In this document: in pieces, positions 1 to 64,000 of the stretch
Position numbering within the stretch: position 1 is the first letter of the stretch
Layout of the letters: every line of letters begins with the position of its first letter
NCBI GenBank assembly: GCA_964560005.1
Contig: CAZLKB010000001.1
Location: forward strand, 13,079 to 77,078
Direction of reading: 5' to 3'
Length of the DNA stretch: 64,000 nt
DNA from: an uncultured Gammaproteobacteria bacterium
GTDB lineage: Bacteria; Patescibacteriota; Patescibacteriia; Patescibacteriales; GWC2-42-12
Notes under the pieces: generated by a model
Told to the model about the DNA's origin: nothing
What the model saw: only the letters and a program-made list of their open reading frames with translations
Databases searched by the model: none
Position numbers and translations under genes: made by a program

Positions 1-505
1 TTTTTTCTCTTACGCCGCGCTTTTGCCACTCATCGGTCAAAGTCTGCCTAACCGCGATACCGCGCATTCTTTTGTCTATCCACGAATCGGAATATCCCTT
101 GGCTTTATAAATCGCCACGGTTCTCTTGGTTGCCAGTTCCGGATCTTCAATTTCTTGCACCCTCTCGTAACCGACTCTTGCCAGCCAACGCTTAAAAGGT
201 TCGGCTTTAGGCGAAGGAATGGATTGAATAATGCGAAAAATGCCTTCCGTATTGGCGCAATTCATCATTTGCTTTCCACCTTTGGTGGGGACTTCAAGGG
301 TATGGACAAATTGTCCATACCCTTTGGATAATTCCGCGTCTCTACTGCGCATTTTGTTAATATAATCCTTAACATTAACGCTATCAATCAAAGCCGCGAC
401 CACATCTTCTACTGCAAACCACCATTCATTATTATAAACAGTCTTTCTGATTTTCTTGCCCTTGAACAAGGCGATTTTTGTTGTTTCCATTCTTGCCGCT
501 GGCAT
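1..505 (-). CDS. BRO-N / antirepressor-like (DinD-like) protein, C-terminus runs off the window
   Basis: Absent from the ORF track because there is no stop in the window. Hand translation of the minus strand from ATG 505-503 gives MPAARMETTKIALFKGKKIRKTVYNNEWWFAVEDVVAALIDS...NTEGIFRIIQSIPSPKAEPFKRWLARVGYERVQEIEDPELA...WIDKRMRGIAVRQTLTDEWQKRG, open to position 1. This fits the remembered Bro-N consensus. The + ORF 23..331 is its antisense shadow. Confidence 0.75.
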   Translation of the reverse strand, partial: MPAARMETTKIALFKGKKIRKTVYNNEWWFAVEDVVAALIDSVNVKDYINKMRSRDAELSKGYGQFVHTLEVPTKGGKQMMNCANTEGIFRIIQSIPSPKAEPFKRWLARVGYERVQEIEDPELATKRTVAIYKAKGYSDSWIDKRMRGIAVRQTLTDEWQKRGVREK

Positions 506-554
506 AATATAATCACGAAAATAATAAAATAATAAAATATAAATGCGAAGAAAA

Positions 555-1988
555 CTAGGGGCGGAACACAGCCCTAAAGCGGTAGTTATAGTTGGTATTA
601 GCGTAACCGATGTCGGAGCAACCGTAATTGCCGAAGACCAGGGCACCGAGGTAGTAATGATCGGAAGACCACTCGCTTGAGGTGTTGGACAGGTAAATAT
701 AGTTATTATTGGGCGCCGCGTTTCTGCCCCGGCCGATATTGGTCCCGTATTCGCCTATGGTAGTATCCGAGGAAGCGCCGGAAGAGTAATAATAGCTCGA
801 GCCGGCCGTATTGTTGTAATCCCCGGCCCTGGCTCCGCAATAACCGTAAAAATCCTCTTGGGTCGGCAGCCGCGTGCCTTTCCAATCGCGCAGGACCTTG
901 GAGTTCAACGGGCCGTTTAGTTTCTTTAATATATCGCCCGCGCTGGAATAGGCGAAAGGGATGATATAAATGATTTTATAAGTATTGCCCGCGGCCGGCG
1001 CCGCGCCCACCCATGAGCCTACCGTGGTAGTGGTGGCCGTGTTGCTTTCTATGATGCCGTAGGTCCCGGAGCCGGAGCCGCTGGTAATTACCAGCTTTTG
1101 CCCCATCCAGGTGGAAGTGGCCATATTCTGCGAGCTGTCTATAATAGTGGTGCCGCTGATCTCCGTAATCGCGCCCGAAAGCACTGCCCGGTCGCCTTCG
1201 CTGGGCAGTAGGTCGCGCTTCCCGTCCTTGCAGTCGGCTATTTCTATGGCCGTAACGCCATAACTGCCCGGCGGATAGGCGTTATGCGTTACCTGGCCGT
1301 TGGGAAAATTGCCCGTGCAGGAGTAGTCCCCGATCCAGGTATGGTCGTATTTATTGTCATCGTAAATCGTAAAATAGGATGTGGCGTCCGGGAAAAGCGT
1401 TGTGCTGGTGGCTTCGTGGTCTGGCGACAGCCAGGTGCCGTAAATCGTAATCGTATTGGCGTCGTTAGACTTAATCGTGCCCCAGCAGGAGACGCAGGTG
1501 CCGGCCGTGATTTTAATGGATGAATATTTATAATCTTTGGCTAATGTTGTAGCCGTAGTTACGGTGCTGGCCGTGCCGCCGTTCGCCGCCGTGCTGGCTA
1601 GCGAAGACGACGCCATATCCTCGGCTCCGTTCCAGGAAGTGGCGTTGATGGTCGTGGTGGCGACGCACAGGCCGTCCGCTCCGCCGCTAGTCAATCCGTC
1701 GCCGTCCGCGTCCTGAAACCAGACCCAGCCGTTGGTGGTGGAAGCCGTGGCCTGGACCGCCAGGCAGTTGGCTTTATTAAGCGCGGTGGAGCCCGAGCCG
1801 GTAAGGTTTCTCGACCAGCCCGCGCCCGGGTAGCTTTTGTTCTGCGTTATCGTCGTCTTGCCGGTCGCCGAGATGGTGGTGGAGCGGGCATTGACGAAAT
1901 TCCAAACCACCCTTAAGGGGCTGGCAACCGCCGCGCCGGTTAAGATAATAGCTAATGCGTAGATTATAATTTTAGCTTTGAGATTCAT
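555..1988 (-). CDS. secreted Thr/Ser/Gly-rich protein with a C-terminal Lcl/DUF1566-like module (hypothetical)
   Basis: 477-aa ORF with an N-terminal signal or anchor (MNLKAKIIIYALAIILTGAAVASP) and a low-complexity T/S/G body. The C-terminal WKGTRLPTQEDFYGYCG resembles the W-x-LPT-x-E motif of DUF1566. The gene is visibly GC-richer than its neighbours. Confidence 0.45.
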   Translation of the reverse strand: MNLKAKIIIYALAIILTGAAVASPLRVVWNFVNARSTTISATGKTTITQNKSYPGAGWSRNLTGSGSTALNKANCLAVQATASTTNGWVWFQDADGDGLTSGGADGLCVATTTINATSWNGAEDMASSSLASTAANGGTASTVTTATTLAKDYKYSSIKITAGTCVSCWGTIKSNDANTITIYGTWLSPDHEATSTTLFPDATSYFTIYDDNKYDHTWIGDYSCTGNFPNGQVTHNAYPPGSYGVTAIEIADCKDGKRDLLPSEGDRAVLSGAITEISGTTIIDSSQNMATSTWMGQKLVITSGSGSGTYGIIESNTATTTTVGSWVGAAPAAGNTYKIIYIIPFAYSSAGDILKKLNGPLNSKVLRDWKGTRLPTQEDFYGYCGARAGDYNNTAGSSYYYSSGASSDTTIGEYGTNIGRGRNAAPNNNYIYLSNTSSEWSSDHYYLGALVFGNYGCSDIGYANTNYNYRFRAVFRP

Positions 1989-2171
1989 ATTATTTTGCCC
2001 CCTTGAGGGTTCCCTCTTGATAAAGGGCCTGCCTGCCGGTAGGCAGAGGATAGGGGGATTAATGGTTAGGGGGATTATTTCTATATCATAGCATGTTTCC
2101 GCCCACTTGATAATATTAAAAACCCCGCCCTGGCTAAGGCGGAATTTTTTTATTAAAAGCTGTTCATTTTA

Positions 2172-2417
2172 TCATTTAACCCCAAGCTTTTTCTCTATAA
2201 TCATCACTCGATGTTTCAGCTCTTCTACGTCAATCGCCCAGGCCGTATAGGCGAATTTTAATTTGATTTCTTCCATGTCTCTTTTGAGTTCATTAAACTT
2301 GCCGGTAAATTTGCGGTCCAGGGAATCAAACTTGCCATCGAATTTTTCATGCACGCCGTCGAATTCATGCTTTATCATGACTGCCAACTCGTCCAAAGTT
2401 ATATTTTTCTTCGCCAT
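2172..2417 (-). CDS. small coiled-coil protein, paralog of 52577..52876
   Basis: 81-aa ORF. Its N-terminus ITLDELAVMIKHEFDGVHEKFD aligns with ITIDTLAVMMKKEFDGIGGRFD of the 99-aa ORF at 52577..52876. A hairpin terminator follows at about 2117..2151. Confidence 0.55.
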   Translation of the reverse strand: MAKKNITLDELAVMIKHEFDGVHEKFDGKFDSLDRKFTGKFNELKRDMEEIKLKFAYTAWAIDVEELKHRVMIIEKKLGVK

Positions 2418-2634
2418 ATTATTTTTTAATAATTTTTATATTATCATTATACGATTGCGCCGATACGCTGTCAAGATTAAAAGACAAAAATATTTTAGGC
2501 TGCCCCCCTGCTTGCCCGCCCTGGGTGGGGAATCCAGAGAGAGGCGGTTCTCTCCTCCAAATCATAATTCATATTGAAAATTAGGATATTTAGTTATTTT
2601 TTAAAAATTAAAAATTAAAAATTAAAAATTTTCT

Positions 2635-3360
2635 TCACTTCCCCAGCGTCCAGCCGAAAACTTTCTGCACGGCGTTGCTTAAAACGTCTACCAGGGAAAT
2701 ATTGCCCGCGCCGGTGTAAAACACGTACTGCTCGGAATATATCTTGATTTGGTTAGAATCGGTGGCGCTGACCGAATACCGATAAACCGAATCCGGATCC
2801 AGCGCGGGAATTATCAGGATATGGTTAAAGCCGAAGTAAGTATCCTTAAAAACTTTTTTGTCTTTCTCCCCGCTTTTATAATATTCCGCTTCAACGTACG
2901 ACCGCCTGTTGGTCTGACAGCTGATCACCGCCCGGATCTCGGTTTTGTCGCCTTCTTTGGCGGTATAGAGCTCGCTGGCTACATTGTTAATCGTGAATAT
3001 TTCGGTTTCGCCGAAATCAAAAACATTGGTGCCCGAGCCTTCAAGGTTGATCTGCAGCATCTCAAAATTTTCGCTCGCGGCGATGGCCTGCGCCCTTTTG
3101 GCCGCTTCCGTCGTTGAGGTCGCTATGACGATTTTTTGGCTGATATCAAAGGTATTTTTTGTCTGATTAACCTCAATCGCTCCTTTATCGGCGCCGGAAA
3201 ATAAAAACATTCTGAATAAAAAATATAAGAAAAACAAAATTAAGAGGATAATGATGATCCAGACAATAATCCGCCTGCGGCGCCTTTTTTTCGCCTCAGT
3301 TTCTTTTTCTTCTTCTAAAGCCGCCGCCTTAAGCTCGGCTTGATTATTAGGAGAATCCAT
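2635..3360 (-). CDS. single-pass membrane-anchored hypothetical protein
   Basis: 241-aa ORF. A basic stretch (KKRRRRRI) precedes one TM helix (IVWIIIILLILFFLYFLFRMFLF), followed by a soluble domain with no motif I recognise. Confidence 0.5.
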   Translation of the reverse strand: MDSPNNQAELKAAALEEEKETEAKKRRRRRIIVWIIIILLILFFLYFLFRMFLFSGADKGAIEVNQTKNTFDISQKIVIATSTTEAAKRAQAIAASENFEMLQINLEGSGTNVFDFGETEIFTINNVASELYTAKEGDKTEIRAVISCQTNRRSYVEAEYYKSGEKDKKVFKDTYFGFNHILIIPALDPDSVYRYSVSATDSNQIKIYSEQYVFYTGAGNISLVDVLSNAVQKVFGWTLGK

Positions 3361-3831
3361 AAATTAAATTTTCAATTTCTAATTTTCAATTTCTAAACAA
3401 TTATATAATTTCTCAATTTTCAATTAATTTCATTTCTTAAACTCGTTCCAATTTTATTAAAAATCAGTGTTAATTCATGAGCTTCTTTCCATAATTACCT
3501 TAATTCATTAATTTCTTCCTTGTTGGTTTCAGCGATTAACTCTAACCAATATTTAGTTTCCTGAATTTCTTTTCTACAGATAAATATTTTATTTTTAAAA
3601 TCTTTTCTTGAAGTGGCGCCGTTGGCTTCGCAATAATTCGCTCCGACACTAGTGGCTGATCTGATTAGTTGCGACACTATATTATCGTTTATTGAATTCC
3701 TTTTAATTTTTATTAACAACCCGATTATTTTTTTACTAAATAATTTTGTTCTATCCTCCAAATCGTACTGCATAATTGAAAATTATTTCATTGGAAATTG
3801 TTTGAAAATTAGAAATTGAAAATTAAAAATT
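3361..3831. repeat. heptamer-built inverted repeat whose arms (3361..3428 and 3775..3831) enclose the four-helix-bundle gene
   Basis: The reverse complement of the right arm shares a perfect 23-nt run, AATTTTCAATTTCTAATTTTCAA, with the left arm. Further matches are AACAATT and AATTTTCAAT. The arms abut the start of the 2635..3360 gene and the stop of the 3832..5019 gene. Confidence 0.85.
3495..3773 (-). CDS. four-helix-bundle protein (23S rRNA intervening-sequence protein family), ended by an in-frame TAA
   Basis: LIRSATSVGANYCEANGATSRKDFKNKIFICRKEIQETKYWLELI is the family core motif. After TAA at 3495-3497 the same frame continues LWKEAHELTLIFNKIGTSLRNEIN to TGA at 3420-3422, which looks like the missing last helix. 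Confidence 0.8.
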   Translation of the reverse strand: MQYDLEDRTKLFSKKIIGLLIKIKRNSINDNIVSQLIRSATSVGANYCEANGATSRKDFKNKIFICRKEIQETKYWLELIAETNKEEINELR

Positions 3832-5019
3832 CTACTTATATCTTAAAGAAATCAGCGGATCGCTCTTGCTCGCCTGCCTGGCCGGAATCAGGCCGGTGAA
3901 AAATCCCACCAAGGTGGCCACCGCTAAAATAAAAATCAAAAACCAGCCGGGAAAATAAAACAGCGAAATCGCCAGGCCGCCCATTTTCTGGGCCAGGAAA
4001 TTAAATAAAAAATTAAACAGCTGGCCGGCGATAAATCCCAGCGCCACGCCGAAAACCCCGCCCAAAAAACCCATAATGGTTGATTCAAAGACAAACATCC
4101 AAAGAATATCCTGATTGGTCGCCCCGATTGATTTCATGATGCCGATTTCTTCCGTTCTTTCCATGAGCGTCACCACCATGGTATTGAACATGCCGATGGC
4201 GCTGACCATTAAGGCGATAGCTCCGAACAGGCCGAGAATTATCCTGACTACCTGAAAAGTTTTTTCCACTTGATCAATGATGTCGGTTAAGGCGGAAACT
4301 ATGAACCCGCCGCCGGTTAGGCTGTTCCTGACGTCGTTCATCGCCCGGCTGGAAGAGCATTTGACCTTCAGCCTGGAATAGGCGAAAGACGGGTAAAGAC
4401 TAGCCAAGGTTTTTTGGTTGGCGAAAACAATGATGTCTTTTTTGTCAACCAGTCCGGTAATTTTATAATCTATGGCCGCCCTTTCCCCCGAATCGCCGGT
4501 AAAAAATATTTTTATGCTTTCCCCCGCCATCGCTTCCGGAGCCTTTTCAAATACTTTGGCTAAAGTGTTGGAAATTATCACCCCGCCGCTTCCCTCGCCG
4601 ATCTCTTCTCTCTGAATGACTTTCAGGCCTTCCAGGGCGAAAAAATTTTCATCAACCGCGATTACCTTGGCGTCCGTCACCAAGCCGCTAAACTCTAATT
4701 GCCCGGTAGTTTCAAAAACCGGGCTAACCAGGCTGACACCGGGAATTTTACCGATGCCTAAAATCTCCGCCTGGCTGATGGCCGGGCTGGATTCTTTAGG
4801 ATAAACGTCTAAGGTTACGAGCGAATCGGCCGTGGTAATGGTTTCTAAAAGAGTCCTTTGGATGCCGAAGCCCAAGGCGACCAGAAATAAAATCGCGCCG
4901 ATACCCACGCTCATGCCTAAAATGGTCAAAAGCGTCCTGGAAGTTCTGGCCTTAAACATTCTGGTGGAAAATTTTAATAGATTCCAGAAACCCATAAAGT
5001 AATAATTTTCAATTCTCAA
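3832..5019 (-). CDS. ABC transporter permease, FtsX/MacB type
   Basis: The N-terminal TM helix RTLLTILGMSVGIGAILFLVALG is followed by a large extracytoplasmic domain and then three C-terminal TM helices containing EIGIMKSIGAT. The first 8 codons (MRIENYYF) are repeat-encoded, so the real start may be ATG at 4995. Confidence 0.85.
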   Translation of the reverse strand: MRIENYYFMGFWNLLKFSTRMFKARTSRTLLTILGMSVGIGAILFLVALGFGIQRTLLETITTADSLVTLDVYPKESSPAISQAEILGIGKIPGVSLVSPVFETTGQLEFSGLVTDAKVIAVDENFFALEGLKVIQREEIGEGSGGVIISNTLAKVFEKAPEAMAGESIKIFFTGDSGERAAIDYKITGLVDKKDIIVFANQKTLASLYPSFAYSRLKVKCSSSRAMNDVRNSLTGGGFIVSALTDIIDQVEKTFQVVRIILGLFGAIALMVSAIGMFNTMVVTLMERTEEIGIMKSIGATNQDILWMFVFESTIMGFLGGVFGVALGFIAGQLFNFLFNFLAQKMGGLAISLFYFPGWFLIFILAVATLVGFFTGLIPARQASKSDPLISLRYK

Positions 5020-5152
5020 TTTTCAATTTTCAAACAATGACCAATGGATTAATGATTAAATTTTCAAACATGTACTCAATTTAATTAATTGAAAATTAAA
5101 ACATTGAAAATTCATTGAAAATTAGAAATTGAAAATTGAAAATTTTAAATAT
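5004..5152. repeat. heptamer-built inverted repeat ('GAAAATT' subfamily) between the ABC ATPase and permease genes
   Basis: AATTTTCAATTCTCAATTTTCAATTTTCAAACAATG opposes CATTGAAAATTCATTGAAAATTAGAAATTGAAAATTGAAAATT. Confidence 0.85.
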
Positions 5153-5194
5153 TACTTCGTTAGTATCATTCACCCCGAAAGCCTGGCTGGATTC

Positions 5195-6622
5195 TTAATA
5201 CCTTAATAACAACAAAAGCTCTATCTCTTTGGAAATTTTCTCGGCCAGTCTTTTATCGTAGCCTAAACCCTGCTCTTTTATCGGCAGATCAAGCAATTTT
5301 TTAAACTCGTCTCTGCCGATGCGATTGGCCAGCCGGTCAAAAATTACTGTTGACAATTTGTCCAAAGCCTCCTGACTGAAATTTAATTCCAGCCGGGCGT
5401 TAACGTAGCCGGCCAATTCCCGGGCGCTTTTATCTTTATCGGCGAAATCTATCTTGCCGGCCTGATGAACCAGCTGCTTGACATTGTCGGAAAATTTCCT
5501 GGCCAAGCGCTTGTCCCAGCCGGCTCCGCCCTTCTCTGTCGGTAAATCCAATTGTTCATAAAAATCATGAAATCCGTCCTTAAAATACAAGAAACTCTCC
5601 ACTTTTTTGATCGCCCTTTCAATTTGATCGTGCGTCATGGTAAAAAACAGGTGGGAAAAAATCTGCTGGGCTTTAAACGGCATTAATAAATTGCCGACCC
5701 GGCTGGACGACATGCCTTTAAACGACTGGATTAAAAGCCGCAAATCGGTCGGGATATACTCTCCCTTAATAAAATCCTCCCTAACTTTTCCGTCTTTAAA
5801 AATATAACTGTCCACCTGGTGCGCCTTAACGGCTTTATACTCAATTTTGACTATTTTTCCATCCAGCATATAAACGATCTTGTTGCCGTATTGCAAATGG
5901 GCAGGATCGTGCGTGACTAAAATGATGGTCTTTTTGTCTATTTCGTTTAGCTCTTTGAAAATCGTCATGACCACATGAGAGGACTTGGAATCCAAATTCC
6001 CCACCGGTTCGTCGGCTAAAATAATCTCGGGATTATTGATTAAAGATCTGATGACGGCGACGCGCTGTTTTTGGCCGCCGGAAAGCTCGGACGGAAATTT
6101 AACGGCTTGATCCAAAATATTATAGCGCTTTAACAGCTCTACCGCCGCCGCCTTAACTTCTTTCACCATTTTCCCGCAAAAAATTTTAGGCAAACAGACG
6201 TTTTCCAGGATATTTAAAGTACTGATTAGATAAAACGACTGGAAAATCATGCCGATTTTATGGCGATGGAACCAGGAAATTTCCCGGTTGTTAAAAACGC
6301 TAATGTCTTCCTGGTCCACGATAACTTTGCCGTTGGTGGGTTTTTGCAGGCCGGCGATGGAATATAAAAGAGTTGACTTGCCGCAGCCCGAGGGGCCGAA
6401 AATAACCACATATTCTTGGGGATAAATTTCTAAATTTATCCCGTCCAGCGACCTGGTTTCGTTGGCTTTGCCCTGATTATAAATTACATCCACATCTTTT
6501 ATTATAATATTGGCTGGCTGGCGCGGCTTTGTCTCGGCCGCCGCCTCGGGAACGGCGCTGGCTGGCTCCTGGGGCGCGGTAATTGTCGCGTTGGGAATAT
6601 TATTTTGAGTCTGATTCTCCAT
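5195..6622 (-). CDS. ABC transporter ATP-binding protein (MacB/LolD-like) with a ~250-aa C-terminal extension
   Basis: Walker A GPSGCGKSTLL, signature LSGGQKQRVAV and Walker B ILADEPVGNLD are present. The track start at 6661 is a TTG, so I prefer ATG at 6622 (MENQTQ). The extension holds two copies of a LDLP-x-E-x-G-x-G-x-DKRLA-x-K motif. Confidence 0.85.
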   Translation of the reverse strand: MENQTQNNIPNATITAPQEPASAVPEAAAETKPRQPANIIIKDVDVIYNQGKANETRSLDGINLEIYPQEYVVIFGPSGCGKSTLLYSIAGLQKPTNGKVIVDQEDISVFNNREISWFHRHKIGMIFQSFYLISTLNILENVCLPKIFCGKMVKEVKAAAVELLKRYNILDQAVKFPSELSGGQKQRVAVIRSLINNPEIILADEPVGNLDSKSSHVVMTIFKELNEIDKKTIILVTHDPAHLQYGNKIVYMLDGKIVKIEYKAVKAHQVDSYIFKDGKVREDFIKGEYIPTDLRLLIQSFKGMSSSRVGNLLMPFKAQQIFSHLFFTMTHDQIERAIKKVESFLYFKDGFHDFYEQLDLPTEKGGAGWDKRLARKFSDNVKQLVHQAGKIDFADKDKSARELAGYVNARLELNFSQEALDKLSTVIFDRLANRIGRDEFKKLLDLPIKEQGLGYDKRLAEKISKEIELLLLLRY

Positions 6623-6802
6623 GTTATATTTTATCCTGCGCCCCGCCCGGCGGAACAGCAAAGGACAAGTTGCTTTTTAAAATAATCTTCATCATTAAAA
6701 GTCAAAAAATCAAGCCCTGACGATTTTATTTACGGCCTTGCCTGATAAAATTATACAACTTTAGAGAGTTCTTGTAAAACTTCCTAAATCTCGCGTTATG
6801 AG

Positions 6803-8434
6803 TTATGAGTTATGCGTTACCCGTCCTGCCAGCCCCAGCGCCAGCCATAAAAACAACACCCCGAAATGCAGGCTCCAAAGCCAATGGTCAAAAGACATTA
6901 GAATTACCAGGGAAATAAAAATAGAAATACTTACCATTGAATTTATAGCATAGTCGTTTTCGCTAATTCTAAATTTATAATCTTCCCCCAGCCGGGGACA
7001 TGCAATTTTTAATGAATTGTTTGAAAATTGGTTAATTGAAAATTGTTTGTCCTCCGAAGGCTTGCCGAAGGGGGGAAAATTGAAAATTATTAAACATACT
7101 ATCAGCCCAATAAATAAAATTAATCCTACTATCCCCGTCTCCGCCCAAACCAATAAGAACACATTATGCGCCGGCTGGTAATAATAGCTCGACTCGTCCG
7201 GCTTTAACTCATTATACTGGGCCAAAGTATAATTCCCTAGACCCGCGCCTCCGGCCCAATATTTTTTAATTATCGGCCAGGCATTTTTAATCGACTCAAT
7301 CCTTTCGCTGTTTGATTTAATTTCCAGTCGGTTCGGCGCGTTCGCGAAGCTTAAGGCGCTTGGCATCGCCGCGAAAGATTGAACCGGATATAGCCGCGTC
7401 ATAACTAAATTAGGGTACAGTAAAAATAAAACCAGCGCCACCGCTCCGATAATCAGCATAGCCTGCGCCAGCGCCTTCTCGGCCAATAGGTTTCTTTTGG
7501 CTAAAGACCACAGAACCAGCGCCAGCATGCCCAGCCCGGCTCCCAGCCAGGCGCTTCTGGAAAAGCTAAAAAATAAGGTAGCGGTAAAAATCACTAATAA
7601 TGACCAAGACAATATTTTAAAAATTTTAACATTGAAAATTGTTTGAAAATTATCAGTCGGCTGGTTAATTGAATTTTTTGATTTTTTTGAAAATTGAAAA
7701 TTGAAAATTGAAAATTGATTAAATTTTTCTAGCCTAACAACTTCCCCTACCAAAAGCAGTATGCCTACAGCCATCAGCCCGCCCAATATATTGGGGTGAT
7801 CCAGAGAGCCATAGGCTCTTAGCCATCTTTCGCCCATGCCGTCCGACGCCACCGTCTCAATAACCGACGTTCCCGGCTGGCTCGCCTGGTGCAAAGCCAG
7901 CCCGAGCCATTTGCTTTGAAATGTGGCTTGAAATAAAAACTGCCAGATCGCCAGCAAGGCCTGGGTCGCTATGCCGAAAAGCAAACTCCAAACCAGCTTT
8001 ACTCTATGGTATTGGCTGGCCGCCAACAGCCAGAATAAACCCGCGCCTAAAATCAGCCAGCCGAATTTATAAAACGCCAGCAGTTTGCTCAAAGCAAAAA
8101 AAATGGAAGTAGCCGAAACTAAAATTAAACCTCCAATCAGCAGCCAGGTTAATTGAAATTTTTTAATTGTTTGAAAATTAGATAATTGGAAATTGTTTAA
8201 AAATTGAAAATTAAAAATTAAAAATTTTTTTTGGAAAACCCGATAAATCACAAAAAGAAATAATAATAATATCAATAGTACATCCGTCCCATACAAACTG
8301 TATGTTCCATACTCCCACGGCCCGTTGTTTAAAACTCCCGGCTTAATGATCCAGCGGGTCTGGAGCGGCAGCGTGAAAACTAAGAGGTATAAGCCGTATT
8401 CAATTGTTTTATTTAAATACTTCATATAATACAA
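6803..8434 (-). CDS. O-antigen ligase/polymerase (Wzy_C-like) polytopic membrane protein
   Basis: Many TM helices, plus FSFSRSAWLGAGLGMLAL, which is typical of Wzy_C. Three repeat-encoded in-frame insertions are present (FNFQFLNNFQLSNFQ, FNQFSIFNFQFSKKSK, FSINQFSNNSLK). Confidence 0.7.
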   Translation of the reverse strand: MYYMKYLNKTIEYGLYLLVFTLPLQTRWIIKPGVLNNGPWEYGTYSLYGTDVLLILLLFLFVIYRVFQKKFLIFNFQFLNNFQLSNFQTIKKFQLTWLLIGGLILVSATSIFFALSKLLAFYKFGWLILGAGLFWLLAASQYHRVKLVWSLLFGIATQALLAIWQFLFQATFQSKWLGLALHQASQPGTSVIETVASDGMGERWLRAYGSLDHPNILGGLMAVGILLLVGEVVRLEKFNQFSIFNFQFSKKSKNSINQPTDNFQTIFNVKIFKILSWSLLVIFTATLFFSFSRSAWLGAGLGMLALVLWSLAKRNLLAEKALAQAMLIIGAVALVLFLLYPNLVMTRLYPVQSFAAMPSALSFANAPNRLEIKSNSERIESIKNAWPIIKKYWAGGAGLGNYTLAQYNELKPDESSYYYQPAHNVFLLVWAETGIVGLILFIGLIVCLIIFNFPPFGKPSEDKQFSINQFSNNSLKIACPRLGEDYKFRISENDYAINSMVSISIFISLVILMSFDHWLWSLHFGVLFLWLALGLAGRVTHNS

Positions 8435-8545
8435 ATTTTCAATTTCTAATTTTCAAACAATGCAATAATTCTTCAATTCTTAAATTAATTGAAAATTAAA
8501 TCATTAAAAATTGTTTGAAAATTGAGACTTGAAAATTGAAAATTA
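8434..8545. repeat. heptamer-built inverted repeat ('GAAAATT' subfamily)
   Basis: AAATTTTCAATTTCTAATTTTCAAACAATG opposes ATTGTTTGAAAATTGAGACTTGAAAATTGAAAATT. Confidence 0.85.
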
Positions 8546-8547
8546 TC

Positions 8548-9744
8548 TCACTTTACTAAAAATAAACCGCTAATCTTCTTTATATACTTCTCCCGATACT
8601 CCTCTCTCCTGTCATTGGCATGAAATTTTAAAACCTGATCGCTGATTACCACGCGAGTATCGCGGTTCATCAGCTCGGTTAAAATTTTCGGCAGCAACCT
8701 CAGCTGTAAAGCTTTAAACCAGGGTTCCAGGCCGCCGAAAAACATATCTGCCAACTCGTAATAAAATTTCCCCGGAGCTCTGCCGGCGTCGCGCCGCCTT
8801 GACCAATGTCCGGCCTGTTCGCCCGCCGGCTTGTCCGCCAAATCCGTCAGCTGACGGAGTAAAGCGGACCGATTAGGCAGGCAACCGTTCAGCCAGCTGT
8901 TGACTCCGATAAATTTTTCGTAAACCCCCTCCTGCTGATAAAATGGCGTTAACCCGGCCAGCCAATAAATAAAATATATATCTTCCTTATTAACCCCCTT
9001 TTCGGCCCAAGGCCGATCCTTGCCTACCGGACAAGCAGGCGCCTCGGGTGGAAACGTGGGGTTGGGGAGATTTTCCTCTTTTGCCCCCTTGATAAAGGCT
9101 CGTCTCGCCGTAGCGTAGCCGGGGCGGAGGGATGAAGGGGGATTATTTTTTGTTTGTAGCATCAAGGCGCCTAAATCCAGAGCCTCTTCACTGATAAAAA
9201 AACTCAAACAAATTTTATCTTTAAATTTGCCTAAACCCGGCCTTAAGCCAAGCATCTTAACTAGCGCGACACAGCAGAATCGCGTCAGCCAGATTCTCTT
9301 AGCTTGAGTAATTATAAATAAATCAATATCTCCCTCTTCTTTTAAATTATGGCTGCCCATTAAATTTCCCAGCGCGATCATTTTTATCCAAGGAATCAAT
9401 TTAAAAAGTCTAGCGACTTTAAGGGCGCGTTTAAATTTTCTGTCGGTTACATTATAACGAGCCAGCCGCACCTTAAGGATAGCTTCGCGCCCGGCCAAAA
9501 AATAAAAACCGTTTTTTTGTTCAACGATATTCTTTCCCCCTTGATAAAGCGGGACAAAGGGGGATTTTCCAATGAGAGCATCTAGTTCTTTGACCACTTC
9601 AAAAAAACCGCACTTTAAACCCAGTCCCTGCCAGATCTCAAAAGCAGTCAAGGGAAAGTCAAACATATCAAAATAGGCAACCGTTTTCACGATTGCCTCC
9701 CTAATATTTAAAAATTGTTCGGAATTAATATCTTTAAAGCGCAT
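8548..9744 (-). CDS. nucleotidyltransferase-fold (Pol-beta superfamily) domain protein, hypothetical
   Basis: [21 protein letters not shown] fits the G-S...D-x-D nucleotidyltransferase motif. The track start at 9798 lies in repeat sequence ([18 protein letters not shown]), so I prefer ATG at 9744 (MRFKDIN). The gene contains GC-rich palindromic in-frame insertions. Confidence 0.5.
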
Positions 9745-9750
9745 GTTTAT

Positions 9751-9960
9751 GATGTAAAATGTAAATCTCAAAATGTAAAATGACAATTTAAAATACAAAA
9801 TAAAAATTCTAAATTCTAATATCTAAATTCTAAATAAAAAGTAATGAATATTGGTTTTTTATTTGAAATTTAGATATTGGAATTTGTTTGGATTTTAGGA
9901 TTTATAATTTTAAATTTTTCATTGTCATTTTACATTTTGAGATTTACATTTTACATTTTA
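9751..9960. repeat. nested inverted repeat: 'TGTAAAA' arms enclosing 'CTAAATT' arms
   Basis: Outer arms GATGTAAAATGTAAATCTCAAAATGTAAAATGACAAT / ATTGTCATTTTACATTTTGAGATTTACATTTTACAT. Inner arms AATTCTAAATTCTAATATCTAAATTCTAAAT / ATTTGAAATTTAGATATTGGAATTT. Confidence 0.9.
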
Positions 9961-10030
9961 TTTTTCCTAGAGCTAACCTCTAAGTTTAATTCAAACTCGC
10001 AATGGCAAAAAATTGGCAAACTAAAAAAGT

Positions 10031-11128
10031 TTATTCCACATTCGGGCGATCAATTAAAATCGGCTCAATTTTTTTCTCACTAGCCGTTATTTTCATCACA
10101 TCCTTATCAATCTTGCCGAACTCTTTATAAGCGTTATTATAATGATTCACCGCGGTCGACATGCTGGCGCCTAGTTTTTTCATAAAATCGTCATAACTTA
10201 AAATATGCCGGCCCAATTTTTGCACATTCAGTAAAATATCTTTAGCGCTTTCTTCTATCTGCAAAGCTCTTAAACCTTGTAAGACCGTCTGCAGATAAGC
10301 TAAAAAGGAAGTCGGCGAAACGATAATAACATGCTTTTCCTTAAAGGCATATTCAATCAGATCGCGCGTGTTGACCTGAACCGCTCCGACCTTGTTGATC
10401 AATAGGTCGTAATAAATCGCTTCGGAAGGAATAAACATAAAAGCGAAGTCCATGGTTTTTTCCGACGGTTTGATATATTTTGAAGTTTCATCAATGCGGG
10501 TCTTTAAATCTATTTTAAAAAGCTTTTCCAGCTTTTCCTTCGCTCCTCGGTCGCTTTCATTCAGAATCTTCTCATAATTCTCCAGGCTGAATTTAGAATC
10601 CACCGGAATAATTTTATCTTTAACGAAAACTACGGCGTCAACTATGGTGCCGTCCTTAAAGCCATACTGCATCTTATAGGAATTGGGAGGCAAAACATTT
10701 TTTAAAGTCTCTTCCAGAAAATATTCGCCTAAGACCCCGCGCTGTTTCGGATTTTTTAAAATATCCTGCAAATTCTGCAATTGGGCGGAAAAATTCACCA
10801 CCTGGCGGTTGGTTTCGTCCAGCTTGGTTAATTTCTCGGTCACTTCGGTAATTAGCCTGGCTGATTGCCCGGTAATACCCTGGATGATCTTTGAAGTTTG
10901 GCTGTATTGTTCTTGATTGGCGCGGTGAGTCTCGGCCAGCTTGCCGTCAATCGCCCGCCTAAGCTCGCAATTTTGGTCGCCTAACGCGGTCAGCCTTTCC
11001 ATCATAGCGGCCAATTTTTCGCCGTCAGGCGATGGCTCAGCCGGCCTTTTTTTAACTAACAAAAATATCACGATTATTACGCTAACAATCAGTAAAATTA
11101 ATAAAAATACAATAAATTGATTTAACAT
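10031..11128 (-). CDS. rmuC: DNA recombination protein RmuC
   Basis: N-terminal TM helix, a coiled coil, then KQRGVLGEYFLEETLKNVLP...IVDAVVFVKDKIIPVDSKFSLENY...FMFIPSEAIY, which matches the RmuC nuclease core. Confidence 0.85.
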   Translation of the reverse strand: MLNQFIVFLLILLIVSVIIVIFLLVKKRPAEPSPDGEKLAAMMERLTALGDQNCELRRAIDGKLAETHRANQEQYSQTSKIIQGITGQSARLITEVTEKLTKLDETNRQVVNFSAQLQNLQDILKNPKQRGVLGEYFLEETLKNVLPPNSYKMQYGFKDGTIVDAVVFVKDKIIPVDSKFSLENYEKILNESDRGAKEKLEKLFKIDLKTRIDETSKYIKPSEKTMDFAFMFIPSEAIYYDLLINKVGAVQVNTRDLIEYAFKEKHVIIVSPTSFLAYLQTVLQGLRALQIEESAKDILLNVQKLGRHILSYDDFMKKLGASMSTAVNHYNNAYKEFGKIDKDVMKITASEKKIEPILIDRPNVE

Positions 11129-11245
11129 AAATTGAGCTGATTTTTATATGATTACAAAGATGTTTTTAATAATTTTAGTTTAACAATTAAAATTGATTAG
11201 CGCAACTGCCATGCCACCCCCTTTATTAAAGGGGCCAAACTAATC

Positions 11246-11274
11246 TTGACTCCTAACTAAAAATATACTAAAAT
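11246..11274 (+). promoter_or_regulatory. sigma70-like promoter of pilin cassette 1
   Basis: TTGACT (11246-11251), an exactly 17-nt spacer, then TAAAAT (11269-11274). An almost identical copy lies at 12318..12346. Confidence 0.65.
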
Positions 11275-11280
11275 TTTGCC

Positions 11281-11389
11281 AGCATCAATTAAGACGCCTG
11301 ATTTGGCCGGTGGCCGAATCGGGTTGCTAAAAGCAAGGGTAAAAACCTACTCGGTCTTGATTGATTTAGGAGAGAAAGTTTAAAAATTA
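11281..11389 (+). promoter_or_regulatory. conserved structured 5' leader of pilin cassette 1 (candidate cis-regulatory RNA)
   Basis: CAATTAAGAC (leader 5' end) can pair with GTCTTGATTG just before the SD AGGAGAG. This long-range pairing encloses two hairpins: CCTGATT..GGCC-GGT-GGCC..AATCGGG and TTGC-TAAAA-GCAA. A near-identical leader lies at 12353..12457. Confidence 0.5.
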
Positions 11390-12028
11390 ATGAAAACAAA
11401 AACGGCAGAAAATCCCGGATTCACCTTGGTGGAAATCATGATAGTCGTCGCGATCCTCGGCCTGCTCGCCGCCATCGTCGCCCCCAACTTCGTCCGGGCG
11501 CGCTTAGTCAGCCAAAAAAACGGCTGCATCTTTAATCTTAAAAAGATCGAGATCGCCAAAGCCTCCTTCGTCCTGGACAGGCGAATGGCCGTGGGCATGG
11601 CGGTGTCTATGGATGACCTCTACAGCACGAATCGGCCGGTTTGCCCGGGCGGCGGCAAGTATTCGCCCGGCCAAGTCGGCGTTAATCCCTCCTGCACTTA
11701 CACGGGGCATGCTCTGGAAGGATCCGAATCTCCGCAAAATCAAGAGGCGCAAGAGATTCGGATTGGAAATGGCAGCTACATCAAGATCGGAAGGATAGCG
11801 ACCGAAAACGGCACCATGAAATTCACCCTTAAGACAATCGAGCGGTTTGAAACCGCCCATCCTGATTTAAAGATCACCGGCCGGCAGGTGGTATTCTCTG
11901 CCTCAAATGTGGTTATGGGAATTTTACTTTGGCATGAGCCGAGAACCCGCGCCATCGCGCTGGAAAAACCGACCCGGCAACGACCCGCGCCTCTCGGAAC
12001 CCGCACCCTCTCGGCGCAAGCCCGCTGA
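11390..12028 (+). CDS. type IV pilin-like protein (prepilin N-terminal cleavage/methylation domain) with a ~100-aa C-terminal extension
   Basis: NPGFTLVEIMIVVAILGLLAAIV is the classic G/FTL-x-E prepilin motif. It is followed by C-x-x-NLKKIE and a C-terminal Cys pair (CPGGGKYSPGQVGVNPSC). GC-richer than the surrounding genes. Confidence 0.8.
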   Translation: MKTKTAENPGFTLVEIMIVVAILGLLAAIVAPNFVRARLVSQKNGCIFNLKKIEIAKASFVLDRRMAVGMAVSMDDLYSTNRPVCPGGGKYSPGQVGVNPSCTYTGHALEGSESPQNQEAQEIRIGNGSYIKIGRIATENGTMKFTLKTIERFETAHPDLKITGRQVVFSASNVVMGILLWHEPRTRAIALEKPTRQRPAPLGTRTLSAQAR

Positions 12029-12050
12029 AAGGTAATCAAAAATTCACTAA

Positions 12051-12086
12051 AGAGCCAGAGAAACTCCCTCCGGCTCTCTTTTTTTA
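12051..12086 (+). terminator. rho-independent terminator of pilin cassette 1
   Basis: The AGAGCC..GGCTCT stem is followed by CTTTTTTTA. A near-identical copy lies at 12843..12877. Confidence 0.7.
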
Positions 12087-12137
12087 TCTTGCAAAGGGGA
12101 AAGCAACCTTTAAAGATTAATTGCCCCCTTTAAGACC

Positions 12138-12300
12138 ACCATGGGGGCTTGGGGGTCCGAGCTGAGCGCCAAGGCGCGTGCGCAAGAATGTCAAAGAAGC
12201 AATAGCGAATTGAGGACCCCCAAAACTTCTTTGGATACTTTCTTAGTTATAAGAAAGTATCCCCTAGCGGAGCGTCGTGAACGAATTAACTGATAAATGG
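12138..12300. repeat. ~165-nt structured repeat, copy a (copies b and c at 29244 and 63617)
   Basis: Sequence ACCAtGGGGcTTGGGGGTCCGAGCTGAGCG...CTAGCGAATTGAGGACCCCC, then a perfect hairpin GGATACTTTCTTAGTTATAAGAAAGTATCC, then CCTAGCGGAGCGTCGTGAACG. Confidence 0.85.
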
Positions 12301-12317
12301 CGGGGTTTTAATGCGCC

Positions 12318-12346
12318 TTGACTCATAACTAATAATGTACTAAAAT
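12318..12346 (+). promoter_or_regulatory. sigma70-like promoter of pilin cassette 2
   Basis: TTGACT (12318-12323), a 17-nt spacer, then TAAAAT (12341-12346). Confidence 0.65.
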
Positions 12347-12352
12347 TTTGCC

Positions 12353-12457
12353 AGAATCAATCAAGGCGCCTGATTTGGCCGGTAGCCGAATCGGGTTGCA
12401 AAAAGCAAGGGTTAAAAACCTAACTCTATCCTGATTGATAAAGGAGAAAAAATCTTT
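12353..12457 (+). promoter_or_regulatory. conserved structured 5' leader of pilin cassette 2
   Basis: My hand alignment of promoter plus leader against copy 1 shows 8 substitutions and one 1-nt indel over about 108 nt. The first 90 coding nt differ at 29 positions. Confidence 0.5.
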
Positions 12458-12823
12458 GTGAAAATAAAAACATCCCGAAGGTACGGCTTCACCCTGGTGG
12501 AGGTAATATTAGTCGCCTTTGTCTTCTGCTTGCTCGCCACCATCCTCTCCGCTCCCTGTTTCTTTAGGGCGCGCGAAACGAGGCAAAAAAACACCTGCAT
12601 CGCCAATCTGCAACAACTGGAAAAGGCAAAAATTGCCTGGGCTGCCGACAACGGGATTACTAATGGTACGCCCATAGACGACCGCTTTTACACCGGTCCG
12701 ATATTTATTCCGAATATTCCCTGCTGTCCGGCTGGCGGCGTATATAGTATTAACCCAATCGGCGTTCCGCCGACCTGCTCCTTAACTAATCTGAGGCATG
12801 TTCTCCCGTTAAAACCGCGATGA
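12458..12823 (+). CDS. type IV pilin-like protein (prepilin N-terminal domain), short paralog
   Basis: GTG start. Motifs YGFTLVEVILVAFVFCLLATIL, C-x-x-NLQQLEKAK and CPAGGVYSINPIGVPPTC parallel the upstream paralog. Confidence 0.75.
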   Translation: MKIKTSRRYGFTLVEVILVAFVFCLLATILSAPCFFRARETRQKNTCIANLQQLEKAKIAWAADNGITNGTPIDDRFYTGPIFIPNIPCCPAGGVYSINPIGVPPTCSLTNLRHVLPLKPR

Positions 12824-12842
12824 ACGGCCAAAAATCCGCCAA

Positions 12843-12877
12843 AGAGCCCGAGACACTCCCTCCGGCTCTCTTTTTTT
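12843..12877 (+). terminator. rho-independent terminator of pilin cassette 2
   Basis: AGAGCCCGAGACACTCCCTCCGGCTCTCTTTTTTT, the same stem and T-run as at 12051. Confidence 0.7.
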
Positions 12878-12936
12878 ATCGCTCGCCTTGCCAAGAACGA
12901 TTTTTTAATCTATAATGAATTGCATTGTTTTAACTT

Positions 12937-13057
12937 CCCACAAATCTACAAATCAGCTACGAATACTACAAACACTATTCGCAGCATTCGCAACTTTATT
13001 TCGGCATTCTCATTATATTTATTCGTATTATTTGTAGCGGATTTGTTGATTCGTGGG
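12937..13057. repeat. AT-rich inverted repeat, 'ACTACAAA' subfamily, upstream of uvrA
   Basis: The left arm CCCACAAATCTACAAATCAGCTACGAATACTACAAA opposes the right arm TTTGTAGCGGATTTGTTGATTCGTGGG. Related copies lie at 24334..24415 and 59984..60120. Confidence 0.8.
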
Positions 13058-13082
13058 ATAACAAACTCTATTAGAAATTTTT

Positions 13083-16000
13083 ATGCCTAGTACAATAAAA
13101 ATCAAGGGGGCGCGCGTCCATAACTTAAAAAATATTGACGTGGAAATTCCGCGCGATAAGCTGGTTGTCCTGACCGGACTGTCCGGTTCAGGCAAATCCA
13201 GCCTGGCTTTTGACACGATTTACGCCGAGGGTCAGCGCCGCTATGTTGAATCCCTGTCCGCTTACGCCCGGCAGTTCATCGGCCTGATGGATAAGCCTGA
13301 TGTTGATTCAATTGAAGGGCTGTCGCCGGCTATTTCCATTGATCAAAAATCCACCAGCCATAATCCGCGTTCAACCGTAGGCACCATTACGGAAATTTAT
13401 GATTATTTGCGCTTGCTTTACGCCCGCATCGGCGTGCCGCATTGCCCCTTATGCAACGAATTAATTAAGCCCATGTCTCTTGATGAAATCGTCCGCCAAA
13501 TTACGGCTAATTTCTTAAATCAAGATATTATTATCTTGGCTCCGATTATTAAGGATAAAAAGGGAGAACATAAGAGCATTTTAGAAGGCGTCGGCAAAGC
13601 CGGTTACTCCCGCTTGCGCTTTGACAAAGTGATCTACACTCTGGAAGAAGTGGAAGATTTAAATGTGGATAAGCAGAAAAAACATAATGTGGAAATTGTG
13701 ATTGACCGGCTAAAAATCGCCAAAGACAAGGAAGACTTGGCGCGGCTTAGTGAAAATGTGGAAAAAGCCTTGGAGTTGGGCAATGGACTGGTAACCATTT
13801 CGCCACAAAATGCTTTAATTAAAACTGATAAAAAATTAACTGAAACAGATAATAAAAAAACGCCCAATTCCCAAATTCCCTCCGTCCGGGAACAAGCAAC
13901 TCCAAATTTCCAAACAAATCCTAAGTCCGAATTACTAAATTCAAAAAAAATTCAAAATTCAAAATTCAAAATTCTAAATTCAGATGTCACCTATTCAAAA
14001 CTCTTAGCCTGCCCGAAATGCGGCTTGAGTCTGCCTGATTTGGAACCAAGAAATTTTTCTTTTAACTCGCCTCATGGCGCTTGCCCTGACTGCACCGGAC
14101 TGGGCACCAAGCTGGAGATTGATTCAAAATTAATTATTAATCCTAACCTAACCATCGCCCAGGGAGCGATTCGCCCTTGGGCCCACAGCACGGCCACCGG
14201 ACAGGGCTGGCTGATGCGGATTCTCGGCACCGTGGCCATGGATCACGGTTTTGACTTAAATACGCCGGTAAAAAACTTAACTGAAAAACAATTAAACATC
14301 GTGCTCTACGGCTCGGGCGCGAAAAACTATAATGTCAATTATCAAAGCGAGCGTTTTTCCGGAGAATTAACCACCGAGTTCGAAGGCGTCATTCCCAATC
14401 TGGAGCGCCGCTTTCAGCAAACCGAATCGGATTATATTAGACGTGAAATTGAGCAATATATGCGCGTCTTAATCTGCCCGACCTGCCTGGGCAAGCGCTT
14501 AAAGCCGGAAACCCTGGCCGTCACCGTCGCCGGCCAATCAATTTATGACATCACTTCAAAAACCATAGATAAAATAAAAAAAATCTTTTCCGATTTGGCC
14601 AATTCCTCGGTTTTAACCGGCCGCGAGAAAAAAATCGGGTCGCGGATAATGAAAGAAATCTGCGCCCGGCTGGATTTTCTCTCCGATGTCGGTCTGGACT
14701 ACTTAACTTTGGAAAGATCGGCCAACACCCTGTCCGGCGGCGAAGCCCAGCGCATAAGATTGGCGACGCAAATCGGTTCGGCTCTGATGGGTGTAATTTA
14801 TATTTTAGACGAGCCGTCCATCGGCCTGCACCAGCGGGATAATAACAAGCTGATCAACACGCTTAAAAAATTAAGAGATCTGGGCAATACCGTGATTGTG
14901 GTTGAGCACGACGAAGCCACCATGCTGGCCGCGGACTGGCTCCTTGACATCGGCCCGGGAGCCGGCGAACATGGCGGCCAGATCGTGGCCCAGGGCACGC
15001 CTCAAGAGGTTAAAAAAAATCCAAAATCTTTAACCGGCCAATACCTAAGCGGTAAAAAATCAATCCCGGCGCCGCTTCAATATCGGTCCTCTACCGGCCG
15101 CAGCCTTAAAATTATCGGCGCTGAAGAACATAATTTAAAAAACATTGACATTGAATTTCCCTTAGGGAAATTTATCGCCATCACCGGCGTTTCCGGCTCG
15201 GGCAAGTCCACCTTAATGACCGATATTCTGGCCAGAGCCTTAAATCAGAAGCTTTACCGCGCCAAAGAGGCGCCAGGCAAGCATAAAACTATCTTGGGAT
15301 TGGAATATATTGATAAAGTCATTGATATTGACCAGTCGCCTATCGGCCGCACGCCGCGCTCCAACCCCGCCACCTATACCGGCTCCTTCACGCCGATCCG
15401 CGATTTGTTCGCCGCGCTTCCCGAAGCTAAAATCCGCGGCTATAAAGCCGGACGGTTTTCTTTTAATGTGGTGGGCGGCCGCTGCGAAGCCTGCGGCGGC
15501 GACGGCGTAGTTAAAATTGAAATGCAATTCCTGCCGGACATCTATGTTGAATGCGATGTCTGCCACGGCAAGCGCTATAACCAGGAAGTTTTGGAAATCC
15601 ATTACGGCGCGCGCCACGGCGTCGGATCGGGAAAAAATATTTCCGAGGTTCTAAATATGACCGTGGAAGAAGCCATGCATTTGTTTAAAAACATCCCGGC
15701 GATTCACCAAAAGCTTTCCGCGCTGAACGAAGTCGGCTTAAGCTATATAAAACTCGGGCAATCGGCTACCACTCTGTCCGGCGGCGAGGCCCAAAGAGTA
15801 AAATTGGCCACCGAGTTATCCCGCCGCGCTACTGGCAAAACCTTATACATTTTGGATGAACCCACCACCGGCCTGCATTTTGACGATATAAAAAAACTCC
15901 TTCATGTTTTGAACCAATTGGTAGATAAAGGCAACACGGTTCTAATCGTTGAGCACAACCTGGATGTCATTAAATCCGTGGATTGGGTGATTGATCTCGG

Positions 16001-16115
16001 GCCCGAGGGCGGCGACAAAGGCGGCTACATCGTGGCCGCCGGCACGCCTAAAGATATCGCTAAAAGCAAGAAGTCATATACCGGGCAATATTTAAGCAAG
16101 ATACTGAAAAAATAA
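13083..16115 (+). CDS. uvrA: excinuclease ABC subunit A
   Basis: Two ABC modules ([25 protein letters not shown]; [24 protein letters not shown]) and zinc-finger Cys clusters. An in-frame repeat-encoded insertion lies at about 13864..13982. Confidence 0.97.
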
Positions 16116-16133
16116 ATTTACTTCACATAAAAA

Positions 16134-16157
16134 CTCCTTCCATGCCAGGGAAGGAAT
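16134..16157. terminator. hairpin between convergent uvrA and the Cys-rich ORF (possible bidirectional terminator)
   Basis: TCCTTCC-ATGCCAG-GGAAGGA gives a 7-bp stem. The flanking U-tracts are weak. Confidence 0.4.
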
Positions 16158-16170
16158 TTCTCTAATTAAT

Positions 16171-16416
16171 TTATTTTTTCTGTTTATTATCAATTAGTGT
16201 ATTTTCGTTAGGATAACAACATAAAACATTGTCTAAATATTCCACGCCACAAAAATACTTACAAAGAGAAACATTCTTCACGGCGCATTTATGAGTATCG
16301 GCGTGTTCAGCCTCATTCCATGGACATCTCATCTGTTTCCATGATGTTTGGTCTTGGGAAATTAGGTCAATATCCATATTGGCTCCGTCCAGTCTTTTTA
16401 TCTTATTTTGATTCAT
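16171..16416 (-). CDS. small Cys/His-rich hypothetical protein
   Basis: The track ORF is 90 aa, and I prefer the start at M10 (MNQNKIK). It has 7 Cys and several His (RCPWNEAEHADTHKCAVKNVSLCKYFCG...LCCYP). I recognise no family. Confidence 0.4.
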   Translation of the reverse strand: MNQNKIKRLDGANMDIDLISQDQTSWKQMRCPWNEAEHADTHKCAVKNVSLCKYFCGVEYLDNVLCCYPNENTLIDNKQKK

Positions 16417-16440
16417 AATTAAAGAATAATTCAGAATCAC

Positions 16441-16745
16441 CAACGGAATTTGGGGTGACGAACTGCCCGTCTCGCGTCGGCGCGAGCCGAGACGGAAACG
16501 CCAGAGTTCGAGAATTTTACAATGCGAGCATAGAAAAATTTAGGATTAGATTCGGCCTAAAATTTACTTACAAACATTTTCCTTCGGTCGTTACTGATGA
16601 AAATTTTGTTGGAAATTTTAGGCCGAATCCTTAAATTTTTCTCTAGCGAGCGACTTTTTGGTTACTTTTTCTAGAAAAAGTAACCCTAGCGGAGCGAAAT
16701 AAACCTAGCGAAGCGTCACGGACGATTTTACTAACCAATGGGCTG
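16441..16745. repeat. composite structured repeat downstream of glyQS (includes the 133-nt long hairpin at 16521..16653)
   Basis: The composite begins with a TTGGGGTGACGAACTG...CAGAGTTCGAGAA module. It continues with a long hairpin nearly identical to 20791..20924 and then the hairpin GGTTACTTTTTCTAGAAAAAGTAACC. It ends with two CCTAGCG(G/A)AGCG motifs. Confidence 0.8.
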
Positions 16746-16802
16746 TAAATAATAAATATTCGACAATTAAACCTAGATTGCGGCTCGGAGGCCGCAATGA
16801 CA

Positions 16803-18128
16803 TTACGATAGTTTTCCCTTAAACCACTCCTTGAGCTTCTCTATTTTCACCCTCTCCTGCTTCATACTATCTCGGTCGCGCACGGTCACATCATCTTTTT
16901 CCAGCGAATCAAAATCAATGGTCAGGCAAAACGGCGTGCCGATTTCATCCTGGCGGCGATAGCGCTTACCGATATTGCCGTTATCGTCAAACTCGCAGAC
17001 ATAATCTTTTTTTAGTAGGTCAAATACGGCTTTGGCTTTTTTTACCAGCTCCGGCTTATTTTTTAATAAAGGAAATACCGCGATTTTTACTGGTGAGAGC
17101 CAATGCGGAAATTTCATTACCGTGCGAATTTCCTCTTTCACTTTTTCTTCCTTATAGGCTTCGCAAAGTACGGCCAAAACCGTGCGTTCCACGCCTAAAG
17201 ACGGCTCAATCGCATGGGGAATAACTTTTTTCCCGGTTTCGTCAGTATAGGTTAAATCCGCTCCGGAAAATTTAGAGTGCTGTCTTAGGTCGTAATCGGT
17301 GCGATATGCCAGACCGTACAATTCTTTCTGGCCGAAAGGAAATTTATACTCAAAATCAATGGTTTTTTTGGAATAATGAGCCCGCTCACCGTCCGGCACG
17401 TCTAATTCATGAATATTATTTTTTATATCCAGCCCTAGTTCTTTCATCCAGCTTATCATTTCTTTGCGCCACATCTCAAAAACCTTTTGCCATTCTTTAT
17501 CAGTCTTCGGTTCAGCGATAAAATATTCTATTTCCATCTGTTCAAACTCGCGCGTGCGGAAAACGAAATTACCCGGCGTGATTTCATTTCTAAAAGCTTT
17601 GCCGATCTGGCCGATGCCGAAAGGCAGTTTCGGCCGAATCGTATCCATGATATTTTTAAAATTAACGAAAATGCCCTGCGCCGTCTCCGGCCTTAAATAA
17701 GCCGCGTTCACGCTCTCTTCGGCCGGACCGATAAAAGTTTTAAACATTAAATTAAACTGCCTGGGCGCGGACAGCTCGCCGCCGCAATTCGGGCATTTCT
17801 TCTCGTCTTCGAGCTGGTCAATCCTAAATCTGTTTTTGCATTTCTTGCATTCCACCAGCGGGTCGCTAAAATTATCCTGATGCCCCGAAGCTTTCCAGGT
17901 TTCCGGATTCATAATGATGGCCGCGTCCAGCCCGACCATGTCCTCGCGCTCCTGGACGAACTTTTTCCACCATCTCTGCTTGATATTATTTTTTAACTCC
18001 ACGCCGTAAGGCCCGTAATCCCAGGAATTGGCCAGCCCGCCGTAAATCTCCGAATCGGGAAAAATAAATCCCCGACGCTTGCACAGAGAGACGATTTTGT
18101 CCATGGTAACATTGTTTTTGTTAGTCAT
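16803..18128 (-). CDS. glyQS: glycyl-tRNA synthetase (dimeric class II type)
   Basis: MDKIVSLCKRRGFIFPDSEIYGGLANSWDYGPYGVELKNNIK, and class II motifs such as FRNEITPGNFVFRTREFEQMEIEYF. Confidence 0.95.
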   Translation of the reverse strand: MTNKNNVTMDKIVSLCKRRGFIFPDSEIYGGLANSWDYGPYGVELKNNIKQRWWKKFVQEREDMVGLDAAIIMNPETWKASGHQDNFSDPLVECKKCKNRFRIDQLEDEKKCPNCGGELSAPRQFNLMFKTFIGPAEESVNAAYLRPETAQGIFVNFKNIMDTIRPKLPFGIGQIGKAFRNEITPGNFVFRTREFEQMEIEYFIAEPKTDKEWQKVFEMWRKEMISWMKELGLDIKNNIHELDVPDGERAHYSKKTIDFEYKFPFGQKELYGLAYRTDYDLRQHSKFSGADLTYTDETGKKVIPHAIEPSLGVERTVLAVLCEAYKEEKVKEEIRTVMKFPHWLSPVKIAVFPLLKNKPELVKKAKAVFDLLKKDYVCEFDDNGNIGKRYRRQDEIGTPFCLTIDFDSLEKDDVTVRDRDSMKQERVKIEKLKEWFKGKLS

Positions 18129-18152
18129 ATTATGTTTATATTGAAATAATTA

Positions 18153-18268
18153 ATGCAAAATGTAAATCTCAAAATGTAAAATGACAGTTTAAAATGTAAA
18201 ATGTCAAATTAGAAATTTTAAATTTTGCATTGTCATTTTACATTTTGAGATTTTAACTTTACATTTTT
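18153..18268. repeat. AT-rich inverted repeat, 'TGTAAAA' subfamily
   Basis: ATGCAAAATGTAAATCTCAAAATGTAAAATGACAG opposes TGTCATTTTACATTTTGAGATTTTAACTTTACAT. The right arm supplies the last codons of the DedA ORF (VKNVKLKSQNVK). Confidence 0.85.
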
Positions 18269-18868
18269 CACATGCCTCCTCACATACCAAACCGCTCCAA
18301 CTACTATAACAATTCCTATCACAAAATCAAATTTATGGAAATACGGACTTAAAATATTCCAATTGTCGCCCAGCTTCTTGCCGATATAAGCCAAGCCTAA
18401 GCACCAGAGCAGAGAACCTAAAAAAGTATAAATTATAAACTTGGTAAAATTCATTTTGGCGATGCCAGCTGGTAGGGAAATAAAAGTCCGCACCACCGGC
18501 ATAAGCCGCGAGAAAAAAATAGCGCTAGATCCGTATTTATTAAAAAAATTATCAGAGATTGTTAAATCATGATGGGAAATTAAAATATACTTTCCATATT
18601 TTTCTATAAAACCGCGTCCACCCCAGAGGCCGACCGCATAAGCCACTGCTGAACCCACGACGCAGCCCAAAGCTCCGGCTAAGCTTACACCCAGTAAGCT
18701 AAACTGCCCTCTGGCCACCAAAAAGCCGGCGAAAGGCATAATCACCTCCGATGGCAAAGGAATGCAGGCGCTCTCAATCGCCATCATTAAACCAACGCCA
18801 AATAAACCAAGTTTAGAAATACTATTAATGATGAACGATGTCACAACGCCGATTATTGCTGTTACCAT
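18233..18868 (-). CDS. DedA family membrane protein
   Basis: LPSEVIMPFAGFLVARGQFSLLGVSLAGALGCVVGSAVAYAVGLWGGRGFIEKYGKY is the typical DedA/SNARE-associated core. Confidence 0.85.
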   Translation of the reverse strand: MVTAIIGVVTSFIINSISKLGLFGVGLMMAIESACIPLPSEVIMPFAGFLVARGQFSLLGVSLAGALGCVVGSAVAYAVGLWGGRGFIEKYGKYILISHHDLTISDNFFNKYGSSAIFFSRLMPVVRTFISLPAGIAKMNFTKFIIYTFLGSLLWCLGLAYIGKKLGDNWNILSPYFHKFDFVIGIVIVVGAVWYVRRHVKNVKLKSQNVK

Positions 18869-18870
18869 AG

Positions 18871-18980
18871 TAAATTTAAAATTGAAAAATCAAAGTTTAA
18901 AATGACAGTTTAAAATGTAAAATTAATAATTTTTCATTTTACATTGTCATTTTGCATTTTAAAATTTACATTTTCCATTT
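18871..18980. repeat. AT-rich inverted repeat, 'TGTAAAA' subfamily
   Basis: AAATGACAGTTTAAAATGTAAAAT opposes ATTTTACATTGTCATTTTGCATTTTAAAATTTACATTTT, between the ArgRS stop and the DedA start. Confidence 0.8.
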
Positions 18981-18982
18981 TT

Positions 18983-20770
18983 TTACATCTCCTCCACCGT
19001 TTCAATCCCCAATAACCCTAATCCATTCTTTATCACCTGGCTGACCGCCATAATCAGCGCCAATCTGGCCGCCTTAATCTCGTTTTTTGCCTTTAGCACC
19101 GGCACGCTGTGGTAATAATCATTAAATTCCTGCGCCAACTCAAATAAATACTTGGCAATTTCGCTCGGATCATAATTTCTCCCGGCCAAAGCCACAATCT
19201 CCGGATATTTCGCCAGCTTATTCACCAACACCGCCTCCTTCGCTTCTATTAAATTCTCAAATTTCAAATTTCTAATTTCTGACTTCTGACTTCTGACTTC
19301 TGACTTCTTAATTATTGAATTTATCCTGGCTCCCGTATATTGCAAATAGGCCGCCGTATAGCCATCAAATCTTAGGGCTTGCTCAAGATCAAAAGTAATA
19401 ATCTTGTCCGCGCTAACTTTAATCATTTCAAATTTCAAAGCGCCAACCACGATCTTTTCCACTACCTGGTTCAATTTTTCTTTCGGCCAATTTTGATGTC
19501 TTTTCCTGGTTTCTAAAGCCGCCCTCTCCAGAGCCTCCTGGCGCAGATCTTCGTAAGTTATGACATTGCCGGTGCGCGAAGACATCATGCCATCAGGCAA
19601 TTTAACGAATTCATAGCTTAAATGCTTAGTCTCTTGTTTAAAGCCCAAGAGTTCCAAAACCTTAAATAATTGCTTAAAATACAGGCTCTGCCTGACATCA
19701 ACTACGTAAATTGATTTATCTATTTTATATTTTTCAAATTTTTCCATGGCCAGCGGCAGATCGGCCACCGGATAAAGCGCCGTGCCGTCGCTTCTTAAAA
19801 TTACCAAAACGCCTAGATTATATTTATTTAGATCGGCGATAATCGCGCCCTGGCTTTTTATTAAAAATTCTTTCTTATACAGATTGGCGACTATACTTAA
19901 GCCTTTTTCTATCAGCTCATTTTCATAAAAAATGTGTTCAAACCTGACGCCTAACTGCTTATAAATTTCTGAAAAGCCATCAAGGCTCCATTTTCTGGTT
20001 TTCTGCCATAATTTATACTCCTTACCCGTCCGGTTTTCAATTTTTTTCATGATTTCACCTACTTCAATTTTAGCCGTTTCGTTATTTTCCAACTCCTGGC
20101 AAGCCCGAACATAAACTTTTCCCAAAAAGTAACCCTTATTGCCTCCCCTTATATGCTCCCCTCCTTGATAAAGGGGGGCTAGGGGGTATTTTCCTTTTTT
20201 AACGCCTTTAGCAAAGGAGGGTTGGGGAGATTTATAAAATTTTTCCAGCGCCCATAGCGTCTTGGACACATGGATACCAAAATCATTAATATAGGAGACT
20301 GGCATGGCCTTAAAGCCGTTAGCAGCTAAAATTTTGGTTACCGCGTCGCCGTAGCTGATATTGCGCAAATGACCGACATGATATTCTTTGTGAGTGTTGG
20401 CATTGGAAAATTCCACCATGACTTTTTTGTTTTTCCCGTCCTTATTTAAACCATATTCTGCCTTCTCTTCCAGCACTTCTTCAATAATTCCTTCCGCTAA
20501 TTTGGCTTTATTAAAAGTAAAATTAATAAACGGCCCAATCGCCTTGGTAGCCACCACGGTATCGTTCAGCGCCACTTTCCTCATTAATATTTCGGCCATT
20601 TCTACCGCGCTTTTATTAAACTGCTTGGCGATAGTATAGCAAGGCAGGCTTAAATCGCCGAATTCCGGCTTGGGCGGATAGACTAAATCCGCCGGCTTAA
20701 CTAGCTTTTTTTTCAGCGCCGTATTTATGGCGTCGGCAATATTCTCTTTTATTTTTTCCAGAGTATTCAT
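18983..20770 (-). CDS. argS: arginyl-tRNA synthetase
   Basis: ANTHKEYHVGHLRNISYGD (HIGH region) and the C-terminal anticodon-binding region. Two in-frame repeat insertions lie at 19251..19312 and 20141..20240. Confidence 0.93.
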   Translation of the reverse strand: MNTLEKIKENIADAINTALKKKLVKPADLVYPPKPEFGDLSLPCYTIAKQFNKSAVEMAEILMRKVALNDTVVATKAIGPFINFTFNKAKLAEGIIEEVLEEKAEYGLNKDGKNKKVMVEFSNANTHKEYHVGHLRNISYGDAVTKILAANGFKAMPVSYINDFGIHVSKTLWALEKFYKSPQPSFAKGVKKGKYPLAPLYQGGEHIRGGNKGYFLGKVYVRACQELENNETAKIEVGEIMKKIENRTGKEYKLWQKTRKWSLDGFSEIYKQLGVRFEHIFYENELIEKGLSIVANLYKKEFLIKSQGAIIADLNKYNLGVLVILRSDGTALYPVADLPLAMEKFEKYKIDKSIYVVDVRQSLYFKQLFKVLELLGFKQETKHLSYEFVKLPDGMMSSRTGNVITYEDLRQEALERAALETRKRHQNWPKEKLNQVVEKIVVGALKFEMIKVSADKIITFDLEQALRFDGYTAAYLQYTGARINSIIKKSEVRSQKSEIRNLKFENLIEAKEAVLVNKLAKYPEIVALAGRNYDPSEIAKYLFELAQEFNDYYHSVPVLKAKNEIKAARLALIMAVSQVIKNGLGLLGIETVEEM

Positions 20771-20790
20771 ATTAATAATTCTTGCATCTT

Positions 20791-20924
20791 AATGCGAGCA
20801 TAGAAAAATTTAGGATTAGATTTGGCCTAAAATTTATTTACAAACATTTTCCTTTCGGTCGTTTCTGATGAAAATTTTGTTGGAAATTTTAGGCCAAATC
20901 CCTAAATTTTTCTCTAGCGAGCGA
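20791..20924. repeat. 133-nt long-hairpin repeat, copy 2 (copy 1 at 16521..16653)
   Basis: GAGCATAGAAAAATTTAGGATTAGATTTGGCCTAAAATTT... opposes ...AAATTTTAGGCCAAATCCCTAAATTTTTCTCTAGCGAGC. It is followed by the hairpin GCCGCTTTTTCTAAAAAAGCGGC. Confidence 0.85.
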
Positions 20925-20969
20925 TTTTTGCGCCGCTTTTTCTAAAAAAGCGGCCCTGCCCGGAGGGCC

Positions 20970-21779
20970 CTAGCGGAGCTCCGCTTTCTCCACCCTATCA
21001 ATATTTCTTCCTAAAAACTTCTGCCCCAGTTCTTTAAATTTTTTTACATCATCCGTAGTATAAAAAATTAATTTTCCATTCCTGCCTAGTTTCTTTTCTA
21101 CCTCATCATGCCGCTTCAGGTAATCCTTCAATTTCACGGCCGCTACTTCGGCCGGATTAACAATTTTCACATTTTTCCCCATGATTCTTCTAATATCTTT
21201 ATCCATTAGCGGATAGTGCGTACAGCCTAAAATCAGCGTGTCAATTCGCTTAACTTTGAGCGGGTGCAAATATTTTTTTAAAATCATCCTGGTTTCCGGC
21301 TTCCCGATCCAGCCTTCTTCCGCTAGAGGCACAAGCAAGGGGCAAGCTTGCTCAAAAATTTCCAAATCGCTTCGTAATTTTTCCAGTTCTTTTTTATAAA
21401 CGCCGGAATTTATAGTGGCTCTAGTGCCGATGATGCCCAGTTTATGGTAACGGCTTAACTTTATCGCCTCTTCCACGATCGGCACCACCACGCCCAGCAC
21501 GCGCTTAGCCGGGTGATTTTTCGGCAGATATTCCCGTTGTATTCTCTTTAAAGCCTCGGCCGAAGCCGTATGGCAGGCGATAATAACCAGTTCTGCTTCT
21601 TGTTTAAATAAAAAATCAACCGCCTGCCTGGTATATTGATAAACAACTTCGGCGGATTTGTTGCCGTATGGCGTTCTGGCATTATCGCCTAAATAAATAT
21701 AATCATAATCCGGCAGCACTTTTAAAAATTCTTTCAGCACTGTCAGCCCGCCGAAGCCCGAATCAAAAACTCCGATCAT
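20970..21779 (-). CDS. murI: glutamate racemase
   Basis: GVFDSGFGGLTV, IIACHTASA and LGCTHYPL motifs. The track start at 21833 lies inside a repeat arm, so I prefer ATG at 21779 (MIGVFDSG). Confidence 0.93.
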   Translation of the reverse strand: MIGVFDSGFGGLTVLKEFLKVLPDYDYIYLGDNARTPYGNKSAEVVYQYTRQAVDFLFKQEAELVIIACHTASAEALKRIQREYLPKNHPAKRVLGVVVPIVEEAIKLSRYHKLGIIGTRATINSGVYKKELEKLRSDLEIFEQACPLLVPLAEEGWIGKPETRMILKKYLHPLKVKRIDTLILGCTHYPLMDKDIRRIMGKNVKIVNPAEVAAVKLKDYLKRHDEVEKKLGRNGKLIFYTTDDVKKFKELGQKFLGRNIDRVEKAELR

Positions 21780-21795
21780 ACAGTTTTCGTTTAAT

Positions 21796-21949
21796 GGCTG
21801 GCTGGGTGTAAATTTTATTTTGAGAGCATGCAAAATTGTAACAGATTTTTTCTAAAAAATTTACAGTGATATTATTTAATAAATAATTTTTTAGAAAAAA
21901 TCGCCCAAATTTTGTCTAAACGAAAAACAAAATTTACACCTAGCCAGCC
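21796..21949. repeat. nested inverted repeat between tyrS and murI
   Basis: Outer arms GGCTGGCTGGGTGTAAATTTTATTTTG / CAAAATTTACACCTAGCCAGCC. Inner arms GATTTTTTCTAAAAAATT / AATTTTTTAGAAAAAATC. Confidence 0.8.
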
Positions 21950-21972
21950 CTTGCTCTAATATGGCTTAAATT

Positions 21973-23190
21973 TTATCCTTTTACCACTTTTACAAACCCC
22001 CTCTTGCCCTTCTGCAATAATACTCCCTTTTCAGTTATCTCCACAATCTTATTAATATCTTTTTCCACTACTCCATCAACTTTAACCCCGCCCTGCTCCA
22101 CCAACCTCCTGGCTTCGCCCTTGCTGGCCGCCAAATCTGCCTTCACTAATAACTCCATAATATTCATACTTCTTACTTCTAACTTCATACTTCTTACTTC
22201 TTCCGGCACTTCTTTCTTCTGCACGGTTTTTATAAAATATTCCTGCGCCTCATTGGCTTTTTTTTCCCCATAATTGATTTTCGTAACAGCAAAAGCCAAT
22301 TTCATCTTGGCGTCCCTGGGATTGGCGCCATTTTTTAATTTACTCAAAATATCTTTTATCTCCGTTGTCGGCAGGTTGGTGCATAACTCAAAGCCGGCGA
22401 GCAGGATTCCGTCCGGCCAAGACATAATCTGACCGTACATATTCTCCGGAGTTTCATCCAAATTAACCATATTACCCTCGCTTTTTCCCATCTTCTTGCC
22501 GCTGGAATCAACCAATAATTTCAAAGTCAAAACGCATTTCTCCTTATTTCTCATGGCCTTCATTAAATCCCGGCCGCAAAGCATGTTAAAAGTCTGATCA
22601 TTGCCGCCGATTTCCAGGTCAACCTCCATAGCCACACTATCGTAAGCCTGGGCTATCGGATATAAAAATTCATGGAAATAAATCGGCTTGTTCTGTTTTA
22701 TTCTTTCCTGGAACATGTCTCTTTGCATAATTTGCTGGGCGGTAAAATTAGAAGTCACTTCAATTAAATCTCTAAAACTCAATTTATCGCTCCACTTGCT
22801 GTTAGACATTATCTTGGCCGGATTGTCGCCGCTGAACTTTAGATAAGACGAAGCTTGTTTTTTATAGTTTTTGGCATTAGCCAGAACCTGCGCCCGAGTC
22901 ATTTTTTTTCTGGCCGCGGTTTTATCGGTCGGGTCGCCGATCATGCCGGTAAAATCCCCGATCAAAAATATTACTTCATGGCCTAATTCCTGAAATTGCG
23001 CCAATTTGCCTAAAGTAATCGCATTGCCAATATGCAGAGCCGGCGCGCTCGGGTCATAACCGCAATAAAGCCTAATACGCTTACCGGACAAAAGCGTCTT
23101 TTCCAAGGCTTCGCGGTTAGGGTAGATATTTTCCACGCCTCTGGTCAAAACCTCATCAACCTTTTGCTTATCGGTTATAATTTTTACCAT
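21973..23190 (-). CDS. tyrS: tyrosyl-tRNA synthetase
   Basis: YCGYDPSAPALHIGN (HIGH), KMGKS and a C-terminal S4-like domain. An in-frame heptamer-repeat insertion lies at 22157..22212 (EEVRSMKLEVRSMNIMEL). Confidence 0.95.
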   Translation of the reverse strand: MVKIITDKQKVDEVLTRGVENIYPNREALEKTLLSGKRIRLYCGYDPSAPALHIGNAITLGKLAQFQELGHEVIFLIGDFTGMIGDPTDKTAARKKMTRAQVLANAKNYKKQASSYLKFSGDNPAKIMSNSKWSDKLSFRDLIEVTSNFTAQQIMQRDMFQERIKQNKPIYFHEFLYPIAQAYDSVAMEVDLEIGGNDQTFNMLCGRDLMKAMRNKEKCVLTLKLLVDSSGKKMGKSEGNMVNLDETPENMYGQIMSWPDGILLAGFELCTNLPTTEIKDILSKLKNGANPRDAKMKLAFAVTKINYGEKKANEAQEYFIKTVQKKEVPEEVRSMKLEVRSMNIMELLVKADLAASKGEARRLVEQGGVKVDGVVEKDINKIVEITEKGVLLQKGKRGFVKVVKG

Positions 23191-23265
23191 ATATTTATAA
23201 TTATTATAAAAGAATTTACACGGTTAGTCGACAATTTAATAGAATTAAGCATGGAGCTAAGATAT

Positions 23266-23460
23266 CAGACGAAGATTTTAGTTTTGGGCGGCTCCTCTGT
23301 GCTTTCCTCGGAGCTAAGAAGGGGAACGGAGACGAAATTGTAGTAATTTTTTCTTTAAATTATTCAATTTCACTTTTGGCCATTTCGGTCTTTACCTATT
23401 GAATAATTTAAAGAAAAATACACAAATTTCGTCTAAGCAAAAAACTAAAATCCTCGTCTG
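23266..23460. repeat. nested inverted repeat between nagB and tyrS
   Basis: Outer arms CAGACGAAGATTTTAGTTTT / AAAACTAAAATCCTCGTCTG. Middle arms GACGAAATTGTAGTAATTTTTTCTTTAAATTATTCAAT / ATTGAATAATTTAAAGAAAAATACACAAATTTCGTC. Confidence 0.8.
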
Positions 23461-23473
23461 ATGTCTCACGCCT

Positions 23474-24211
23474 CTAGCCACTAATTATTAAATCTCCGGC
23501 CGCGGCCCGATCTAAAATCACAGTTAAATTTTTATGCTTCCTTAAAATCGAGGCCGGTACCGACTTGGTCATCCTGCAGCTTAGCGCCTTCTTAATAATC
23601 TTAGCCTTAGCCTCGCCCGAAGCCATTAAGATTATTCTTTTGGCTTTCATGATAGTGCCTAACCCCATAGTAATGGCTTGCCGCGGCACCTCCCTTAAGC
23701 TATTAAAATCCTTGGAATTGGAACGCCTGGTTTGTTCCGTTAACTTTATTACTCTGGTTTTTGAATTAAAATTTGAACCCGGTTCATTAAAACCGATGTG
23801 GCCGTCTAAACCAATTCCTAAGACTACTAAATCAAGACTCCCCTGCCGCTTAATCAAGCCGTCATATATAATACATTCCTCCTTTAGATTTTCAGCCTGC
23901 CCGTTCGGCGCGAATATATTTGTTTTTTTGATATCAACTCGGCTAAAGAGCTTAGCTTTTAAAAAATAGTGAAAACTTCGCCTATTATTCTTAGCCAAAC
24001 CGACATATTCATCCAGCAAAAAGGCTTTTATTTGTTTAAAACTTACCTCCTTTTTCCGACGCGCTTTAGCCAGACTGTCATAAAGTCCGATAGGCGTACT
24101 GCCGCTAGGCAAGCCTAAAACCGTATTTTTATCCTGTTTAATCTGTTTTACAACCAGCCGAAAGGCCGCTTTTGACATTGCCCGGTAATTATTGGCAATA
24201 ATAATTTCCAT
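23474..24211 (-). CDS. nagB: glucosamine-6-phosphate deaminase / 6-phosphogluconolactonase family protein
   Basis: VLGLPSGSTPIGLY, LDEYVGL and GIGLDGHIGFNEPGS motifs. Confidence 0.85.
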   Translation of the reverse strand: MEIIIANNYRAMSKAAFRLVVKQIKQDKNTVLGLPSGSTPIGLYDSLAKARRKKEVSFKQIKAFLLDEYVGLAKNNRRSFHYFLKAKLFSRVDIKKTNIFAPNGQAENLKEECIIYDGLIKRQGSLDLVVLGIGLDGHIGFNEPGSNFNSKTRVIKLTEQTRRSNSKDFNSLREVPRQAITMGLGTIMKAKRIILMASGEAKAKIIKKALSCRMTKSVPASILRKHKNLTVILDRAAAGDLIISG

Positions 24212-24333
24212 AGTTTTATTCTAACATATATTGAAATTTCAGCAAATTTTAGGGCTGCGCCCGGGTTGCCTGTTTCCGGAGCTTTGGTATAATGAAATCT
24301 AAACGAAGCGCATTTAATTCTTACGATATATAA

Positions 24334-24415
24334 TGCGAATACTACAAATTATATTCAAATACTACAAAAAAATATTTATCGGATATTTGTAGTATTCGCA
24401 TTCCATTTGTAACAT
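24334..24415. repeat. AT-rich inverted repeat, 'ACTACAAA' subfamily, in the divergent nagB/activase promoter region
   Basis: TGCGAATACTACAAATT and TTCAAATACTACAAAAA oppose ATATTTGTAGTATTCGCA and CCATTTGTAACATT. Confidence 0.8.
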
Positions 24416-24428
24416 TAGGATTATACTT

Positions 24429-27400
24429 ATGCCTAAAACCAATCTCATTATTATTGATGCCGGGGTGGAACATATCCATTTTGGCATCTACCAAGGCTCG
24501 CAAATAAAAAATCTCTTGATCACAAATAACGATAAAATCGAAACTCTTTTTAAAAACCATGACGTTTTAAAGCTGATTCAGGACCCGGCCGTTGAATTGT
24601 ATCTGACCGGCAAATTGGCGGAAATTATTAGGGCTACGGTCGGGCGCGGGCAGATTATTATGCCCAGCGCCGCGCTTTGGGCCGGAGCTAATTTTTTATT
24701 ATCCGAACTCAATAAAAATTCACTCGGCATAATCGACCTGTCGGCTTCGGGCTATATGGCCATCGCCGTTGACCGCGAGGGCAAGCTCTTAAACGACCTC
24801 TTAATCACCAATCCCCGCTGCGGCGCCGGCAGCGGCATAAATTTAAGCCGGATTTTAGAAAAACTGGCGATCGAAACCCAAGCCGTCGACGAAATCTTAA
24901 AAGATTATTTAGGAGTAGCCGGCCAGGCTAAGAGGCAGGGCGTGGGTATCCGGGCCGACCGTTGCGGCGTTTTCAGTTCCTCGGCCACGATTTCCGACAA
25001 AAACCAGGGCCTGCCCCTGAATTTCGCCCTGGCCGTTACCATGAAATCGGAAGTGCTTAAGGCATGTAAAAAAATGATACCGGACATTGAAACGGTTTAT
25101 CTAACCGGCCGGGTATTTAACTGGCAATACGCCCGTGACTGCGCCGAGGATTACCTTAAAACTATCGGCGTTAAAGAAATAATTTTCGACCAAGGGCAAA
25201 CCCTAATGATTAAGAGCGCTAAACACCTGATTGATGCCGTCGGCCGAGAAAATTTTAAAGAGCAAACCGGGAAAAAATTAAAAAAAGAAGAAAAATTGTT
25301 AGACCTGCCCTCATTTAAAAGCTTAAAAGAAAAATATACCTCCGCCGGCTTGTTTTTAAGGCTCGACGATCCGAAAATCTCCGAAATTAATCACCTGGCT
25401 TTCCAAACCAGACCGGTGAATATCGGCTTAGACGTGGGCTCAACCATGGCTAAAATGCTGATTACGGACGCGGCCACGGGCGAAATCTTATTTTTAAACT
25501 CCTCTGACAACCACGGCGACACCATTGAAACCATTAAGCATATTTTCCGCGGTTTACAGTCGGCCGGCATCACTAAGCTTAACATCCAACACCTGGGCAT
25601 CACCGGCAGCGGGCGTTATCAAGTGCAAAAAGTCTTGCAAAAAGTTTATCCGGGGCTGGCAGACAAAATTTTTGTCTTGGTGGAAAATTACGCTCACGCT
25701 CATGGCTCCATTGAATACGCTAAAGCGCATATCCAAGATTTAACCAAACAAGGCCAGGAAGTTAATCCGGACTTTTGCGTCTTGGTTGATATCGGCGGCG
25801 AAGACACCAAAATTTCCATTATCTCCCTGAAAAAGGAAGAGCTATTTGACAACGCCATGAACATAAAATGTTCGGCCGGAACCGGCAGCTTAATGGACAC
25901 GCTTAAGGCTTTATTCGGCATCAAAGACATAAAAGAGGCTTGCCGGCTGGCCTATGAAGCGGAAAAGGCTTATGAAATTAACGCCACTTGCGCGGTCTTC
26001 TTAATGGAAAACGCACGCGCGATGCAGGGCCAGGGTTATGCCAAGAGTGAAATTCTAGCTTCAGCGAATTACGCCATCGTAGAAAATATGGCCCGAACCC
26101 TTTGGAACCAGGTAAATTTTCCTAAAAACGCGGTCGTGCTCTTGCACGGCCAAACCATGCTCTCCGACCCCCTGCCCCTGGCGGTAACGCGGCGGATTCA
26201 GGAAACCGGAACCATGTATGCGCTGGTGCCGCCTCTGCCGGGCCATCGCGCTTGTTTAGGCTTGATTAAATCAATAAAAAATAAAACCTTCACGGAAAAT
26301 ATTTGCCTGCTGGCTGACTTTATTAATCTTAAATTTGATAAAAAAATAGTTATTTGTCGAGGCGCGGCCTGCGGCGATCAAGCGGCCCGTTGCTCAAGGA
26401 CCTTGCTTAATTCTATCAACCTGGAAGAAAAATTAGTTTTAACGCTGGGTGGCTGCACGGCGGTCAACGAATTAGCATCTAAAAATATTACGGCCGAAAA
26501 AACCCCGGACGCTTACAAAGAAATCTGGCTATTTATCAACCAGGCCCAGCCAAAGTCCCAGGCTAATAACCGCTTGGTTATTCCTCGCAGTTTCGCTATT
26601 TCCGAGCAAGCATTTTTCCTGGCTAAAATCTTTGAAAAACTAGGCATTCCCGTTGAAGTCGATAATGTCCGGGAGACGGATGTTATCGAGGCTCAGCCTC
26701 TATTCAATATTGATGTCTGCGCGCCCTTAATCGGGGCGGCTGGGCAATTTATCAGATTGGCCAAAGCGCCGCACGGCCTTATCCTGGTGCCGCAAATTGA
26801 TTTTTTACCGACTGAAGGCATCAGTCTGGGCAGAACCTGCACTACCAACCAAGGCGGCGTGATTATTGCCGAGCGCATGGCAAAACAAAAATATCCGGCG
26901 GCTAATTTTTATTCCTTTGTCTTAAGCTTAAAAAAAATGGATTCCGAGTATCTGGCCGACCAGTTCTATAGTAAGCTCGACGGATTATTTAAGTATTATA
27001 AATTACCTGTCTCCCGGCCGGAATTTAAACAGGCAATCGAATATGCCGTTAAAGAAAATCGGGATCTGCAAGAGCGCCTGGCCCAGCAGGTTGCCCGATA
27101 TCTGGAAGAGGCGATCCGGCAAAAAAAGAATATCGCCATCGTTTGCGGGCGTGAATATATTTTAAATCCCGGAATATATGACAGCCACGTGGGCAAGCTC
27201 CTAAAGGACAAGGCGGTCATCGCCATTCCCTCCTATGCTCTAAACAGCCGGCTGGATAAGGATTTTGCTTACGTTTACTGGCGCAATCCGCATGATATTC
27301 TAACCAAAATCAATGCCATCACCAATAAAAAATTTCATACTCTGATTATATCGCCTCGGCTTAAGCAATTATTCAAATCTATCGAAACCGGTCTCACCGA

Positions 27401-29171
27401 TTCTTTAATCTCCGCGGTCAGAATTTCTACTTTTAGATGCGGACCAGATACGGTCATCGCTCCGGTTCTTAGTGAAATCACTAAAAAAACACCCAGTCTT
27501 TTCATTCAATCAGACGCCATGATAAAGGAGCTGGCGCATCTGGAAAACCGGGTTAATACTTTTCTTAATCAGTTAAACCAGAAATTGCATGAAGAGTTCT
27601 CCCAAGCGCGTTTCGAGTTAAAACTTATCGACGAGTTCGGGGGAGCGGTCTTGAATAAAGACACGGACGTGATCTATTTTCCCACTCTTAACGATAATCG
27701 GCCGATTACCGCCATCTTCCGAGCGGCGGGATATACTGTAATTGACAATTACGAAAATGAATCTTATGACCTGGAGCATAAAGTGAGATTAGGCAGAAAA
27801 TATGCCGGCGATTCGGTCTGTGCGCCTTTAGCGGCGGTATTCGCCGATATGATGCTGGCTAATGAGGATTTTATAAAGAGAAACAAAGAGCAGGACCCTC
27901 TGCTCAAAGACAAAACCAGGATTATTGTCTTTGACAATAAGGGTACCGGCCCTTGCCGGCAGGGCCAATATTATGAAATGCATAAACTGCTCTTAAGCAA
28001 ACAATTCGGCTGTAACGCCTGCCGGGGTTCTAGCCGGACCTTAGAATATCCAATCAAGCTGCTGGTCGGCCACGAGAAAGATGGTTTTAATGTGGGCTTG
28101 GATGAATGGGCGCTGATTCAATCCTTCCAGGGGATTGTTTTACAGGGAGTTTTACATGCCATTCTCTTGCGTGCCGGCGCCGCCTGCCAGGACTATGATC
28201 ATTACCAAAAATTTTATGAAGATTATATTAAACTAAAAAACGACATCAACAAAATCTTAGAAACCAAAAGCCGGCCCAATAAAACCATACTGGCTATGGC
28301 GCCGGCCATCGGCAAAAAATCTCTAATAGGCGGAGCCATTTTTAAATACTTCGGTTACGGATTGTACAGGAATAACGGCTTAAGAAAAATTCTAAAAAAA
28401 TTCTCCAGAAAATGGATAAAAAACTCCAATCGCGCAGACTATCCAGGTATTGTCATTCCGACCCCGCATTTTGCGGGGGAGGAATCACTTGAACATGGAA
28501 ATGGCGCAAAAGGAATTATTAAACAATCTGAGGAAAGATCAGATAAAATTAAAATTCACATTGAAGGCGAAGCCTATATGCGAGTAGCGCAAGTGGAGGA
28601 AATATTCAAGTCTCTCGTTGACGCCATCGGTTTCAGGTCTTTTACGGCGACATACTCTCCTCTTTGGTGCTATCTGGAGCTATTATTGGAATTCGCCATT
28701 TTAGAATGCCGAGGAGAAATCAGTTTAAGCAAGAGCCAAAAAGAAATTAAGGAAAAGCAAAAACTAATCTCAAAAATTAAAAAATTAATAATAGTTCTAA
28801 GAAAAGTTTTAGCCCAGCCCCTATATAGAGCGGCCAAAATTACCATGCCCGAAGAAATGAGGCTGGTTTTAGAATCGGCCAGGCAAATTTTACCCTCGCT
28901 TAAGCCGCACGGTGAACTGCCGCCCTACCTGGGCGAAGCGATTTTACAAATAAAACACGGTACGGATTTATTCCTTAACGTCGCGCCCGAGGGCTGCATG
29001 GTTTCATCCATGGGCGCGCTCTTCTCCTATCCCATACTTAAGTCCGGCGGACGACCGGCCAGAATTCAAGATCTGTTTACCTTAAACGGCGAAGTTGATG
29101 ACGAGCAGTTAAAAATGTCCTTATTAAAAACCCTTGGACCGGAGAGGTATTATCGTAAAGCTTATAAATAA
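24429..29171 (+). CDS. fusion of two HgdC/BcrAD-BadFG-type activase ATPase modules with DUF2229/HGD-D (2-hydroxyacyl-CoA dehydratase-like) domains; PlsA/PlsR-like
   Basis: Module 1 has NPRCGAGSGINLSRILEKL and ADRCGVFSSSATIS. Module 2 has IGLDVGSTMAKMLITD, KCSAGTGSLMDTLKALFG and NATCAVFLMENA. The C-terminal half has IPRSFAISEQAFFLAKIFEKLGIPVE, DVCAPLIGAAGQ, FRCGPDTV, GDSVCAPLAAVFADMM and GTGPCRQGQYYEMHKLL. Confidence 0.85.
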   Translation: MPKTNLIIIDAGVEHIHFGIYQGSQIKNLLITNNDKIETLFKNHDVLKLIQDPAVELYLTGKLAEIIRATVGRGQIIMPSAALWAGANFLLSELNKNSLGIIDLSASGYMAIAVDREGKLLNDLLITNPRCGAGSGINLSRILEKLAIETQAVDEILKDYLGVAGQAKRQGVGIRADRCGVFSSSATISDKNQGLPLNFALAVTMKSEVLKACKKMIPDIETVYLTGRVFNWQYARDCAEDYLKTIGVKEIIFDQGQTLMIKSAKHLIDAVGRENFKEQTGKKLKKEEKLLDLPSFKSLKEKYTSAGLFLRLDDPKISEINHLAFQTRPVNIGLDVGSTMAKMLITDAATGEILFLNSSDNHGDTIETIKHIFRGLQSAGITKLNIQHLGITGSGRYQVQKVLQKVYPGLADKIFVLVENYAHAHGSIEYAKAHIQDLTKQGQEVNPDFCVLVDIGGEDTKISIISLKKEELFDNAMNIKCSAGTGSLMDTLKALFGIKDIKEACRLAYEAEKAYEINATCAVFLMENARAMQGQGYAKSEILASANYAIVENMARTLWNQVNFPKNAVVLLHGQTMLSDPLPLAVTRRIQETGTMYALVPPLPGHRACLGLIKSIKNKTFTENICLLADFINLKFDKKIVICRGAACGDQAARCSRTLLNSINLEEKLVLTLGGCTAVNELASKNITAEKTPDAYKEIWLFINQAQPKSQANNRLVIPRSFAISEQAFFLAKIFEKLGIPVEVDNVRETDVIEAQPLFNIDVCAPLIGAAGQFIRLAKAPHGLILVPQIDFLPTEGISLGRTCTTNQGGVIIAERMAKQKYPAANFYSFVLSLKKMDSEYLADQFYSKLDGLFKYYKLPVSRPEFKQAIEYAVKENRDLQERLAQQVARYLEEAIRQKKNIAIVCGREYILNPGIYDSHVGKLLKDKAVIAIPSYALNSRLDKDFAYVYWRNPHDILTKINAITNKKFHTLIISPRLKQLFKSIETGLTDSLISAVRISTFRCGPDTVIAPVLSEITKKTPSLFIQSDAMIKELAHLENRVNTFLNQLNQKLHEEFSQARFELKLIDEFGGAVLNKDTDVIYFPTLNDNRPITAIFRAAGYTVIDNYENESYDLEHKVRLGRKYAGDSVCAPLAAVFADMMLANEDFIKRNKEQDPLLKDKTRIIVFDNKGTGPCRQGQYYEMHKLLLSKQFGCNACRGSSRTLEYPIKLLVGHEKDGFNVGLDEWALIQSFQGIVLQGVLHAILLRAGAACQDYDHYQKFYEDYIKLKNDINKILETKSRPNKTILAMAPAIGKKSLIGGAIFKYFGYGLYRNNGLRKILKKFSRKWIKNSNRADYPGIVIPTPHFAGEESLEHGNGAKGIIKQSEERSDKIKIHIEGEAYMRVAQVEEIFKSLVDAIGFRSFTATYSPLWCYLELLLEFAILECRGEISLSKSQKEIKEKQKLISKIKKLIIVLRKVLAQPLYRAAKITMPEEMRLVLESARQILPSLKPHGELPPYLGEAILQIKHGTDLFLNVAPEGCMVSSMGALFSYPILKSGGRPARIQDLFTLNGEVDDEQLKMSLLKTLGPERYYRKAYK

Positions 29172-29185
29172 AATTTTATAAAAAA

Positions 29186-29215
29186 ACGACTCAATTTTTT
29201 GGGGTCGTCTTTTTA
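29186..29215 (+). terminator. rho-independent terminator after the 1580-aa gene
   Basis: The ACGAC...GTCGT stem is followed by CTTTTTAAAA. Confidence 0.55.
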
Positions 29216-29243
29216 AAATACTTTTTAATTACATTTCAATACC

Positions 29244-29414
29244 ACCAATGGGGTTTGGGGTGCCGAGCTGAGCGACATAGCGCGAGGGATAAAAGTCATT
29301 AAGGGCACTAGCGAATTGAGGCACCCCACCCCGCAAAATGCGGGGTTGGTTACTTTTTAGTTATAAAAAGTAACCCTTAGCGGAGCGTCACGGATATATT
29401 TACTGATAAACGGC
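29244..29414. repeat. ~165-nt structured repeat, copy b
   Basis: Same architecture as 12138..12300. The outer stem here is GGGGTGCC...GGCACCCC (compensatory relative to GGGGGTCC...GGACCCCC) and the hairpin is GGTTACTTTTTAGTTATAAAAAGTAACC. Confidence 0.85.
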
Positions 29415-29477
29415 TAAAAAATAATAATAACTTGATGATTAGCCAGGATTCCAGTCGAAAGTTGCTATAACATTGAA

Positions 29478-32400
29478 TTACAAATTTTTTAATTGCTCTC
29501 TAAACTTCTCTAATTCTGCCTGCCACCCCGCTAATTTCTCTTTTTCTTTTTTCACGATCTCGGCCGGCGCATTACTAACGAATTCCTTATTAGCCAGCCT
29601 AGCTTCCGCGGCCTTAATTACTTTTTCCAGATTAACAATTTCCTTTTCCAGTCTGGCCTTCTCTTTGGCTTTATCCACGGCTCCAACCAAATATATTTCT
29701 ATATCGCCAACGGCCGCGTAAATCGCGCCGGCAATTTTCTCTCCTTTAGTTTTAATTTCTAACTCACTAATGCCGGTGCGTAAACTTTTTATTAAGTGCG
29801 CCTGCTCGGTTATTAATTTTTTCCGCTTACCCGCATAAATCACCGCTTTAACTTTCTGCCCTGGCTCAACTTTATTTTCCGCGCGCGCGTTGCGGATAGC
29901 GACAATAATCTCTTTCACCACCTCAAACTCTATTTTGTCATTCTGGAGCGAAGCGATAGAATCTGATTTCGGCCATTTCTCCACCATTAAAAAAGTTTTA
30001 TGCCCCATCTTTTGCCAAATTGTTTCCGTCACGAATGGCATAAACGGATGCCAGAGCTTTAATAAATTTTCTAAAACATAATTTAATATCCGGCTCTTTT
30101 CTTCATTTTTTTCAAACTTGCTGGCCTCTAAATACCAATCGGCTAAATCATCCCAGGTGAATTCGCGCAAACTCTCCCCGGCCTGCGAAAAACTATAACT
30201 TTCCAAATCTTCGGTTACTTTCTTTATTAACTCTTCCATTTTTCCCAATATCCACCTGTCCGATATTGTTAGATTCTTTAAGTTTAATTCATTATTCATG
30301 ATTCGTGATTCATGATTCGTGATTATATAACGCGCCACGTTCCACAGCTTATTGGTAAAATTCCTGAAACTGGCGATTTTATCTTCGCTATATTTGGCGT
30401 CGTTGCCCGGCGTATTGCCCATTAACAGCGATAAGCGAACCGCGTCGGTGCCGAATTTATCAATCATCTCCAGCGGGTCAATGCCGTTGCCTTTTGATTT
30501 GCTCATTTTCTTGCCGTTCTTATCCAGTATCATGCCGTGCAGATATACTTTTTCGAACGGAATTTCGTTTAAGGCGTAAAAAGACATGATAATCATGCGC
30601 GACACCCAGAGGGTAATTATTTCATAGCCGGTTTCTAAGACCTGCGTGGGATGAAACCTGGCTAAATCACCCGATTTTTTGCCTTTAACATAATTATCCG
30701 GCCAGCCCAAAGTGGAGAAGGTCCAGGTGCCGGAAGAAAACCAGGTGTCTAAAGTATCTTCATCTTGAACCCAAAAATCTTTTTTCAATTCATTTAATAT
30801 ATCTTGGCATTCATCGCTATTAAAATGCGAGGCGGAATTTTCAACTTTAATTATTTTCGCGTCTAGCGCAACGGCTATTTCAGCAACCTCTTCCGCAGTG
30901 ACTGCGTGATCCTCTCCGGCTTGAAAGATTACTATTTCTCCGACATTTTCTTTTATTTTCTTAAAATCGTATTTATAATTTTTATACTCTATTAACTCCT
31001 TCTTTTTTGTTCTTAGGGAAGGAGCCAGCATGACCAGCTTTTTTATTTTTAAATTACTGCTCTGTATTATTTTTAACGCTAAGGCACTGCCTAATGAATG
31101 CGTCACTATAATGGAATTTTTATCTATTTTAGCACTAGCCAAGACAAACTTTTCCTGCTCATCGCGATTAGGTTTATCCGGATTGGGCAAGATCTGCCAA
31201 AAATTTTCTTGATTCGGCAATTGCTTGTTTAACCAATTTAACGGGTCCTTTACATCTCTGGTACGATAAAAACCGTGCAAAAAAACAAAATTAGAATTCT
31301 GCGGCGCTTCCGCGCCGACATAAATTTCTTGGTCCTTATCTTCTAACTTCTTACTTCTACCTTCTGCCTTCTTATACCAAACCGGTATCCTATGCCCGAA
31401 CCAAAGCTGGCGCGAAACACACCAATCGTGCAGATTATTCATCCAGTCCAGATACCTTTTTTTGAATCTCTCCGGGATAAATTCGATCTTTCCGTCAGCG
31501 GCCGCCGCGATGGCTTTTTCCTTTAGCGACTTTCCACCCAAACGTTTCAATTTCTTGTCCACGTCCACGAACCATTGCTTTGACGGTATAGGTTCGATTT
31601 GCGTGCCGCAGCGGTAGCATAACGCGATATTATGCAGATAGCCGTCTTCAATATGGTCAAGCAAACCCATTTTTTCCATGTCGGCCAAAATCGCCTCCCG
31701 CGCTTCTTTAGTGGTCAAACCGGCGTATTTACCCGTATTGGCCATCATCCGGCCTTGTTCATTTATGACTTGCTTCATGGCCAGATTATGCCTTTGGGCA
31801 ATTTGATAATCCGTAAAGTCATGGGCCGGCGTAACTTTAATCGCGCCTGAGCCGAATTTAGGATCAACCGCCCGGTCGGCCACCACGATAATTTCAAATT
31901 CACCCAGCACGCCCGGTATTTTATATTTCTTGCCCACCATTTTCTCGTAGCGCTTATCTCCCGGGTAAACTGCCACGGCCGTATCGCCCAATTTTGTTTC
32001 CGGACGAGAAGTGGCCAAAACGAATGGACCGTATTTCAGCCAATACAATTTGCCTTTTTCTTCTTTATATTCCACCTCGTCATCGGCTAAAGTGGACTGG
32101 CACCTGGGGCACCAATTTACCACCCTGACTCCGCGATAAATCACGCCTTCGTCATACATATCCACAAACAGCTTTTTCACTGCCTTGGCCCGCGGCTCAT
32201 CCAAGGTAAAGGCCTGGCGCGACCAATCCAAAGACGCGCCCATCTTTCTGGTCTGGCGCAAAATCGTAGCCTGGGTCTCCCGCAAAAATTGCCAAACCCT
32301 TTTTAAAAATTCTTCTCGACCTAAATCGTGGCGCGTTTTTTTCTCTTCCTGCCACAATTTTTTTTCCACCACGTACTGCGTAGCGATGGGCGCGTGGTCC

Positions 32401-32657
32401 GTGCCCGGAATCCAAAGAGCACGTTCGCCCTTCATCCGATGATAACGAATCAGTAAGTCTTCTATGGCCAGCATGGCCGAATGCCCCAGATGCAATTTAT
32501 CCGTAATGTTGGGTGGAGGCAGAACTATGGTGTACGGTTTGGCCGTTTTAGGCAAGCCTAAGTTATCCGGATTAAAAAATCCCGACTTTTCCCACTTTTC
32601 ATAAACGCCGTCTTCGTATTCGGCCGGATTATATATTTTCGGCAATTCTACAGACAT
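29478..32657 (-). CDS. valS: valyl-tRNA synthetase with a nested alpha/beta serine-hydrolase domain
   Basis: PNITDKLHLGHS (HIGH), the CP1 editing domain, WCVSRQLWFGHRIPVWY, QDEDTLDTWFSS, KMSKSKGN and a C-terminal coiled coil. A 202-aa segment separates VWY from QDEDT, where only a short peptide is expected. Confidence 0.95.
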   Translation of the reverse strand: MSVELPKIYNPAEYEDGVYEKWEKSGFFNPDNLGLPKTAKPYTIVLPPPNITDKLHLGHSAMLAIEDLLIRYHRMKGERALWIPGTDHAPIATQYVVEKKLWQEEKKTRHDLGREEFLKRVWQFLRETQATILRQTRKMGASLDWSRQAFTLDEPRAKAVKKLFVDMYDEGVIYRGVRVVNWCPRCQSTLADDEVEYKEEKGKLYWLKYGPFVLATSRPETKLGDTAVAVYPGDKRYEKMVGKKYKIPGVLGEFEIIVVADRAVDPKFGSGAIKVTPAHDFTDYQIAQRHNLAMKQVINEQGRMMANTGKYAGLTTKEAREAILADMEKMGLLDHIEDGYLHNIALCYRCGTQIEPIPSKQWFVDVDKKLKRLGGKSLKEKAIAAAADGKIEFIPERFKKRYLDWMNNLHDWCVSRQLWFGHRIPVWYKKAEGRSKKLEDKDQEIYVGAEAPQNSNFVFLHGFYRTRDVKDPLNWLNKQLPNQENFWQILPNPDKPNRDEQEKFVLASAKIDKNSIIVTHSLGSALALKIIQSSNLKIKKLVMLAPSLRTKKKELIEYKNYKYDFKKIKENVGEIVIFQAGEDHAVTAEEVAEIAVALDAKIIKVENSASHFNSDECQDILNELKKDFWVQDEDTLDTWFSSGTWTFSTLGWPDNYVKGKKSGDLARFHPTQVLETGYEIITLWVSRMIIMSFYALNEIPFEKVYLHGMILDKNGKKMSKSKGNGIDPLEMIDKFGTDAVRLSLLMGNTPGNDAKYSEDKIASFRNFTNKLWNVARYIITNHESRIMNNELNLKNLTISDRWILGKMEELIKKVTEDLESYSFSQAGESLREFTWDDLADWYLEASKFEKNEEKSRILNYVLENLLKLWHPFMPFVTETIWQKMGHKTFLMVEKWPKSDSIASLQNDKIEFEVVKEIIVAIRNARAENKVEPGQKVKAVIYAGKRKKLITEQAHLIKSLRTGISELEIKTKGEKIAGAIYAAVGDIEIYLVGAVDKAKEKARLEKEIVNLEKVIKAAEARLANKEFVSNAPAEIVKKEKEKLAGWQAELEKFREQLKNL
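30774..31298 (-). other. inserted YdeN/RBBP9-like serine-hydrolase domain inside valS
   Basis: FVFLHGF, LPNPDKPNRDE, IIVTHSLGS (Ser codon 31095-31097), FQAGEDHAV (Asp 30909-30911) and SASHFN (His 30825-30827). Confidence 0.7.
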
Positions 32658-32795
32658 AAAAAAATTTTTAATTTTGTAATTTTTAAAATAATTTCTAATT
32701 TTTAATATCTAAATATTTTATTATTTAGAAGTTTTATTAAAAATTAGGATATTTGAAATTATTTAAAAATTAAAAATTCAAAAATTAAAAATTAC
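32658..32795. repeat. AT-rich inverted repeat, 'TAAAAAT/GAAAATT' subfamily, directly upstream of valS
   Basis: AATTTTTAATTTTGTAATTTTTAAAATAATTTCTAATTTTTAATATCTAAATA opposes TATTTAGAAG...AAAAATTAGGATATTTGAAATTATTTAAAAATTAAAAATTCAAAAATTAAAAATT. Confidence 0.8.
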
Positions 32796-32840
32796 CTTGG
32801 CTCAATATTCACTTTATCAAAATTACCCTTATTTTGCAAG

Positions 32841-32880
32841 AAAAAAAGACCCCGGCTTGGCGTTAAATGCTAGCCGGGGT
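32841..32880 (-). terminator. rho-independent terminator of dapA
   Basis: The minus strand reads ACCCCGGCTAGCATTTAACGCCAAGCCGGGGTCTTTTTTT. Confidence 0.75.
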
Positions 32881-32898
32881 AATGTTGGCGTCCTCCTA

Positions 32899-33783
32899 TT
32901 AGATAAGGCTGAGCAACTTTAGGGTTTCCCAGAGTTTCTTCCTGTTTTTTTCCAACATGGGTGCGAGCGGCAGACGGTATTCCTCATTGATCATACCCAT
33001 CATGGCCAGCGCGGCTTTGACCGGACCAGGATTGGTTTCAATAAACAAATCCCTAAAAAGCGGATAGTAGATGGCATGCACTATCCGCGCCGAGGCGTAA
33101 TCATCATTCAACGCGAACTTAACCATTTCCGCCATATCACGAGGGATGATATTGGCGGCGACGCTAATGACGCCTTGCGCGCCAACGGACATAAACGGCA
33201 GTGTCAGCGAATCGTCGCCGCAGAGGATGGAAAAGTCCTCTCCCAAAACCGCGCGCAGGTCGCTGACGCGATTGGGATTGCCGCCAGCTTCCTTGATACC
33301 AACGATGTTCGGGCAGGCCTCGGCCAGCCGTTTAACCGTGTTCACGCCGATTTCCACGCCGCAACGACCCGGGATGCTGTAGAGGATGATGGGCAGTGAG
33401 GTCGCTTGAGCAATGGCGCGGAAGTGCAGGAACAATCCCTCCTGGGTCGGTTTATTATAGTAAGGCGCCACCTGAAGAGAGGCATCGGCGCCGAGCTTTT
33501 CCGCCGCTTGCGTCAATTCAATGGCTTCCGCGGTTGAGTTGCCGCCCGTGCCGGCGATAACCTTGAATTTACCGCCAGCGAATCTTACCGCCAAATCTAT
33601 AATGTACTTATGTTCCCCCATGTCCACTGTGGGCGACTCGCCGGTGGTGCCGACCGGCACGATGCCGTCCACGCCGGCCCTAATCTGCCACCTAATCAGA
33701 CTTTCCAACGCGCATTCGTCAATTTTTCCGTTTCTAAACGGCGTGGGAATGGCGGTATATGTTCCGCTGAACTTAGTATTCAT
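32899..33783 (-). CDS. dapA: 4-hydroxy-tetrahydrodipicolinate synthase family (DapA/NanA-type class I aldolase)
   Basis: TAIPTPF, VPVGTTGESPT, YNKPTQEGLFLHF and VGIKEAGG (Schiff-base Lys region). GC-richer than its neighbours, with its own terminator. Confidence 0.85.
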   Translation of the reverse strand: MNTKFSGTYTAIPTPFRNGKIDECALESLIRWQIRAGVDGIVPVGTTGESPTVDMGEHKYIIDLAVRFAGGKFKVIAGTGGNSTAEAIELTQAAEKLGADASLQVAPYYNKPTQEGLFLHFRAIAQATSLPIILYSIPGRCGVEIGVNTVKRLAEACPNIVGIKEAGGNPNRVSDLRAVLGEDFSILCGDDSLTLPFMSVGAQGVISVAANIIPRDMAEMVKFALNDDYASARIVHAIYYPLFRDLFIETNPGPVKAALAMMGMINEEYRLPLAPMLEKNRKKLWETLKLLSLI

Positions 33784-34049
33784 GCTGTTTCCTTAATTTT
33801 GTTTTTTTCTTTGTTTGATTGTTACTGTGCAAACTATCTAAAAAATCTTAGCGCAAATGGCTTAATTTGGCAAGCAGTCCCTCATTAAGCTGTCCGAAAA
33901 CGCCCAGCCTGGAAAAATTTATTATGTGTTACTTTCTATGCGTTATGTGTTGTGCGATCTCCCCCTTGACACCTTTTATAATTTTAGATATATTAATTAA
34001 CTGCCCCAAAATTCCATTTTCTTCTCTCTAATCTCTAATCTCTATTTCC

Positions 34050-35267
34050 ATGTTGACTCAAGAACAGCAAATTTTTGAACAAATAAAAAAAGCCTCCAAT
34101 ATTCTGATTACTTTTAAAAAAACTTGGGGCGTTGACGCCGCGGCTTCGGCTTTGGCGCTATTTTTATTTTTAAAAAAGCTGAACAAAAATGTTGAAGTGG
34201 TGGCCGAAGCCTATAGCTTGCATAAGTCCTATTCTTTCTTACCCGGCTATTTGGACATTAAAGAATCTCTGGAAAACCTGCGTAAATTCATTATTTCCTT
34301 GGATGTCACCAATACCAAGGTCAGCCAGATTAAATACCAGCAGGACGAAAACAAGCTGAATATTATTATTTCGCCCAAGGACGGCTGGTTCACCGAAACC
34401 GACATCTCCTCGGGCGCCGGCGGTTTTAAATATGATTTAATCATCGCGCTGGACACCTCCGACCTGGAATCTCTGGGTAAAATTTACGATAACGACACTG
34501 AATTCTTTTACCAAACTCCCATCATCAATATTGACCACAGCTCAAACAATGAAGCTTTCGGGCAAATTAATTTAATTGAATTAACCGCAGTGTCAACTTC
34601 AGAAATTATTTTCATGCTGTTTGAGAACTACTCGCGCGATTTAATTGATGAAAATATCGCCACCTGCTTGCTCGCCGGCATGATCGCTGAAACCAAGAGC
34701 TTTAAAACCAATAATGTCACTCCGCGAGCCCTGCTGATCGCCTCGCAATTAATGTCCTTAGGCGGACGGCGGGAAGAAATCGTCAACCATCTTTATCGCT
34801 CCAGAAGCTTAAATATCCTAAAACTCTGGGGCCGAGTTTTAGCCAGACTCTTAAGCACCACGGATAATAAATTAGTCTGGTCTACCTTATCCGCCTCGGA
34901 CTTTTTAAAAACCAATTCTACGGATAAAGATTTAACCGATGTGATTGACGAGCTGATTGTCAACATCCCGCAAGCCAAGGTTATTGTGATAATCTATGAA
35001 AATGAGATTTCGGCTAACGCACCCGAACCGAGGCAAACCGAAGCGGCCGGCCAAGCGCCGACCGGAACAGCCGGCCCTGGGTCGATAAAGACTACCAGCC
35101 TATTGATTTACGCGATAAAAAATATTGACGCCATGGCCTTAACTAAAGAATTCAATCCCAGCGGCACTAAGAGTCTGGCCAAGGCGACGATTCAAGCACC
35201 GATCGCTGAAGCGGAAAAAATAATCATTAATGCCATTGAGGATAAACTTAATAAATTGCCACTATAG
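34050..35267 (+). CDS. DHH/DHHA1-family (NrnA-like) protein with degenerate catalytic motifs
   Basis: The overall NrnA-like layout is kept (LIIALDTSD, INIDHSSNNEAFG). However DHH reads DHS, the DxD motif reads GVDAAAS, and GDTG reads AETK. Confidence 0.6.
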   Translation: MLTQEQQIFEQIKKASNILITFKKTWGVDAAASALALFLFLKKLNKNVEVVAEAYSLHKSYSFLPGYLDIKESLENLRKFIISLDVTNTKVSQIKYQQDENKLNIIISPKDGWFTETDISSGAGGFKYDLIIALDTSDLESLGKIYDNDTEFFYQTPIINIDHSSNNEAFGQINLIELTAVSTSEIIFMLFENYSRDLIDENIATCLLAGMIAETKSFKTNNVTPRALLIASQLMSLGGRREEIVNHLYRSRSLNILKLWGRVLARLLSTTDNKLVWSTLSASDFLKTNSTDKDLTDVIDELIVNIPQAKVIVIIYENEISANAPEPRQTEAAGQAPTGTAGPGSIKTTSLLIYAIKNIDAMALTKEFNPSGTKSLAKATIQAPIAEAEKIIINAIEDKLNKLPL

Positions 35268-35338
35268 CATTCTCCCCGGCCCTCCCTTGTCAGAGAGTGA
35301 GCCCGCTTGAAATTATCTCTAACTAGTGTTAAATTGAT

Positions 35339-35365
35339 AAAAAGGATTATGTCCTTTTTTATTTT
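35339..35365 (+). terminator. rho-independent terminator after the DHH gene
   Basis: AAAAGGA-TTATG-TCCTTTT followed by TTATTTT. Confidence 0.6.
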
Positions 35366-35370
35366 GGAAT

Positions 35371-35444
35371 AGGGCATGTAGCTCAGCTGGTTAGAGCGTG
35401 GCTCTTATAAAGCCAAGGTAGATGGTTCGAGTCCATCCATGCCC
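35371..35444 (+). tRNA. tRNA-Ile, anticodon UAU
   Basis: Hand-folded cloverleaf. Acceptor GGGCATG/CATGCCC, D arm GCTC-AGCTGGTTA-GAGC and anticodon stem TGGCT/AGCCA. The anticodon loop is C-T-TAT-A-A, the T arm is GATGG-TTCGAGT-CCATC and the discriminator is A. No CCA is encoded. Confidence 0.85.
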
Positions 35445-35464
35445 ACTTAGGTAATATAAATTTA

Positions 35465-35541
35465 GGACAATTAGCTCAGTTGGTTAGAGCGCCACATTGA
35501 CATTGTGGAGGTCACTGGTTCGAGCCCAGTATTGTCCACCA
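35465..35541 (+). tRNA. tRNA-Val, anticodon GAC
   Basis: Acceptor GGACAAT/ATTGTCC, anticodon stem CCACA/TGTGG with loop T-T-GAC-A-T, T arm ACTGG-TTCGAGC-CCAGT, and an encoded CCA. Confidence 0.9.
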
Positions 35542-35555
35542 ACTTACTTAAACAT

Positions 35556-35642
35556 CACATTGACATTGTGGAGGTCAACTCCGTTTTCTTTTTCTGCGCA
35601 AAGGTCAGCACCGAGGATCTTCGAGCCCAGTATTGTCCACCA
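35556..35642 (+). pseudogene. decayed partial copy of the 3' two-thirds of tRNA-Val
   Basis: CACATTGACATTGTGGAGGTCA (22 nt) and TTCGAGCCCAGTATTGTCCACCA (23 nt) are identical to the intact tRNA 15 nt upstream. They are separated by an unrelated 42-nt block (35578..35619). The acceptor 5' strand and D arm are missing. Confidence 0.8.
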
Positions 35643-35746
35643 AGTCTTATAAGCACTTCAACTTACATTTTTTATTCCTCTTGTAAATCAAAATAATAAA
35701 TAGTATAATATTACCATAATATTCAGCCCTAAAACTTATCAATCAT

Positions 35747-36217
35747 ATGGTTAATATTTTCAAAAAATTAGCCGGTTTAAAAGGTAAAACCGATCAGATA
35801 GAAATAAAAAGCGAAGCTGAACCGCAAAAAGCCGATAATCCCATAGAGCAGCCGGAAGAGCAGGAATGGCTGGGCGGCGATTACGACGAAGGCCAGCTGT
35901 CTATTGATGTCTATCAAACGCCGGATAAGCTGGTGGTAAAATCCACTATCGCCGGCGTCAAACCAGATGAGGTTGATATTTCCATAAATAACGACATGCT
36001 GACGATCCGCGGCAAGCGCGAAATCACCGAAAAAATTTCCGATGAAAATTACTTAATTAAAGAATGCTACTGGGGCGGTTTCTCCCGCTCGGTCATACTG
36101 CCGGTTGAAGTTGACGCCGAAAAAGTCGACGCCTCTTTGGATAACGGCATCTTAACCGTCACCTTGCCCAAGGCTAAGAGCGCTAAACAATTTTCCATTA
36201 AGGTGAAGGAGAAATAA
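35747..36217 (+). CDS. Hsp20/alpha-crystallin small heat-shock protein
   Basis: LSIDVYQTPDKLVVKSTIAGVKPDEVDISINNDMLTIRGKRE...GILTVTLPK. Confidence 0.9.
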   Translation: MVNIFKKLAGLKGKTDQIEIKSEAEPQKADNPIEQPEEQEWLGGDYDEGQLSIDVYQTPDKLVVKSTIAGVKPDEVDISINNDMLTIRGKREITEKISDENYLIKECYWGGFSRSVILPVEVDAEKVDASLDNGILTVTLPKAKSAKQFSIKVKEK

Positions 36218-36233
36218 CCATAATGACGCTAGT

Positions 36234-36376
36234 GGTCGTTCGGAATGTTTGTTTTGAGCGAATACGAAATTGTAGTATTTTTTCTTAAAATTATTCAATG
36301 CAAATTTTATTATTATAATTTTAAGAAAAAATACCCAAATTTCGTCTTGAGTGAAAAACAAACATTCCGAACGACC
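36234..36376. repeat. long hairpin repeat (about 60-bp arms) after hsp20
   Basis: GGTCGTTCGGAATGTTTGTTTTGAGCGAATACGAAATTGTAGTATTTTTTCTTAAAATTA opposes TAATTTTAAGAAAAAATACCCAAATTTCGTCTTGAGTGAAAAACAAACATTCCGAACGACC. It shares the ACGAAATTGTAGTA/TTTTTTCTT module with 23266..23460. Confidence 0.85.
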
Positions 36377-36396
36377 AACTGTAAATTTATAAAACT

Positions 36397-36612
36397 ATGC
36401 AAATAAAATTAACTCTTGACCGTTTTGAAGGTGATCAAGCGGTGCTAATAACCAGCGACGGGGTCGCGATCATCTGGCCTAAAAATCAACTGCCGAGCGG
36501 CATGCGCGAGGGCTCAGCCTTGAATTTTGATATCGCGACGGAAAAAGATCGGGAACAGCGAGACAAGGAAACCGCCAAAGATATCATTAATGAAATTATA
36601 AATCAACCCTAA
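36397..36612 (+). CDS. DUF3006-like small protein
   Basis: LDRFEGDQAVLITSDGVAIIWPKNQLPSGMREGSALNFDI matches the remembered DUF3006 pattern (RFEGD-x-AVL...P-x-x-x-L-P-x-x-x-x-EG). Confidence 0.65.
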   Translation: MQIKLTLDRFEGDQAVLITSDGVAIIWPKNQLPSGMREGSALNFDIATEKDREQRDKETAKDIINEIINQP

Positions 36613-36613
36613 A

Positions 36614-38530
36614 ATGTTAGACCTTCTCCCCGGCAAGATAAATAGTTCAAAACCGCGGTGGTTGCTCATACTGGCAATCATTTTTTTTATTATATTCATC
36701 CCGGCCATAGCCGGCTTAGCCGCCTTTGATAATATATATAAAAATAAAATATGCCCCAATATTTTTATCGGACCGATTAATCTGGGCGGCAAATCTCTTG
36801 AACAGGCCAGAAATCTGGTTAATCAGGCGGTTGATAAAATCAGTCAGCGCGGGATTATCTTTTCTTATAAAAATAGCCAAATCGCCATCACTCCGTTGGT
36901 CGCGTCGGCGGACGGCGGTCTGGCTTATCAAATTATCACCTTTGATGTCGATCGGGCCGTAAATTCCGCTTTCAATTATGGTAAAAACGATAACTTTTTA
37001 ATCAACTTAAAAAATAAACTGCTGGCGATCATGGTAAAGCAAAGGTTGTCTTTAACCACCCTAATCAACCGGGAAGAAATTATTAAGATACTAAGAAATA
37101 ATTTTTCCGATACTTATGAAACTGCCCGGGATGCCGAGTTGATAGTGAAGAAAATTCCATTAACCGATGATTACGAATTCTCCGTGGCTAAAGAAAAATT
37201 CGGCAAAACTATTAATTTTGAAGAAGCTATCGGCCAATTGTCAATTAATCTGGCCGACCTTAACCCGGCCGAAATCAAGCTTTTTACCATAACTCAATAC
37301 CCGAAAATTTTGGCCAAAAATTCTTTAAATACGGAAAGCAAAGCCAGAAAACTTTTAAATTCAGCCCCCCTGGCTTTAAAATACGGCGATCAGACATGGA
37401 TTTTATCAAAAGATCTATTATCTCAAATGCTGGCTCTAAAAGTAACCGACTCGGACATTAACCAGGTGGGTGTCGGTCTAGATGATGTTAAATTCAGAGC
37501 CTACTTAACCGAAGAAATCGCCTCAAAAATAGACATCCAGCCGATAGAAGCTAAATTCATAATTGACAGCGGCAAGGTAACTGAATTCCAGAATGGCCAG
37601 GACGGGCTGGCGCTGGATATTGAATCAAGCTTTGTAAAAATAGAAAACCGGATGACTGAAAACAGCCTGTCTACCGATCAGGCTGGTCTAATTGACTTAG
37701 AGGTTAGGCTAAAACCGGTGTTAGCTAAAGCCGGTAATATCAACAGCCTTGGCATTAAAGAAATTATCGGCATCGGTACATCCACTTTCGCCGGTTCACC
37801 CGCTAATCGGCGCCATAATATAAAAGTCGGCAGTGATAAAATCAATGGCTTGCTTATAAAACCCGGGGAGGAATTTTCCTTGCTTAAAGCTTTAGGCGAG
37901 GTCACCGGCGCTACCGGCTATTTGCCCGAACTGGTCATTAAGGAAAATAAAACCACACCTGAATTCGGCGGCGGCCTCTGCCAAGTCGGCACCACTATGT
38001 TTAGAACGGTTGTCGCCAGCGGCCTGCCGGTAACTTTAAGGCGAAACCACTCCTACCGAGTTTCGTATTATGAACCGGCCGGCACCGATGCCACGATTTA
38101 CGATCCTTGGCCGGACTTTCGCTTTATCAACGATATGCCGTCTTATATTTTAATCCAAGCGAAAGTCGCCACCAATACGCTATCGTATGAATTCTGGGGC
38201 ACGCTGGACCAACGCCTAATAGAAAAAACCAAACCGACAATTTATAATATTGTAAAACCGCAACCCACGAAAATTATAGAAACTTTGGACTTAAAGCCGG
38301 GAGTAAAAAAATGCACCGAAACCGCCCACAACGGCGCCGACGCTTATTTTGATTACAAAGTAACTTATCCGGATGGAGCGGTGAAAGAAAAAAGGTTTGC
38401 CTCCCACTATGTCCCCTGGCAGGAAGTTTGCCTCCTGGGCGTGGAAAAACTATCCGCCCCGCCGGCTGGCGAGGCAGGCACGGCTTCATCCACTCCGGCT
38501 ACAATCGAAACCAAACCTCTGACAAATTAA
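36614..38530 (+). CDS. VanW-family protein with N-terminal membrane anchor
   Basis: GGGLCQVGTTMFRTVVASGLPVTLRRNHSYRVSYYEPAGTDATIYDPWPDFRFIND is the VanW core, with TM anchor WLLILAIIFFIIFIPAIAGLAAF. Confidence 0.85.
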   Translation: MLDLLPGKINSSKPRWLLILAIIFFIIFIPAIAGLAAFDNIYKNKICPNIFIGPINLGGKSLEQARNLVNQAVDKISQRGIIFSYKNSQIAITPLVASADGGLAYQIITFDVDRAVNSAFNYGKNDNFLINLKNKLLAIMVKQRLSLTTLINREEIIKILRNNFSDTYETARDAELIVKKIPLTDDYEFSVAKEKFGKTINFEEAIGQLSINLADLNPAEIKLFTITQYPKILAKNSLNTESKARKLLNSAPLALKYGDQTWILSKDLLSQMLALKVTDSDINQVGVGLDDVKFRAYLTEEIASKIDIQPIEAKFIIDSGKVTEFQNGQDGLALDIESSFVKIENRMTENSLSTDQAGLIDLEVRLKPVLAKAGNINSLGIKEIIGIGTSTFAGSPANRRHNIKVGSDKINGLLIKPGEEFSLLKALGEVTGATGYLPELVIKENKTTPEFGGGLCQVGTTMFRTVVASGLPVTLRRNHSYRVSYYEPAGTDATIYDPWPDFRFINDMPSYILIQAKVATNTLSYEFWGTLDQRLIEKTKPTIYNIVKPQPTKIIETLDLKPGVKKCTETAHNGADAYFDYKVTYPDGAVKEKRFASHYVPWQEVCLLGVEKLSAPPAGEAGTASSTPATIETKPLTN

Positions 38531-38570
38531 AAACCGCCCCTCATTACAGTGTAGTGGGGGGCGGTTTCTT
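38531..38570 (+). terminator. rho-independent terminator after the VanW gene
   Basis: AAACCGCCCC-TCATTACAGTGTAGT-GGGGGGCGGTTTCTT. Confidence 0.7.
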
Positions 38571-38735
38571 ATCAGCCTATATAATAATTTTAATAAAAAG
38601 ACCAACTGGAGCGGGCAGGCAAGAAAATTTCTGCTAGGCTAAACCCAGTTAAAACCGTGTTACGCCTGACAAGAAAATCCCCATGCTTGTCGTGCCTGGC
38701 CCGCTTAAATTGGCCTTTAATTATCTATTTTTAAG

Positions 38736-38766
38736 TTGACTTTAAAGTTTAGCATAACTATATAAT
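38736..38766 (+). promoter_or_regulatory. candidate promoter of uvrB
   Basis: TTGACT (38736-38741), a 17-nt spacer, then TATATA. Alternatively TATAAT after a 19-nt spacer. Confidence 0.45.
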
Positions 38767-38884
38767 CTTGTCAAGTAGCGTCGAATATAAGAAGATTCAA
38801 GCCCTTGATAAAGGCGGCTAGGTGGATTATTATTAGTACTAACCTAGCCAATCTATAACTACTCCGTTATTATACAGATCTATT

Positions 38885-40735
38885 ATGAAATTTAAATTAA
38901 TCTCAAAATTCAAGCCCACCGGCGATCAGCCGCAAGCTATCGCTAAGCTGGTAGAGGGCGTAGCCAAGGGCTACCGAGACCAAACCCTCCTGGGCGTTAC
39001 CGGATCGGGCAAGACCTTTACTATGGCCGCGATTATTGAAAAAATTCAAAAACCAACTCTGGTAATCTCCCATAATAAAACTTTAGCCGCCCAACTCTAC
39101 GGCGAATTCAGGCAATTTTTCCCGGAGAATGCCGTACATTATTTTGTCTCTTATTACGACTACTACCAGCCTGAAGCCTATATTCCGCACACTGATACCT
39201 ATATAGAAAAAGAGGCTACCATCAACGAAGAAATCGACCGACTGCGCCACGCCGCCACCCAATCTTTATTAAACCGCAGGGATGTTTTAATCGTAGCCAG
39301 CGTTTCCTGCATCTACGGCCTGGGTGAACGCGCCGAATATGAAGCCATGGGCCGGCATTTCCATGTCGGCCAAAAAATTAAGCGCAATCAGCTCTTACGC
39401 GACTTGGTAAAAATTCAATATAGCCGCGACGACCGGGAATTTAAACGCGGCAGTTTCCGAGTTAAGGGAGAAAATATTGACATTCATCTGGCCACGGGCG
39501 AGGCCGCGGTGCAAATCGTTATGTTCGGCGATGTAATTGATAAAATAAATATTTTTACGATTCGCCCCGGGCTGGATGTGCCGCTGTGGTCCGCCGAATA
39601 TCGCCGCCTGCATGGTCAGGAATTAAAAGAAATTACCATCCTGCCGGCCAAGCATTTTATGACGCCTCAAGAAAAAATGGAAGAGGCGCTAAAAAATATT
39701 CGCCAGGAATTAAAACTCAGGCTCTTGGAATTAAAAAAGCTGGGCAAGGAAATGGAAGCTTATCGGCTGGAAAAAAAGACCAACTATGATTTGGAAATGA
39801 TGGAAGAAGTGGGCTATTGCAATGGCATAGAGAATTATTCGCGGCACCTTACCGGCCGTTCGCCAGGTCAGGCGCCGGAAACTTTAATTGATTTTTTTTT
39901 CCCCTTCGCCAAGGCTTCGGGGGGCAAGCCTAAAGACTTTTTAATGTTCGCCGACGAATCCCATGTTACCATACCCCAAATCCGAGGCATGCATGCCGGC
40001 GATCAATCTCGCAAGCAAACCTTAATTGACTTCGGCTTCCGCTTACCCAGCGCCCGCGATAACCGGCCGCTAAACTTTAAAGAGTTCAACGATAAAATAA
40101 ATCAAATAATTTATGTCAGCGCCACGCCGGCCGAATATGAAATCAAAAAATCAAAACAAATTGTGGAACAATTGGTTAGGCCGACCGGACTATTGGACCC
40201 GGAAATAGAGGTTAGGCCGAATGCCGGGCAAATTCAAGATTTAATTAAAGAAATAAAGATAAGAACCGAAAAAGGACAAAGAACTCTGGTCACGACCTTA
40301 ACCAAGCGCATGGCCGAAGAATTGGCCGGCTTTCTTAAAGAACAGGGCATTAAGGTTCAATATTTACATAGCGAAGTGGAAACCTTGGAGCGGGTGGAAA
40401 TTCTGCGCGATCTACGCTTGGGAAAATATGATGTCTTGGTCGGCATAAATCTTTTGCGCGAAGGCCTGGATCTGCCCGAAGTCTCCTTGGCAGCTATTTT
40501 AGACGCGGACATGTCCGGCTTCTTGCGCACCGAAACTTCGCTTATCCAAACTATGGGCCGCGCCGCCCGGCACCTAAACGGCAAAGTTATAATGTATGGC
40601 GATAAAATTACCCCGGCCATGCGCTACGCTATTAATGAAACCAAACGCCGGCGCCGTTATCAGGAAAATTACAACAAAAAGCACGGCATCACGCCACGGC
40701 AAATTACGGCAAAATTTCATGAGAGTATATTATAA
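38885..40735 (+). CDS. uvrB: excinuclease ABC subunit B, lacking the C-terminal UVR coiled-coil domain
   Basis: [44 protein letters not shown] and QTMGRAARH motifs. The protein ends at ...[19 protein letters not shown], where E. coli UvrB continues for about 60 aa. Confidence 0.93.
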
Positions 40736-40905
40736 ATTACTCATATATTTGACAAACCTTCTTAAAAGGACGAAAATTAGAGTGTAGATAATCCTAAGCT
40801 CACACAACTTAGTAGCCGCCGCACCCGTCGTGCGATCGGTAATAGTGTCAGACGCGTGCACTGATTCACGCGCCAAGTTCATTGGAAAAGAAAGTGAGGC
40901 GTTAT

Positions 40906-41121
40906 ATGCCTACTATGACAAAGAAACTGACCACTGCCACTGCGTCGCTTTTTGCCTTAGCGATGCTCTTCGGTTCTCTCGGCTGTTCAGCCGTCAAATC
41001 TCATACCTATCTTCTGAGCCAGCATGTCTTGTCGGGTGCGGAAAAAAGGGGCGAAGATCCTCTGCCGCCGGAGAGGCATCCTCCACCTGGCAATATTGAA
41101 TTTGTCCGTATAAACTGGTGA
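40906..41121 (+). CDS. small putative lipoprotein (hypothetical)
   Basis: ATG at 40906 is preceded by GTGAGG. The signal peptide with lipobox reads MPTMTKKLTTATASLFALAMLFGSLG-C. The mature part is Pro/Gly-rich. It sits in a GC-rich patch and is followed by the terminator at 41242..41269. Confidence 0.4.
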   Translation: MPTMTKKLTTATASLFALAMLFGSLGCSAVKSHTYLLSQHVLSGAEKRGEDPLPPERHPPPGNIEFVRINW

Positions 41122-41241
41122 ACCCACGCCAAGGGACGCGGCCAGGCGTTTCACTTTCCAGTAACAGCCCTTATGGGGCTAGGAGCGGAACTTTACCGCG
41201 ATTTAATCGCGGTAAATAAATAGCGCCATCGCGTTCTAAAC

Positions 41242-41269
41242 AGCAGGGACTTTTGCCCTTGCTTTTTTT
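41242..41269 (+). terminator. rho-independent terminator
   Basis: AGCAGGG-ACTTTTG-CCCTTGCT followed by TTTTTTT. Confidence 0.6.
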
Positions 41270-41349
41270 ACCCGCATAAACTATGTTGCCTGAAATAGCA
41301 GGGGTCGTTCTATAATATACCTATTCAACGCCACGCCGTTAAGGCTATG

Positions 41350-41378
41350 TTGACTTAACAAAAAATTAATGATAAAAT
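41350..41378 (+). promoter_or_regulatory. sigma70-like promoter of the RND operon
   Basis: TTGACT (41350-41355), a 17-nt spacer, then TAAAAT (41373-41378). These are the same hexamers as the two pilin promoters. Confidence 0.6.
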
Positions 41379-41457
41379 GTTTTAATTTCTAACAAATATT
41401 TAATCATTTGAATAAATAAGTTTTTAAACATAATTACTTAAAAATTAGCCAATTTAT

Positions 41458-43164
41458 ATGACTATAATGAAACAGGCCTCAATTTTTTCAGTCAGCATAA
41501 CTCTGCTTTTATTAACCGCTTGCAGCGCTCCGGTGGCAAAGCCCGCGGAGCAAAAAAAAGCCGCCATAGAAGTTAGGGGTCAAACCGTGAGCCAAAGCAA
41601 GTCTGCCAATCAACAATATGAATACCCGGCCTTGGTTTTAAGCCAGCAAGAAGCTAAGGTAATAGCTAAAACATCCGGCACAGTTAAGCAGGTGAATTTT
41701 AAATTGGGCGAGAGCGTTAAGGTCGGCAGTCTCTTGGCGAGAATTGACGACATCAACCAGGGTGGTTCATATGGAGCCGGTTTAAGCGCCAACCAGATCA
41801 GGCAGGCTCAATTAGCGGTTGAGCAGGCGGAAATAAATAAGCGCAACATCGCTTTGACCTCGGCCGAAAGCCTTAAAAGCGTCCAAATTTCTTACGAGGC
41901 GGCTAAGATCGCCACCGAGCAAGCTAGGTTAAATTTAGTAAATCGGGAAACCGGCATTACTCAATCTACCGGCGATGTTGAAACCAACGCTAACGCCACG
42001 GCTGATGCTGTTGCCGATACATGTAATACTTTAATAACCGAAATAAATAATCTGACCGGCTACGACAAAAGCAATATTGACTATTTATCCACTAAATATT
42101 ATCTGGGATTGGCTGATCCTCAACTGGCTATGGATGCTAAAAACTATTATAAAAGTACGGTCGCTTTAAACCAGCAATTCTCGGTTACGGATTTTACTGA
42201 TCTTAAAACTAAAATTGAAGCAACGATTAAATTAGTGCAAACCACAAAAAAATTAATAGAATATACCAATAGCTACATCGGAGCCAGTGTCACCAGTAAT
42301 ATACTGACACAAACCGCCATAGACGGAATGCAAACCGTTGTCGGCGGTTATCTGGCGCAAATCAACGCCGCTTTAACGCAAATCAACGGCGCCAAACAGG
42401 CTCTAGAAAATAACGCGATTAATAACAATACTAATTCGGACGCTTTAACTAAAGCCTATGAGCTGGCTAAACAGCAAGAAAAAAATGCTCAACAGGCCCT
42501 ATTTTCCCAACAAGCCAATACTAAATCAATGCTGGACGCGGCCGAGGTGCAGTATCGCAACGCGCTGATAAGCCTGCAAAGCATTATTGACGTTCACCTG
42601 GTAGTCGCGCCTTTAAGCGGCAAAATTACGCAGAGTTTTATAGCTTTGGGCGACACGGTTTCGGCCGGCCAGCAACTGGCGACTATCAGCTCCGGCCAAA
42701 CTATGAAATTCCAGTTCTATGTTGACGAAACCGTTTTAAGAAAAATTAAAGCCGGCCAAACGGTAGTTATAAAAAATAATGAAAACAAGGAAATCGCCGG
42801 GGAAATCACCGGCGTGACTACCCAAGCAGACGCTTTTACCAAGAGATTCTTGGTTGAAGTAGCCCCGATAAAATTTAATTCCGCTGATTTTTCTTTAGGC
42901 ACCGTAGTGAACATTTTAATCAATGTCGAAAAAAAGTCGGATACGGGCAATATTGTTTTACCCTTATCAGCTATAGAAATCGGGCAGAACGGCAATATGG
43001 TCTTTACTATAGACAACGGCCAAGCTAAAAAAATATCGGTAGAAATTATAAAAATTACCGGGGAAACGGCGGAAATTAAAACCAACCTGCCCGATACGGC
43101 CGTAATTATTACCGACGGCAACAAGCTTGTCCAAGAAGGCGACCCGGTTGAATTGATAAAATAA
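41458..43164 (+). CDS. RND efflux periplasmic adaptor (HlyD/MFP family) lipoprotein with a long coiled-coil hairpin
   Basis: Lipobox LLLLTA-C. Biotinyl-lipoyl-like halves are present (AKTSGTVKQVNFKLGESVKVGSLLARID and VVAPLSGKITQSFIALGDTVSAGQQLATI). About 250 aa of coiled coil lies between the two halves. Confidence 0.85.
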   Translation: MTIMKQASIFSVSITLLLLTACSAPVAKPAEQKKAAIEVRGQTVSQSKSANQQYEYPALVLSQQEAKVIAKTSGTVKQVNFKLGESVKVGSLLARIDDINQGGSYGAGLSANQIRQAQLAVEQAEINKRNIALTSAESLKSVQISYEAAKIATEQARLNLVNRETGITQSTGDVETNANATADAVADTCNTLITEINNLTGYDKSNIDYLSTKYYLGLADPQLAMDAKNYYKSTVALNQQFSVTDFTDLKTKIEATIKLVQTTKKLIEYTNSYIGASVTSNILTQTAIDGMQTVVGGYLAQINAALTQINGAKQALENNAINNNTNSDALTKAYELAKQQEKNAQQALFSQQANTKSMLDAAEVQYRNALISLQSIIDVHLVVAPLSGKITQSFIALGDTVSAGQQLATISSGQTMKFQFYVDETVLRKIKAGQTVVIKNNENKEIAGEITGVTTQADAFTKRFLVEVAPIKFNSADFSLGTVVNILINVEKKSDTGNIVLPLSAIEIGQNGNMVFTIDNGQAKKISVEIIKITGETAEIKTNLPDTAVIITDGNKLVQEGDPVELIK

Positions 43165-43174
43165 TAAAATTATA

Positions 43175-46100
43175 ATGGAACAAAACTTAAACTTCACCAA
43201 ACCGGTTAATGACAAAAACAGCGAAACCGATACCGAATCTAAATCTTCGGATTATTTATATTTGGAAAAACTGACCTTCAGGCCGGAACTGAGAAAAGGT
43301 ATATTAAATTTTTTCGTCTCCAATTTCAGGGTGGTGATTTTATTGATTATTCTCTTAACCATCGGAGGAATTTATTCATATAACCAACTGCCCTTAGAAT
43401 CCCAGCCTGAAGTCAAAATCCCTTTTGCCGTGGTTATCACCACTTACCCGGGCGCTTCGCCTACCGATGTTGAAGAATTAATCACCAAGAAAATTGAAAC
43501 TAAGATCGCCGGCATCAAAGATGTTAAAACCATTACCTCCAATTCCTCCAATTCGGTTTCTTCAATCTCGGTGGAATTTGACGCCCGGGCCGATTTGGCT
43601 ACCAGTATTAGAAGCCTAAGGGATCAAGTGAACACCTTAAAAAACGATCTGCCGGCCGACGCCAACGATCCGACGGTGAATGAAATTTCCTTTGACGACA
43701 CCCCGATTTTTTCTTTTTCCCTGGCCGGACCGTATGACGGCTTCAGTTTAAGAACTTACGCGGAAACCATCCAGGATGAACTGGAAAAAATATCCGGAGT
43801 CAGGCAGGTTAATGTTTCCGGGGGCGACACGCGGGAATTCGCCATCGCCTATGACCCGCAAAAATTAACTTTTTACAATCTTTCCCCGGATCAGGCTAAT
43901 CAAATAGTAAAAGCTACGAATTTGGTTTTTCCCGGCGGCAACTTCGAGGGGCAAAAGTATTCCTATCCGATTAAAGCTGACGCCCGTTTTTATACCGCGG
44001 AAAAAATCGGCGATACGCCGCTCTACCATAACGACAATGGCGCCATTATTTACCTTAAAGATATCGCTAAAGTCAGCGAACAGGCAGTGGAAAAAACCGT
44101 ATATTCCCGATTTTCCGATAAAGGCAAGCCGGCGGAGAACGGCGTCAACATCAGCGTTATAAAAAAAACCGGCGGCAACATCGTTAACACTGCCGATGCA
44201 GCCAAAGCCGAAATCAACCGCCTATTAAAAACTTTTCCGCCAGGCCTATACTATGATATTACCGTGGATACCTCGGAACAAATTAAAAAAGATTTTACCC
44301 AATTAAGCCACGATTTCCTTCTAACGATTATTCTGGTATTTTCCATTTTATTTTTAATCGTGGGCTTAAAAGAAGCTATTGTGGCCGGACTGGCCGTACC
44401 TCTGGTTTTTTTCGCCACTTTCGGCGTCATGCTATATACCGGCATTACTTTGAATTTCTTGTCCATGTTTTCCCTGATTTTGGCTTTAGGACTATTGGTT
44501 GACGACGCCATTGTCGTGGTTAGCGCTACCAAACAATACATCAATACCGGGAAATTTACGCCTGAAGAAGCCGTACTCTTGGTTTTAAACGACTTTAAAG
44601 TGGTTCTTACCACAACTACTTTGACCACGGTCTGGGCTTTCTTGCCCTTGCTTTCCGCCAGCGGTATTATCGGCGAATTTATTAAATCAATTCCCATTAC
44701 CGTTTCCGTCACCTTAATCTCTTCTTTAATCATCGCTCTAATCATCAACCATCCTTTAGCCGCGGTGCTGGAAAGAGTCAGGCTGACTAAAAAAATATTT
44801 TTATCTTTAGTTCTACCCCTATTCGCCGCCGCTGTCGGCCTAATTTTCTTAAAAAGCTATCCGGGCTACGGCCTGGCTTTAATCATTTTTGTGATTTTAA
44901 CCTTATTGGTCAGATTTTATGTTAAGGGTGGACGTATTATCATGGAAGAAAACTACCGCCTGAAAGAAGCCGAGTGGACCGACGATGAACTCATAAAAAA
45001 GAAGTTAATCTATCAAAGCTCGCATTGCGGCGGCAGCTTTTATAACCGCCTGATCCATGGCATCGTCCGTTTTGATAAAATTTTGCCCATCTACGAAAAA
45101 TTCTTATGTAAAATATTAAGTGTTAAAAAATACCGCCTGACCACCCTGGCCATAGTCTTGGTTTTATTTATTTCGGCCATTAGCCTGCCGCTTACCGGCA
45201 TAGTCCAAAGCGAATTTTTTCCCGCTTCTGATTTTGATTATTTGTATATTAATATCACCGCTCCGGTGGGCACGAATCTTGATGAAACTGATAAGATCAC
45301 TCGAGAAATCGAAGCTAGACTATATAAATATAAGGAAATCAGCAATTTTTCAACCGTGGTCGGCACGGCCGGAACTGATTCCGGCAGCTTTTCCGCCTCG
45401 GTTGACAGCCCCTCTAATAAAGGGCAAATCACCGTTAAATTGGTTGACGCTAAGCAAAGAAATATAAAATCATACCAGTTTTCCGATACCATCAGGCAAG
45501 ATCTGGCCGATATTAAAACCGCCTCTATTACCGTAGACACTCCGAGCGGCGGTCCGCCTTCCGGCGCCGATTTCGAAGCCAGGATTTCGGGAGATGACCT
45601 GCAAGTTCTGGATAAAATCGCTCGCGATTTAAGGCCGTATTTAACTTCAATCAAGGGCGTAATCAACGACGATATTTCTTTAAAAGATTCGCCGGCCGAC
45701 TATACCTTCGTTTTAGACCCGGCTCGGCTGGAATTATATGATTTAAATGCCGCCTATGTCGGCTCCATGATCAGGCTGGCCATATCCGGGACAGAGGTAA
45801 CCACCATCTTAAGCCAGGGAAAGGAAATTAAAGTCATGGCTAGATTCGCTAAGGATAAAATTCCCAATTTGGAAGCGGTGCAAAACCTGCAAATTCTCAA
45901 CCTAAAAAAACAGCCGGTCTTCTTGCATGATGTAGCAACGGTCAAACTGGAACCTTCGGTGGAAACTATCAGCCGAATCGACCAAAAAAGAACCGTACTG
46001 CTCTCGGCCGGCGTCAACAAAGATAATCTGCCTGCGGCGGTAGTGAAGGAATTTGAAAACCAGGTATTAAAAAATTATAAATTGCCTGAAGGCTATGCCA

Positions 46101-46627
46101 TTTCTTACGGCGGCCAAAACGAACAGAACACCGAATCGGTGGCTTCAATTTTAAGAGCCATGATTATGGCCGGCTTGTTAATTATTTCCACTTTAATAAT
46201 CCAATTCAATTCGTTTAAAAAGGCCTTGATCGTCTTGGTCACTATTCCTTTAGCCTTGATCGGCGTCTTCTACGGCCTGGCGATTTTCCGGCTGACGCTT
46301 TCCTTTCCCGGGCTGATCGGCATCGTGGCGCTCTTCGGTATTGTGGTAAAAAATGCTATAATTTTAATTGACAAAATAAATTTGAATTTAAAAAGCAAAA
46401 TCCCTTTTTACGATGCCGTTGTGGACGCGGGCAAATCCAGAATGGAAGCCATTGTGATAACCTCCATCTGCACCATCGCCGGCATTATCCCGGTTACTCT
46501 ATCTAACGAAACCTGGACCGCTCTGGGCGGCGCCATTATTTTCGGCCTGATGCTCTCTTCTTTCTTCACTTTATTCATCGTACCGATACTATTTGTTACT
46601 TTCGTCAGGCCGAATGAAAGATTCTAA
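43175..46627 (+). CDS. RND family efflux transporter permease (AcrB/HAE type)
   Basis: 1150 aa with 12-TM, two-large-loop RND topology. Motifs include LGLLVDDAIVVV and FGIVVKNAIILID. Confidence 0.9.
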   Translation: MEQNLNFTKPVNDKNSETDTESKSSDYLYLEKLTFRPELRKGILNFFVSNFRVVILLIILLTIGGIYSYNQLPLESQPEVKIPFAVVITTYPGASPTDVEELITKKIETKIAGIKDVKTITSNSSNSVSSISVEFDARADLATSIRSLRDQVNTLKNDLPADANDPTVNEISFDDTPIFSFSLAGPYDGFSLRTYAETIQDELEKISGVRQVNVSGGDTREFAIAYDPQKLTFYNLSPDQANQIVKATNLVFPGGNFEGQKYSYPIKADARFYTAEKIGDTPLYHNDNGAIIYLKDIAKVSEQAVEKTVYSRFSDKGKPAENGVNISVIKKTGGNIVNTADAAKAEINRLLKTFPPGLYYDITVDTSEQIKKDFTQLSHDFLLTIILVFSILFLIVGLKEAIVAGLAVPLVFFATFGVMLYTGITLNFLSMFSLILALGLLVDDAIVVVSATKQYINTGKFTPEEAVLLVLNDFKVVLTTTTLTTVWAFLPLLSASGIIGEFIKSIPITVSVTLISSLIIALIINHPLAAVLERVRLTKKIFLSLVLPLFAAAVGLIFLKSYPGYGLALIIFVILTLLVRFYVKGGRIIMEENYRLKEAEWTDDELIKKKLIYQSSHCGGSFYNRLIHGIVRFDKILPIYEKFLCKILSVKKYRLTTLAIVLVLFISAISLPLTGIVQSEFFPASDFDYLYINITAPVGTNLDETDKITREIEARLYKYKEISNFSTVVGTAGTDSGSFSASVDSPSNKGQITVKLVDAKQRNIKSYQFSDTIRQDLADIKTASITVDTPSGGPPSGADFEARISGDDLQVLDKIARDLRPYLTSIKGVINDDISLKDSPADYTFVLDPARLELYDLNAAYVGSMIRLAISGTEVTTILSQGKEIKVMARFAKDKIPNLEAVQNLQILNLKKQPVFLHDVATVKLEPSVETISRIDQKRTVLLSAGVNKDNLPAAVVKEFENQVLKNYKLPEGYAISYGGQNEQNTESVASILRAMIMAGLLIISTLIIQFNSFKKALIVLVTIPLALIGVFYGLAIFRLTLSFPGLIGIVALFGIVVKNAIILIDKINLNLKSKIPFYDAVVDAGKSRMEAIVITSICTIAGIIPVTLSNETWTALGGAIIFGLMLSSFFTLFIVPILFVTFVRPNERF

Positions 46628-46637
46628 AACAATACTT

Positions 46638-47120
46638 ATGAGCTACTACATCCGCCCCGCCATGGTTAAAGATATAAAAGAAATCTATCGGCTGATTTCT
46701 TATTACGCGGAAAAGCAGTCTATGCTGCCGCGGGATAAAAATTATCTTCATCAATTTATCAGCAACTACGCGGTAGCTATCCACGAGGGGAAATTCGCCG
46801 GCGCCTGCGGGCTAAGGCTTTGGCGGCCGAATCGCCTGGAAATAATTTCTCTCTGCGTAAAGCCAAAACTCCAAGGCCGGGGCATCGGCACGGCGCTAAT
46901 CCAGGAGCGGATCAATCACGGTGTAGCGCTAGGCTATGATTATTTCTTCACCCTGACTATGTCGCCGAAAATATTCGAAAAATTAGACTTCAAAAAAATA
47001 AATTTCAAAAAATTAACCCTAAAAGTCCAGGCTGATTGCCGGCTTTGCCCTAAAAATGATGCCGGTCCGGGCAAGGGCGGATGCAATGAAACCCCTTTGG
47101 AATTAACGGTTAAACCGTAA
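46638..47120 (+). CDS. GNAT family N-acetyltransferase
   Basis: VKPKLQGRGIGTALIQ is the acetyl-CoA binding Q/R-x-x-G-x-G motif. The track start at 46593 overlaps the RND gene, so I prefer ATG at 46638 (MSYYIRPAM). Confidence 0.75.
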   Translation: MSYYIRPAMVKDIKEIYRLISYYAEKQSMLPRDKNYLHQFISNYAVAIHEGKFAGACGLRLWRPNRLEIISLCVKPKLQGRGIGTALIQERINHGVALGYDYFFTLTMSPKIFEKLDFKKINFKKLTLKVQADCRLCPKNDAGPGKGGCNETPLELTVKP

Positions 47121-47124
47121 AATA

Positions 47125-48417
47125 TTACAGGAACTTCGCCCGGCTTCTTAATTTCCGATGATAACCGATGGCAAAGCGATGCGCTTCGTCGCGCACTCGC
47201 TTGATTAAATGCAAGGCCGGCGAAGCCAGGGGCAGTTCTAAGGGTTTAGCTTGGCCGGGAAAAAATAATTTATCCAGTGCGCCGGCCGACCTTAAACCCA
47301 ATCCTTTGGCTATGGCTATAAGCGGAGTCTCTATCTTCCGCTTTTTTAAAATCCCGGAAGCCACGTTTAGTTGAGCCTTGCCCCCGTCAATAATTATTAG
47401 GTCTGGCATAGGCCAATTATTATTAAATCTTCTTTCCAACACTTCTCTCAACATACCCGTATCGTTGGCTTCTCCTTGGCCGATCCTAATTTTAAATTTT
47501 CGGTATTCATTTTTATCCGGCTCGCCGGCGTTAAATACTATCATGGCTCCGACCGCCTCGCGGCCGAAAATATTAGCGATGTCGTAGCCTTCAATCCGCT
47601 GAGGAGTTTTAGGCAAGCCTAAAACCTTAGCCAACTCCACTACATCGTTAGCATATTTCTCGCCAACCGACAGCACTCTGGAGCTAGCCAAAACTTGCTC
47701 CATATTCCTTAGCTCAAATTTTAACTTGCTCAATTCTTCATTCACGGCATTCTCGCCAATCCGCGAATTTGTATTATATTTTTCTAACTCCTTAATTCTA
47801 ACTTCTAAATTCTTAATTATTTTCCTCTTCTTGCCTTCTAAAAATAAAATCAACGGCTTAATTACTAGTTTCATATATTCCTGCTTGGTAATCTTGCCGG
47901 CGCAAATACCGAGGCAACGGCCGATTTGATAATAAAAGCAGGGTCGTTTTTGAACTTTTCTCATAGTGCAGTAAGGGAAAATTTTTCTAATGGCGCGCAC
48001 GGTTTCCCGAGCCGCCAGCGAACTGGTGAACGGGCCGAAATATTTACCGGCCTGATCTATTTTTCTGGTTAAAAACACCCCGGGGATGTCGTCTGCGGTG
48101 GAAATTTTAATATAGGCAAAACGCTTGTCGTCGCGCATCAGGACATTGTAATAGGGCTGATATTTTTTTATTAAATTTGCTTCTAATAACAGAGCTTCAA
48201 TTTCGCTGTCCACCACCAGCCATTTTATCTTTTTTATTTCCGAGAGCATTTTATTCTTAGCCGGCGAATGATTTACGCTCACACGCCAGTACGATAAAAC
48301 TCGACTCTTCAGATTAGCCGCTTTGCCGATATAAATGATTTCATCCCTCTTGTTATAGAATTGATAGCAGCCGGGAGTGGTTGGGATATTTAGTTTTTTT
48401 ATTTGCTCTAGGATCAT
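47125..48417 (-). CDS. uvrC: excinuclease ABC subunit C, short form lacking the C-terminal (HhH)2 domain
   Basis: GIY-YIG motif (GCYQFYNKRDEIIYIGKAANLKSRVLSY) and the RNase H-like endonuclease domain (IEGYDIANIFGREAVGAMIVF...RDEAHRFAI). It is 430 aa, against about 600 in the typical UvrC I remember. Confidence 0.9.
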   Translation of the reverse strand: MILEQIKKLNIPTTPGCYQFYNKRDEIIYIGKAANLKSRVLSYWRVSVNHSPAKNKMLSEIKKIKWLVVDSEIEALLLEANLIKKYQPYYNVLMRDDKRFAYIKISTADDIPGVFLTRKIDQAGKYFGPFTSSLAARETVRAIRKIFPYCTMRKVQKRPCFYYQIGRCLGICAGKITKQEYMKLVIKPLILFLEGKKRKIIKNLEVRIKELEKYNTNSRIGENAVNEELSKLKFELRNMEQVLASSRVLSVGEKYANDVVELAKVLGLPKTPQRIEGYDIANIFGREAVGAMIVFNAGEPDKNEYRKFKIRIGQGEANDTGMLREVLERRFNNNWPMPDLIIIDGGKAQLNVASGILKKRKIETPLIAIAKGLGLRSAGALDKLFFPGQAKPLELPLASPALHLIKRVRDEAHRFAIGYHRKLRSRAKFL

Positions 48418-48420
48418 AAA

Positions 48421-48530
48421 AAATGTAAAGTGTAAAAATCAAAATGAAAAATGACAATTTAAAGTTTAAAATGAATTAATAATTTTACATTTTGCATTAT
48501 CATTTTACACTTTGAGATTTACATTTTAAA
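48421..48530. repeat. AT-rich inverted repeat, 'TGTAAAA' subfamily, directly upstream of uvrC
   Basis: AAATGTAAAGTGTAAAAATCAAAATGAAAAATGACAAT opposes ATTATCATTTTACACTTTGAGATTTACATTTTAAATT. Confidence 0.85.
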
Positions 48531-48605
48531 TTATATTACCACTTCCCCCAATAAAAAACAACTCTTATCTCTAAAAGTTGTTTTTTACTTCTGACTTCTA
48601 ATTTC

Positions 48606-48782
48606 TTACTTAACCTCAATCGCCTGCACCGGACAGCTCTCGGCCGCGTTTTTGGCGCAAGGCAAATCTTCCTCGCTGATCACTTCGGCCTTGCCTTCGG
48701 CGTTCATCTTGAAAACCGCCGGGCAGAGGGCTTCGCAGGTGCCGCAGCCGATGCATAATTCTTTATTGACTTTGATGGACAT
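48606..48782 (-). CDS. small single-cluster ferredoxin (58 aa, below the ORF-track cutoff)
   Basis: Hand translation gives MSIKVNKELCIGCGTCEALCPAVFKMNAEGKAEVISEEDLPCAKNAAESCPVQAIEVK. It has the C-x-x-C-x-x-C...CP pattern of short 4Fe-4S/3Fe-4S ferredoxins. The + ORF 48652..48840 is its antisense shadow. Confidence 0.8.
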   Translation of the reverse strand: MSIKVNKELCIGCGTCEALCPAVFKMNAEGKAEVISEEDLPCAKNAAESCPVQAIEVK

Positions 48783-48953
48783 AAGGTTAAAATTTTTAAT
48801 TTTAAATTTTATAATTTTTAAACAATTTTTAATGATTTAATTTTCAATTTTAAAACAGGCCTTTAAATATATTTTGTTTAAAAATTTAAGTATTAAAAAT
48901 TGAATATTGTTTAAAAATTAATAATTAATAATTAATAATTGAAAATTTGTCTT
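48783..48953. repeat. AT-rich inverted repeat between gyrA and the ferredoxin gene
   Basis: AATTTTTAATTTTAAATTTTATAATTTTTAAACAATTTTTAATG opposes ATTAAAAATTGAATATTGTTTAAAAATTAATAATTAATAATTAATAATTGAAAATT. AATTAAT is repeated three times in tandem. Confidence 0.8.
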
Positions 48954-51713
48954 TTAAACCCATGTCACGCACGCTACCTTATCCGATTCTTCCTTAAAGC
49001 GCATTAATCTGACGCCCTGCGTATCCCGACCCAAGAGGTTAACGCTCTTAAACGGCAACCGGATCACCTGGCCTTTTTCCGAAATTATAATTATATCTTT
49101 TTCTTCCATGGTCTCGGCGTTAACAATAAAGGCGTTAATCAATTTTCCGGTCTTGGGGGTTACTTTGGCTGTTTTCACCCCTGAGCCGCCCCGACCCTGG
49201 ACTTTATAAAGCCCCACGGCCGAACGCTTGCCGAAACCGTGTTCCAGGATGGCCAAGAGCTGGTATTTCTTAACTTTTTCTTTATCATTTTTAATAATAC
49301 CCATGCCGACCACCGCGTCGCCCTGCTTTTTTAACCTGATGCCGCGAACGCCGGCCGCGTTCCGCCCCATGTCCCGGACATCGGTTTCCTCAAATCTAAT
49401 GGCCTGGCCCATGGCCGTCACCAACTGGATATGATCGTCGCCGGAAGTCGGTTTGGTCCAAATTAATTTATCATCATCTTTTATTTTAATGGCGATCAGC
49501 CCCGAGCGCCGGACATTGGCGAAGGCTTCAATTTCCACCTTCTTGACCAAGCCCTTTTCCGTGGCGAAAAATAAGTACTTGCTCTTGGCTAATTTATCCA
49601 ACGGTAAAACCGAGGTGATTTTTTCGCCGCCGGCCAACTGCAGAAAGTTAACGATCGGCGTGCCCTTAGCCGTTCTGGTAGCTTGGGGTATTTCGTAAGC
49701 CTTGAGCTGGAAAACCCGCCCCTTGGTGGTAAAAAATAATAGATCATTATGAGTGAAAGTGGTGAACATAAAATCAACCATGTCTTCTTCCTTGGTAGTC
49801 AAACCGATAACGCCCTTGCCGCCCCGTCCCTGCACTTTGAAAGTGTCCGGCGCGGTGCGCTTAATGTAGCCGTCTCGCGTCATCATGACCACGGCTTCTT
49901 CGTTCGGCACTAAGTCTTCGGTGGAAAATTCCTTGACCCCGTGAGCGACAATCTTGGTTTTTCTGTCATCGCCGAATTTTTCCGCTAAATCCTTTATTTC
50001 TTTTTTAATAATATCTTTTATCTTATGAGTTGATCTTAAAATTGATTCCAGATCTTTAATTAAAGCCCTCTTTTCCTTAAGTTCATTTTCTATCTTCAGT
50101 CTTTCCAGGTTGGCCAAAGTGGATAGTTTCATGTCCAAAATCGCCAAAGTCTGGCGCTCGGACAGTTTAAACTTCTTCATTAAATTAACTTTGGCCACTT
50201 CCTTATCTTTACTGGCTTTAATGATCTTTATCACCGCGTCAATATTGTTTAAAGCGATCATCAAGCCTTCTAAAATATGAGCTCGCTCGCGCGCTTTATC
50301 CAAATCAAACTGGGTGCGGCGCTTCACCACCTCGGCGCGATGCTTAATATATTCTTCCAAAACCATTTTTAAAGTTAAAACCTTGGGCTGAATGCCGTCC
50401 ACTAAGGCCAGCATATTAACATGGAAAGTTTCCTGAAGCTGGGTCATCTTAAACAAGCTGTTTAAAATCTTCTTGGGGTAAGCGTCTTTCTTTAAATCAA
50501 CTACAATTCTGACCCCGTCCTTATCCGACTCGTCGCGCAAATCTTTAATGCCTTCCAATTTTTTATCTTTTACCAGCTCGGCGATTTTTTCTACCAGGGA
50601 CGATTTATTAATCTGATAAGGTATTTCGGAAATCACAATTTGAAATGAGCCGTTTTTATTTTCCACCACTTCGGCCACGCCGCGCATAACGATGCCGCCC
50701 TTGCCGGTGGCGTAGGCTTGCAATATATCTCTTTGATTATAAATTACGCCGCCGGTCGGAAAATCCGGCCCCTTAACGAACTGCATTAAATCCTCCACAT
50801 TAGCTTCAGGCTTATCAATTAAATGAGTAATGGCGTCGGTTAATTCTCTTAAATTATGAGGCGGAATATTGGTCGCCATGCCCACGGCTATACCCATAGT
50901 GCCGTTTAACAGCAGGTTGGGTAATTTAGCTGGCATCACCAAGGGTTCCTGATGCGACCCGTCAAAATTGGGTATGAAATTCACCGTGTTTTTGTCAATA
51001 TCAAACATCAGCTCTTCCGCAATGGCGGATAATTTTGCTTCGGTATAGCGCATGGCCGCGGCGCCGTCCCCGTCCATGGAGCCGAAATTGCCCTGACCGC
51101 GAACCAGGGTGTAGCGCATGGAAAAATCTTGAGCCATCCTGACCATGGAATCGTAGACCGCCGAATCGCTGTGCGGATGGTATTTGCCTAAAACTTCGCC
51201 GACGACCGTCGCCGATTTCCTGAATCTGGCTCCGGCCCTTAGCCCAATGCTCCACATGGCATAAAGAATCCGGCGATGCACCGGCTTGAGCCCATCGCGC
51301 ACATCCGGCAGAGCCCTGGAAACGATCACGCTCATAGCATAATCCAAATATGACTGGCGGATTTCATCAACCAGAGGCCGCGGCTCAACCAAGCCATAAA
51401 GAGTTTTTTCCTTTTTAGATACCGTTTGATTGGGAATTGAGCCAACGCCGTACTTTTCTCCGGTTTCATCGGCCTCCGCGCCGGTTTCCGGCTTTTTCTT
51501 TGTTGGTTCAACCGCCAAATTATTTATCTTGTCATCCTGAGCCTGTCTCTTGTCATCCTGAACTTGATTCAGGATCTTTTTTCCCGCCACCGGCACAGCT
51601 ACGATCTTTTTCTCAACCTTAACCTTAGCCGGCTGCTTGAGCTTGGCTTTTTGTTTCGGCGCGATCGCCTTGGGCTTTTTCTTTAATACTTTTTTTGCCA
51701 TTCTATTTGTCAT
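48954..51713 (-). CDS. gyrA: DNA gyrase subunit A with a ~100-aa basic N-terminal extension
   Basis: [32 protein letters not shown], the active-site region [10 protein letters not shown], and C-terminal beta-pinwheel repeats. The extension includes a palindrome-encoded [13 protein letters not shown] at about 51530..51585. Confidence 0.95.
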
Positions 51714-51844
51714 TCCCGCCCGTCTCGCCGTATCGTAGCCGAGGCGGACGAAGGCGGCTTGCCCGCCTTGGGTGAGGAATCAAAATTATTGCTTAATTAA
51801 TTTTACATTTTAAATTGTCACTTTACATTTTGATTTTTACATTT

Positions 51845-52402
51845 TCAATTTTCTACCGTACTGCTCGCCGTCGTACTGGACGCCACCTCATTTAATAACT
51901 TTCCTTTTAATAAATTAATTTGTTCAGCAGTAAGCTCCGATTCTTTGGGCAAAGCGCTGGACGCGTTTTTCTGTATCTGCTTAATTTGTTCTACGCCTTG
52001 CTTAACCTGCGTCATTGCTTTATCTAATTCAGACTTGGCCTGGCTCCAATTAAATAAATTTCCCGAATTTTTATTCGCGCTGGACTTAAATTCATATTTT
52101 AAAGTAAAGATCCAGGCTATAAAAAATACCGCCATTATACAGCTTATTCCCACCCACATGATTAATTTCTTTTTTTTCTCTTCTCCTTCATCGACGGGTT
52201 CAATCTTATTTTCCACAATCGCCGGCGGCTGTTCAGTTGCTGGAAAATTTTCAGCCTTCGGCGCGTTTATCTTTTTTACCCTTGGCTTTTTAATTTTTTT
52301 CATCTGTACGCCTTCATGCCCGTCATTAGCTTTATCTTGGCTAACCTCTATATTATCATTCGTAATTCTTTTTTTTCTCCCCCTTTTTGGCATAATATAC
52401 AC
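51845..52402 (-). CDS. single-pass membrane hypothetical protein
   Basis: 185-aa ORF with a basic N-terminus, one TM helix (LIMWVGISCIMAVFFIAWIFTL) and a C-terminal soluble tail. No motif recognised. Confidence 0.45.
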   Translation of the reverse strand: MYIMPKRGRKKRITNDNIEVSQDKANDGHEGVQMKKIKKPRVKKINAPKAENFPATEQPPAIVENKIEPVDEGEEKKKKLIMWVGISCIMAVFFIAWIFTLKYEFKSSANKNSGNLFNWSQAKSELDKAMTQVKQGVEQIKQIQKNASSALPKESELTAEQINLLKGKLLNEVASSTTASSTVEN

Positions 52403-52534
52403 TTAAATAATCGCTTTATTTAAGCGACTGAAACTACTTAAATTGTAGCAAAAAAAATCAAATAAGTAAACAGTTTTTAACCTTATAACCAGCCAATTTT
52501 TTTATCAAATTTCATGGCTAAAATTAAACAAAAA

Positions 52535-52566
52535 CTCCGCTTTAACGGAGCTTTTATACTTAAAAT
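52535..52566 (-). terminator. rho-independent terminator of the 99-aa gene
   Basis: The minus strand reads AAAAGCTCCGTTAAAGCGGAGTTTTTG. Confidence 0.6.
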
Positions 52567-52576
52567 TATATTAAAA

Positions 52577-52876
52577 TCACGCCGAAATCTTAGCGAATGG
52601 TTCCATAGCCAAAATTTCTTTTGTTTCAGCTTCGGAAATAACTTTGCGCCTCTTAAGTACATCTATCAATTTTCCAACTTTAGTATCTTCTTTGCGCGTC
52701 AATACCACTAGATCGCCGCGCAAATCGGACAACTTATCATCTAAATAGTCCTTAGTCACCATCGTTGATTCAATTTTGTCTAATCTTGTCTCAACTTTAT
52801 CAAAACGACCGCCAATGCCATCAAATTCTTTTTTCATCATCACCGCCAAGGTATCAATTGTTATTTTTTCCTCCAT
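52577..52876 (-). CDS. small coiled-coil protein, paralog of 2172..2417
   Basis: 99-aa ORF with the shared N-terminal motif ITIDTLAVMMKKEFDGIGGRFD. Confidence 0.55.
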   Translation of the reverse strand: MEEKITIDTLAVMMKKEFDGIGGRFDKVETRLDKIESTMVTKDYLDDKLSDLRGDLVVLTRKEDTKVGKLIDVLKRRKVISEAETKEILAMEPFAKISA

Positions 52877-52934
52877 AGAATAAATATTATGGCTTAATTA
52901 TAAATTACTAAAAACGCTTTGTCAAGACCAAGTT

Positions 52935-53579
52935 TTACAGGCTCAACACCACCAATTCCATATCTTCAGACGGCAAATCCTTTTTGCTGATTTTTAATTT
53001 CTCCTCGGTTCGCGGCTTAATACCCAGCTCTTTTATAAATTTTTCTATACCGTCAATATCCACTTTTAATCCCGGAACTTTATAATGCATCGGGATTACT
53101 ATTCTGGGCTCTATCTGCGAAATCACTTCTACGGCCTTGGCCGCGTTGATCGTATACTTCCCGCCCACCGGAATTAGTAAAATGTCCGTGCCTTCCAATT
53201 TCTCCAATTGTTTGGTATCTAAAATATGGCCCAAGTCGCCTAAGTGAGTAATGGAAATGTCTTCCACCTCAATCCTATAAATAATGTTCTGCCCCCGCTC
53301 TTTGCCGTCCTGGCTGTCGTGCCAAGCCTCTACGCCTTCAATAAACACGCCCTTGATTTCATATTCCCCGGCCATATTGATTATTTGCGGGTTGCCGCGG
53401 ATGGCGCCCACATTATTATGGTCGTGATGATCGTGGCTGACCGTAACGATGTCGGCTTCAAAACGAGGCATCTTTAGACCCATATCATCGCTATAAGGGT
53501 CAGTCACCAGCATTACGCCGTCAGAACCGATTTTGTCCTGCAATTTAAAACATGATTGTCCTAGCCAAGTTATATACAT
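52935..53579 (-). CDS. metallo-beta-lactamase-fold hydrolase (UPF0173-like)
   Basis: MYITWLGQSCFKLQ...VTVSHDHHDHNN (H-x-H-x-D-H type metal motif) ...THLGDLGH. Confidence 0.8.
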   Translation of the reverse strand: MYITWLGQSCFKLQDKIGSDGVMLVTDPYSDDMGLKMPRFEADIVTVSHDHHDHNNVGAIRGNPQIINMAGEYEIKGVFIEGVEAWHDSQDGKERGQNIIYRIEVEDISITHLGDLGHILDTKQLEKLEGTDILLIPVGGKYTINAAKAVEVISQIEPRIVIPMHYKVPGLKVDIDGIEKFIKELGIKPRTEEKLKISKKDLPSEDMELVVLSL

Positions 53580-53649
53580 AATTTTCTTTCTGTCATTGCG
53601 GGCTTGACCCGCAATCCAGATTTTTTATATGCTTCTTATTCCAAAATTA

Positions 53650-53856
53650 TTAGTTTTTATTCTCCAGCAAGCTCTTCGCCGCGTTCATTATATTTATATC
53701 ATTCTGAACTAAGCTCTGGGCGTATTTCAGATCTATTTCGGCGATCCTTCTATTCACTTCATCTAAATAATCCTTAGCTTTCCTGTTTATCGCCTTAAAT
53801 TCTTCCAATAAATCTTGAGCCTGGGTTTGATTTATTTTTCTATTATTTTTTGGCAT
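53650..53856 (-). CDS. small coiled-coil hypothetical protein
   Basis: 68-aa ORF, 18 nt downstream of the 1155-aa gene. Predicted all-helical, with no motif recognised. Confidence 0.4.
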   Translation of the reverse strand: MPKNNRKINQTQAQDLLEEFKAINRKAKDYLDEVNRRIAEIDLKYAQSLVQNDINIMNAAKSLLENKN

Positions 53857-53874
53857 AAAATTAATAATTTAACT

Positions 53875-56800
53875 CTAACTTATTATTCTCTTGATTATTT
53901 CCTCGGCTTCGCTTCTAGCCTGTTCCTCAGTTTTTCCTCCTACTATTCGGTAATACCCGACATATGATTCAATTGCCTCAACATTCGTCATCTCCTTGTC
54001 GGCCCTCTTATCTTCTTTACCAAAAAATTTTTCTAAGGCCTTTCTCTGTCTAAAGCTGGAATTCGGTAACGCAAACTCGTTTAACCAAGCGGCGCTAGAA
54101 AAGGTAATTTTTTCTTGCTGCGATTCTACAGACTCCACGCCCGGGGTGGGCTTCGAAGACATATCGGATGAAATATCTTTTTGTAATGATTCAATCGCTC
54201 TATCTACTATAATTTTAGCTTGAACCATTACTGCGTCTCCGGTTATTTCACCGCCGTCCTTTAAAACCCCCGCAATTGAGTCTATCGCTTGATCTTTAGT
54301 TAATGAAATGCCATTCTTATCTTTAAAATATTTTTTTATCGCCTGCGTCATCTTACGATTATTCTTGGTAATAACCTCGCTTAATTCAGCCACCAACTTG
54401 GCGGCGACTAATCCTTCTATAATTTCGGAATCTTTTGTTGATTCAACTTTCTCCTCTTTATTGGTACTAACGGTTTGAACTTCAGGTCCTTTTCCAGGGT
54501 CTGCGGGTGATTCTTGGGTTGAGATTTGGTCGAGCTTATTTTCAGGGCCTGGTGTAGTAACTGTATCGTCTAATCCTTGTATTAGTTGTTGACTTGTCGG
54601 TCTTATTACTGATCCTCCCTTCCTAGTTGATCCTTGTCTTCTCGCATTTTTAATAACTTTGTCTCCAGTATCATCCACTGGCTTAGGTCCGCTTCCTTTA
54701 ATACTTCCACCACCAGCCCTACCACTTCTTTCGCCCGCCGTTGATATTTTATCCGCCGGTACTACGGGCAAATTTTGATTTAAAACCTCTTCTAAATCCT
54801 TCGCTGGTGCTTGGGTATCAGCCGATGCAGCTGCCTCCTGCCGCGATAAGCCATTTTCGCTAACGGAGACTTTTCCGGTTTGCTTGTATTGCCGCCAAGC
54901 TTCATCAATATTCTTCGCCAGCTTATTAAATTTATTATCAGTTGCCTCTACCGCTTGATCATATCCTAGTCTCTTAGATTCCATTAAATATCCCACATAA
55001 GCCGTCTTAGCCTTATCCAGATTAAGCACCGCGGTTTTAAAATACCCCTTGCCTTCTAATTTAAACTGCTGTTTAGCGATCTTCAGCGCCGACCCCCAAA
55101 GTCCGTTAGGGAAAATAACCTCAAGCCAGCGGCCGGCCTGCAGTTTAATTTCTTCCCGCTCCGCTCTTTGTTCAGTGGCTGGTTCCGGCTCAGTTTCAGA
55201 TGATTCAACCGCTGGCGCGTTTTCGGCCTGATTTTTAGGCGCGCGCCTTCCGCCTTCGGGCTTGAATCTAAAAAATCTTTTTATTGCTCCAAACCACGCT
55301 CCTCTGGTATTTTTTCTTGTTTCCGGGCTAGCTTGCCCCTGATCTAAGGCGACTCTTTTTTGGTCTAATTTTGCAACTTCCTTGTCATAATCATCGTCCG
55401 AATACGCTGCCGCCTCTTCATCTTTTCCGGCATTTACCCTAACTTCCTGGGCTTTGTTAATAGCTTCGCCTATAATTCTTTTATTATTAAAATCAATTGT
55501 CTCTATTATATTATTCACTTCAACCTGGCTTTTAAATCCTCCGCTAACCTTTTTTTGATAAGAGTCTTTAATTTGAATAAAATTTTGGTTCATTTCCCCT
55601 GCACAGGCTTCAACTGACTCCATGTTCCCGGTGCTTGCCTCGGATTGAATTTTATCTCTTAATAGATCATTTTGATGCAATAACCCATTTAGCATATGGG
55701 TATTCTCAAAATCTTCAGCTTTAAATGTGGCCGCTTCATTACTTGTTTCCGCCTTAACTCCTTGACTGACACGAAGGCGGGCAATATCTTCATTATTAAG
55801 TTTTATTCTTGCTTTATTTTTATTCATTCCGGCCGGTCTCGCTTGTTCGGCCTCAACCCCTATTTTTCGCGCTGTTCCGGTTATTTTCCCGGACTTAATC
55901 GGCACTTCAAATCCTGCCTGTTCTTTACCTGTCTTATTTTGACTGGCTCCTCGCTCACCGCTTGGTACTAAATTTTCATCTAACTCTTTTTCAGATTGTC
56001 TTTCATATTGTTCTGGGTGTTCCAGACTATCATATTCAAATTGTTCGCTGCTAGCGCCTTGAACCGATGTTTGAGCCGCTTTTGTTTGAACGGCGCCAGG
56101 AGCGGCTCCCATAAAAGTACCCGCTGGAACTTGATCTTTGCCCGCTTCCCCGGTCTTGGCTTTTCCCGCTTTTAATTCATCCGAAGTCTTGCCGATTTTA
56201 TCAATTCTAGCTCGGGCTCGTTCAACTTCATTCTTTCGCCTGTTTAATTCTTTTATTCTAGCGTCTAATCTAACTCTTTCATTAGTTAAACCTTGTAAAT
56301 CAGCTCTTTTAGAAGCCTCCTCTGCTTTCCATTCAACCGCCTCTTCGCCTAAAACCTTAATAACTTCGCTTGCGCCTCCAACTAACCTTATTTTCTGCTG
56401 CAACGCTTTGATTTCCTCTTTATAGGTTGCTTCTTGAGCTGTTACTACGGTTAAAACTTCAGCCGAGCTTTTTAAGGCTATCTCAATGCCTTCCTGATTT
56501 TTCTTTAATGGTCCGGTAAAAGTTTCTAGTTTAATTTTTAAAGCGGTTTCTTTTTCATCAATTAATCTTTGTTTAAGCATCATTTCTTTTTCCAGTTTAT
56601 CTATTTCTGGTTTTTTCAAGTTTTCTCTTAAGGCGTCCGTTTGATTCCTCAGCTTTTCCAAACTATCTTTCTCCTGAATTAAATCTATGCCGTCCATAGT
56701 CGCTAAATTTTTTAACTTCTCTTCCAATATTTCACCGGCCTTTTCTATAGCCTCCGATTCACTTCTGTCGCCGTAATATTTTTTTTCAACGCGCCCACCT

Positions 56801-57342
56801 ACTTTTTCATACCTTATGGCATAATCTCTATTACCGAAGAGCTTTTCCTTGCCTCCCAATCTTACTGCTTCGGCGCGTTCTTCGTTAGTCAATTTAAAGC
56901 CGGCCTTTTTGTTCTGGTCCAGCTGTTGCTCTACGGATTCATCTAATTTGGTAGCGTCAACCAGCCCTTTTTCTCCTTCAAGGACATAATCGCTCTTGCC
57001 CTTTTTTAACCAAAACCACACCCACTTATTCCATAGTTTTAAACCACTACCCGCCGATTTAAAAACCGGAGCGTCGTCTTTGCCTAGCTTACCCTGACCG
57101 ATTTCTTTCGTATAAATTTCATCTAATGCCTCGGGATCATTGGCTAAGATATCCTCTATCGCCACTCGGCCCAACCCGGAAGCAAACTTTTCGCTTTCTT
57201 TCATTCCTGCCTTTAATCTCTCTATGGTTTCCACCGCCTCCGAAGAAAGGCCGGGTCCTGATTCCTGCTTCGGAGCCTCCGGGCCGGCTTGCTCCGGCTT
57301 CTCGGCTTGGCCTCGGCTAAGTATTGATTCTCTGGTCGCCAT
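53875..57342 (-). CDS. 1155-aa cytoplasmic coiled-coil / low-complexity protein, hypothetical
   Basis: Uninterrupted ORF starting 20 nt after the ftsK stop. No signal peptide or convincing TM segment. Long heptad-like Glu/Lys-rich stretches alternate with Gly/Ser/Pro/Gln-rich linkers. An ~80-aa module recurs three times. Confidence 0.6.
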   Translation of the reverse strand: MATRESILSRGQAEKPEQAGPEAPKQESGPGLSSEAVETIERLKAGMKESEKFASGLGRVAIEDILANDPEALDEIYTKEIGQGKLGKDDAPVFKSAGSGLKLWNKWVWFWLKKGKSDYVLEGEKGLVDATKLDESVEQQLDQNKKAGFKLTNEERAEAVRLGGKEKLFGNRDYAIRYEKVGGRVEKKYYGDRSESEAIEKAGEILEEKLKNLATMDGIDLIQEKDSLEKLRNQTDALRENLKKPEIDKLEKEMMLKQRLIDEKETALKIKLETFTGPLKKNQEGIEIALKSSAEVLTVVTAQEATYKEEIKALQQKIRLVGGASEVIKVLGEEAVEWKAEEASKRADLQGLTNERVRLDARIKELNRRKNEVERARARIDKIGKTSDELKAGKAKTGEAGKDQVPAGTFMGAAPGAVQTKAAQTSVQGASSEQFEYDSLEHPEQYERQSEKELDENLVPSGERGASQNKTGKEQAGFEVPIKSGKITGTARKIGVEAEQARPAGMNKNKARIKLNNEDIARLRVSQGVKAETSNEAATFKAEDFENTHMLNGLLHQNDLLRDKIQSEASTGNMESVEACAGEMNQNFIQIKDSYQKKVSGGFKSQVEVNNIIETIDFNNKRIIGEAINKAQEVRVNAGKDEEAAAYSDDDYDKEVAKLDQKRVALDQGQASPETRKNTRGAWFGAIKRFFRFKPEGGRRAPKNQAENAPAVESSETEPEPATEQRAEREEIKLQAGRWLEVIFPNGLWGSALKIAKQQFKLEGKGYFKTAVLNLDKAKTAYVGYLMESKRLGYDQAVEATDNKFNKLAKNIDEAWRQYKQTGKVSVSENGLSRQEAAASADTQAPAKDLEEVLNQNLPVVPADKISTAGERSGRAGGGSIKGSGPKPVDDTGDKVIKNARRQGSTRKGGSVIRPTSQQLIQGLDDTVTTPGPENKLDQISTQESPADPGKGPEVQTVSTNKEEKVESTKDSEIIEGLVAAKLVAELSEVITKNNRKMTQAIKKYFKDKNGISLTKDQAIDSIAGVLKDGGEITGDAVMVQAKIIVDRAIESLQKDISSDMSSKPTPGVESVESQQEKITFSSAAWLNEFALPNSSFRQRKALEKFFGKEDKRADKEMTNVEAIESYVGYYRIVGGKTEEQARSEAEEIIKRIIS

Positions 57343-57362
57343 ATATTTTTTATAATTAATAA

Positions 57363-59987
57363 TTATCTTGAAAAATATTTTCCGTCATCCTCGTCATCAG
57401 AATCTTTAATAGATGACGGCTCGTCTTCTTGCCCTGAGCCATCTGATAGTGAGCCTGTCAAACTAGCCGAAGGGTCTTCGGGCAGGCTTACCGATTTAAC
57501 TCTGGGCTCTTTAATGCTAGCTGATTCGCTAACCGGCTGATCCAAAATTTCTTTTTTAAATTTATTTTCAGCCTCATTATCCGCATCTTCGGTTTCCTCT
57601 GTTTCATCCTCCAACTTATCCTCCAAAGCCTCTTCATCCTCCAAAGCTTCAGCGTCGGAGGAAGCGTCGGCGGGCAAATACTCGTCCGGCGCTTCGGCTT
57701 CCTCTTGCTTATGTAACGGCGCGCCGCTCGGACCTTGACTTACCATACTATCATATTGCTCGCGGCTAATCAAAATTTCCCGCGGCTTGGAGCCCGAGCC
57801 CGGACCGATAACGCCGGCTTCTTCTAAGAGATCCAACAGTCTGGCGGCGCGCGCGTAACCGACGCTTAAGCGCCTCTGCAAATATGAAGCCGAGGCCTTG
57901 CCCGAATTAATGATCAATTCTTTGGCTTCTTCTAAAAGGTCGTCACTGTCTTCCGAACCGCCCGCCTGCCAGCCGGCAATGCCTTGCACCTTCTGCCGAT
58001 CGGTAATGCCTTCAATATACTGCGCTTCGCCGCCGCGGTCTTTAATATAATTAACGATCCGCTTAATTTCGTTTTCACTGACGAAAGCGCCCTGTAATCT
58101 CTTGGGTTTGGAGAATTCCGCCGTGGTATAGAGCATGTCGCCCCGGCCCAGTAATTTTTCCGCGCCTAAGGAATCCAAAATCGTGCGCGAGTCTATGCCC
58201 GAAGCTACGGAAAAAGCGATGCGCGCCGGCATGTTGGCTTTAATCAAGCCGGTAATAACATCAACGCTCGGCCTTTGGGTGGCTAAAACCAAGTGGATGC
58301 CCACCGCTCTGGCCATTTGCGCCAAGCGGATAATCCCGGCTTCTATGTCTTTTCCGGCCGCCACCATCAAATCGGCCAATTCATCAATGATAAAGACCAG
58401 ATAGGGCATCTTACCCATCTCGTCATCGCCATGGACTTTATCGGCTATTTCATTATAACTGACGATATTTTTTCTGCCTGACTTAGCCAAGGTGACAAAG
58501 CGCCTGTCCATTTCATTTAAGCACCATTTTAAAGCGTTAATGGTCTTGCCCACATCGGTGATGACCGGAGTTAATAGATGCGGAATGCCGTTATAGACCG
58601 GCAGTTCCACCCGCTTGGGATCAACCATGATAAAGCGCAAACTGTCCGGGTCGTTTTGATAGAGCAGGCTGATAATAATCGCGTTTAAGCAAACCGATTT
58701 GCCCGAGTTGGTGGCGCCGGCCACCAGTAAGTGAGGCATTTTTGATAAATCGTCCAGCCAAACCTTGCCGCCGACATCCTTGCCCAAAGCGATCAGGGTA
58801 TCGGTTTTTCTGTTTCTATACATCTCTCCGCCCAAGACCTCCCTTAACCCGACGATGGCTTTAGTCTGGTTAGGCACTTCAACGCCGACCAAGGACCGGC
58901 CCGGTATAGGCGCCTCGATCCTGATCGGATGAGCGGCCAGGTTTAAAGCCAAGTCGTTTGATAAGGTGGTGATGCGCGATAATTTAATGCCGTCAGCCGG
59001 CCTAAAAGTATATTGGGTAACGGTCGGGCCGATATTAATCTCTCCCATCTCTACCGGTATGCCGAAATTTTCCAAAGTTTTTTGGATAATCTGCAAGTTA
59101 TTCTTAATGTCGCCGGAGGTGGGTTTGCCGATTTTGGCATTCAGTAAATCCAAGGGCAGCCCAATTTTGATATGAGTCGGCTTCCAGTCGCTATCTTCTT
59201 TTTTAGTTTTACCCGCCTTGGCTCCGACGCTATCTTCGGCCTGGCCGGCCTTGATTTTATGCTTATGAAATCCAACTTCGTTTAACTCTTCCGGCTCGGA
59301 AATTTCGGAGTCGGCGGCTTCATCAAATTCTTCATCCGCGGTTTCTGCGGCTACGGAAGCTGCTTCATCGATTTCATCCCCGCGTCCGCGTCTAAATATT
59401 TTATTAAATACAAAATTGATCGGATAAAGCAATTTGGCGAACCAGCTGTCTCGGCCGATCATAGATTCTAAGGTGGCGTTGAATAGCAGCATGACGGAAA
59501 TGAATAACAAGCCGACGATTACAACCAGGCTGGCCCAAAAACCCATGATTTTATAGAAAATCGTTAACAAGCCGTAGCCGATATAACCGCCGCCCTGGCC
59601 TTCCATAACAGCCGTCTGCCACTTGTCCTGGCCGACAAAAGTATGAAGCAAGGCGCCGAAAGATATGACGAATATAAATAAACCCAAAAAATTAGCGCCC
59701 CTGACCCAATTTTTATCGCGATTATACATTAAAAACCCGATGGCCAGAAAAGATAGAGGAAAAATCCATTTAGCCCAGCCGAATAAAAAGATGATGCCCC
59801 GCTCCAGATACCTGCCTAAGCCTTCAGCCAAACCGAAGAGGCTAAGTAGGCTGATGGCGCCAATAGCCAAAATTAAAATAATAAAAATACCCCTCTTCAT
59901 GTCAGGGTCTAAATTAACCTTGGGCAATCTAATATAATCCAAAGCATTGGCTTTTCTTCGATGTCTTCTCATAATAATATTATTCAA
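57363..59987 (-). CDS. ftsK: DNA translocase FtsK/SpoIIIE with an acidic C-terminal tail
   Basis: N-terminal TM helices, Walker A LVAGATNSGKSVCLN, Walker B-like YLVFIIDELADLM and the gamma winged-helix SASYLQRRLSVGYARAARLLDLLEEAGVIG. An Asp/Glu-rich tail of about 130 aa follows. Confidence 0.93.
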   Translation of the reverse strand: MNNIIMRRHRRKANALDYIRLPKVNLDPDMKRGIFIILILAIGAISLLSLFGLAEGLGRYLERGIIFLFGWAKWIFPLSFLAIGFLMYNRDKNWVRGANFLGLFIFVISFGALLHTFVGQDKWQTAVMEGQGGGYIGYGLLTIFYKIMGFWASLVVIVGLLFISVMLLFNATLESMIGRDSWFAKLLYPINFVFNKIFRRGRGDEIDEAASVAAETADEEFDEAADSEISEPEELNEVGFHKHKIKAGQAEDSVGAKAGKTKKEDSDWKPTHIKIGLPLDLLNAKIGKPTSGDIKNNLQIIQKTLENFGIPVEMGEINIGPTVTQYTFRPADGIKLSRITTLSNDLALNLAAHPIRIEAPIPGRSLVGVEVPNQTKAIVGLREVLGGEMYRNRKTDTLIALGKDVGGKVWLDDLSKMPHLLVAGATNSGKSVCLNAIIISLLYQNDPDSLRFIMVDPKRVELPVYNGIPHLLTPVITDVGKTINALKWCLNEMDRRFVTLAKSGRKNIVSYNEIADKVHGDDEMGKMPYLVFIIDELADLMVAAGKDIEAGIIRLAQMARAVGIHLVLATQRPSVDVITGLIKANMPARIAFSVASGIDSRTILDSLGAEKLLGRGDMLYTTAEFSKPKRLQGAFVSENEIKRIVNYIKDRGGEAQYIEGITDRQKVQGIAGWQAGGSEDSDDLLEEAKELIINSGKASASYLQRRLSVGYARAARLLDLLEEAGVIGPGSGSKPREILISREQYDSMVSQGPSGAPLHKQEEAEAPDEYLPADASSDAEALEDEEALEDKLEDETEETEDADNEAENKFKKEILDQPVSESASIKEPRVKSVSLPEDPSASLTGSLSDGSGQEDEPSSIKDSDDEDDGKYFSR

Positions 59988-60120
59988 ATACTACAAATTA
60001 ACACCCAAATACTACGAAAGAATGCAAAAAACAGACAATACAAATACCTTAGATATAAGATATTTGCAGTATTTGGATAATTTTTGTAGTATTTGAATTA
60101 TATTAATTTGTAGAATGCGC
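59984..60120. repeat. AT-rich inverted repeat, 'ACTACAAA' subfamily, directly upstream of ftsK
   Basis: TTCAAATACTACAAATT and CCCAAATACTACGAAAG oppose ATATTTGCAGTATTTGG, ATTTTTGTAGTATTTGAA and AATTTGTAGAATGCGCA. CAAATAC recurs at offsets 0, 21 and 56. Confidence 0.8.
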
Positions 60121-60152
60121 ATTATATTAATATTATACCATAATTAATCAAT

Positions 60153-60184
60153 AAAAAAAACCCATGAGAATTTCCACTCATAGG
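60153..60184 (-). terminator. rho-independent terminator of the ACP-like gene
   Basis: The minus strand reads CCTATGAGTGGAAATTCTCATGGGTTTTTTTT. Confidence 0.75.
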
Positions 60185-60185
60185 T

Positions 60186-60458
60186 TCAGTCAAGCAAAGA
60201 GCATGCTTCTTGGGCCACGTGCTCGCCGATAAGATCGATCGCGTCTTTGACCACTCTGAAATCTCTAACTTGCGCGTCGGAGATTGTTAGGCCGAATTCC
60301 ATACCCAGGCCAAGAGCTACATTAACCATAGCTAGTGCGTCCGCTCCGAGATCTTCGGCGAACTTAGCCGAAGGCACCACAAGCCTTCTCCGAACTCTCA
60401 AGTTATCTGCAATTACCCTAATCGCGCGTCGTTCTATTTCTGTCGTTGTCGCATTCAT
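60186..60458 (-). CDS. acyl-carrier-protein-like protein with the phosphopantetheine Ser replaced by Ala
   Basis: FAEDLGADALAMVNVALGLGMEFGLTISDAQVRDFRVVKDAIDLI aligns with the ACP core [27 protein letters not shown]. The Ala codon GCA at 60336-60338 sits where the conserved Ser should be. Confidence 0.65.
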   Translation of the reverse strand: MNATTTEIERRAIRVIADNLRVRRRLVVPSAKFAEDLGADALAMVNVALGLGMEFGLTISDAQVRDFRVVKDAIDLIGEHVAQEACSLLD

Positions 60459-60630
60459 TTTAGTTCTCCGTTCTGTTGTTTACCAGCTCTTGGCTGGTTT
60501 ATTTGTTTGTTCAAAAGACCGTTTTGAAAGACCGTCTTACAGTCACCTTAAAATACTAGCCTTGCCTCCATACTTTGTCAATAATTTACCTCGGCAAGCT
60601 TAACCTGACGCCAATTAATCCATAATATCT

Positions 60631-63579
60631 CTAACTTCCGGTTTTTCTGGCCGCTCTAATAAACAACCCTATTAATACGATTATAACCGCTCCGGCTATT
60701 ATCAATAAATATTTAAATAACTCTATTTTTTTATCCCGCTCGGCGATCGCCCACTCTCCGGACGAAGCCACTTCGCCTAAGACTTGAGGCTCTAGCCCGC
60801 CTGCCGGCGAGGCGGGCCCGCCGGCATCGCCTGCTTTAATAATATCATCTTCAGAGCGCGGCATCAGCCTCAACCCTGTTGAAGTCTTACCTAAGATGCC
60901 GGTTACCGAAACCGCCTGACCGGGCGTTAAATTTTTTGTGCTAATGCCGGCGGCCTGCTTAATGTATATTAAAATTTCACCGCTGCCGTCGTCTAAATAA
61001 AGTGTCGAGCTTTTTTTGTCCGTGATTTCGCCGCTGACGCGAAGCAATTGTCCGATATTTTCTTCGTTCACCTGGTCGCAGCTTAGCTCTAGAGCCGGCG
61101 GAGGCGCTCCATGCTCTTTTACTGCCATATCGCTCTTTGCCTTGGTTTTTATTCTGGCTTCGCCTTGAGTTTGCGCCAGCTCTCCCGAAACCTCTAAATA
61201 ATCGCCTACCGTAAGCGCGGGAAAATCTTTTTTATAATTATAAACTTGCAGGCCGGTGGAAGAGCTTACGACATAAAAAACCTGCGTGCCTAAAATACCG
61301 GGCAAAACCGCCACCGTGCCTTTAACTTTTACCAAGCTGGCGATCTCCAGCTCCTTGGCCTGTTCCAAAGATGCCTCTGTATAATCAGCCTCCTCAACCC
61401 TAGCGCTCGAGACGCTGCTTAAAACAATCGCGCTCTTGCTGCCGGCTAGGCTGATTATATTGTCCCGGCCAGGCGTCAGTTTAGTAGTCCAAAACCACTT
61501 GCCGTTTTCACCCCGCGCGTAAGCCTCGCCTTGAACCGCCTCGCTGTACTCCACCCGATCAATCAGCTCGTCTAAATCATTATATAAGCTGATGACGTCC
61601 GAACTGTTCTTAAACGCCAATTTGCTAACCGTATTGGTTAACAGATAGAAATCGTCCTCCTCCAGCCAGGCATCATTTTTAAATTTATACCTGCCATTGC
61701 TATTTTCTAAACGCCAATTTGCTAAATTTAACTTTTCCGCGCCCTGATTTTTTAATTCCGCCATTTCTTGCCCCGTATCCGCGCCCGCCGGATCGGGAAA
61801 AATTTCGTTAATAATTATGCCGCCTTCACCCCCTTTCAAAAGGGGGGTGCGGGGGGTTACCGCACTTAAGCCAGTCGCCTCGCCACTTAACTCGCCGACA
61901 TTATTTGCCACTTTCACGCTTTTCACTTTTTCCGCGGTTGTCTGGCTGTCGCTCACTGCCAGCCTGACCTCATAAATGCCGGCCTTAAAAAAAGTGTGTT
62001 CCGGATTGGCTAGAATGTTTTTGAAGCCGTCGCCAAAATCCCAGGCATATTTCAACCGAGCGCCATCGGGCGCACCCGTGTCCGAACTGTCGAAAACCGC
62101 CGGCTGGCCGGTTAGAATATTCTCCGGAAAACTAAATTCAACTTCAATCACCCGGCTAGCCGCTTGGGTTTGTACCACATTAACCGCCCCAGGCGTCGGC
62201 AACTCACTCCACTGCCATTCAGTATTTACATTATTCGCTAAATTCGCTTTCAATTCGCTTAAATTAGTTTTGACATAGCTCCAGCCCTCTTTAACATTCT
62301 TATACGCCACGGTTTGCGCCGGCTTATCGGCCAGGGGCTGGAATAATCTAACTTCCCCCTGGTCATTATGTAAAACTATTTTCGTTCTTGGCCGAAAAAA
62401 GGCTAAATATTCGCCGGCTCTGATTAAAGTACCGGTAGCAATTTTTTCCAAATTTACTTTTTTTTCATCTTCATTACTTAAGCTCCAACCGGTTAAATTG
62501 ACCTCTCGCGCGCCCGCATTATATATTTCAATGAATTCCAGTTTGGCGTCGTCGCCGGCCGGATTGGGCAGCAATTCGGAAAGATAGATGTCGTTAGAAA
62601 AATCAAATCCGGCCCTAGCTTCTTGGCTGACCTCATCTTCCGCTTGAATCAGATTGCTTGAACCCTTGGTCGGTTCAAGAGTAACGGCGAAATCGTTGGC
62701 GTTATTAAAAGTATTATAGCCGTCAAATTTTCTGGCCAGGCTCTCGGGGTCGTGAGCGACTGGAGCATTATCCGATAAATTTCCGTCAGGCCAGTTGCCA
62801 TAAACCACTTGGTCAATAATTTTCCCGGCTGAATCATGTAAAACTATAAGATCGCCGCTGTTATTTAAATTACCCGACGGCTTGTCAATTATCTTGTAAC
62901 GGTTTAAGTCACTCAAACCCAAACTGCCGGTCAGATTAGTTTTCGCCTTACTGCCGTCTTCAAGCCACCAACCGGTTAAATCAATCTCTTGGCTGGTTTT
63001 ATTATATAATTCTATCCACTCAACCTCGTTATCCGCCGGGTCGGAGACGAATTCGTTTATTAATACATCGCCAAGATTATTGGTCCCCTTTGACAAAGAT
63101 GGGCCTGCCTGCGCAGGCAGGCTGGGGGGATTTTCCACATCGCCAGTCGAAGTAGCCGTCTGGTCCGGCGGCGGAGTAATAACCACTGTTTCTACGGTAC
63201 AACCCGAGCTGCAGCCGTCGCCATCGGTTAAATTCCCGTCATCGCAGCCTTCGCCCGCTTCTAGCGCCGCGTTGCCGCAAACCGGCAGAGCGGCATCGCC
63301 GCCTACGGTGATTAAATCTTTAAGGCTATCAAAAGTGGCTTGCTTTATACCGGTGACATTCATTATGTCTTCAATTTTTTGGAATAGTCCTACGCTGGCG
63401 CGATAATTTATTATCTCCTGGGCTTTAGCCGGGCCGATTCCCGGCAAAGTATCCAGTTCTTCTACGGTTGCGGTATTTATATTTATTAATCCAACCGCTT
63501 CAATTTCTTGGGTACAAAAAAATCCCGCGGTCATGATCGCCAGGATTATAAAAAAAACCCACCCTCCTTGTTTTAGCAT
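60631..63579 (-). CDS. large surface protein: ComEA-type HhH + Cys-rich repeat + three lamin-tail domains + PKD domain + OB-fold-like region + C-terminal TM anchor
   Basis: The HhH region is NTATVEELDTLPGIGPAKAQEIINYR and the Cys-rich repeat is CGNAALEAGEGCDDGNLTDGDGCSSGC. LTD-like motifs occur three times (LINEFVSDPADNEVEWIELYN...LTGWWL; LSELLPNPAGDD..EFIEIYN; IINEIFPDPAG). The PKD region reads YAWDFGDG...EHTFFKAGIYEVRLAVSD. The C-terminal TM segment is LLIIAGAVIIVLIGLFI. Confidence 0.75.
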   Translation of the reverse strand: MLKQGGWVFFIILAIMTAGFFCTQEIEAVGLININTATVEELDTLPGIGPAKAQEIINYRASVGLFQKIEDIMNVTGIKQATFDSLKDLITVGGDAALPVCGNAALEAGEGCDDGNLTDGDGCSSGCTVETVVITPPPDQTATSTGDVENPPSLPAQAGPSLSKGTNNLGDVLINEFVSDPADNEVEWIELYNKTSQEIDLTGWWLEDGSKAKTNLTGSLGLSDLNRYKIIDKPSGNLNNSGDLIVLHDSAGKIIDQVVYGNWPDGNLSDNAPVAHDPESLARKFDGYNTFNNANDFAVTLEPTKGSSNLIQAEDEVSQEARAGFDFSNDIYLSELLPNPAGDDAKLEFIEIYNAGAREVNLTGWSLSNEDEKKVNLEKIATGTLIRAGEYLAFFRPRTKIVLHNDQGEVRLFQPLADKPAQTVAYKNVKEGWSYVKTNLSELKANLANNVNTEWQWSELPTPGAVNVVQTQAASRVIEVEFSFPENILTGQPAVFDSSDTGAPDGARLKYAWDFGDGFKNILANPEHTFFKAGIYEVRLAVSDSQTTAEKVKSVKVANNVGELSGEATGLSAVTPRTPLLKGGEGGIIINEIFPDPAGADTGQEMAELKNQGAEKLNLANWRLENSNGRYKFKNDAWLEEDDFYLLTNTVSKLAFKNSSDVISLYNDLDELIDRVEYSEAVQGEAYARGENGKWFWTTKLTPGRDNIISLAGSKSAIVLSSVSSARVEEADYTEASLEQAKELEIASLVKVKGTVAVLPGILGTQVFYVVSSSTGLQVYNYKKDFPALTVGDYLEVSGELAQTQGEARIKTKAKSDMAVKEHGAPPPALELSCDQVNEENIGQLLRVSGEITDKKSSTLYLDDGSGEILIYIKQAAGISTKNLTPGQAVSVTGILGKTSTGLRLMPRSEDDIIKAGDAGGPASPAGGLEPQVLGEVASSGEWAIAERDKKIELFKYLLIIAGAVIIVLIGLFIRAARKTGS

Positions 63580-63616
63580 AAATTTTATTTAAAAAATAAT
63601 ATTTATTTTTAGAATC

Positions 63617-63770
63617 ACCACGGGGGTTTGGGGGTCCGAGCTGAGCGCCAAGGCGCGAGAAAAGAAAGTAATTAAAGGCACTAGCGAATTGAGGACCCCC
63701 AAAACTTTTTGCTTACTTTTTAGTTATAAAAAGTAAGTCCTAGCGAAGCGTCACGAACTAATTTACAAAT
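63617..63770. repeat. ~165-nt structured repeat, copy c
   Basis: ACCACGGGGGTTTGGGGGTCCGAGCTGAGCGCCAAGGCGCG...CACTAGCGAATTGAGGACCCCC, then the hairpin CTTACTTTTTAGTTATAAAAAGTAAG, then TCCTAGCGAAGCGTCACGAAC. Confidence 0.85.
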
Positions 63771-63802
63771 AAAAAGAAGGAAATAATAATCATCTGTTTA
63801 AG

Positions 63803-64000
63803 TCACTTGATTATAGTCCCTTTAAACTTCTTCCCGGCTAAATAATTATCTATATTTTCTATGTTCTTGCCATTCATAATCACCACCTCCAGCTTCAGCT
63901 CCTCCGACTTTTTGGCCGCAACCGGATCAAACGGAGCGTTTAAACCCGGCGACCATTTATTACCCACCAATTTTCTGAATTCCGCCCAAGTCATTTTTAA
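63803..64000 (-). CDS. C-terminal part of a UMP kinase-like (amino-acid kinase family) protein; N-terminus runs off the window
   Basis: NAPFDPVAAKKSEELKLEVVIMNGKNIENIDNYLAGKKFKGTIIK resembles the C-terminus of archaeal-type PyrH. The frame stays open to position 64000. Confidence 0.5.
   Translation of the reverse strand, partial: LKMTWAEFRKLVGNKWSPGLNAPFDPVAAKKSEELKLEVVIMNGKNIENIDNYLAGKKFKGTIIK

What the first reader, a model, noticed from the sequence alone, without database searches (positions are those of the whole stretch)
30774..31298. Valyl-tRNA synthetase carries a nested alpha/beta serine-hydrolase domain with an intact Ser-Asp-His triad
ValRS normally has only a short connective peptide between the conserved GHRIPVWY and QDEDTLDTWFSS motifs. 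As I remember them, it is a few tens of residues in E. coli and T. thermophilus, and often a zinc knuckle. Here I count 202 aa.

The segment begins with a repeat-encoded KKAEGRSKKLEDKD and the usual EIYVG strand. The next ~175 aa read as a complete small hydrolase of the YdeN/RBBP9 'Ser_hydrolase' type. The supporting motifs are:
- FVFLHGF, the oxyanion H-G.
- LPNPDKPNRDE, typical of the family.
- IIVTHSLGS, the nucleophile elbow, with the Ser codon at 31095-31097.
- FQAGEDHAV, with Asp at 30909-30911.
- SASHFN, with His at 30825-30827.

HIGH, the CP1 editing domain and KMSKS are all intact, so the synthetase itself looks functional. I know of no aminoacyl-tRNA synthetase with an embedded serine hydrolase. 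An esterase placed next to the tRNA 3' end suggests aminoacyl-ester hydrolysis, that is extra editing or deacylation. It could also be an unrelated moonlighting activity.
Basis: partly seen in the sequence, partly recalled or inferred. Interest (0 to 1): 0.85.

Follow-up and report, generated by a model that had tools for sequence, protein, structure and literature searches.

The report
Serine esterase domain spliced into ValRS
A valyl-tRNA synthetase from an ultra-small (CPR/Patescibacteria) bacterium really does carry a complete, apparently active RBBP9/YdeN-type serine hydrolase inside one of its surface loops. It belongs to a widespread hydrolase group, not found in the papers I could search, that travels with leucyl- and valyl-tRNA synthetases and may be an extra hydrolytic quality-control station.

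Summary
ORF 29478-32657 (-) is a full valS equivalog of 1059 aa. It has 202 aa between GHRIPVWY and QDEDTLDTWFSS, against a median of 21 aa in related ValRS and 30 aa in T. thermophilus.

Residues 454-630 score above the Pfam threshold for PF06821. They fold (pLDDT 88) like RBBP9 and YdeN (TM 0.8). H-G, H-S-x-G, Asp and His are invariant in 12 ValRS from independent assemblies.

The domain sits in the CP3 hairpin. It arrived as a cassette: its GC3 is 0.35 against 0.49-0.56 in the flanks. It is 76-77% identical to the domains of ValRS whose N-terminal backbones are about 50% identical, while the closest orthologue at the syntenic locus lacks it.

The case is not unique. The same subfamily is nested in 88 of 120 related CPR LeuRS. 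Free-standing copies lie next to leuS in 6 of 8 informative contexts, once alongside a YbaK-like deacylase. A few copies sit in UvrA, UvrB, SecA, EngA, TsaD and AlaRS.

My best reading (about 0.4) is a hydrolase of alpha-aminoacyl esters that assists aaRS quality control. The main rival (about 0.3) is a passenger esterase in a permissive loop. I found no paper describing this. I file it as a new variant of a known kind, interest about 0.7.

The parts
29478..32657 (-). valS gene, 1059 aa plus stop: a complete valine--tRNA ligase with a nested hydrolase
   Evidence: ORF. NCBIfam valS equivalog NF004349 scores 1013.9 bits against a cut-off of 704. Pfam finds tRNA-synt_1, Anticodon_1, Val_tRNA-synt_C and Ser_hydrolase. 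Full-length AF2 model has pLDDT 85.8 and pTM 0.77.
31374..32657 (-). ValRS aa 1-428: first half of the Rossmann fold (HLGH at 32481-32492), CP1 editing domain (about 31686-32054; TSRPET 31995-32012, TPAHDFTD 31809-31832), CP2, and the WCVSRQLWFGHRIPVWY strand (31374-31424)
   Evidence: Aligns to T. thermophilus ValRS 1GAX residues 2-417. It is 85-91% identical, by 100-aa window, to the insert-less orthologue P0003.
31332..31373 (-). Low-complexity linker KKAEGRSKKLEDKD (aa 429-442), encoded by a heptanucleotide tandem array
   Evidence: TRF reports period 7 with 5.6 copies at 31335-31374. pLDDT is below 50 at aa 433-439.
31314..31328 (-). EIYVG, second strand of the CP3 beta-hairpin (aa 444-448). 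The hydrolase is grafted just after it.
   Evidence: Strands E426-430 and E443-447 in the full-length model. The strand is conserved in all ValRS, with or without the insert.
30768..31298 (-). Nested YdeN/RBBP9-type alpha/beta serine hydrolase domain (aa 454-630)
   Evidence: PF06821 scores 41.3 bits against GA 22. Foldseek top hits are RBBP9 and YdeN at TM about 0.8. Profile against PDB sequences gives E = 6e-11 to RBBP9 and YdeN. GC3 is 0.352 against 0.558 and 0.492 in the flanks.
31272..31277 (-). H461-G462, oxyanion-hole HG of FVFLHGF
   Evidence: Invariant in 12 of 12 ValRS-nested domains.
31095..31097 (-). Ser521 (TCA), nucleophile in the T-H-S-L-G-S elbow
   Evidence: H-S-x-G is invariant in alignment A1. 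It aligns with RBBP9 Ser75 in GHSSG (PMC8866121).
30909..30911 (-). Asp583, triad acid (AGEDHAV)
   Evidence: Invariant column D130 of A1.
30825..30827 (-). His611, triad base (SASHFN)
   Evidence: Invariant column H158 of A1.
29481..30767 (-). ValRS aa 631-1059: second half of the Rossmann fold starting at QDEDTLDTWFSS (30732-30767), KMSKS (30495-30509), anticodon-binding domain, C-terminal coiled-coil tRNA arm (29481-29669)
   Evidence: Aligns to 1GAX residues 448-859. Pfam finds Anticodon_1 and Val_tRNA-synt_C.

Best explanation
**Shown.** The window encodes the organism's orthologous valine--tRNA ligase. The genome is a Patescibacteria/CPR genome close to Candidatus Falkowbacteria. A complete lid-less alpha/beta serine hydrolase of the YdeN/RBBP9 family (PF06821), about 176 aa, has been spliced into the CP3 hairpin. 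CP3 is the small variable subdomain between the WCxSRQxWxGHxIP strand and the second half of the Rossmann fold. The splice point lies after the EIYVG strand and before W-x-QDxDTLDTWFSS. The catalytic Ser521, Asp583, His611 and the H-G oxyanion motif are conserved in every homologous insert. HIGH, KMSKS and the CP1 editing motifs of the host are intact. The cassette was acquired by domain-level lateral exchange between divergent valS alleles. It belongs to a hydrolase subfamily that in CPR bacteria and DPANN archaea is genetically tied to class Ia synthetases. That subfamily is nested at the hinges of the LeuRS editing domain, nested in ValRS CP3, or encoded as a separate gene directly upstream of leuS.

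**Inferred.** The domain is a working esterase that forms an acyl-enzyme on Ser521 with an alpha-aminoacyl group carrying a free alpha-amine. This is the chemistry shown for its closest solved relative, RBBP9. Tethered beside the site where the tRNA CCA end enters, it would act as an additional hydrolytic station of the synthetase. It would clear aminoacyl esters that CP1 does not handle, most likely mis-acylated or otherwise unwanted aminoacyl-tRNA, in cis or in trans. Less likely substrates are a small aminoacyl (thio)ester by-product of editing, such as homocysteine thiolactone, or peptide N-termini.
For: **Identity and fold.**

**Conservation of catalytic residues.** They are invariant across 12 inserts that are 51-78% identical to the window's. 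In LeuRS-nested copies, 89 of 90 keep the x-S-x-G elbow.

**Position.** Window aa 4-429 align to 1GAX 2-417 and aa 631-1057 to 448-859. In the paralogue IleRS, the CP2-3 linker (DWNVSRNRYWG) lines the tRNA/A76 pocket, and CP3 follows it and is structurally variable (PMC7955072 and PMC7191050).

**Link to class Ia synthetases.**
- Among the best 150 of 1299 profile hits, plus the 12 ValRS, the hosts are 50 LeuRS, 19 ValRS and 67 free-standing proteins.
- 88 of the 120 nearest relatives of one CPR LeuRS carry the domain. Median length is 1002 aa with it and 819 aa without.
- Free-standing relatives lie directly upstream of leuS, on the same strand, with gaps of 0-36 nt, for P0125, P0130, P0139 and P0145. 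P0143 lies 1.4 kb from leuS.
- P0155 sits in an operon: hydrolase, hydrolase, YbaK-like tRNA_edit deacylase, Ham1, archaeal-type LeuRS. That makes 6 of 8 informative contexts.

**Chemistry precedent.** RBBP9 is an aminopeptidase that needs a free alpha-amine, anchored by Glu108 (PMC8866121). It also activates the L-valyl ester valacyclovir (Shenoy 2020, cited in PMC7730578). In the profile alignment a nearly invariant Glu of the ValRS inserts falls one residue from Glu108.

**Cassette transfer.**
Against: - No biochemistry exists for any member of this subfamily.
- The same hydrolase family is occasionally nested in proteins with no aminoacyl chemistry: UvrB (2), UvrA, SecA, EngA/Der and TsaD. 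The EngA copy even falls inside the ValRS-type clade.
- The same ValRS loop, and the LeuRS hinges, also host unrelated domains: His_Phos_1, ASCH-like, NUDIX, methyltransferase and HAD. These sites may simply be permissive.
- The closest orthologues, P0003 (88% identical in the N-terminal part, 80% in the C-terminal part) and P0007, lack the hydrolase, so ValRS works without it.
- CP1 editing motifs are as intact in carriers as in non-carriers, so no editing deficit is being compensated.
- I could not obtain model coordinates. Whether the Ser521 pocket faces the path of the tRNA 3' end is unknown.
- More distant free-standing YdeN-like proteins are not aaRS-linked.
Confidence: 0.42

Rival explanations
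1. Passenger domain. The hydrolase is an independent housekeeping esterase, or a near-neutral 'domain hitch-hiker'. CPR and DPANN genomes repeatedly lodge such domains in permissive surface loops of large, essential, constitutively expressed proteins. It is catalytically active, but its substrate has nothing to do with tRNA or ValRS. Being nested only provides expression and inheritance.
For: - Hosts include UvrA, UvrB, SecA, EngA, TsaD and AlaRS.
- CP3 of ValRS and the CP1 hinges of LeuRS also accept His_Phos_1, ASCH-like, NUDIX, methyltransferase and HAD domains, sometimes several at once. P0012 is 1750 aa, P0023 is 1585 aa, and L004 has 3 tandem hydrolases.
- Distribution is patchy, with cassette-like lateral exchange and a foreign GC3.
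- The nearest orthologues lack it.
- CP3 is known to vary in topology among IleRS (PMC7191050).
Against: - The host distribution is heavily skewed to LeuRS and ValRS: 69 of 76 nested copies whose host I could identify.
- The un-fused gene is still glued to leuS, with a 0-36 nt gap, in several lineages including archaeal-type LeuRS. Once it sits in an operon with a YbaK-like deacylase. A mere loop-permissiveness model does not predict this.
- No terminal repeats or target duplications flank the insert.
Confidence: 0.3
2. Substrate supply. The domain is an RBBP9-like aminopeptidase or amino-acid esterase. It releases Val (or Leu in LeuRS) from peptides or esters scavenged from the host. This would feed the adjacent synthetase in organisms that cannot make amino acids.
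For: - The only demonstrated activities of the closest solved relative are N-terminal aminoacyl removal from peptides and valacyclovir hydrolysis.
- The main hosts, LeuRS and ValRS, plus one AlaRS, all use hydrophobic amino acids.
- From general knowledge, CPR bacteria are auxotrophic symbionts.
Against: - A soluble aminopeptidase gains nothing obvious from being nested.
- Operon partners are quality-control or house-cleaning enzymes (YbaK-like, Ham1), not transporters or peptidases.
- The RBBP9 specificity-pocket residues (Tyr99, Phe140, Leu141) are not conserved in the insert (alignment).
Confidence: 0.12
3. By-product detoxification. The domain hydrolyses a reactive small molecule made by the synthetase's own proofreading. 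Candidates are homocysteine thiolactone and released non-cognate aminoacyl-adenylate.
For: - The human valacyclovir hydrolase BPHL, another alpha/beta serine hydrolase, is a highly efficient homocysteine thiolactonase (PMC4198189).
- Hcy-thiolactone is produced by aaRS editing (PMC11312131 abstract). That LeuRS and ValRS are among the producers is from my own knowledge.
- House-cleaning partners (Ham1, NUDIX) occur in the same operons or proteins.
Against: - BPHL belongs to a different alpha/beta-hydrolase family.
- MetRS and IleRS, the main Hcy editors, were not seen among the hosts.
- The idea rests on analogy only.
Confidence: 0.08
4. The domain is catalytically dead and serves only as a structural or tRNA-binding add-on. 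Alternatively, the whole thing is an assembly or annotation artefact.
For: None positive.
Against: - The triad and oxyanion residues are invariant in 12 of 12 inserts.
- The reading frame is continuous.
- The identical protein is on a 299-kb contig, and the same junctions occur in at least 11 independent assemblies.
Confidence: 0.03

Closest known systems
RBBP9 / YdeN serine hydrolases (Pfam PF06821; PDB 2QS9, 7OEX, 1UXO)
   Same: - Same fold and size: about 180 aa, lid-less alpha/beta hydrolase, TM about 0.8.
- Same order of H-G oxyanion motif, H-S-x-G nucleophile, Asp and His.
- Same PNPxxP loop.
- RBBP9 acts on alpha-aminoacyl groups with a free amine.
   Different: - Only 20-22% identical.
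- Here it is nested inside another enzyme rather than free-standing.
- The specificity-pocket residues of RBBP9 are not conserved.
- An invariant K-I-K-K-L strand and a D-P-x-x-W-L motif are specific to the ValRS-nested clade.
Editing (proofreading) domains of aminoacyl-tRNA synthetases and their free-standing relatives (CP1 of Leu/Ile/ValRS, INS/YbaK, AlaX, DTD)
   Same: - A hydrolytic module inserted into, or encoded beside, a synthetase.
- The family occurs both fused and free-standing, like INS/YbaK or AlaRS/AlaX.
- One operon combines it with a YbaK-like protein.
   Different: - Unrelated fold. It would be the first editing module built on a Ser-His-Asp triad.
- It coexists with an intact CP1.
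- No deacylase activity has been shown.
CP3 subdomain / zinc knuckle of class Ia synthetases (T. thermophilus ValRS 418-447; IleRS CP3)
   Same: Same insertion point in the Rossmann fold. CP3 is known to vary between species.
   Different: Known CP3 versions are 20-70 aa structural elements. Here the hairpin carries a whole enzyme.
Inteins and in-frame selfish inserts (e.g. Rickettsia palindromic elements; from general knowledge)
   Same: - Sits in-frame in conserved essential genes.
- Patchy among close relatives.
- Moves laterally between alleles.
- Occasionally found in other housekeeping genes.
   Different: - No Hint or splicing motifs, and it is not excised.
- No terminal repeats.
- It encodes a conserved catalytic triad, and its host range is strongly biased to LeuRS and ValRS.

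Membership tests
PF06821 Ser_hydrolase (YdeN/RBBP9) | Sequence matches the family HMM above the curated gathering score | tested here: met
   41.3 bits against GA 22 for the 175-aa segment, and 36.2 bits within the full protein. The profile against PDB sequences hits RBBP9 and YdeN at E = 6e-11.
PF06821 Ser_hydrolase (YdeN/RBBP9) | Small lid-less alpha/beta-hydrolase fold | tested here: met
   AF2 pLDDT 87.9. Foldseek ranks 1-7 are RBBP9 and YdeN, with TM 0.79-0.83 over about 180 columns.
PF06821 Ser_hydrolase (YdeN/RBBP9) | Ser-Asp-His triad in canonical order, with nucleophile elbow and HG oxyanion motif | tested here: met
   S521, D583, H611 and H461-G462 are present. They are invariant in 12 of 12 homologous inserts.
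PF06821 Ser_hydrolase (YdeN/RBBP9) | Serine-dependent hydrolase activity | not testable with these tools
   Needs fluorophosphonate labelling and esterase or aminopeptidase assays, comparing wild type with S521A.
Valine--tRNA ligase (valS) | Equivalog-level HMM score, HIGH and KMSKS, CP1 editing motifs, C-terminal coiled-coil arm | tested here: met
   - NF004349 scores 1013.9 bits against 704.
- HLGH at aa 56-59 and KMSKS at aa 717-721.
- TSRPET and TPAHDFTD are present.
- PF10458 is found.
- The locus is syntenic with valS of a Falkowbacteria genome.
Known aminoacyl-tRNA editing/deacylase domains (CP1, YbaK/INS, AlaX, DTD, Pth) | Homology of the insert to one of these folds | tested here: not met
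   Pfam gives only alpha/beta-hydrolase families for the insert, and NCBIfam gives no hit.
Known aminoacyl-tRNA editing/deacylase domains (CP1, YbaK/INS, AlaX, DTD, Pth) | Conserved genomic or fusion linkage to a synthetase | tested here: met
   - Nested in LeuRS (88 of 120 relatives) and in ValRS.
- The free gene lies next to leuS in 6 of 8 informative contexts.
- One operon includes YbaK-like PF04073.
Known aminoacyl-tRNA editing/deacylase domains (CP1, YbaK/INS, AlaX, DTD, Pth) | Hydrolysis of (mis)acylated tRNA | not testable with these tools
   Requires deacylation assays.
Intein | Hint domain, with a nucleophile at the N-terminal junction and H-N plus Cys/Ser/Thr at the C-terminal junction | tested here: not met
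   There is no Hint-family hit. The junctions read ...WY|KKAEG and ...KKDFWV|QDED.
Transposon-like or palindromic in-frame selfish element | Terminal inverted or direct repeats, or a target-site duplication at the insert borders | tested here: not met
   The repeat finder on 30650-31450 gives only short chance matches, none at the borders.

The most novel reading that the evidence does not exclude
Class Ia synthetases of CPR bacteria and DPANN archaea (LeuRS widely, ValRS in some lineages) have recruited a Ser-His-Asp alpha/beta hydrolase as a third catalytic site. This would be a new class of aminoacyl-tRNA proofreading or deacylase module, unrelated to CP1, YbaK, AlaX or DTD. It exists both fused and as a leuS-operon gene, and it is exchanged between synthetase alleles as a cassette.
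Probability: 0.3. Interest if true: 0.9.

Novelty: new variant of a known kind. Interest (0 to 1): 0.7.

Why it matters
Synthetase fidelity is thought to rest on a small, closed set of editing folds. A serine-hydrolase module that is repeatedly fused to LeuRS and ValRS, or encoded next to them, would add a new one. It is widespread in the large CPR and DPANN radiations, and it has a triad that is easy to mutate and to label with fluorophosphonate probes.

It would also give the first physiological clue to the function of the YdeN/RBBP9 family, whose bacterial members have no known role.

Even if the domain proves to be a passenger, the data show something else of interest. The CP3 loop of ValRS and the CP1 hinges of LeuRS act as 'docking sites' where whole enzymes (esterase, histidine phosphatase, NUDIX, ASCH) are swapped between alleles of essential genes. 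That is an unusual mode of protein evolution in reduced genomes.

Tried and rejected
1. **Word-index search with the insert alone** found nothing. This is a tool limitation, because the identical protein P0001 is in that database. I replaced it with the exhaustive profile search.
2. **Assembly chimera** is rejected. The frame is continuous, the contig is 299 kb, and the same junctions occur in many assemblies.
3. **Intein** is rejected. There is no Hint domain and no splice-junction residues.
4. **Transposon or palindromic element** is rejected. No terminal repeats or target duplication flank the insert.
5. **Compensation for a decayed CP1 editing site** is rejected. The editing motifs are as frequent in carriers as in non-carriers, for both ValRS and LeuRS.
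6. **Vertical inheritance with loss only** is rejected for this locus. Hydrolase identity to P0015 and P0023 (76-77%) far exceeds identity of their N-terminal backbones (48-51%). The flanks match P0003 and P0007 at 85-94%, and GC3 drops to 0.35.
7. **A second hydrolase copy or a LeuRS in the window** was not found.
8. **The AFDB Foldseek library** was unavailable.
9. **Model coordinates** are not exposed. I could not measure the distance or orientation of Ser521 relative to the synthetic and editing sites.
10. **Literature searches** for nested or fused hydrolases in CPR synthetases returned nothing relevant. The library covers open-access papers only.
11. **The GTDB genome scan** used narrow peptide patterns and returned only 8 loci. 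It is not a census.
Full report
**1. The observation**

The minus-strand ORF 29478-32657 encodes a 1059-aa protein.
- GHRIPVWY is aa 421-428 and QDEDTLDTWFSS is aa 631-642, leaving 202 residues between them.
- Ser521 is at 31095-31097, Asp583 at 30909-30911 and His611 at 30825-30827.
- HLGH is aa 56-59 and KMSKS is aa 717-721.

The protein is a genuine valine--tRNA ligase. The NCBIfam valS equivalog scores 1013.9 bits against a cut-off of 704. Pfam finds tRNA-synt_1, Anticodon_1 and Val_tRNA-synt_C.

Against T. thermophilus ValRS (1GAX), residues 4-429 align to 2-417 and residues 631-1057 align to 448-859. The extra material therefore replaces the 30-residue zinc knuckle at 418-447. In 99 related Patescibacteria ValRS the same gap has a median of 21 aa.

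The linker KKAEGRSKKLEDKD is encoded by a 7-nt tandem array at 31335-31374. It is the only part of the full-length model with pLDDT below 50.

**2. What the insert is**

- The 175-aa segment scores 41.3 bits on Pfam PF06821 Ser_hydrolase, against a gathering score of 22.
- Modelled with an alignment of 12 homologues, it gives pLDDT 87.9 and pTM 0.88, with the beta-alpha-beta order of a minimal alpha/beta hydrolase.
- Its best PDB matches are human RBBP9 (2QS9; 7OEX, with bound Phe; 9FCR; TM 0.79-0.83) and B. subtilis YdeN (1UXO; TM 0.80).
- In the 12 ValRS that carry it, the H-G oxyanion pair, the H-S-x-G elbow, the Asp and the His are invariant. Identity to the window's domain is only 51-78%.

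This is the signature of an enzyme under purifying selection.

The full-length model (pLDDT 85.8, pTM 0.77) shows a hairpin formed by strands 426-430 and 443-447 (EIYVG). The hydrolase hangs from the end of the second strand and returns at FWV-QDED.

By homology with IleRS, this hairpin is the CP3 subdomain. It follows the CP2-3 linker (DWNVSRNRYWG, which corresponds to DWCVSRQLWFG here). That linker helps form the tRNA/A76 pocket. CP3 is known to differ in topology between species (PMC7955072 and PMC7191050).

**3. Origin**

The organism is a Patescibacteria/CPR bacterium near Candidatus Falkowbacteria. The locus is syntenic with a Falkowbacteria genome. That genome has DHH, then valS, then a giant BcrAD/DUF2229 gene, and its valS is 905 aa with no hydrolase.

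The flanks next to the insert are 85-94% identical to the insert-less P0003 and to P0007, which carries a histidine phosphatase in the same loop. The hydrolase itself is closest to those of P0015 and P0023: 86% in its first half and 69% in its second. The flanks of those two proteins are only 58-67% identical to the window's, and their N-terminal backbones 48-51%.

GC3 is 0.352 in the hydrolase, against 0.558 and 0.492 in the two ValRS halves. No terminal repeats flank the insert.

The simplest reading is cassette exchange between divergent valS alleles. Recombination would occur in the highly conserved sequences that encode the motifs on either side.

**4. The wider picture**

I ran a profile of the 12 inserts against 1.84 billion representative proteins. 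It found 1299 relatives, 227 of them below E = 1e-10. I classified the best 150, plus the 12 query ValRS, by Pfam and BLAST:

| Host | Count |
|---|---|
| LeuRS | 50 |
| ValRS | 19 |
| Free-standing, about 180 aa | 67 |
| UvrB | 2 |
| UvrA, SecA, EngA/Der, TsaD, AlaRS | 1 each |
| Short fragments | 8 |
| Unclassified | 11 |

In LeuRS the domain sits mostly at the N-terminal hinge of the CP1 editing domain (about aa 245). Less often it sits at the C-terminal hinge (about aa 450) or further on.

Of the 120 nearest relatives of one such LeuRS, many of them named Doudnabacteria or Patescibacteria, 88 carry the domain and 89 of 90 copies keep the nucleophile elbow. JGI auto-annotated one of them as 'leucyl-tRNA synthetase/predicted alpha/beta hydrolase family esterase'.

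Copies can be multiple. One ValRS has three in tandem (L004) and one LeuRS has two (L006). DPANN archaeal LeuRS also have the domain (L005, L008).

A rough NJ tree puts the window-type ValRS domains in one clade, which also contains the EngA copy. LeuRS-nested and free-standing copies are interleaved.

**5. Gene context of the free-standing copies**

- P0125, P0130, P0139 and P0145 (the last on 11 contigs) lie immediately upstream of leuS, on the same strand, with gaps of 0-36 nt.
- P0143 lies 1.4 kb from leuS.
- P0155 heads an operon: hydrolase, hydrolase, YbaK-like tRNA_edit protein (PF04073), Ham1, archaeal-type LeuRS (TIGR00395, 750 bits).

Two more distant homologues, P0159 and P0153, are not aaRS-linked. 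Two contexts, P0133 and P0236, were uninformative. That gives 6 of 8 informative contexts next to a class Ia synthetase. A pure loop-permissiveness model does not predict this.

**6. Mechanism**

*Shown:* an intact RBBP9/YdeN-type catalytic apparatus, placement on CP3, intact synthetic and CP1 motifs, and fusion or operon linkage of the subfamily to LeuRS and ValRS.

*Known from the literature:* RBBP9 forms an acyl-enzyme with N-terminal aminoacyl groups. It requires a free alpha-amine, which Glu108 anchors (PMC8866121). It also hydrolyses the L-valyl ester valacyclovir (Shenoy 2020, cited in PMC7730578). In the profile alignment a nearly invariant Glu of the inserts lies one position from Glu108. 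This is suggestive only.

*Inferred:* the domain hydrolyses alpha-aminoacyl esters generated at or near the synthetase. The most likely substrate is aminoacyl-tRNA species not handled by CP1, which would make the domain an auxiliary proofreading or deacylase site. I put this at about 0.4.

Sub-alternatives are an aminopeptidase or esterase that supplies Val or Leu, and detoxification of editing by-products such as Hcy-thiolactone. The second rests on analogy with BPHL (PMC4198189).

**7. The main rival**

The domain may be a passenger. Four points favour this:
- Its occasional hosts (UvrA, UvrB, SecA, EngA, TsaD) have nothing to do with aminoacyl chemistry.
- The same loops accept His_Phos_1, ASCH-like, NUDIX, methyltransferase and HAD domains.
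- The nearest orthologues do without it.
- CP1 motifs are equally intact with and without it.

I could not obtain coordinates to see where the Ser521 pocket points. I give this rival about 0.3.

**8. Comparison with what is known, and novelty**

The insert is a member of PF06821. The sequence threshold, the fold and the triad were all tested and met. It is not homologous to any known editing fold, not an intein and not a repeat-bounded element.

Synthetases with inserted or appended hydrolytic modules are a known kind (CP1, INS/YbaK, AlaX). An alpha/beta serine hydrolase in that role, nested in CP3 of ValRS or at the CP1 hinges of LeuRS, was not found in six literature searches on the topic. 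Those searches cover only the open-access library. The sequences themselves are public and partly auto-annotated.

I therefore rate it a new variant of a known kind, with interest about 0.7. The ValRS case in this window is a rarer, laterally acquired offshoot of a widespread LeuRS-centred phenomenon in CPR and DPANN.

Noticed in passing
window 31335-31374 and 30287-30324 (both inside valS): Heptanucleotide tandem arrays lie inside the coding sequence. The units on the + strand are CTTACTT (5.6 copies) and ATTCATG (5.4 copies). They encode the low-complexity peptides KKAEGRSKKLEDKD and HESRIMNNELN. Orthologues carry 7-aa-periodic peptides at the same two loops (NYELRITNYELRIT, MQNAECRMQNAEC, QIPNSKFQIPEN). 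This suggests 7-nt microsatellites read in all three frames are a recurrent feature of these CPR genes.
   Followed up: partly
ValRS orthologues P0007, P0013, P0014, P0018, P0096, P0029, P0051, P0012, P0023; locus L004: The same CP3 loop hosts other whole domains in related ValRS. His_Phos_1 (PF00300) is inserted before the EIYVG strand. ASCH-like modules also occur, read by eye from the sequences and not confirmed by an HMM. Some proteins stack several domains: P0012 is 1750 aa, P0023 is 1585 aa, and L004 has three tandem hydrolases. CPR LeuRS likewise carry nested NUDIX, methyltransferase and HAD domains.
   Followed up: partly
window 32899-33783 (-): A DHDPS/dapA-like gene has GC 0.54 and GC3 0.66, against a window mean GC of 0.435. 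It is absent from the otherwise syntenic DHH-valS-BcrAD locus of a Falkowbacteria genome (L018). It is probably a recent horizontal acquisition.
   Followed up: partly
window 35372-35446 and 35465-35541 (+): tRNA-Ile with anticodon UAU lies directly next to tRNA-Val(GAC), 2.7 kb from valS. A UAU tRNA-Ile is uncommon in bacteria, which usually decode AUA with a lysidine-modified CAU tRNA (the rarity is from general knowledge).
   Followed up: no
window 24429-29171 (+): A 1580-aa protein combines BcrAD_BadFG ATPase and DUF2229 (CoA-enzyme-activase-like) regions. It is conserved next to valS in the Falkowbacteria relative, where it is 1662 aa.
   Followed up: no
window 53875-57342 (-): A 1155-aa ORF has no Pfam match and an atypically low GC3 of 0.365. 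It accounts for most of the low-GC3 windows in the background distribution.
   Followed up: no
locus L015 (GCA_020049755.1) 4001-8549: A tightly packed operon encodes two Ser_hydrolase paralogues, a YbaK-like tRNA_edit protein, Ham1 (ITPase) and an archaeal-type LeuRS. It could be a quality-control gene cluster worth studying on its own.
   Followed up: partly
locus L003 4004-4540; proteins P0122, P0128, P0154, P0178, P0193, P0225, P0270: The same hydrolase family is nested in several other proteins: EngA/Der (between the two GTPase domains), SecA, TsaD, AlaRS, UvrB and UvrA. In the NJ tree the EngA copy groups inside the ValRS-type clade, which implies transfer between different host genes.
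   Followed up: partly

Follow-up and report, generated by a model that had tools for sequence, protein, structure and literature searches.

Few bacterial proteins are as conserved or as highly connected as acyl carrier protein (ACP), whose acidic helix II surface is the docking site for AcpS and the lipid enzymes. To our knowledge, the known PPTases (the AcpS and Sfp families) act on no residue of a carrier other than the N-terminal Ser of helix II. The Plasmodium mACP has no phosphopantetheine (Ppant) group yet is essential, acting through Isd11-Nfs1 (PMC8547962). In E. coli, apo- and holo-AcpP stimulate MukB equally well, and the AcpP-stimulated ATPase was lowered in MukB-KRK, in which three basic residues are mutated (PMC8602292). 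A survey of CPR genomes identified no enzymes that produce or require ACP (PMC7242380). Our literature search found no published description of Ser-less stand-alone ACPs in CPR, nor of a linkage between acpP and ftsK.

The window, by which we mean the whole 64-kb stretch of DNA that was analysed, is part of a Candidatus Falkowbacteria (CPR) genome. At 60186..60458 on its minus strand lies an ORF with an ATG start, which encodes a serine-less protein of 90 aa with an ACP fold (MNATTTEIERRAIRVIADNLRVRRRLVVPSAKFAEDLGADALAMVNVALGLGMEFGLTISDAQVRDFRVVKDAIDLIGEHVAQEACSLLD), the motif region of which reads FAEDLGADALAMVNVAL. A phmmer search against all PDB chains gave 114 ACP matches, the best of which was the T. 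thermophilus ACP 1x3o (E=1.1e-13). The HMMER alignments with 1x3o, 2ehs and the E. coli AcpP chains were gapless over 73-77 residues, with identities of about 38% to E. coli AcpP and 44% to T. thermophilus ACP, and every one of them placed Ala41 opposite the Ser of the DSL motif (DLGADSLD). Codon 41, the position of the Ppant-attachment Ser and the first residue of helix II, is GCA (60336..60338 on the minus strand, tgc on the plus strand), and the DLGADALAMV segment contains neither Ser nor Thr. Ser occupied the attachment column in 154 of the 178 domains among the top library matches and in 78 of 80 metagenome ACPs. The Logan assembly of SRR12133404 (L001) was identical to the window over 3276 bp, the GCA codon included. 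The first-pass annotation, which had read an Ala in place of the attachment Ser and had proposed an alignment of that column as a check, is thus borne out by the gapless alignments and by a second assembly. The search with Pfam PP-binding (PF00550), which it had likewise proposed, was passed marginally (21.9 bits against a cut-off of 20.8). All NCBIfam AcpP models stayed below their cut-offs (best 60.1 versus 71; TIGR00517 51 bits versus 70.45). Unlike DltC or PCP proteins, the window protein had best NCBIfam matches that were all of the AcpP type, DltC being absent among the 15 NCBIfam families listed, and neither dlt nor NRPS genes are present in the window.

The protein is predicted to adopt the four-helix ACP fold. 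The AlphaFold2 model, made with an alignment of 24 sequences, showed helices at 3-20, 41-55, 61-65 and 70-89 and a pLDDT of 83.5, a confidence that owes partly to the input alignment, which consists mostly of canonical ACPs. The top 50 Foldseek matches were all ACPs, the best again being 1x3o (TM 0.81/0.91, rmsd 1.0 A), and ACP was also matched as a subunit of the complexes MukBEF (9gm6), Nfs1-ISD11-ACP (5wkp) and Orf2971-FtsHi (8xks). The 22 positions which we take to be the hydrophobic core of E. coli AcpP were all still hydrophobic in the window protein at the gapless offset (22/22). On the other hand, 8 of the 20 acidic positions of E. coli AcpP were kept and 12 were lost, three of them to Arg, which brings the net charge of the domain (70 columns) to +1, as compared to -15 or -16 for the E. 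coli and B. subtilis ACPs and -12 to -16 for the canonical ACPs of related Falkowbacteria. Helix II has two acidic residues versus five to seven in canonical ACPs, D38, E41, E47 and E48 of E. coli AcpP being replaced by A, N, G and M. With the core kept and the charge and helix II changed, the missing Ser is thus one element of a much broader loss, which has removed the carrier's recognition surface and left the scaffold intact. As compared to AcpP (TIGR00517/PF00550), the window protein shares the four-helix fold and the EDLGAD loop leading into helix II, and its gene is the positional orthologue of the AcpP genes of sister genomes, but it differs in the exchange Ser36->Ala, the missing acidic helix II, an Arg-rich helix I (RVRRR), the charge of +1 instead of -15, a pI of 5.06 (about 5.1) instead of 4.05 in E. 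coli AcpP, its scores under every NCBIfam AcpP cut-off, and a window without fab, pls or acpS context. Two features that define a functional carrier, the Ser and the acidic helix II, are lacking in this AcpP homologue. The earlier claim that it cannot be a conventional acyl carrier stands accordingly with the ACP homology and fold confirmed, the attachment Ser replaced by Ala and the acidic helix II lost as well.

The downstream neighbour of the gene is ftsK (57363..59987, minus strand; Pfam FtsK_4TM, alpha, motor and gamma), and the upstream neighbour encodes a 982-aa surface protein with ComEA-HHH, LTD, PKD and OB domains according to Pfam (60631-63579). GyrA, UvrABC, several tRNA synthetases, type IV pilin-like proteins, an AcrB-type pump and large unannotated proteins are also encoded in the window. 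The first-pass annotation had seen no fab, pls or NRPS/PKS partner nearby, and the domain search agreed, in that none of the large ORFs in the 64 kb gave a match to a fab, pls, acpS, NRPS or PKS domain; a second ACP-like ORF was not found in the window either. Its statement that the gene is GC-richer than its neighbours did not hold: the GC content is 0.505, as compared to 0.48 for ftsK and 0.478 for the upstream gene, and GC3 is no higher (0.484 versus 0.547 and 0.499, respectively), the AT-rich spacers being the only parts that differ in GC from the ACP-like gene. Horizontal transfer as judged by GC was rejected, because both GC and GC3 match those of the neighbouring genes. Phage origin was also left without support, because the chromosomal synteny of the gene is conserved (see below); PHROGs gave only a weak 'acyl carrier protein' match of 26.7 bits.

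Several other features of the window were recorded. The C-terminal tail of FtsK after the gamma domain (residues ~741-874, window 57363-57760, minus strand) is long, extremely acidic and of low complexity, and it was matched in six related loci (L004, L005, L007, L008, L011 and L012) and not in most others. A 13-nt motif, TTTGTAGTATTTG, occurs 12 times in the window with at most two mismatches, versus 2.9 expected, and 12 copies were reached in 0 of 100 shuffles. It forms tandem or inverted arrays upstream of ftsK (four copies), uvrA (two copies) and the gene of a 1580-aa BcrAD/DUF2229 protein (three copies), and the positions are 59985-60095, 12960-13034, 24336-24398 and 36269. These arrays may be a DNA-damage operator of the LexA type with direct repeats. 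A passage of PMC7739468 states that direct-repeat LexA motifs arose several times, and its citations include a Patescibacteria study. The 1580-aa protein itself (24429-29171, plus strand) contains BcrAD_BadFG ATPase and DUF2229 domains. The valyl-tRNA synthetase ORF (29478-32657, minus strand, 1059 aa) has a Ser_hydrolase (PF06821) match inserted in its core at residues 461-616, and a 1155-aa protein encoded at 53875-57342 (minus strand) had zero Pfam matches; it resembles a coiled coil and has a high content of Lys and Glu.

A scan for FtsK in species-representative genomes gave 80 loci, all from Candidatus Falkowbacteria or Patescibacteria MAGs and the source genome of the window not among them, with FtsK identities of 51-80% over the best aligned segment. 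In an iterated HMM search of all ORFs of these loci, ACP-like ORFs were found only directly upstream of ftsK and on the same strand. This slot was filled in about 20 loci, with one to three ACP-like genes each, and held weak remnants in seven more (about 20-27 of the 80), those of L020, L027, L045 and L052 being barely recognisable. It was empty in many genomes, including the close relatives L004, L008, L009, L010, L013, L014 and L063. The gene beyond the slot varies (LTD protein, glycogen synthase, NUDIX, cobalamin adenosyltransferase), so ftsK is the only constant neighbour, and no other co-conserved partner gene was found in the related loci. Around the relatives that have the Ser, no lipid or PPTase genes were seen; their neighbours included glycogen synthase, thioredoxin-reductase-like, NUDIX, cobalamin adenosyltransferase and AdoMet decarboxylase genes.

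Canonical members with DLGADSLD were present in nine loci (L006, L031, L034, L035, L075, L026, L011, L012 and L038), with net charges mostly of -10 to -16 and of -6 in L035. Three Ser-containing members were tested against TIGR00517 (cut-off 70.45) and scored 105 (L006), 109 (L031) and 89 bits (L034). The coordinates of these canonical AcpP genes are L006:5630-5869, L031:2247-2501 and L034:5534-5800, and the net charges of their products are -13 to -16. The gene had been called an orphan, a description that must be given up: it sits in a conserved slot 5' of ftsK, and bona fide AcpP occupies that slot in related Falkowbacteria. The other ACP-like proteins scored lower, P0153 with 73.8, P0011 with 55, the window protein with 51, L005 with 43, and L007 with 26 and 20 bits. 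In the Ser column, Ala was found in the window protein, in P0011 (locus L002) and in the second copy of L066, Arg in P0153 (locus L003), Met in L023 and Phe in the first copy of L011, and L007 has three tandem copies that are all Ser-less (E, K, Y). Several derivatives have thus lost the Ser or degenerated independently of each other, and the window gene is among them. Tandem ACP-like ORFs lie at L007:4559-5488 (three), L066:5096-5717 and L011:5131-5704, the latter two loci each having one copy with the Ser and one without it.

The neighbour-joining tree of FtsK grouped the window with L004, L005, L007 and L008, with L006 as the outgroup. Within this subclade the slot is canonical in L006, degenerate in L005, Ser-less in the window and L007, and empty in L004 and L008. 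An N-terminal motif of the RAIRVIA type is common to the window protein, P0011, P0153, L005 and L007. These slot states, the graded TIGR00517 scores and the shared motif argue for vertical descent and not for import. The ACP-like family has diverged to 30-50% identity, versus 70-77% for the adjacent FtsK. Other small ORFs of 110-130 aa also occur in the slot (L015:5495-5827, L033:5449-5823, and about 5490-5890 in L054, L062 and L069); they fall into two small families (identities of 41% and 36%) with faint ACP-like similarity at the C-terminus, and may be ACP derivatives that have diverged beyond recognition. The small ORF of L015 sits behind a promoter and a leader box like those of the window gene.

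The immediate subfamily is very small. In an exhaustive HMMER search of 1.84 billion representatives nothing but the window protein itself had more than 50% identity to it, and the same search brought out P0011. Profile searches with two- and three-member alignments against 5.8 billion clusters found only P0011 and P0153, at about 150 bits, followed at 89 bits by ordinary ACPs. A word-indexed search with the window protein alone returned itself and two generic ACPs only, and a metagenome scan with the subfamily profile gave 80 loci, all generic ACPs of at most 42% identity, with no new members and none beside ftsK. P0011 (94 aa) and P0153 (85 aa) both come from other samples than the window. 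All three members are singletons and all lack the Ser, its codon being GCG (Ala) in L002 and AGG (Arg) in L003, and their identity is 39-49% (MAFFT alignment of the three), with the EDLGA loop before helix II strictly conserved. Downstream of the gene in L002 there is a gene starting MARRRRK, like the ftsK of the window, and in a longer contig of P0011 an ORF of 800 aa or more follows the gene at a distance of 177 nt. The dN/dS values (NG86) among the three members were 0.31-0.49, which are only indicative because dS is saturated.

The gene had been described as monocistronic, with its own TTGACA-17-TAGTAT promoter and a strong terminator, and both signals were recovered. The sigma-70-type promoter TTGACA-N17-TAGTAT (60553..60581, minus strand) agrees with 10 of 12 consensus positions, and TTGACA-N17-TAnnAT is also found upstream of the closest relatives L002 and L003 as well as in L011, L012, L005 and L015. 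Direct-repeat detection found two tandem leader boxes, AAGACGGTCTTT C AAAACGGTCTTT (60514..60538, minus strand), about 15-40 nt 3' of the -10 hexamer. The box AAAGCGGTCTTTT occupies the corresponding position in L002, L003 and L011, about 12-15 nt after the -10, and variants of it are AAGTGGTCTTTT in L012, AAGCGATCTTTC in L005 and AAATGGTCTTTT in L015. There are four copies of CGGTCTTT in the whole 64-kb window, two of them within the leader of the ACP-like gene, and the box might function as an operator or as part of the 5'-UTR. The 5' leader also contains a short hairpin (60482..60498, minus strand, ACCAGCCAAGAGCTGGT), which was terminator-like in the scan on the plus strand only; no T-run follows it on the coding strand, and it is not conserved in L002 and L003. 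Rfam gave nothing credible on 59900-60700, and the leader is therefore no riboswitch of a known class. The RBS, GGAG, read from the sequence, is located 7 nt before the ATG (60466..60469, minus strand), with equal spacing in L002 and L003. The intrinsic terminator (60148..60187, minus strand) has an 11-bp stem and an 8-nt loop (stem-loop 60187-60158) and overlaps the stop codon, with the T-run TTTTTTTATT behind it; equivalent GC-rich terminators follow the genes in L002 and L003. The intact ORF, the promoter, the box AAAGCGGTCTTTT, the RBS GGAG and the terminator are thus conserved in all three members. After the terminator and ahead of ftsK there is an extended -10 promoter, TGGTATAAT (60132..60140, minus strand), which is probably the separate promoter of ftsK and is conserved at the same place in L002 (~444-452, after the terminator). 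The sole other copy of TGGTATAAT in the window is at 24285-24293 (plus strand), before the gene of the 1580-aa protein, which also has the TTTGTAGTATTTG motif. The ACP-like gene and ftsK therefore have separate promoters with a terminator between them, and their link is positional only.

We favour, with some reserve, the reading that the window protein is an apo-locked descendant of acpP that has been kept for protein-protein binding without a prosthetic group. By homology and by position, the gene is a separately transcribed, diverged descendant of the Falkowbacteria acpP sited 5' of ftsK. It has lost the Ser that transferases of the AcpS/Sfp type modify, and with it Ppant at the canonical site, together with most of the acidic docking surface of helix II; because both are lost, the protein is locked in the apo form and unable to shuttle acyl chains. 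Selection on it as a folded protein would continue, and its most likely activity would be binding to other proteins, in the absence of a prosthetic group, through the remodelled, near-neutral surface. Since the core, the ORF and the expression signals are kept at 39-49% identity, and since L007 has multiple Ser-less copies, the protein is probably still used. The sole positional clue to a partner is the conserved adjacency to ftsK, and the sole functional precedents are the activation of MukB by apo-AcpP and the Ppant-less mACP of Plasmodium. The role as an adaptor proposed in the first-pass annotation is plausible. Against a retained function, 5.8 billion clusters contained only three members of the subfamily, each of them a singleton, and since the slot is empty in many close relatives, the role of the protein would be dispensable in this clade. 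For an ACP, dN/dS values of 0.3-0.5 are high, and they are unreliable at such divergence.

The main alternative, to which we give a lesser though appreciable chance, is that the gene is a decaying relic: the clade would have stopped needing holo-ACP, for example after the loss of acpS or of the last ACP-dependent enzyme, and a functionless gene would be drifting towards loss. CPR genomes are of about 1 Mb, and dead genes are usually deleted quickly from them, which speaks against a long-lasting relic. Neutral drift would erode core and surface alike, and here all 22 core positions are intact while the surface has changed; the conservation of ORF, promoter, leader box, RBS and terminator among relatives only 39-49% identical, and the retention of tandem Ser-less copies in L007, are also hard to reconcile with decay. 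Nevertheless, the slot of the subclade runs from canonical through degenerate and Ser-less to empty, the TIGR00517 scores grade from 105 down to 20, and barely recognisable remnants are left in L020, L027, L045 and L052, all of which a relic would explain. The elevated dN/dS, the rapid divergence and the rarity of the subfamily point the same way, as does the report of CPR genomes without ACP-producing or ACP-requiring enzymes (PMC7242380). Relaxed selection would fit the patchy distribution and the fast divergence almost as well as the apo-locked reading. That the protein is still a carrier, with Ppant or another group placed on Ser30, Thr58 or Ser60 by an unusual transferase, is very improbable. 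These residues are present in loops and the EDLGA loop is strictly conserved in the subfamily, but P0011 and P0153 conserve none of the three, the acidic docking surface has been lost, the window contains neither a transferase gene nor one for acyl handling, and the activity would depart from the established specificity of PPTases for the Ser of helix II. An error of sequencing or assembly in a normal acpP is scarcely credible. One T-to-G change would turn the Ser codon TCA into GCA, and both assemblies may stem from the same reads; however, two assemblers gave an identical sequence of 3276 bp, and the two nearest relatives, from other samples, also lack the Ser. In addition, the changes are correlated across the protein, twelve acidic positions and the equivalents of D38, E41, E47 and E48 being altered too, and a TIGR00517 score of 51 bits is far lower than a change of one residue would produce.

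The apo-locked reading can be set beside the described systems. Like the window protein, the apicomplexan mACP is an ACP homologue which has no attachment Ser and cannot be a carrier; it is retained where type II FAS is absent, as may also hold for the window protein. It binds the LYR-motif protein Isd11 with Nfs1, whereas no partner was found for the window protein, and we know of no LYRM proteins in bacteria. The mACP is essential, whereas the window protein is dispensable at the level of the clade. The absence of FAS was observed for the window protein within the 64-kb window, and beyond it is taken from the CPR literature (PMC7242380). The E. coli AcpP-MukB pair likewise uses the ACP fold as a binding module with a link to chromosome segregation, which here is only the adjacency of the gene to ftsK. 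However, E. coli AcpP is still a canonical acidic carrier, whereas the window protein has lost the acidic surface that would meet the basic site. The Ser-less ACP/PCP domains of PKS/NRPS also have a carrier fold without the attachment Ser, but they sit inside megasynthases, whereas the window protein is of the stand-alone AcpP type with no PKS/NRPS nearby.

One could suppose that Falkowbacteria, presumed like other CPR to be incapable of fatty acid synthesis, have kept an acpP-derived gene tied to ftsK because the ACP fold has a Ppant-free role in chromosome segregation or cell division, of which the window protein would be a charge-neutralised specialist with a conserved regulatory leader. 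We regard this as a doubtful conjecture; if true, such a role would parallel that of apo-AcpP with MukB and that of the malarial ACP that lacks Ppant. Should the gene be no more than a relic, it would be a neat case of gene decay with little wider consequence. Some Falkowbacteria carry a textbook AcpP beside ftsK although CPR have been reported to lack the enzymes that make or use ACP, and an ACP that survives without its prosthetic group would show which interactions matter beyond lipid synthesis. The slot upstream of ftsK, with its natural series from canonical through apo-locked to lost, may serve as a test of a carrier-independent role of ACP in minimal bacteria, and would also allow the dismantling of a hub protein to be followed during genome reduction.
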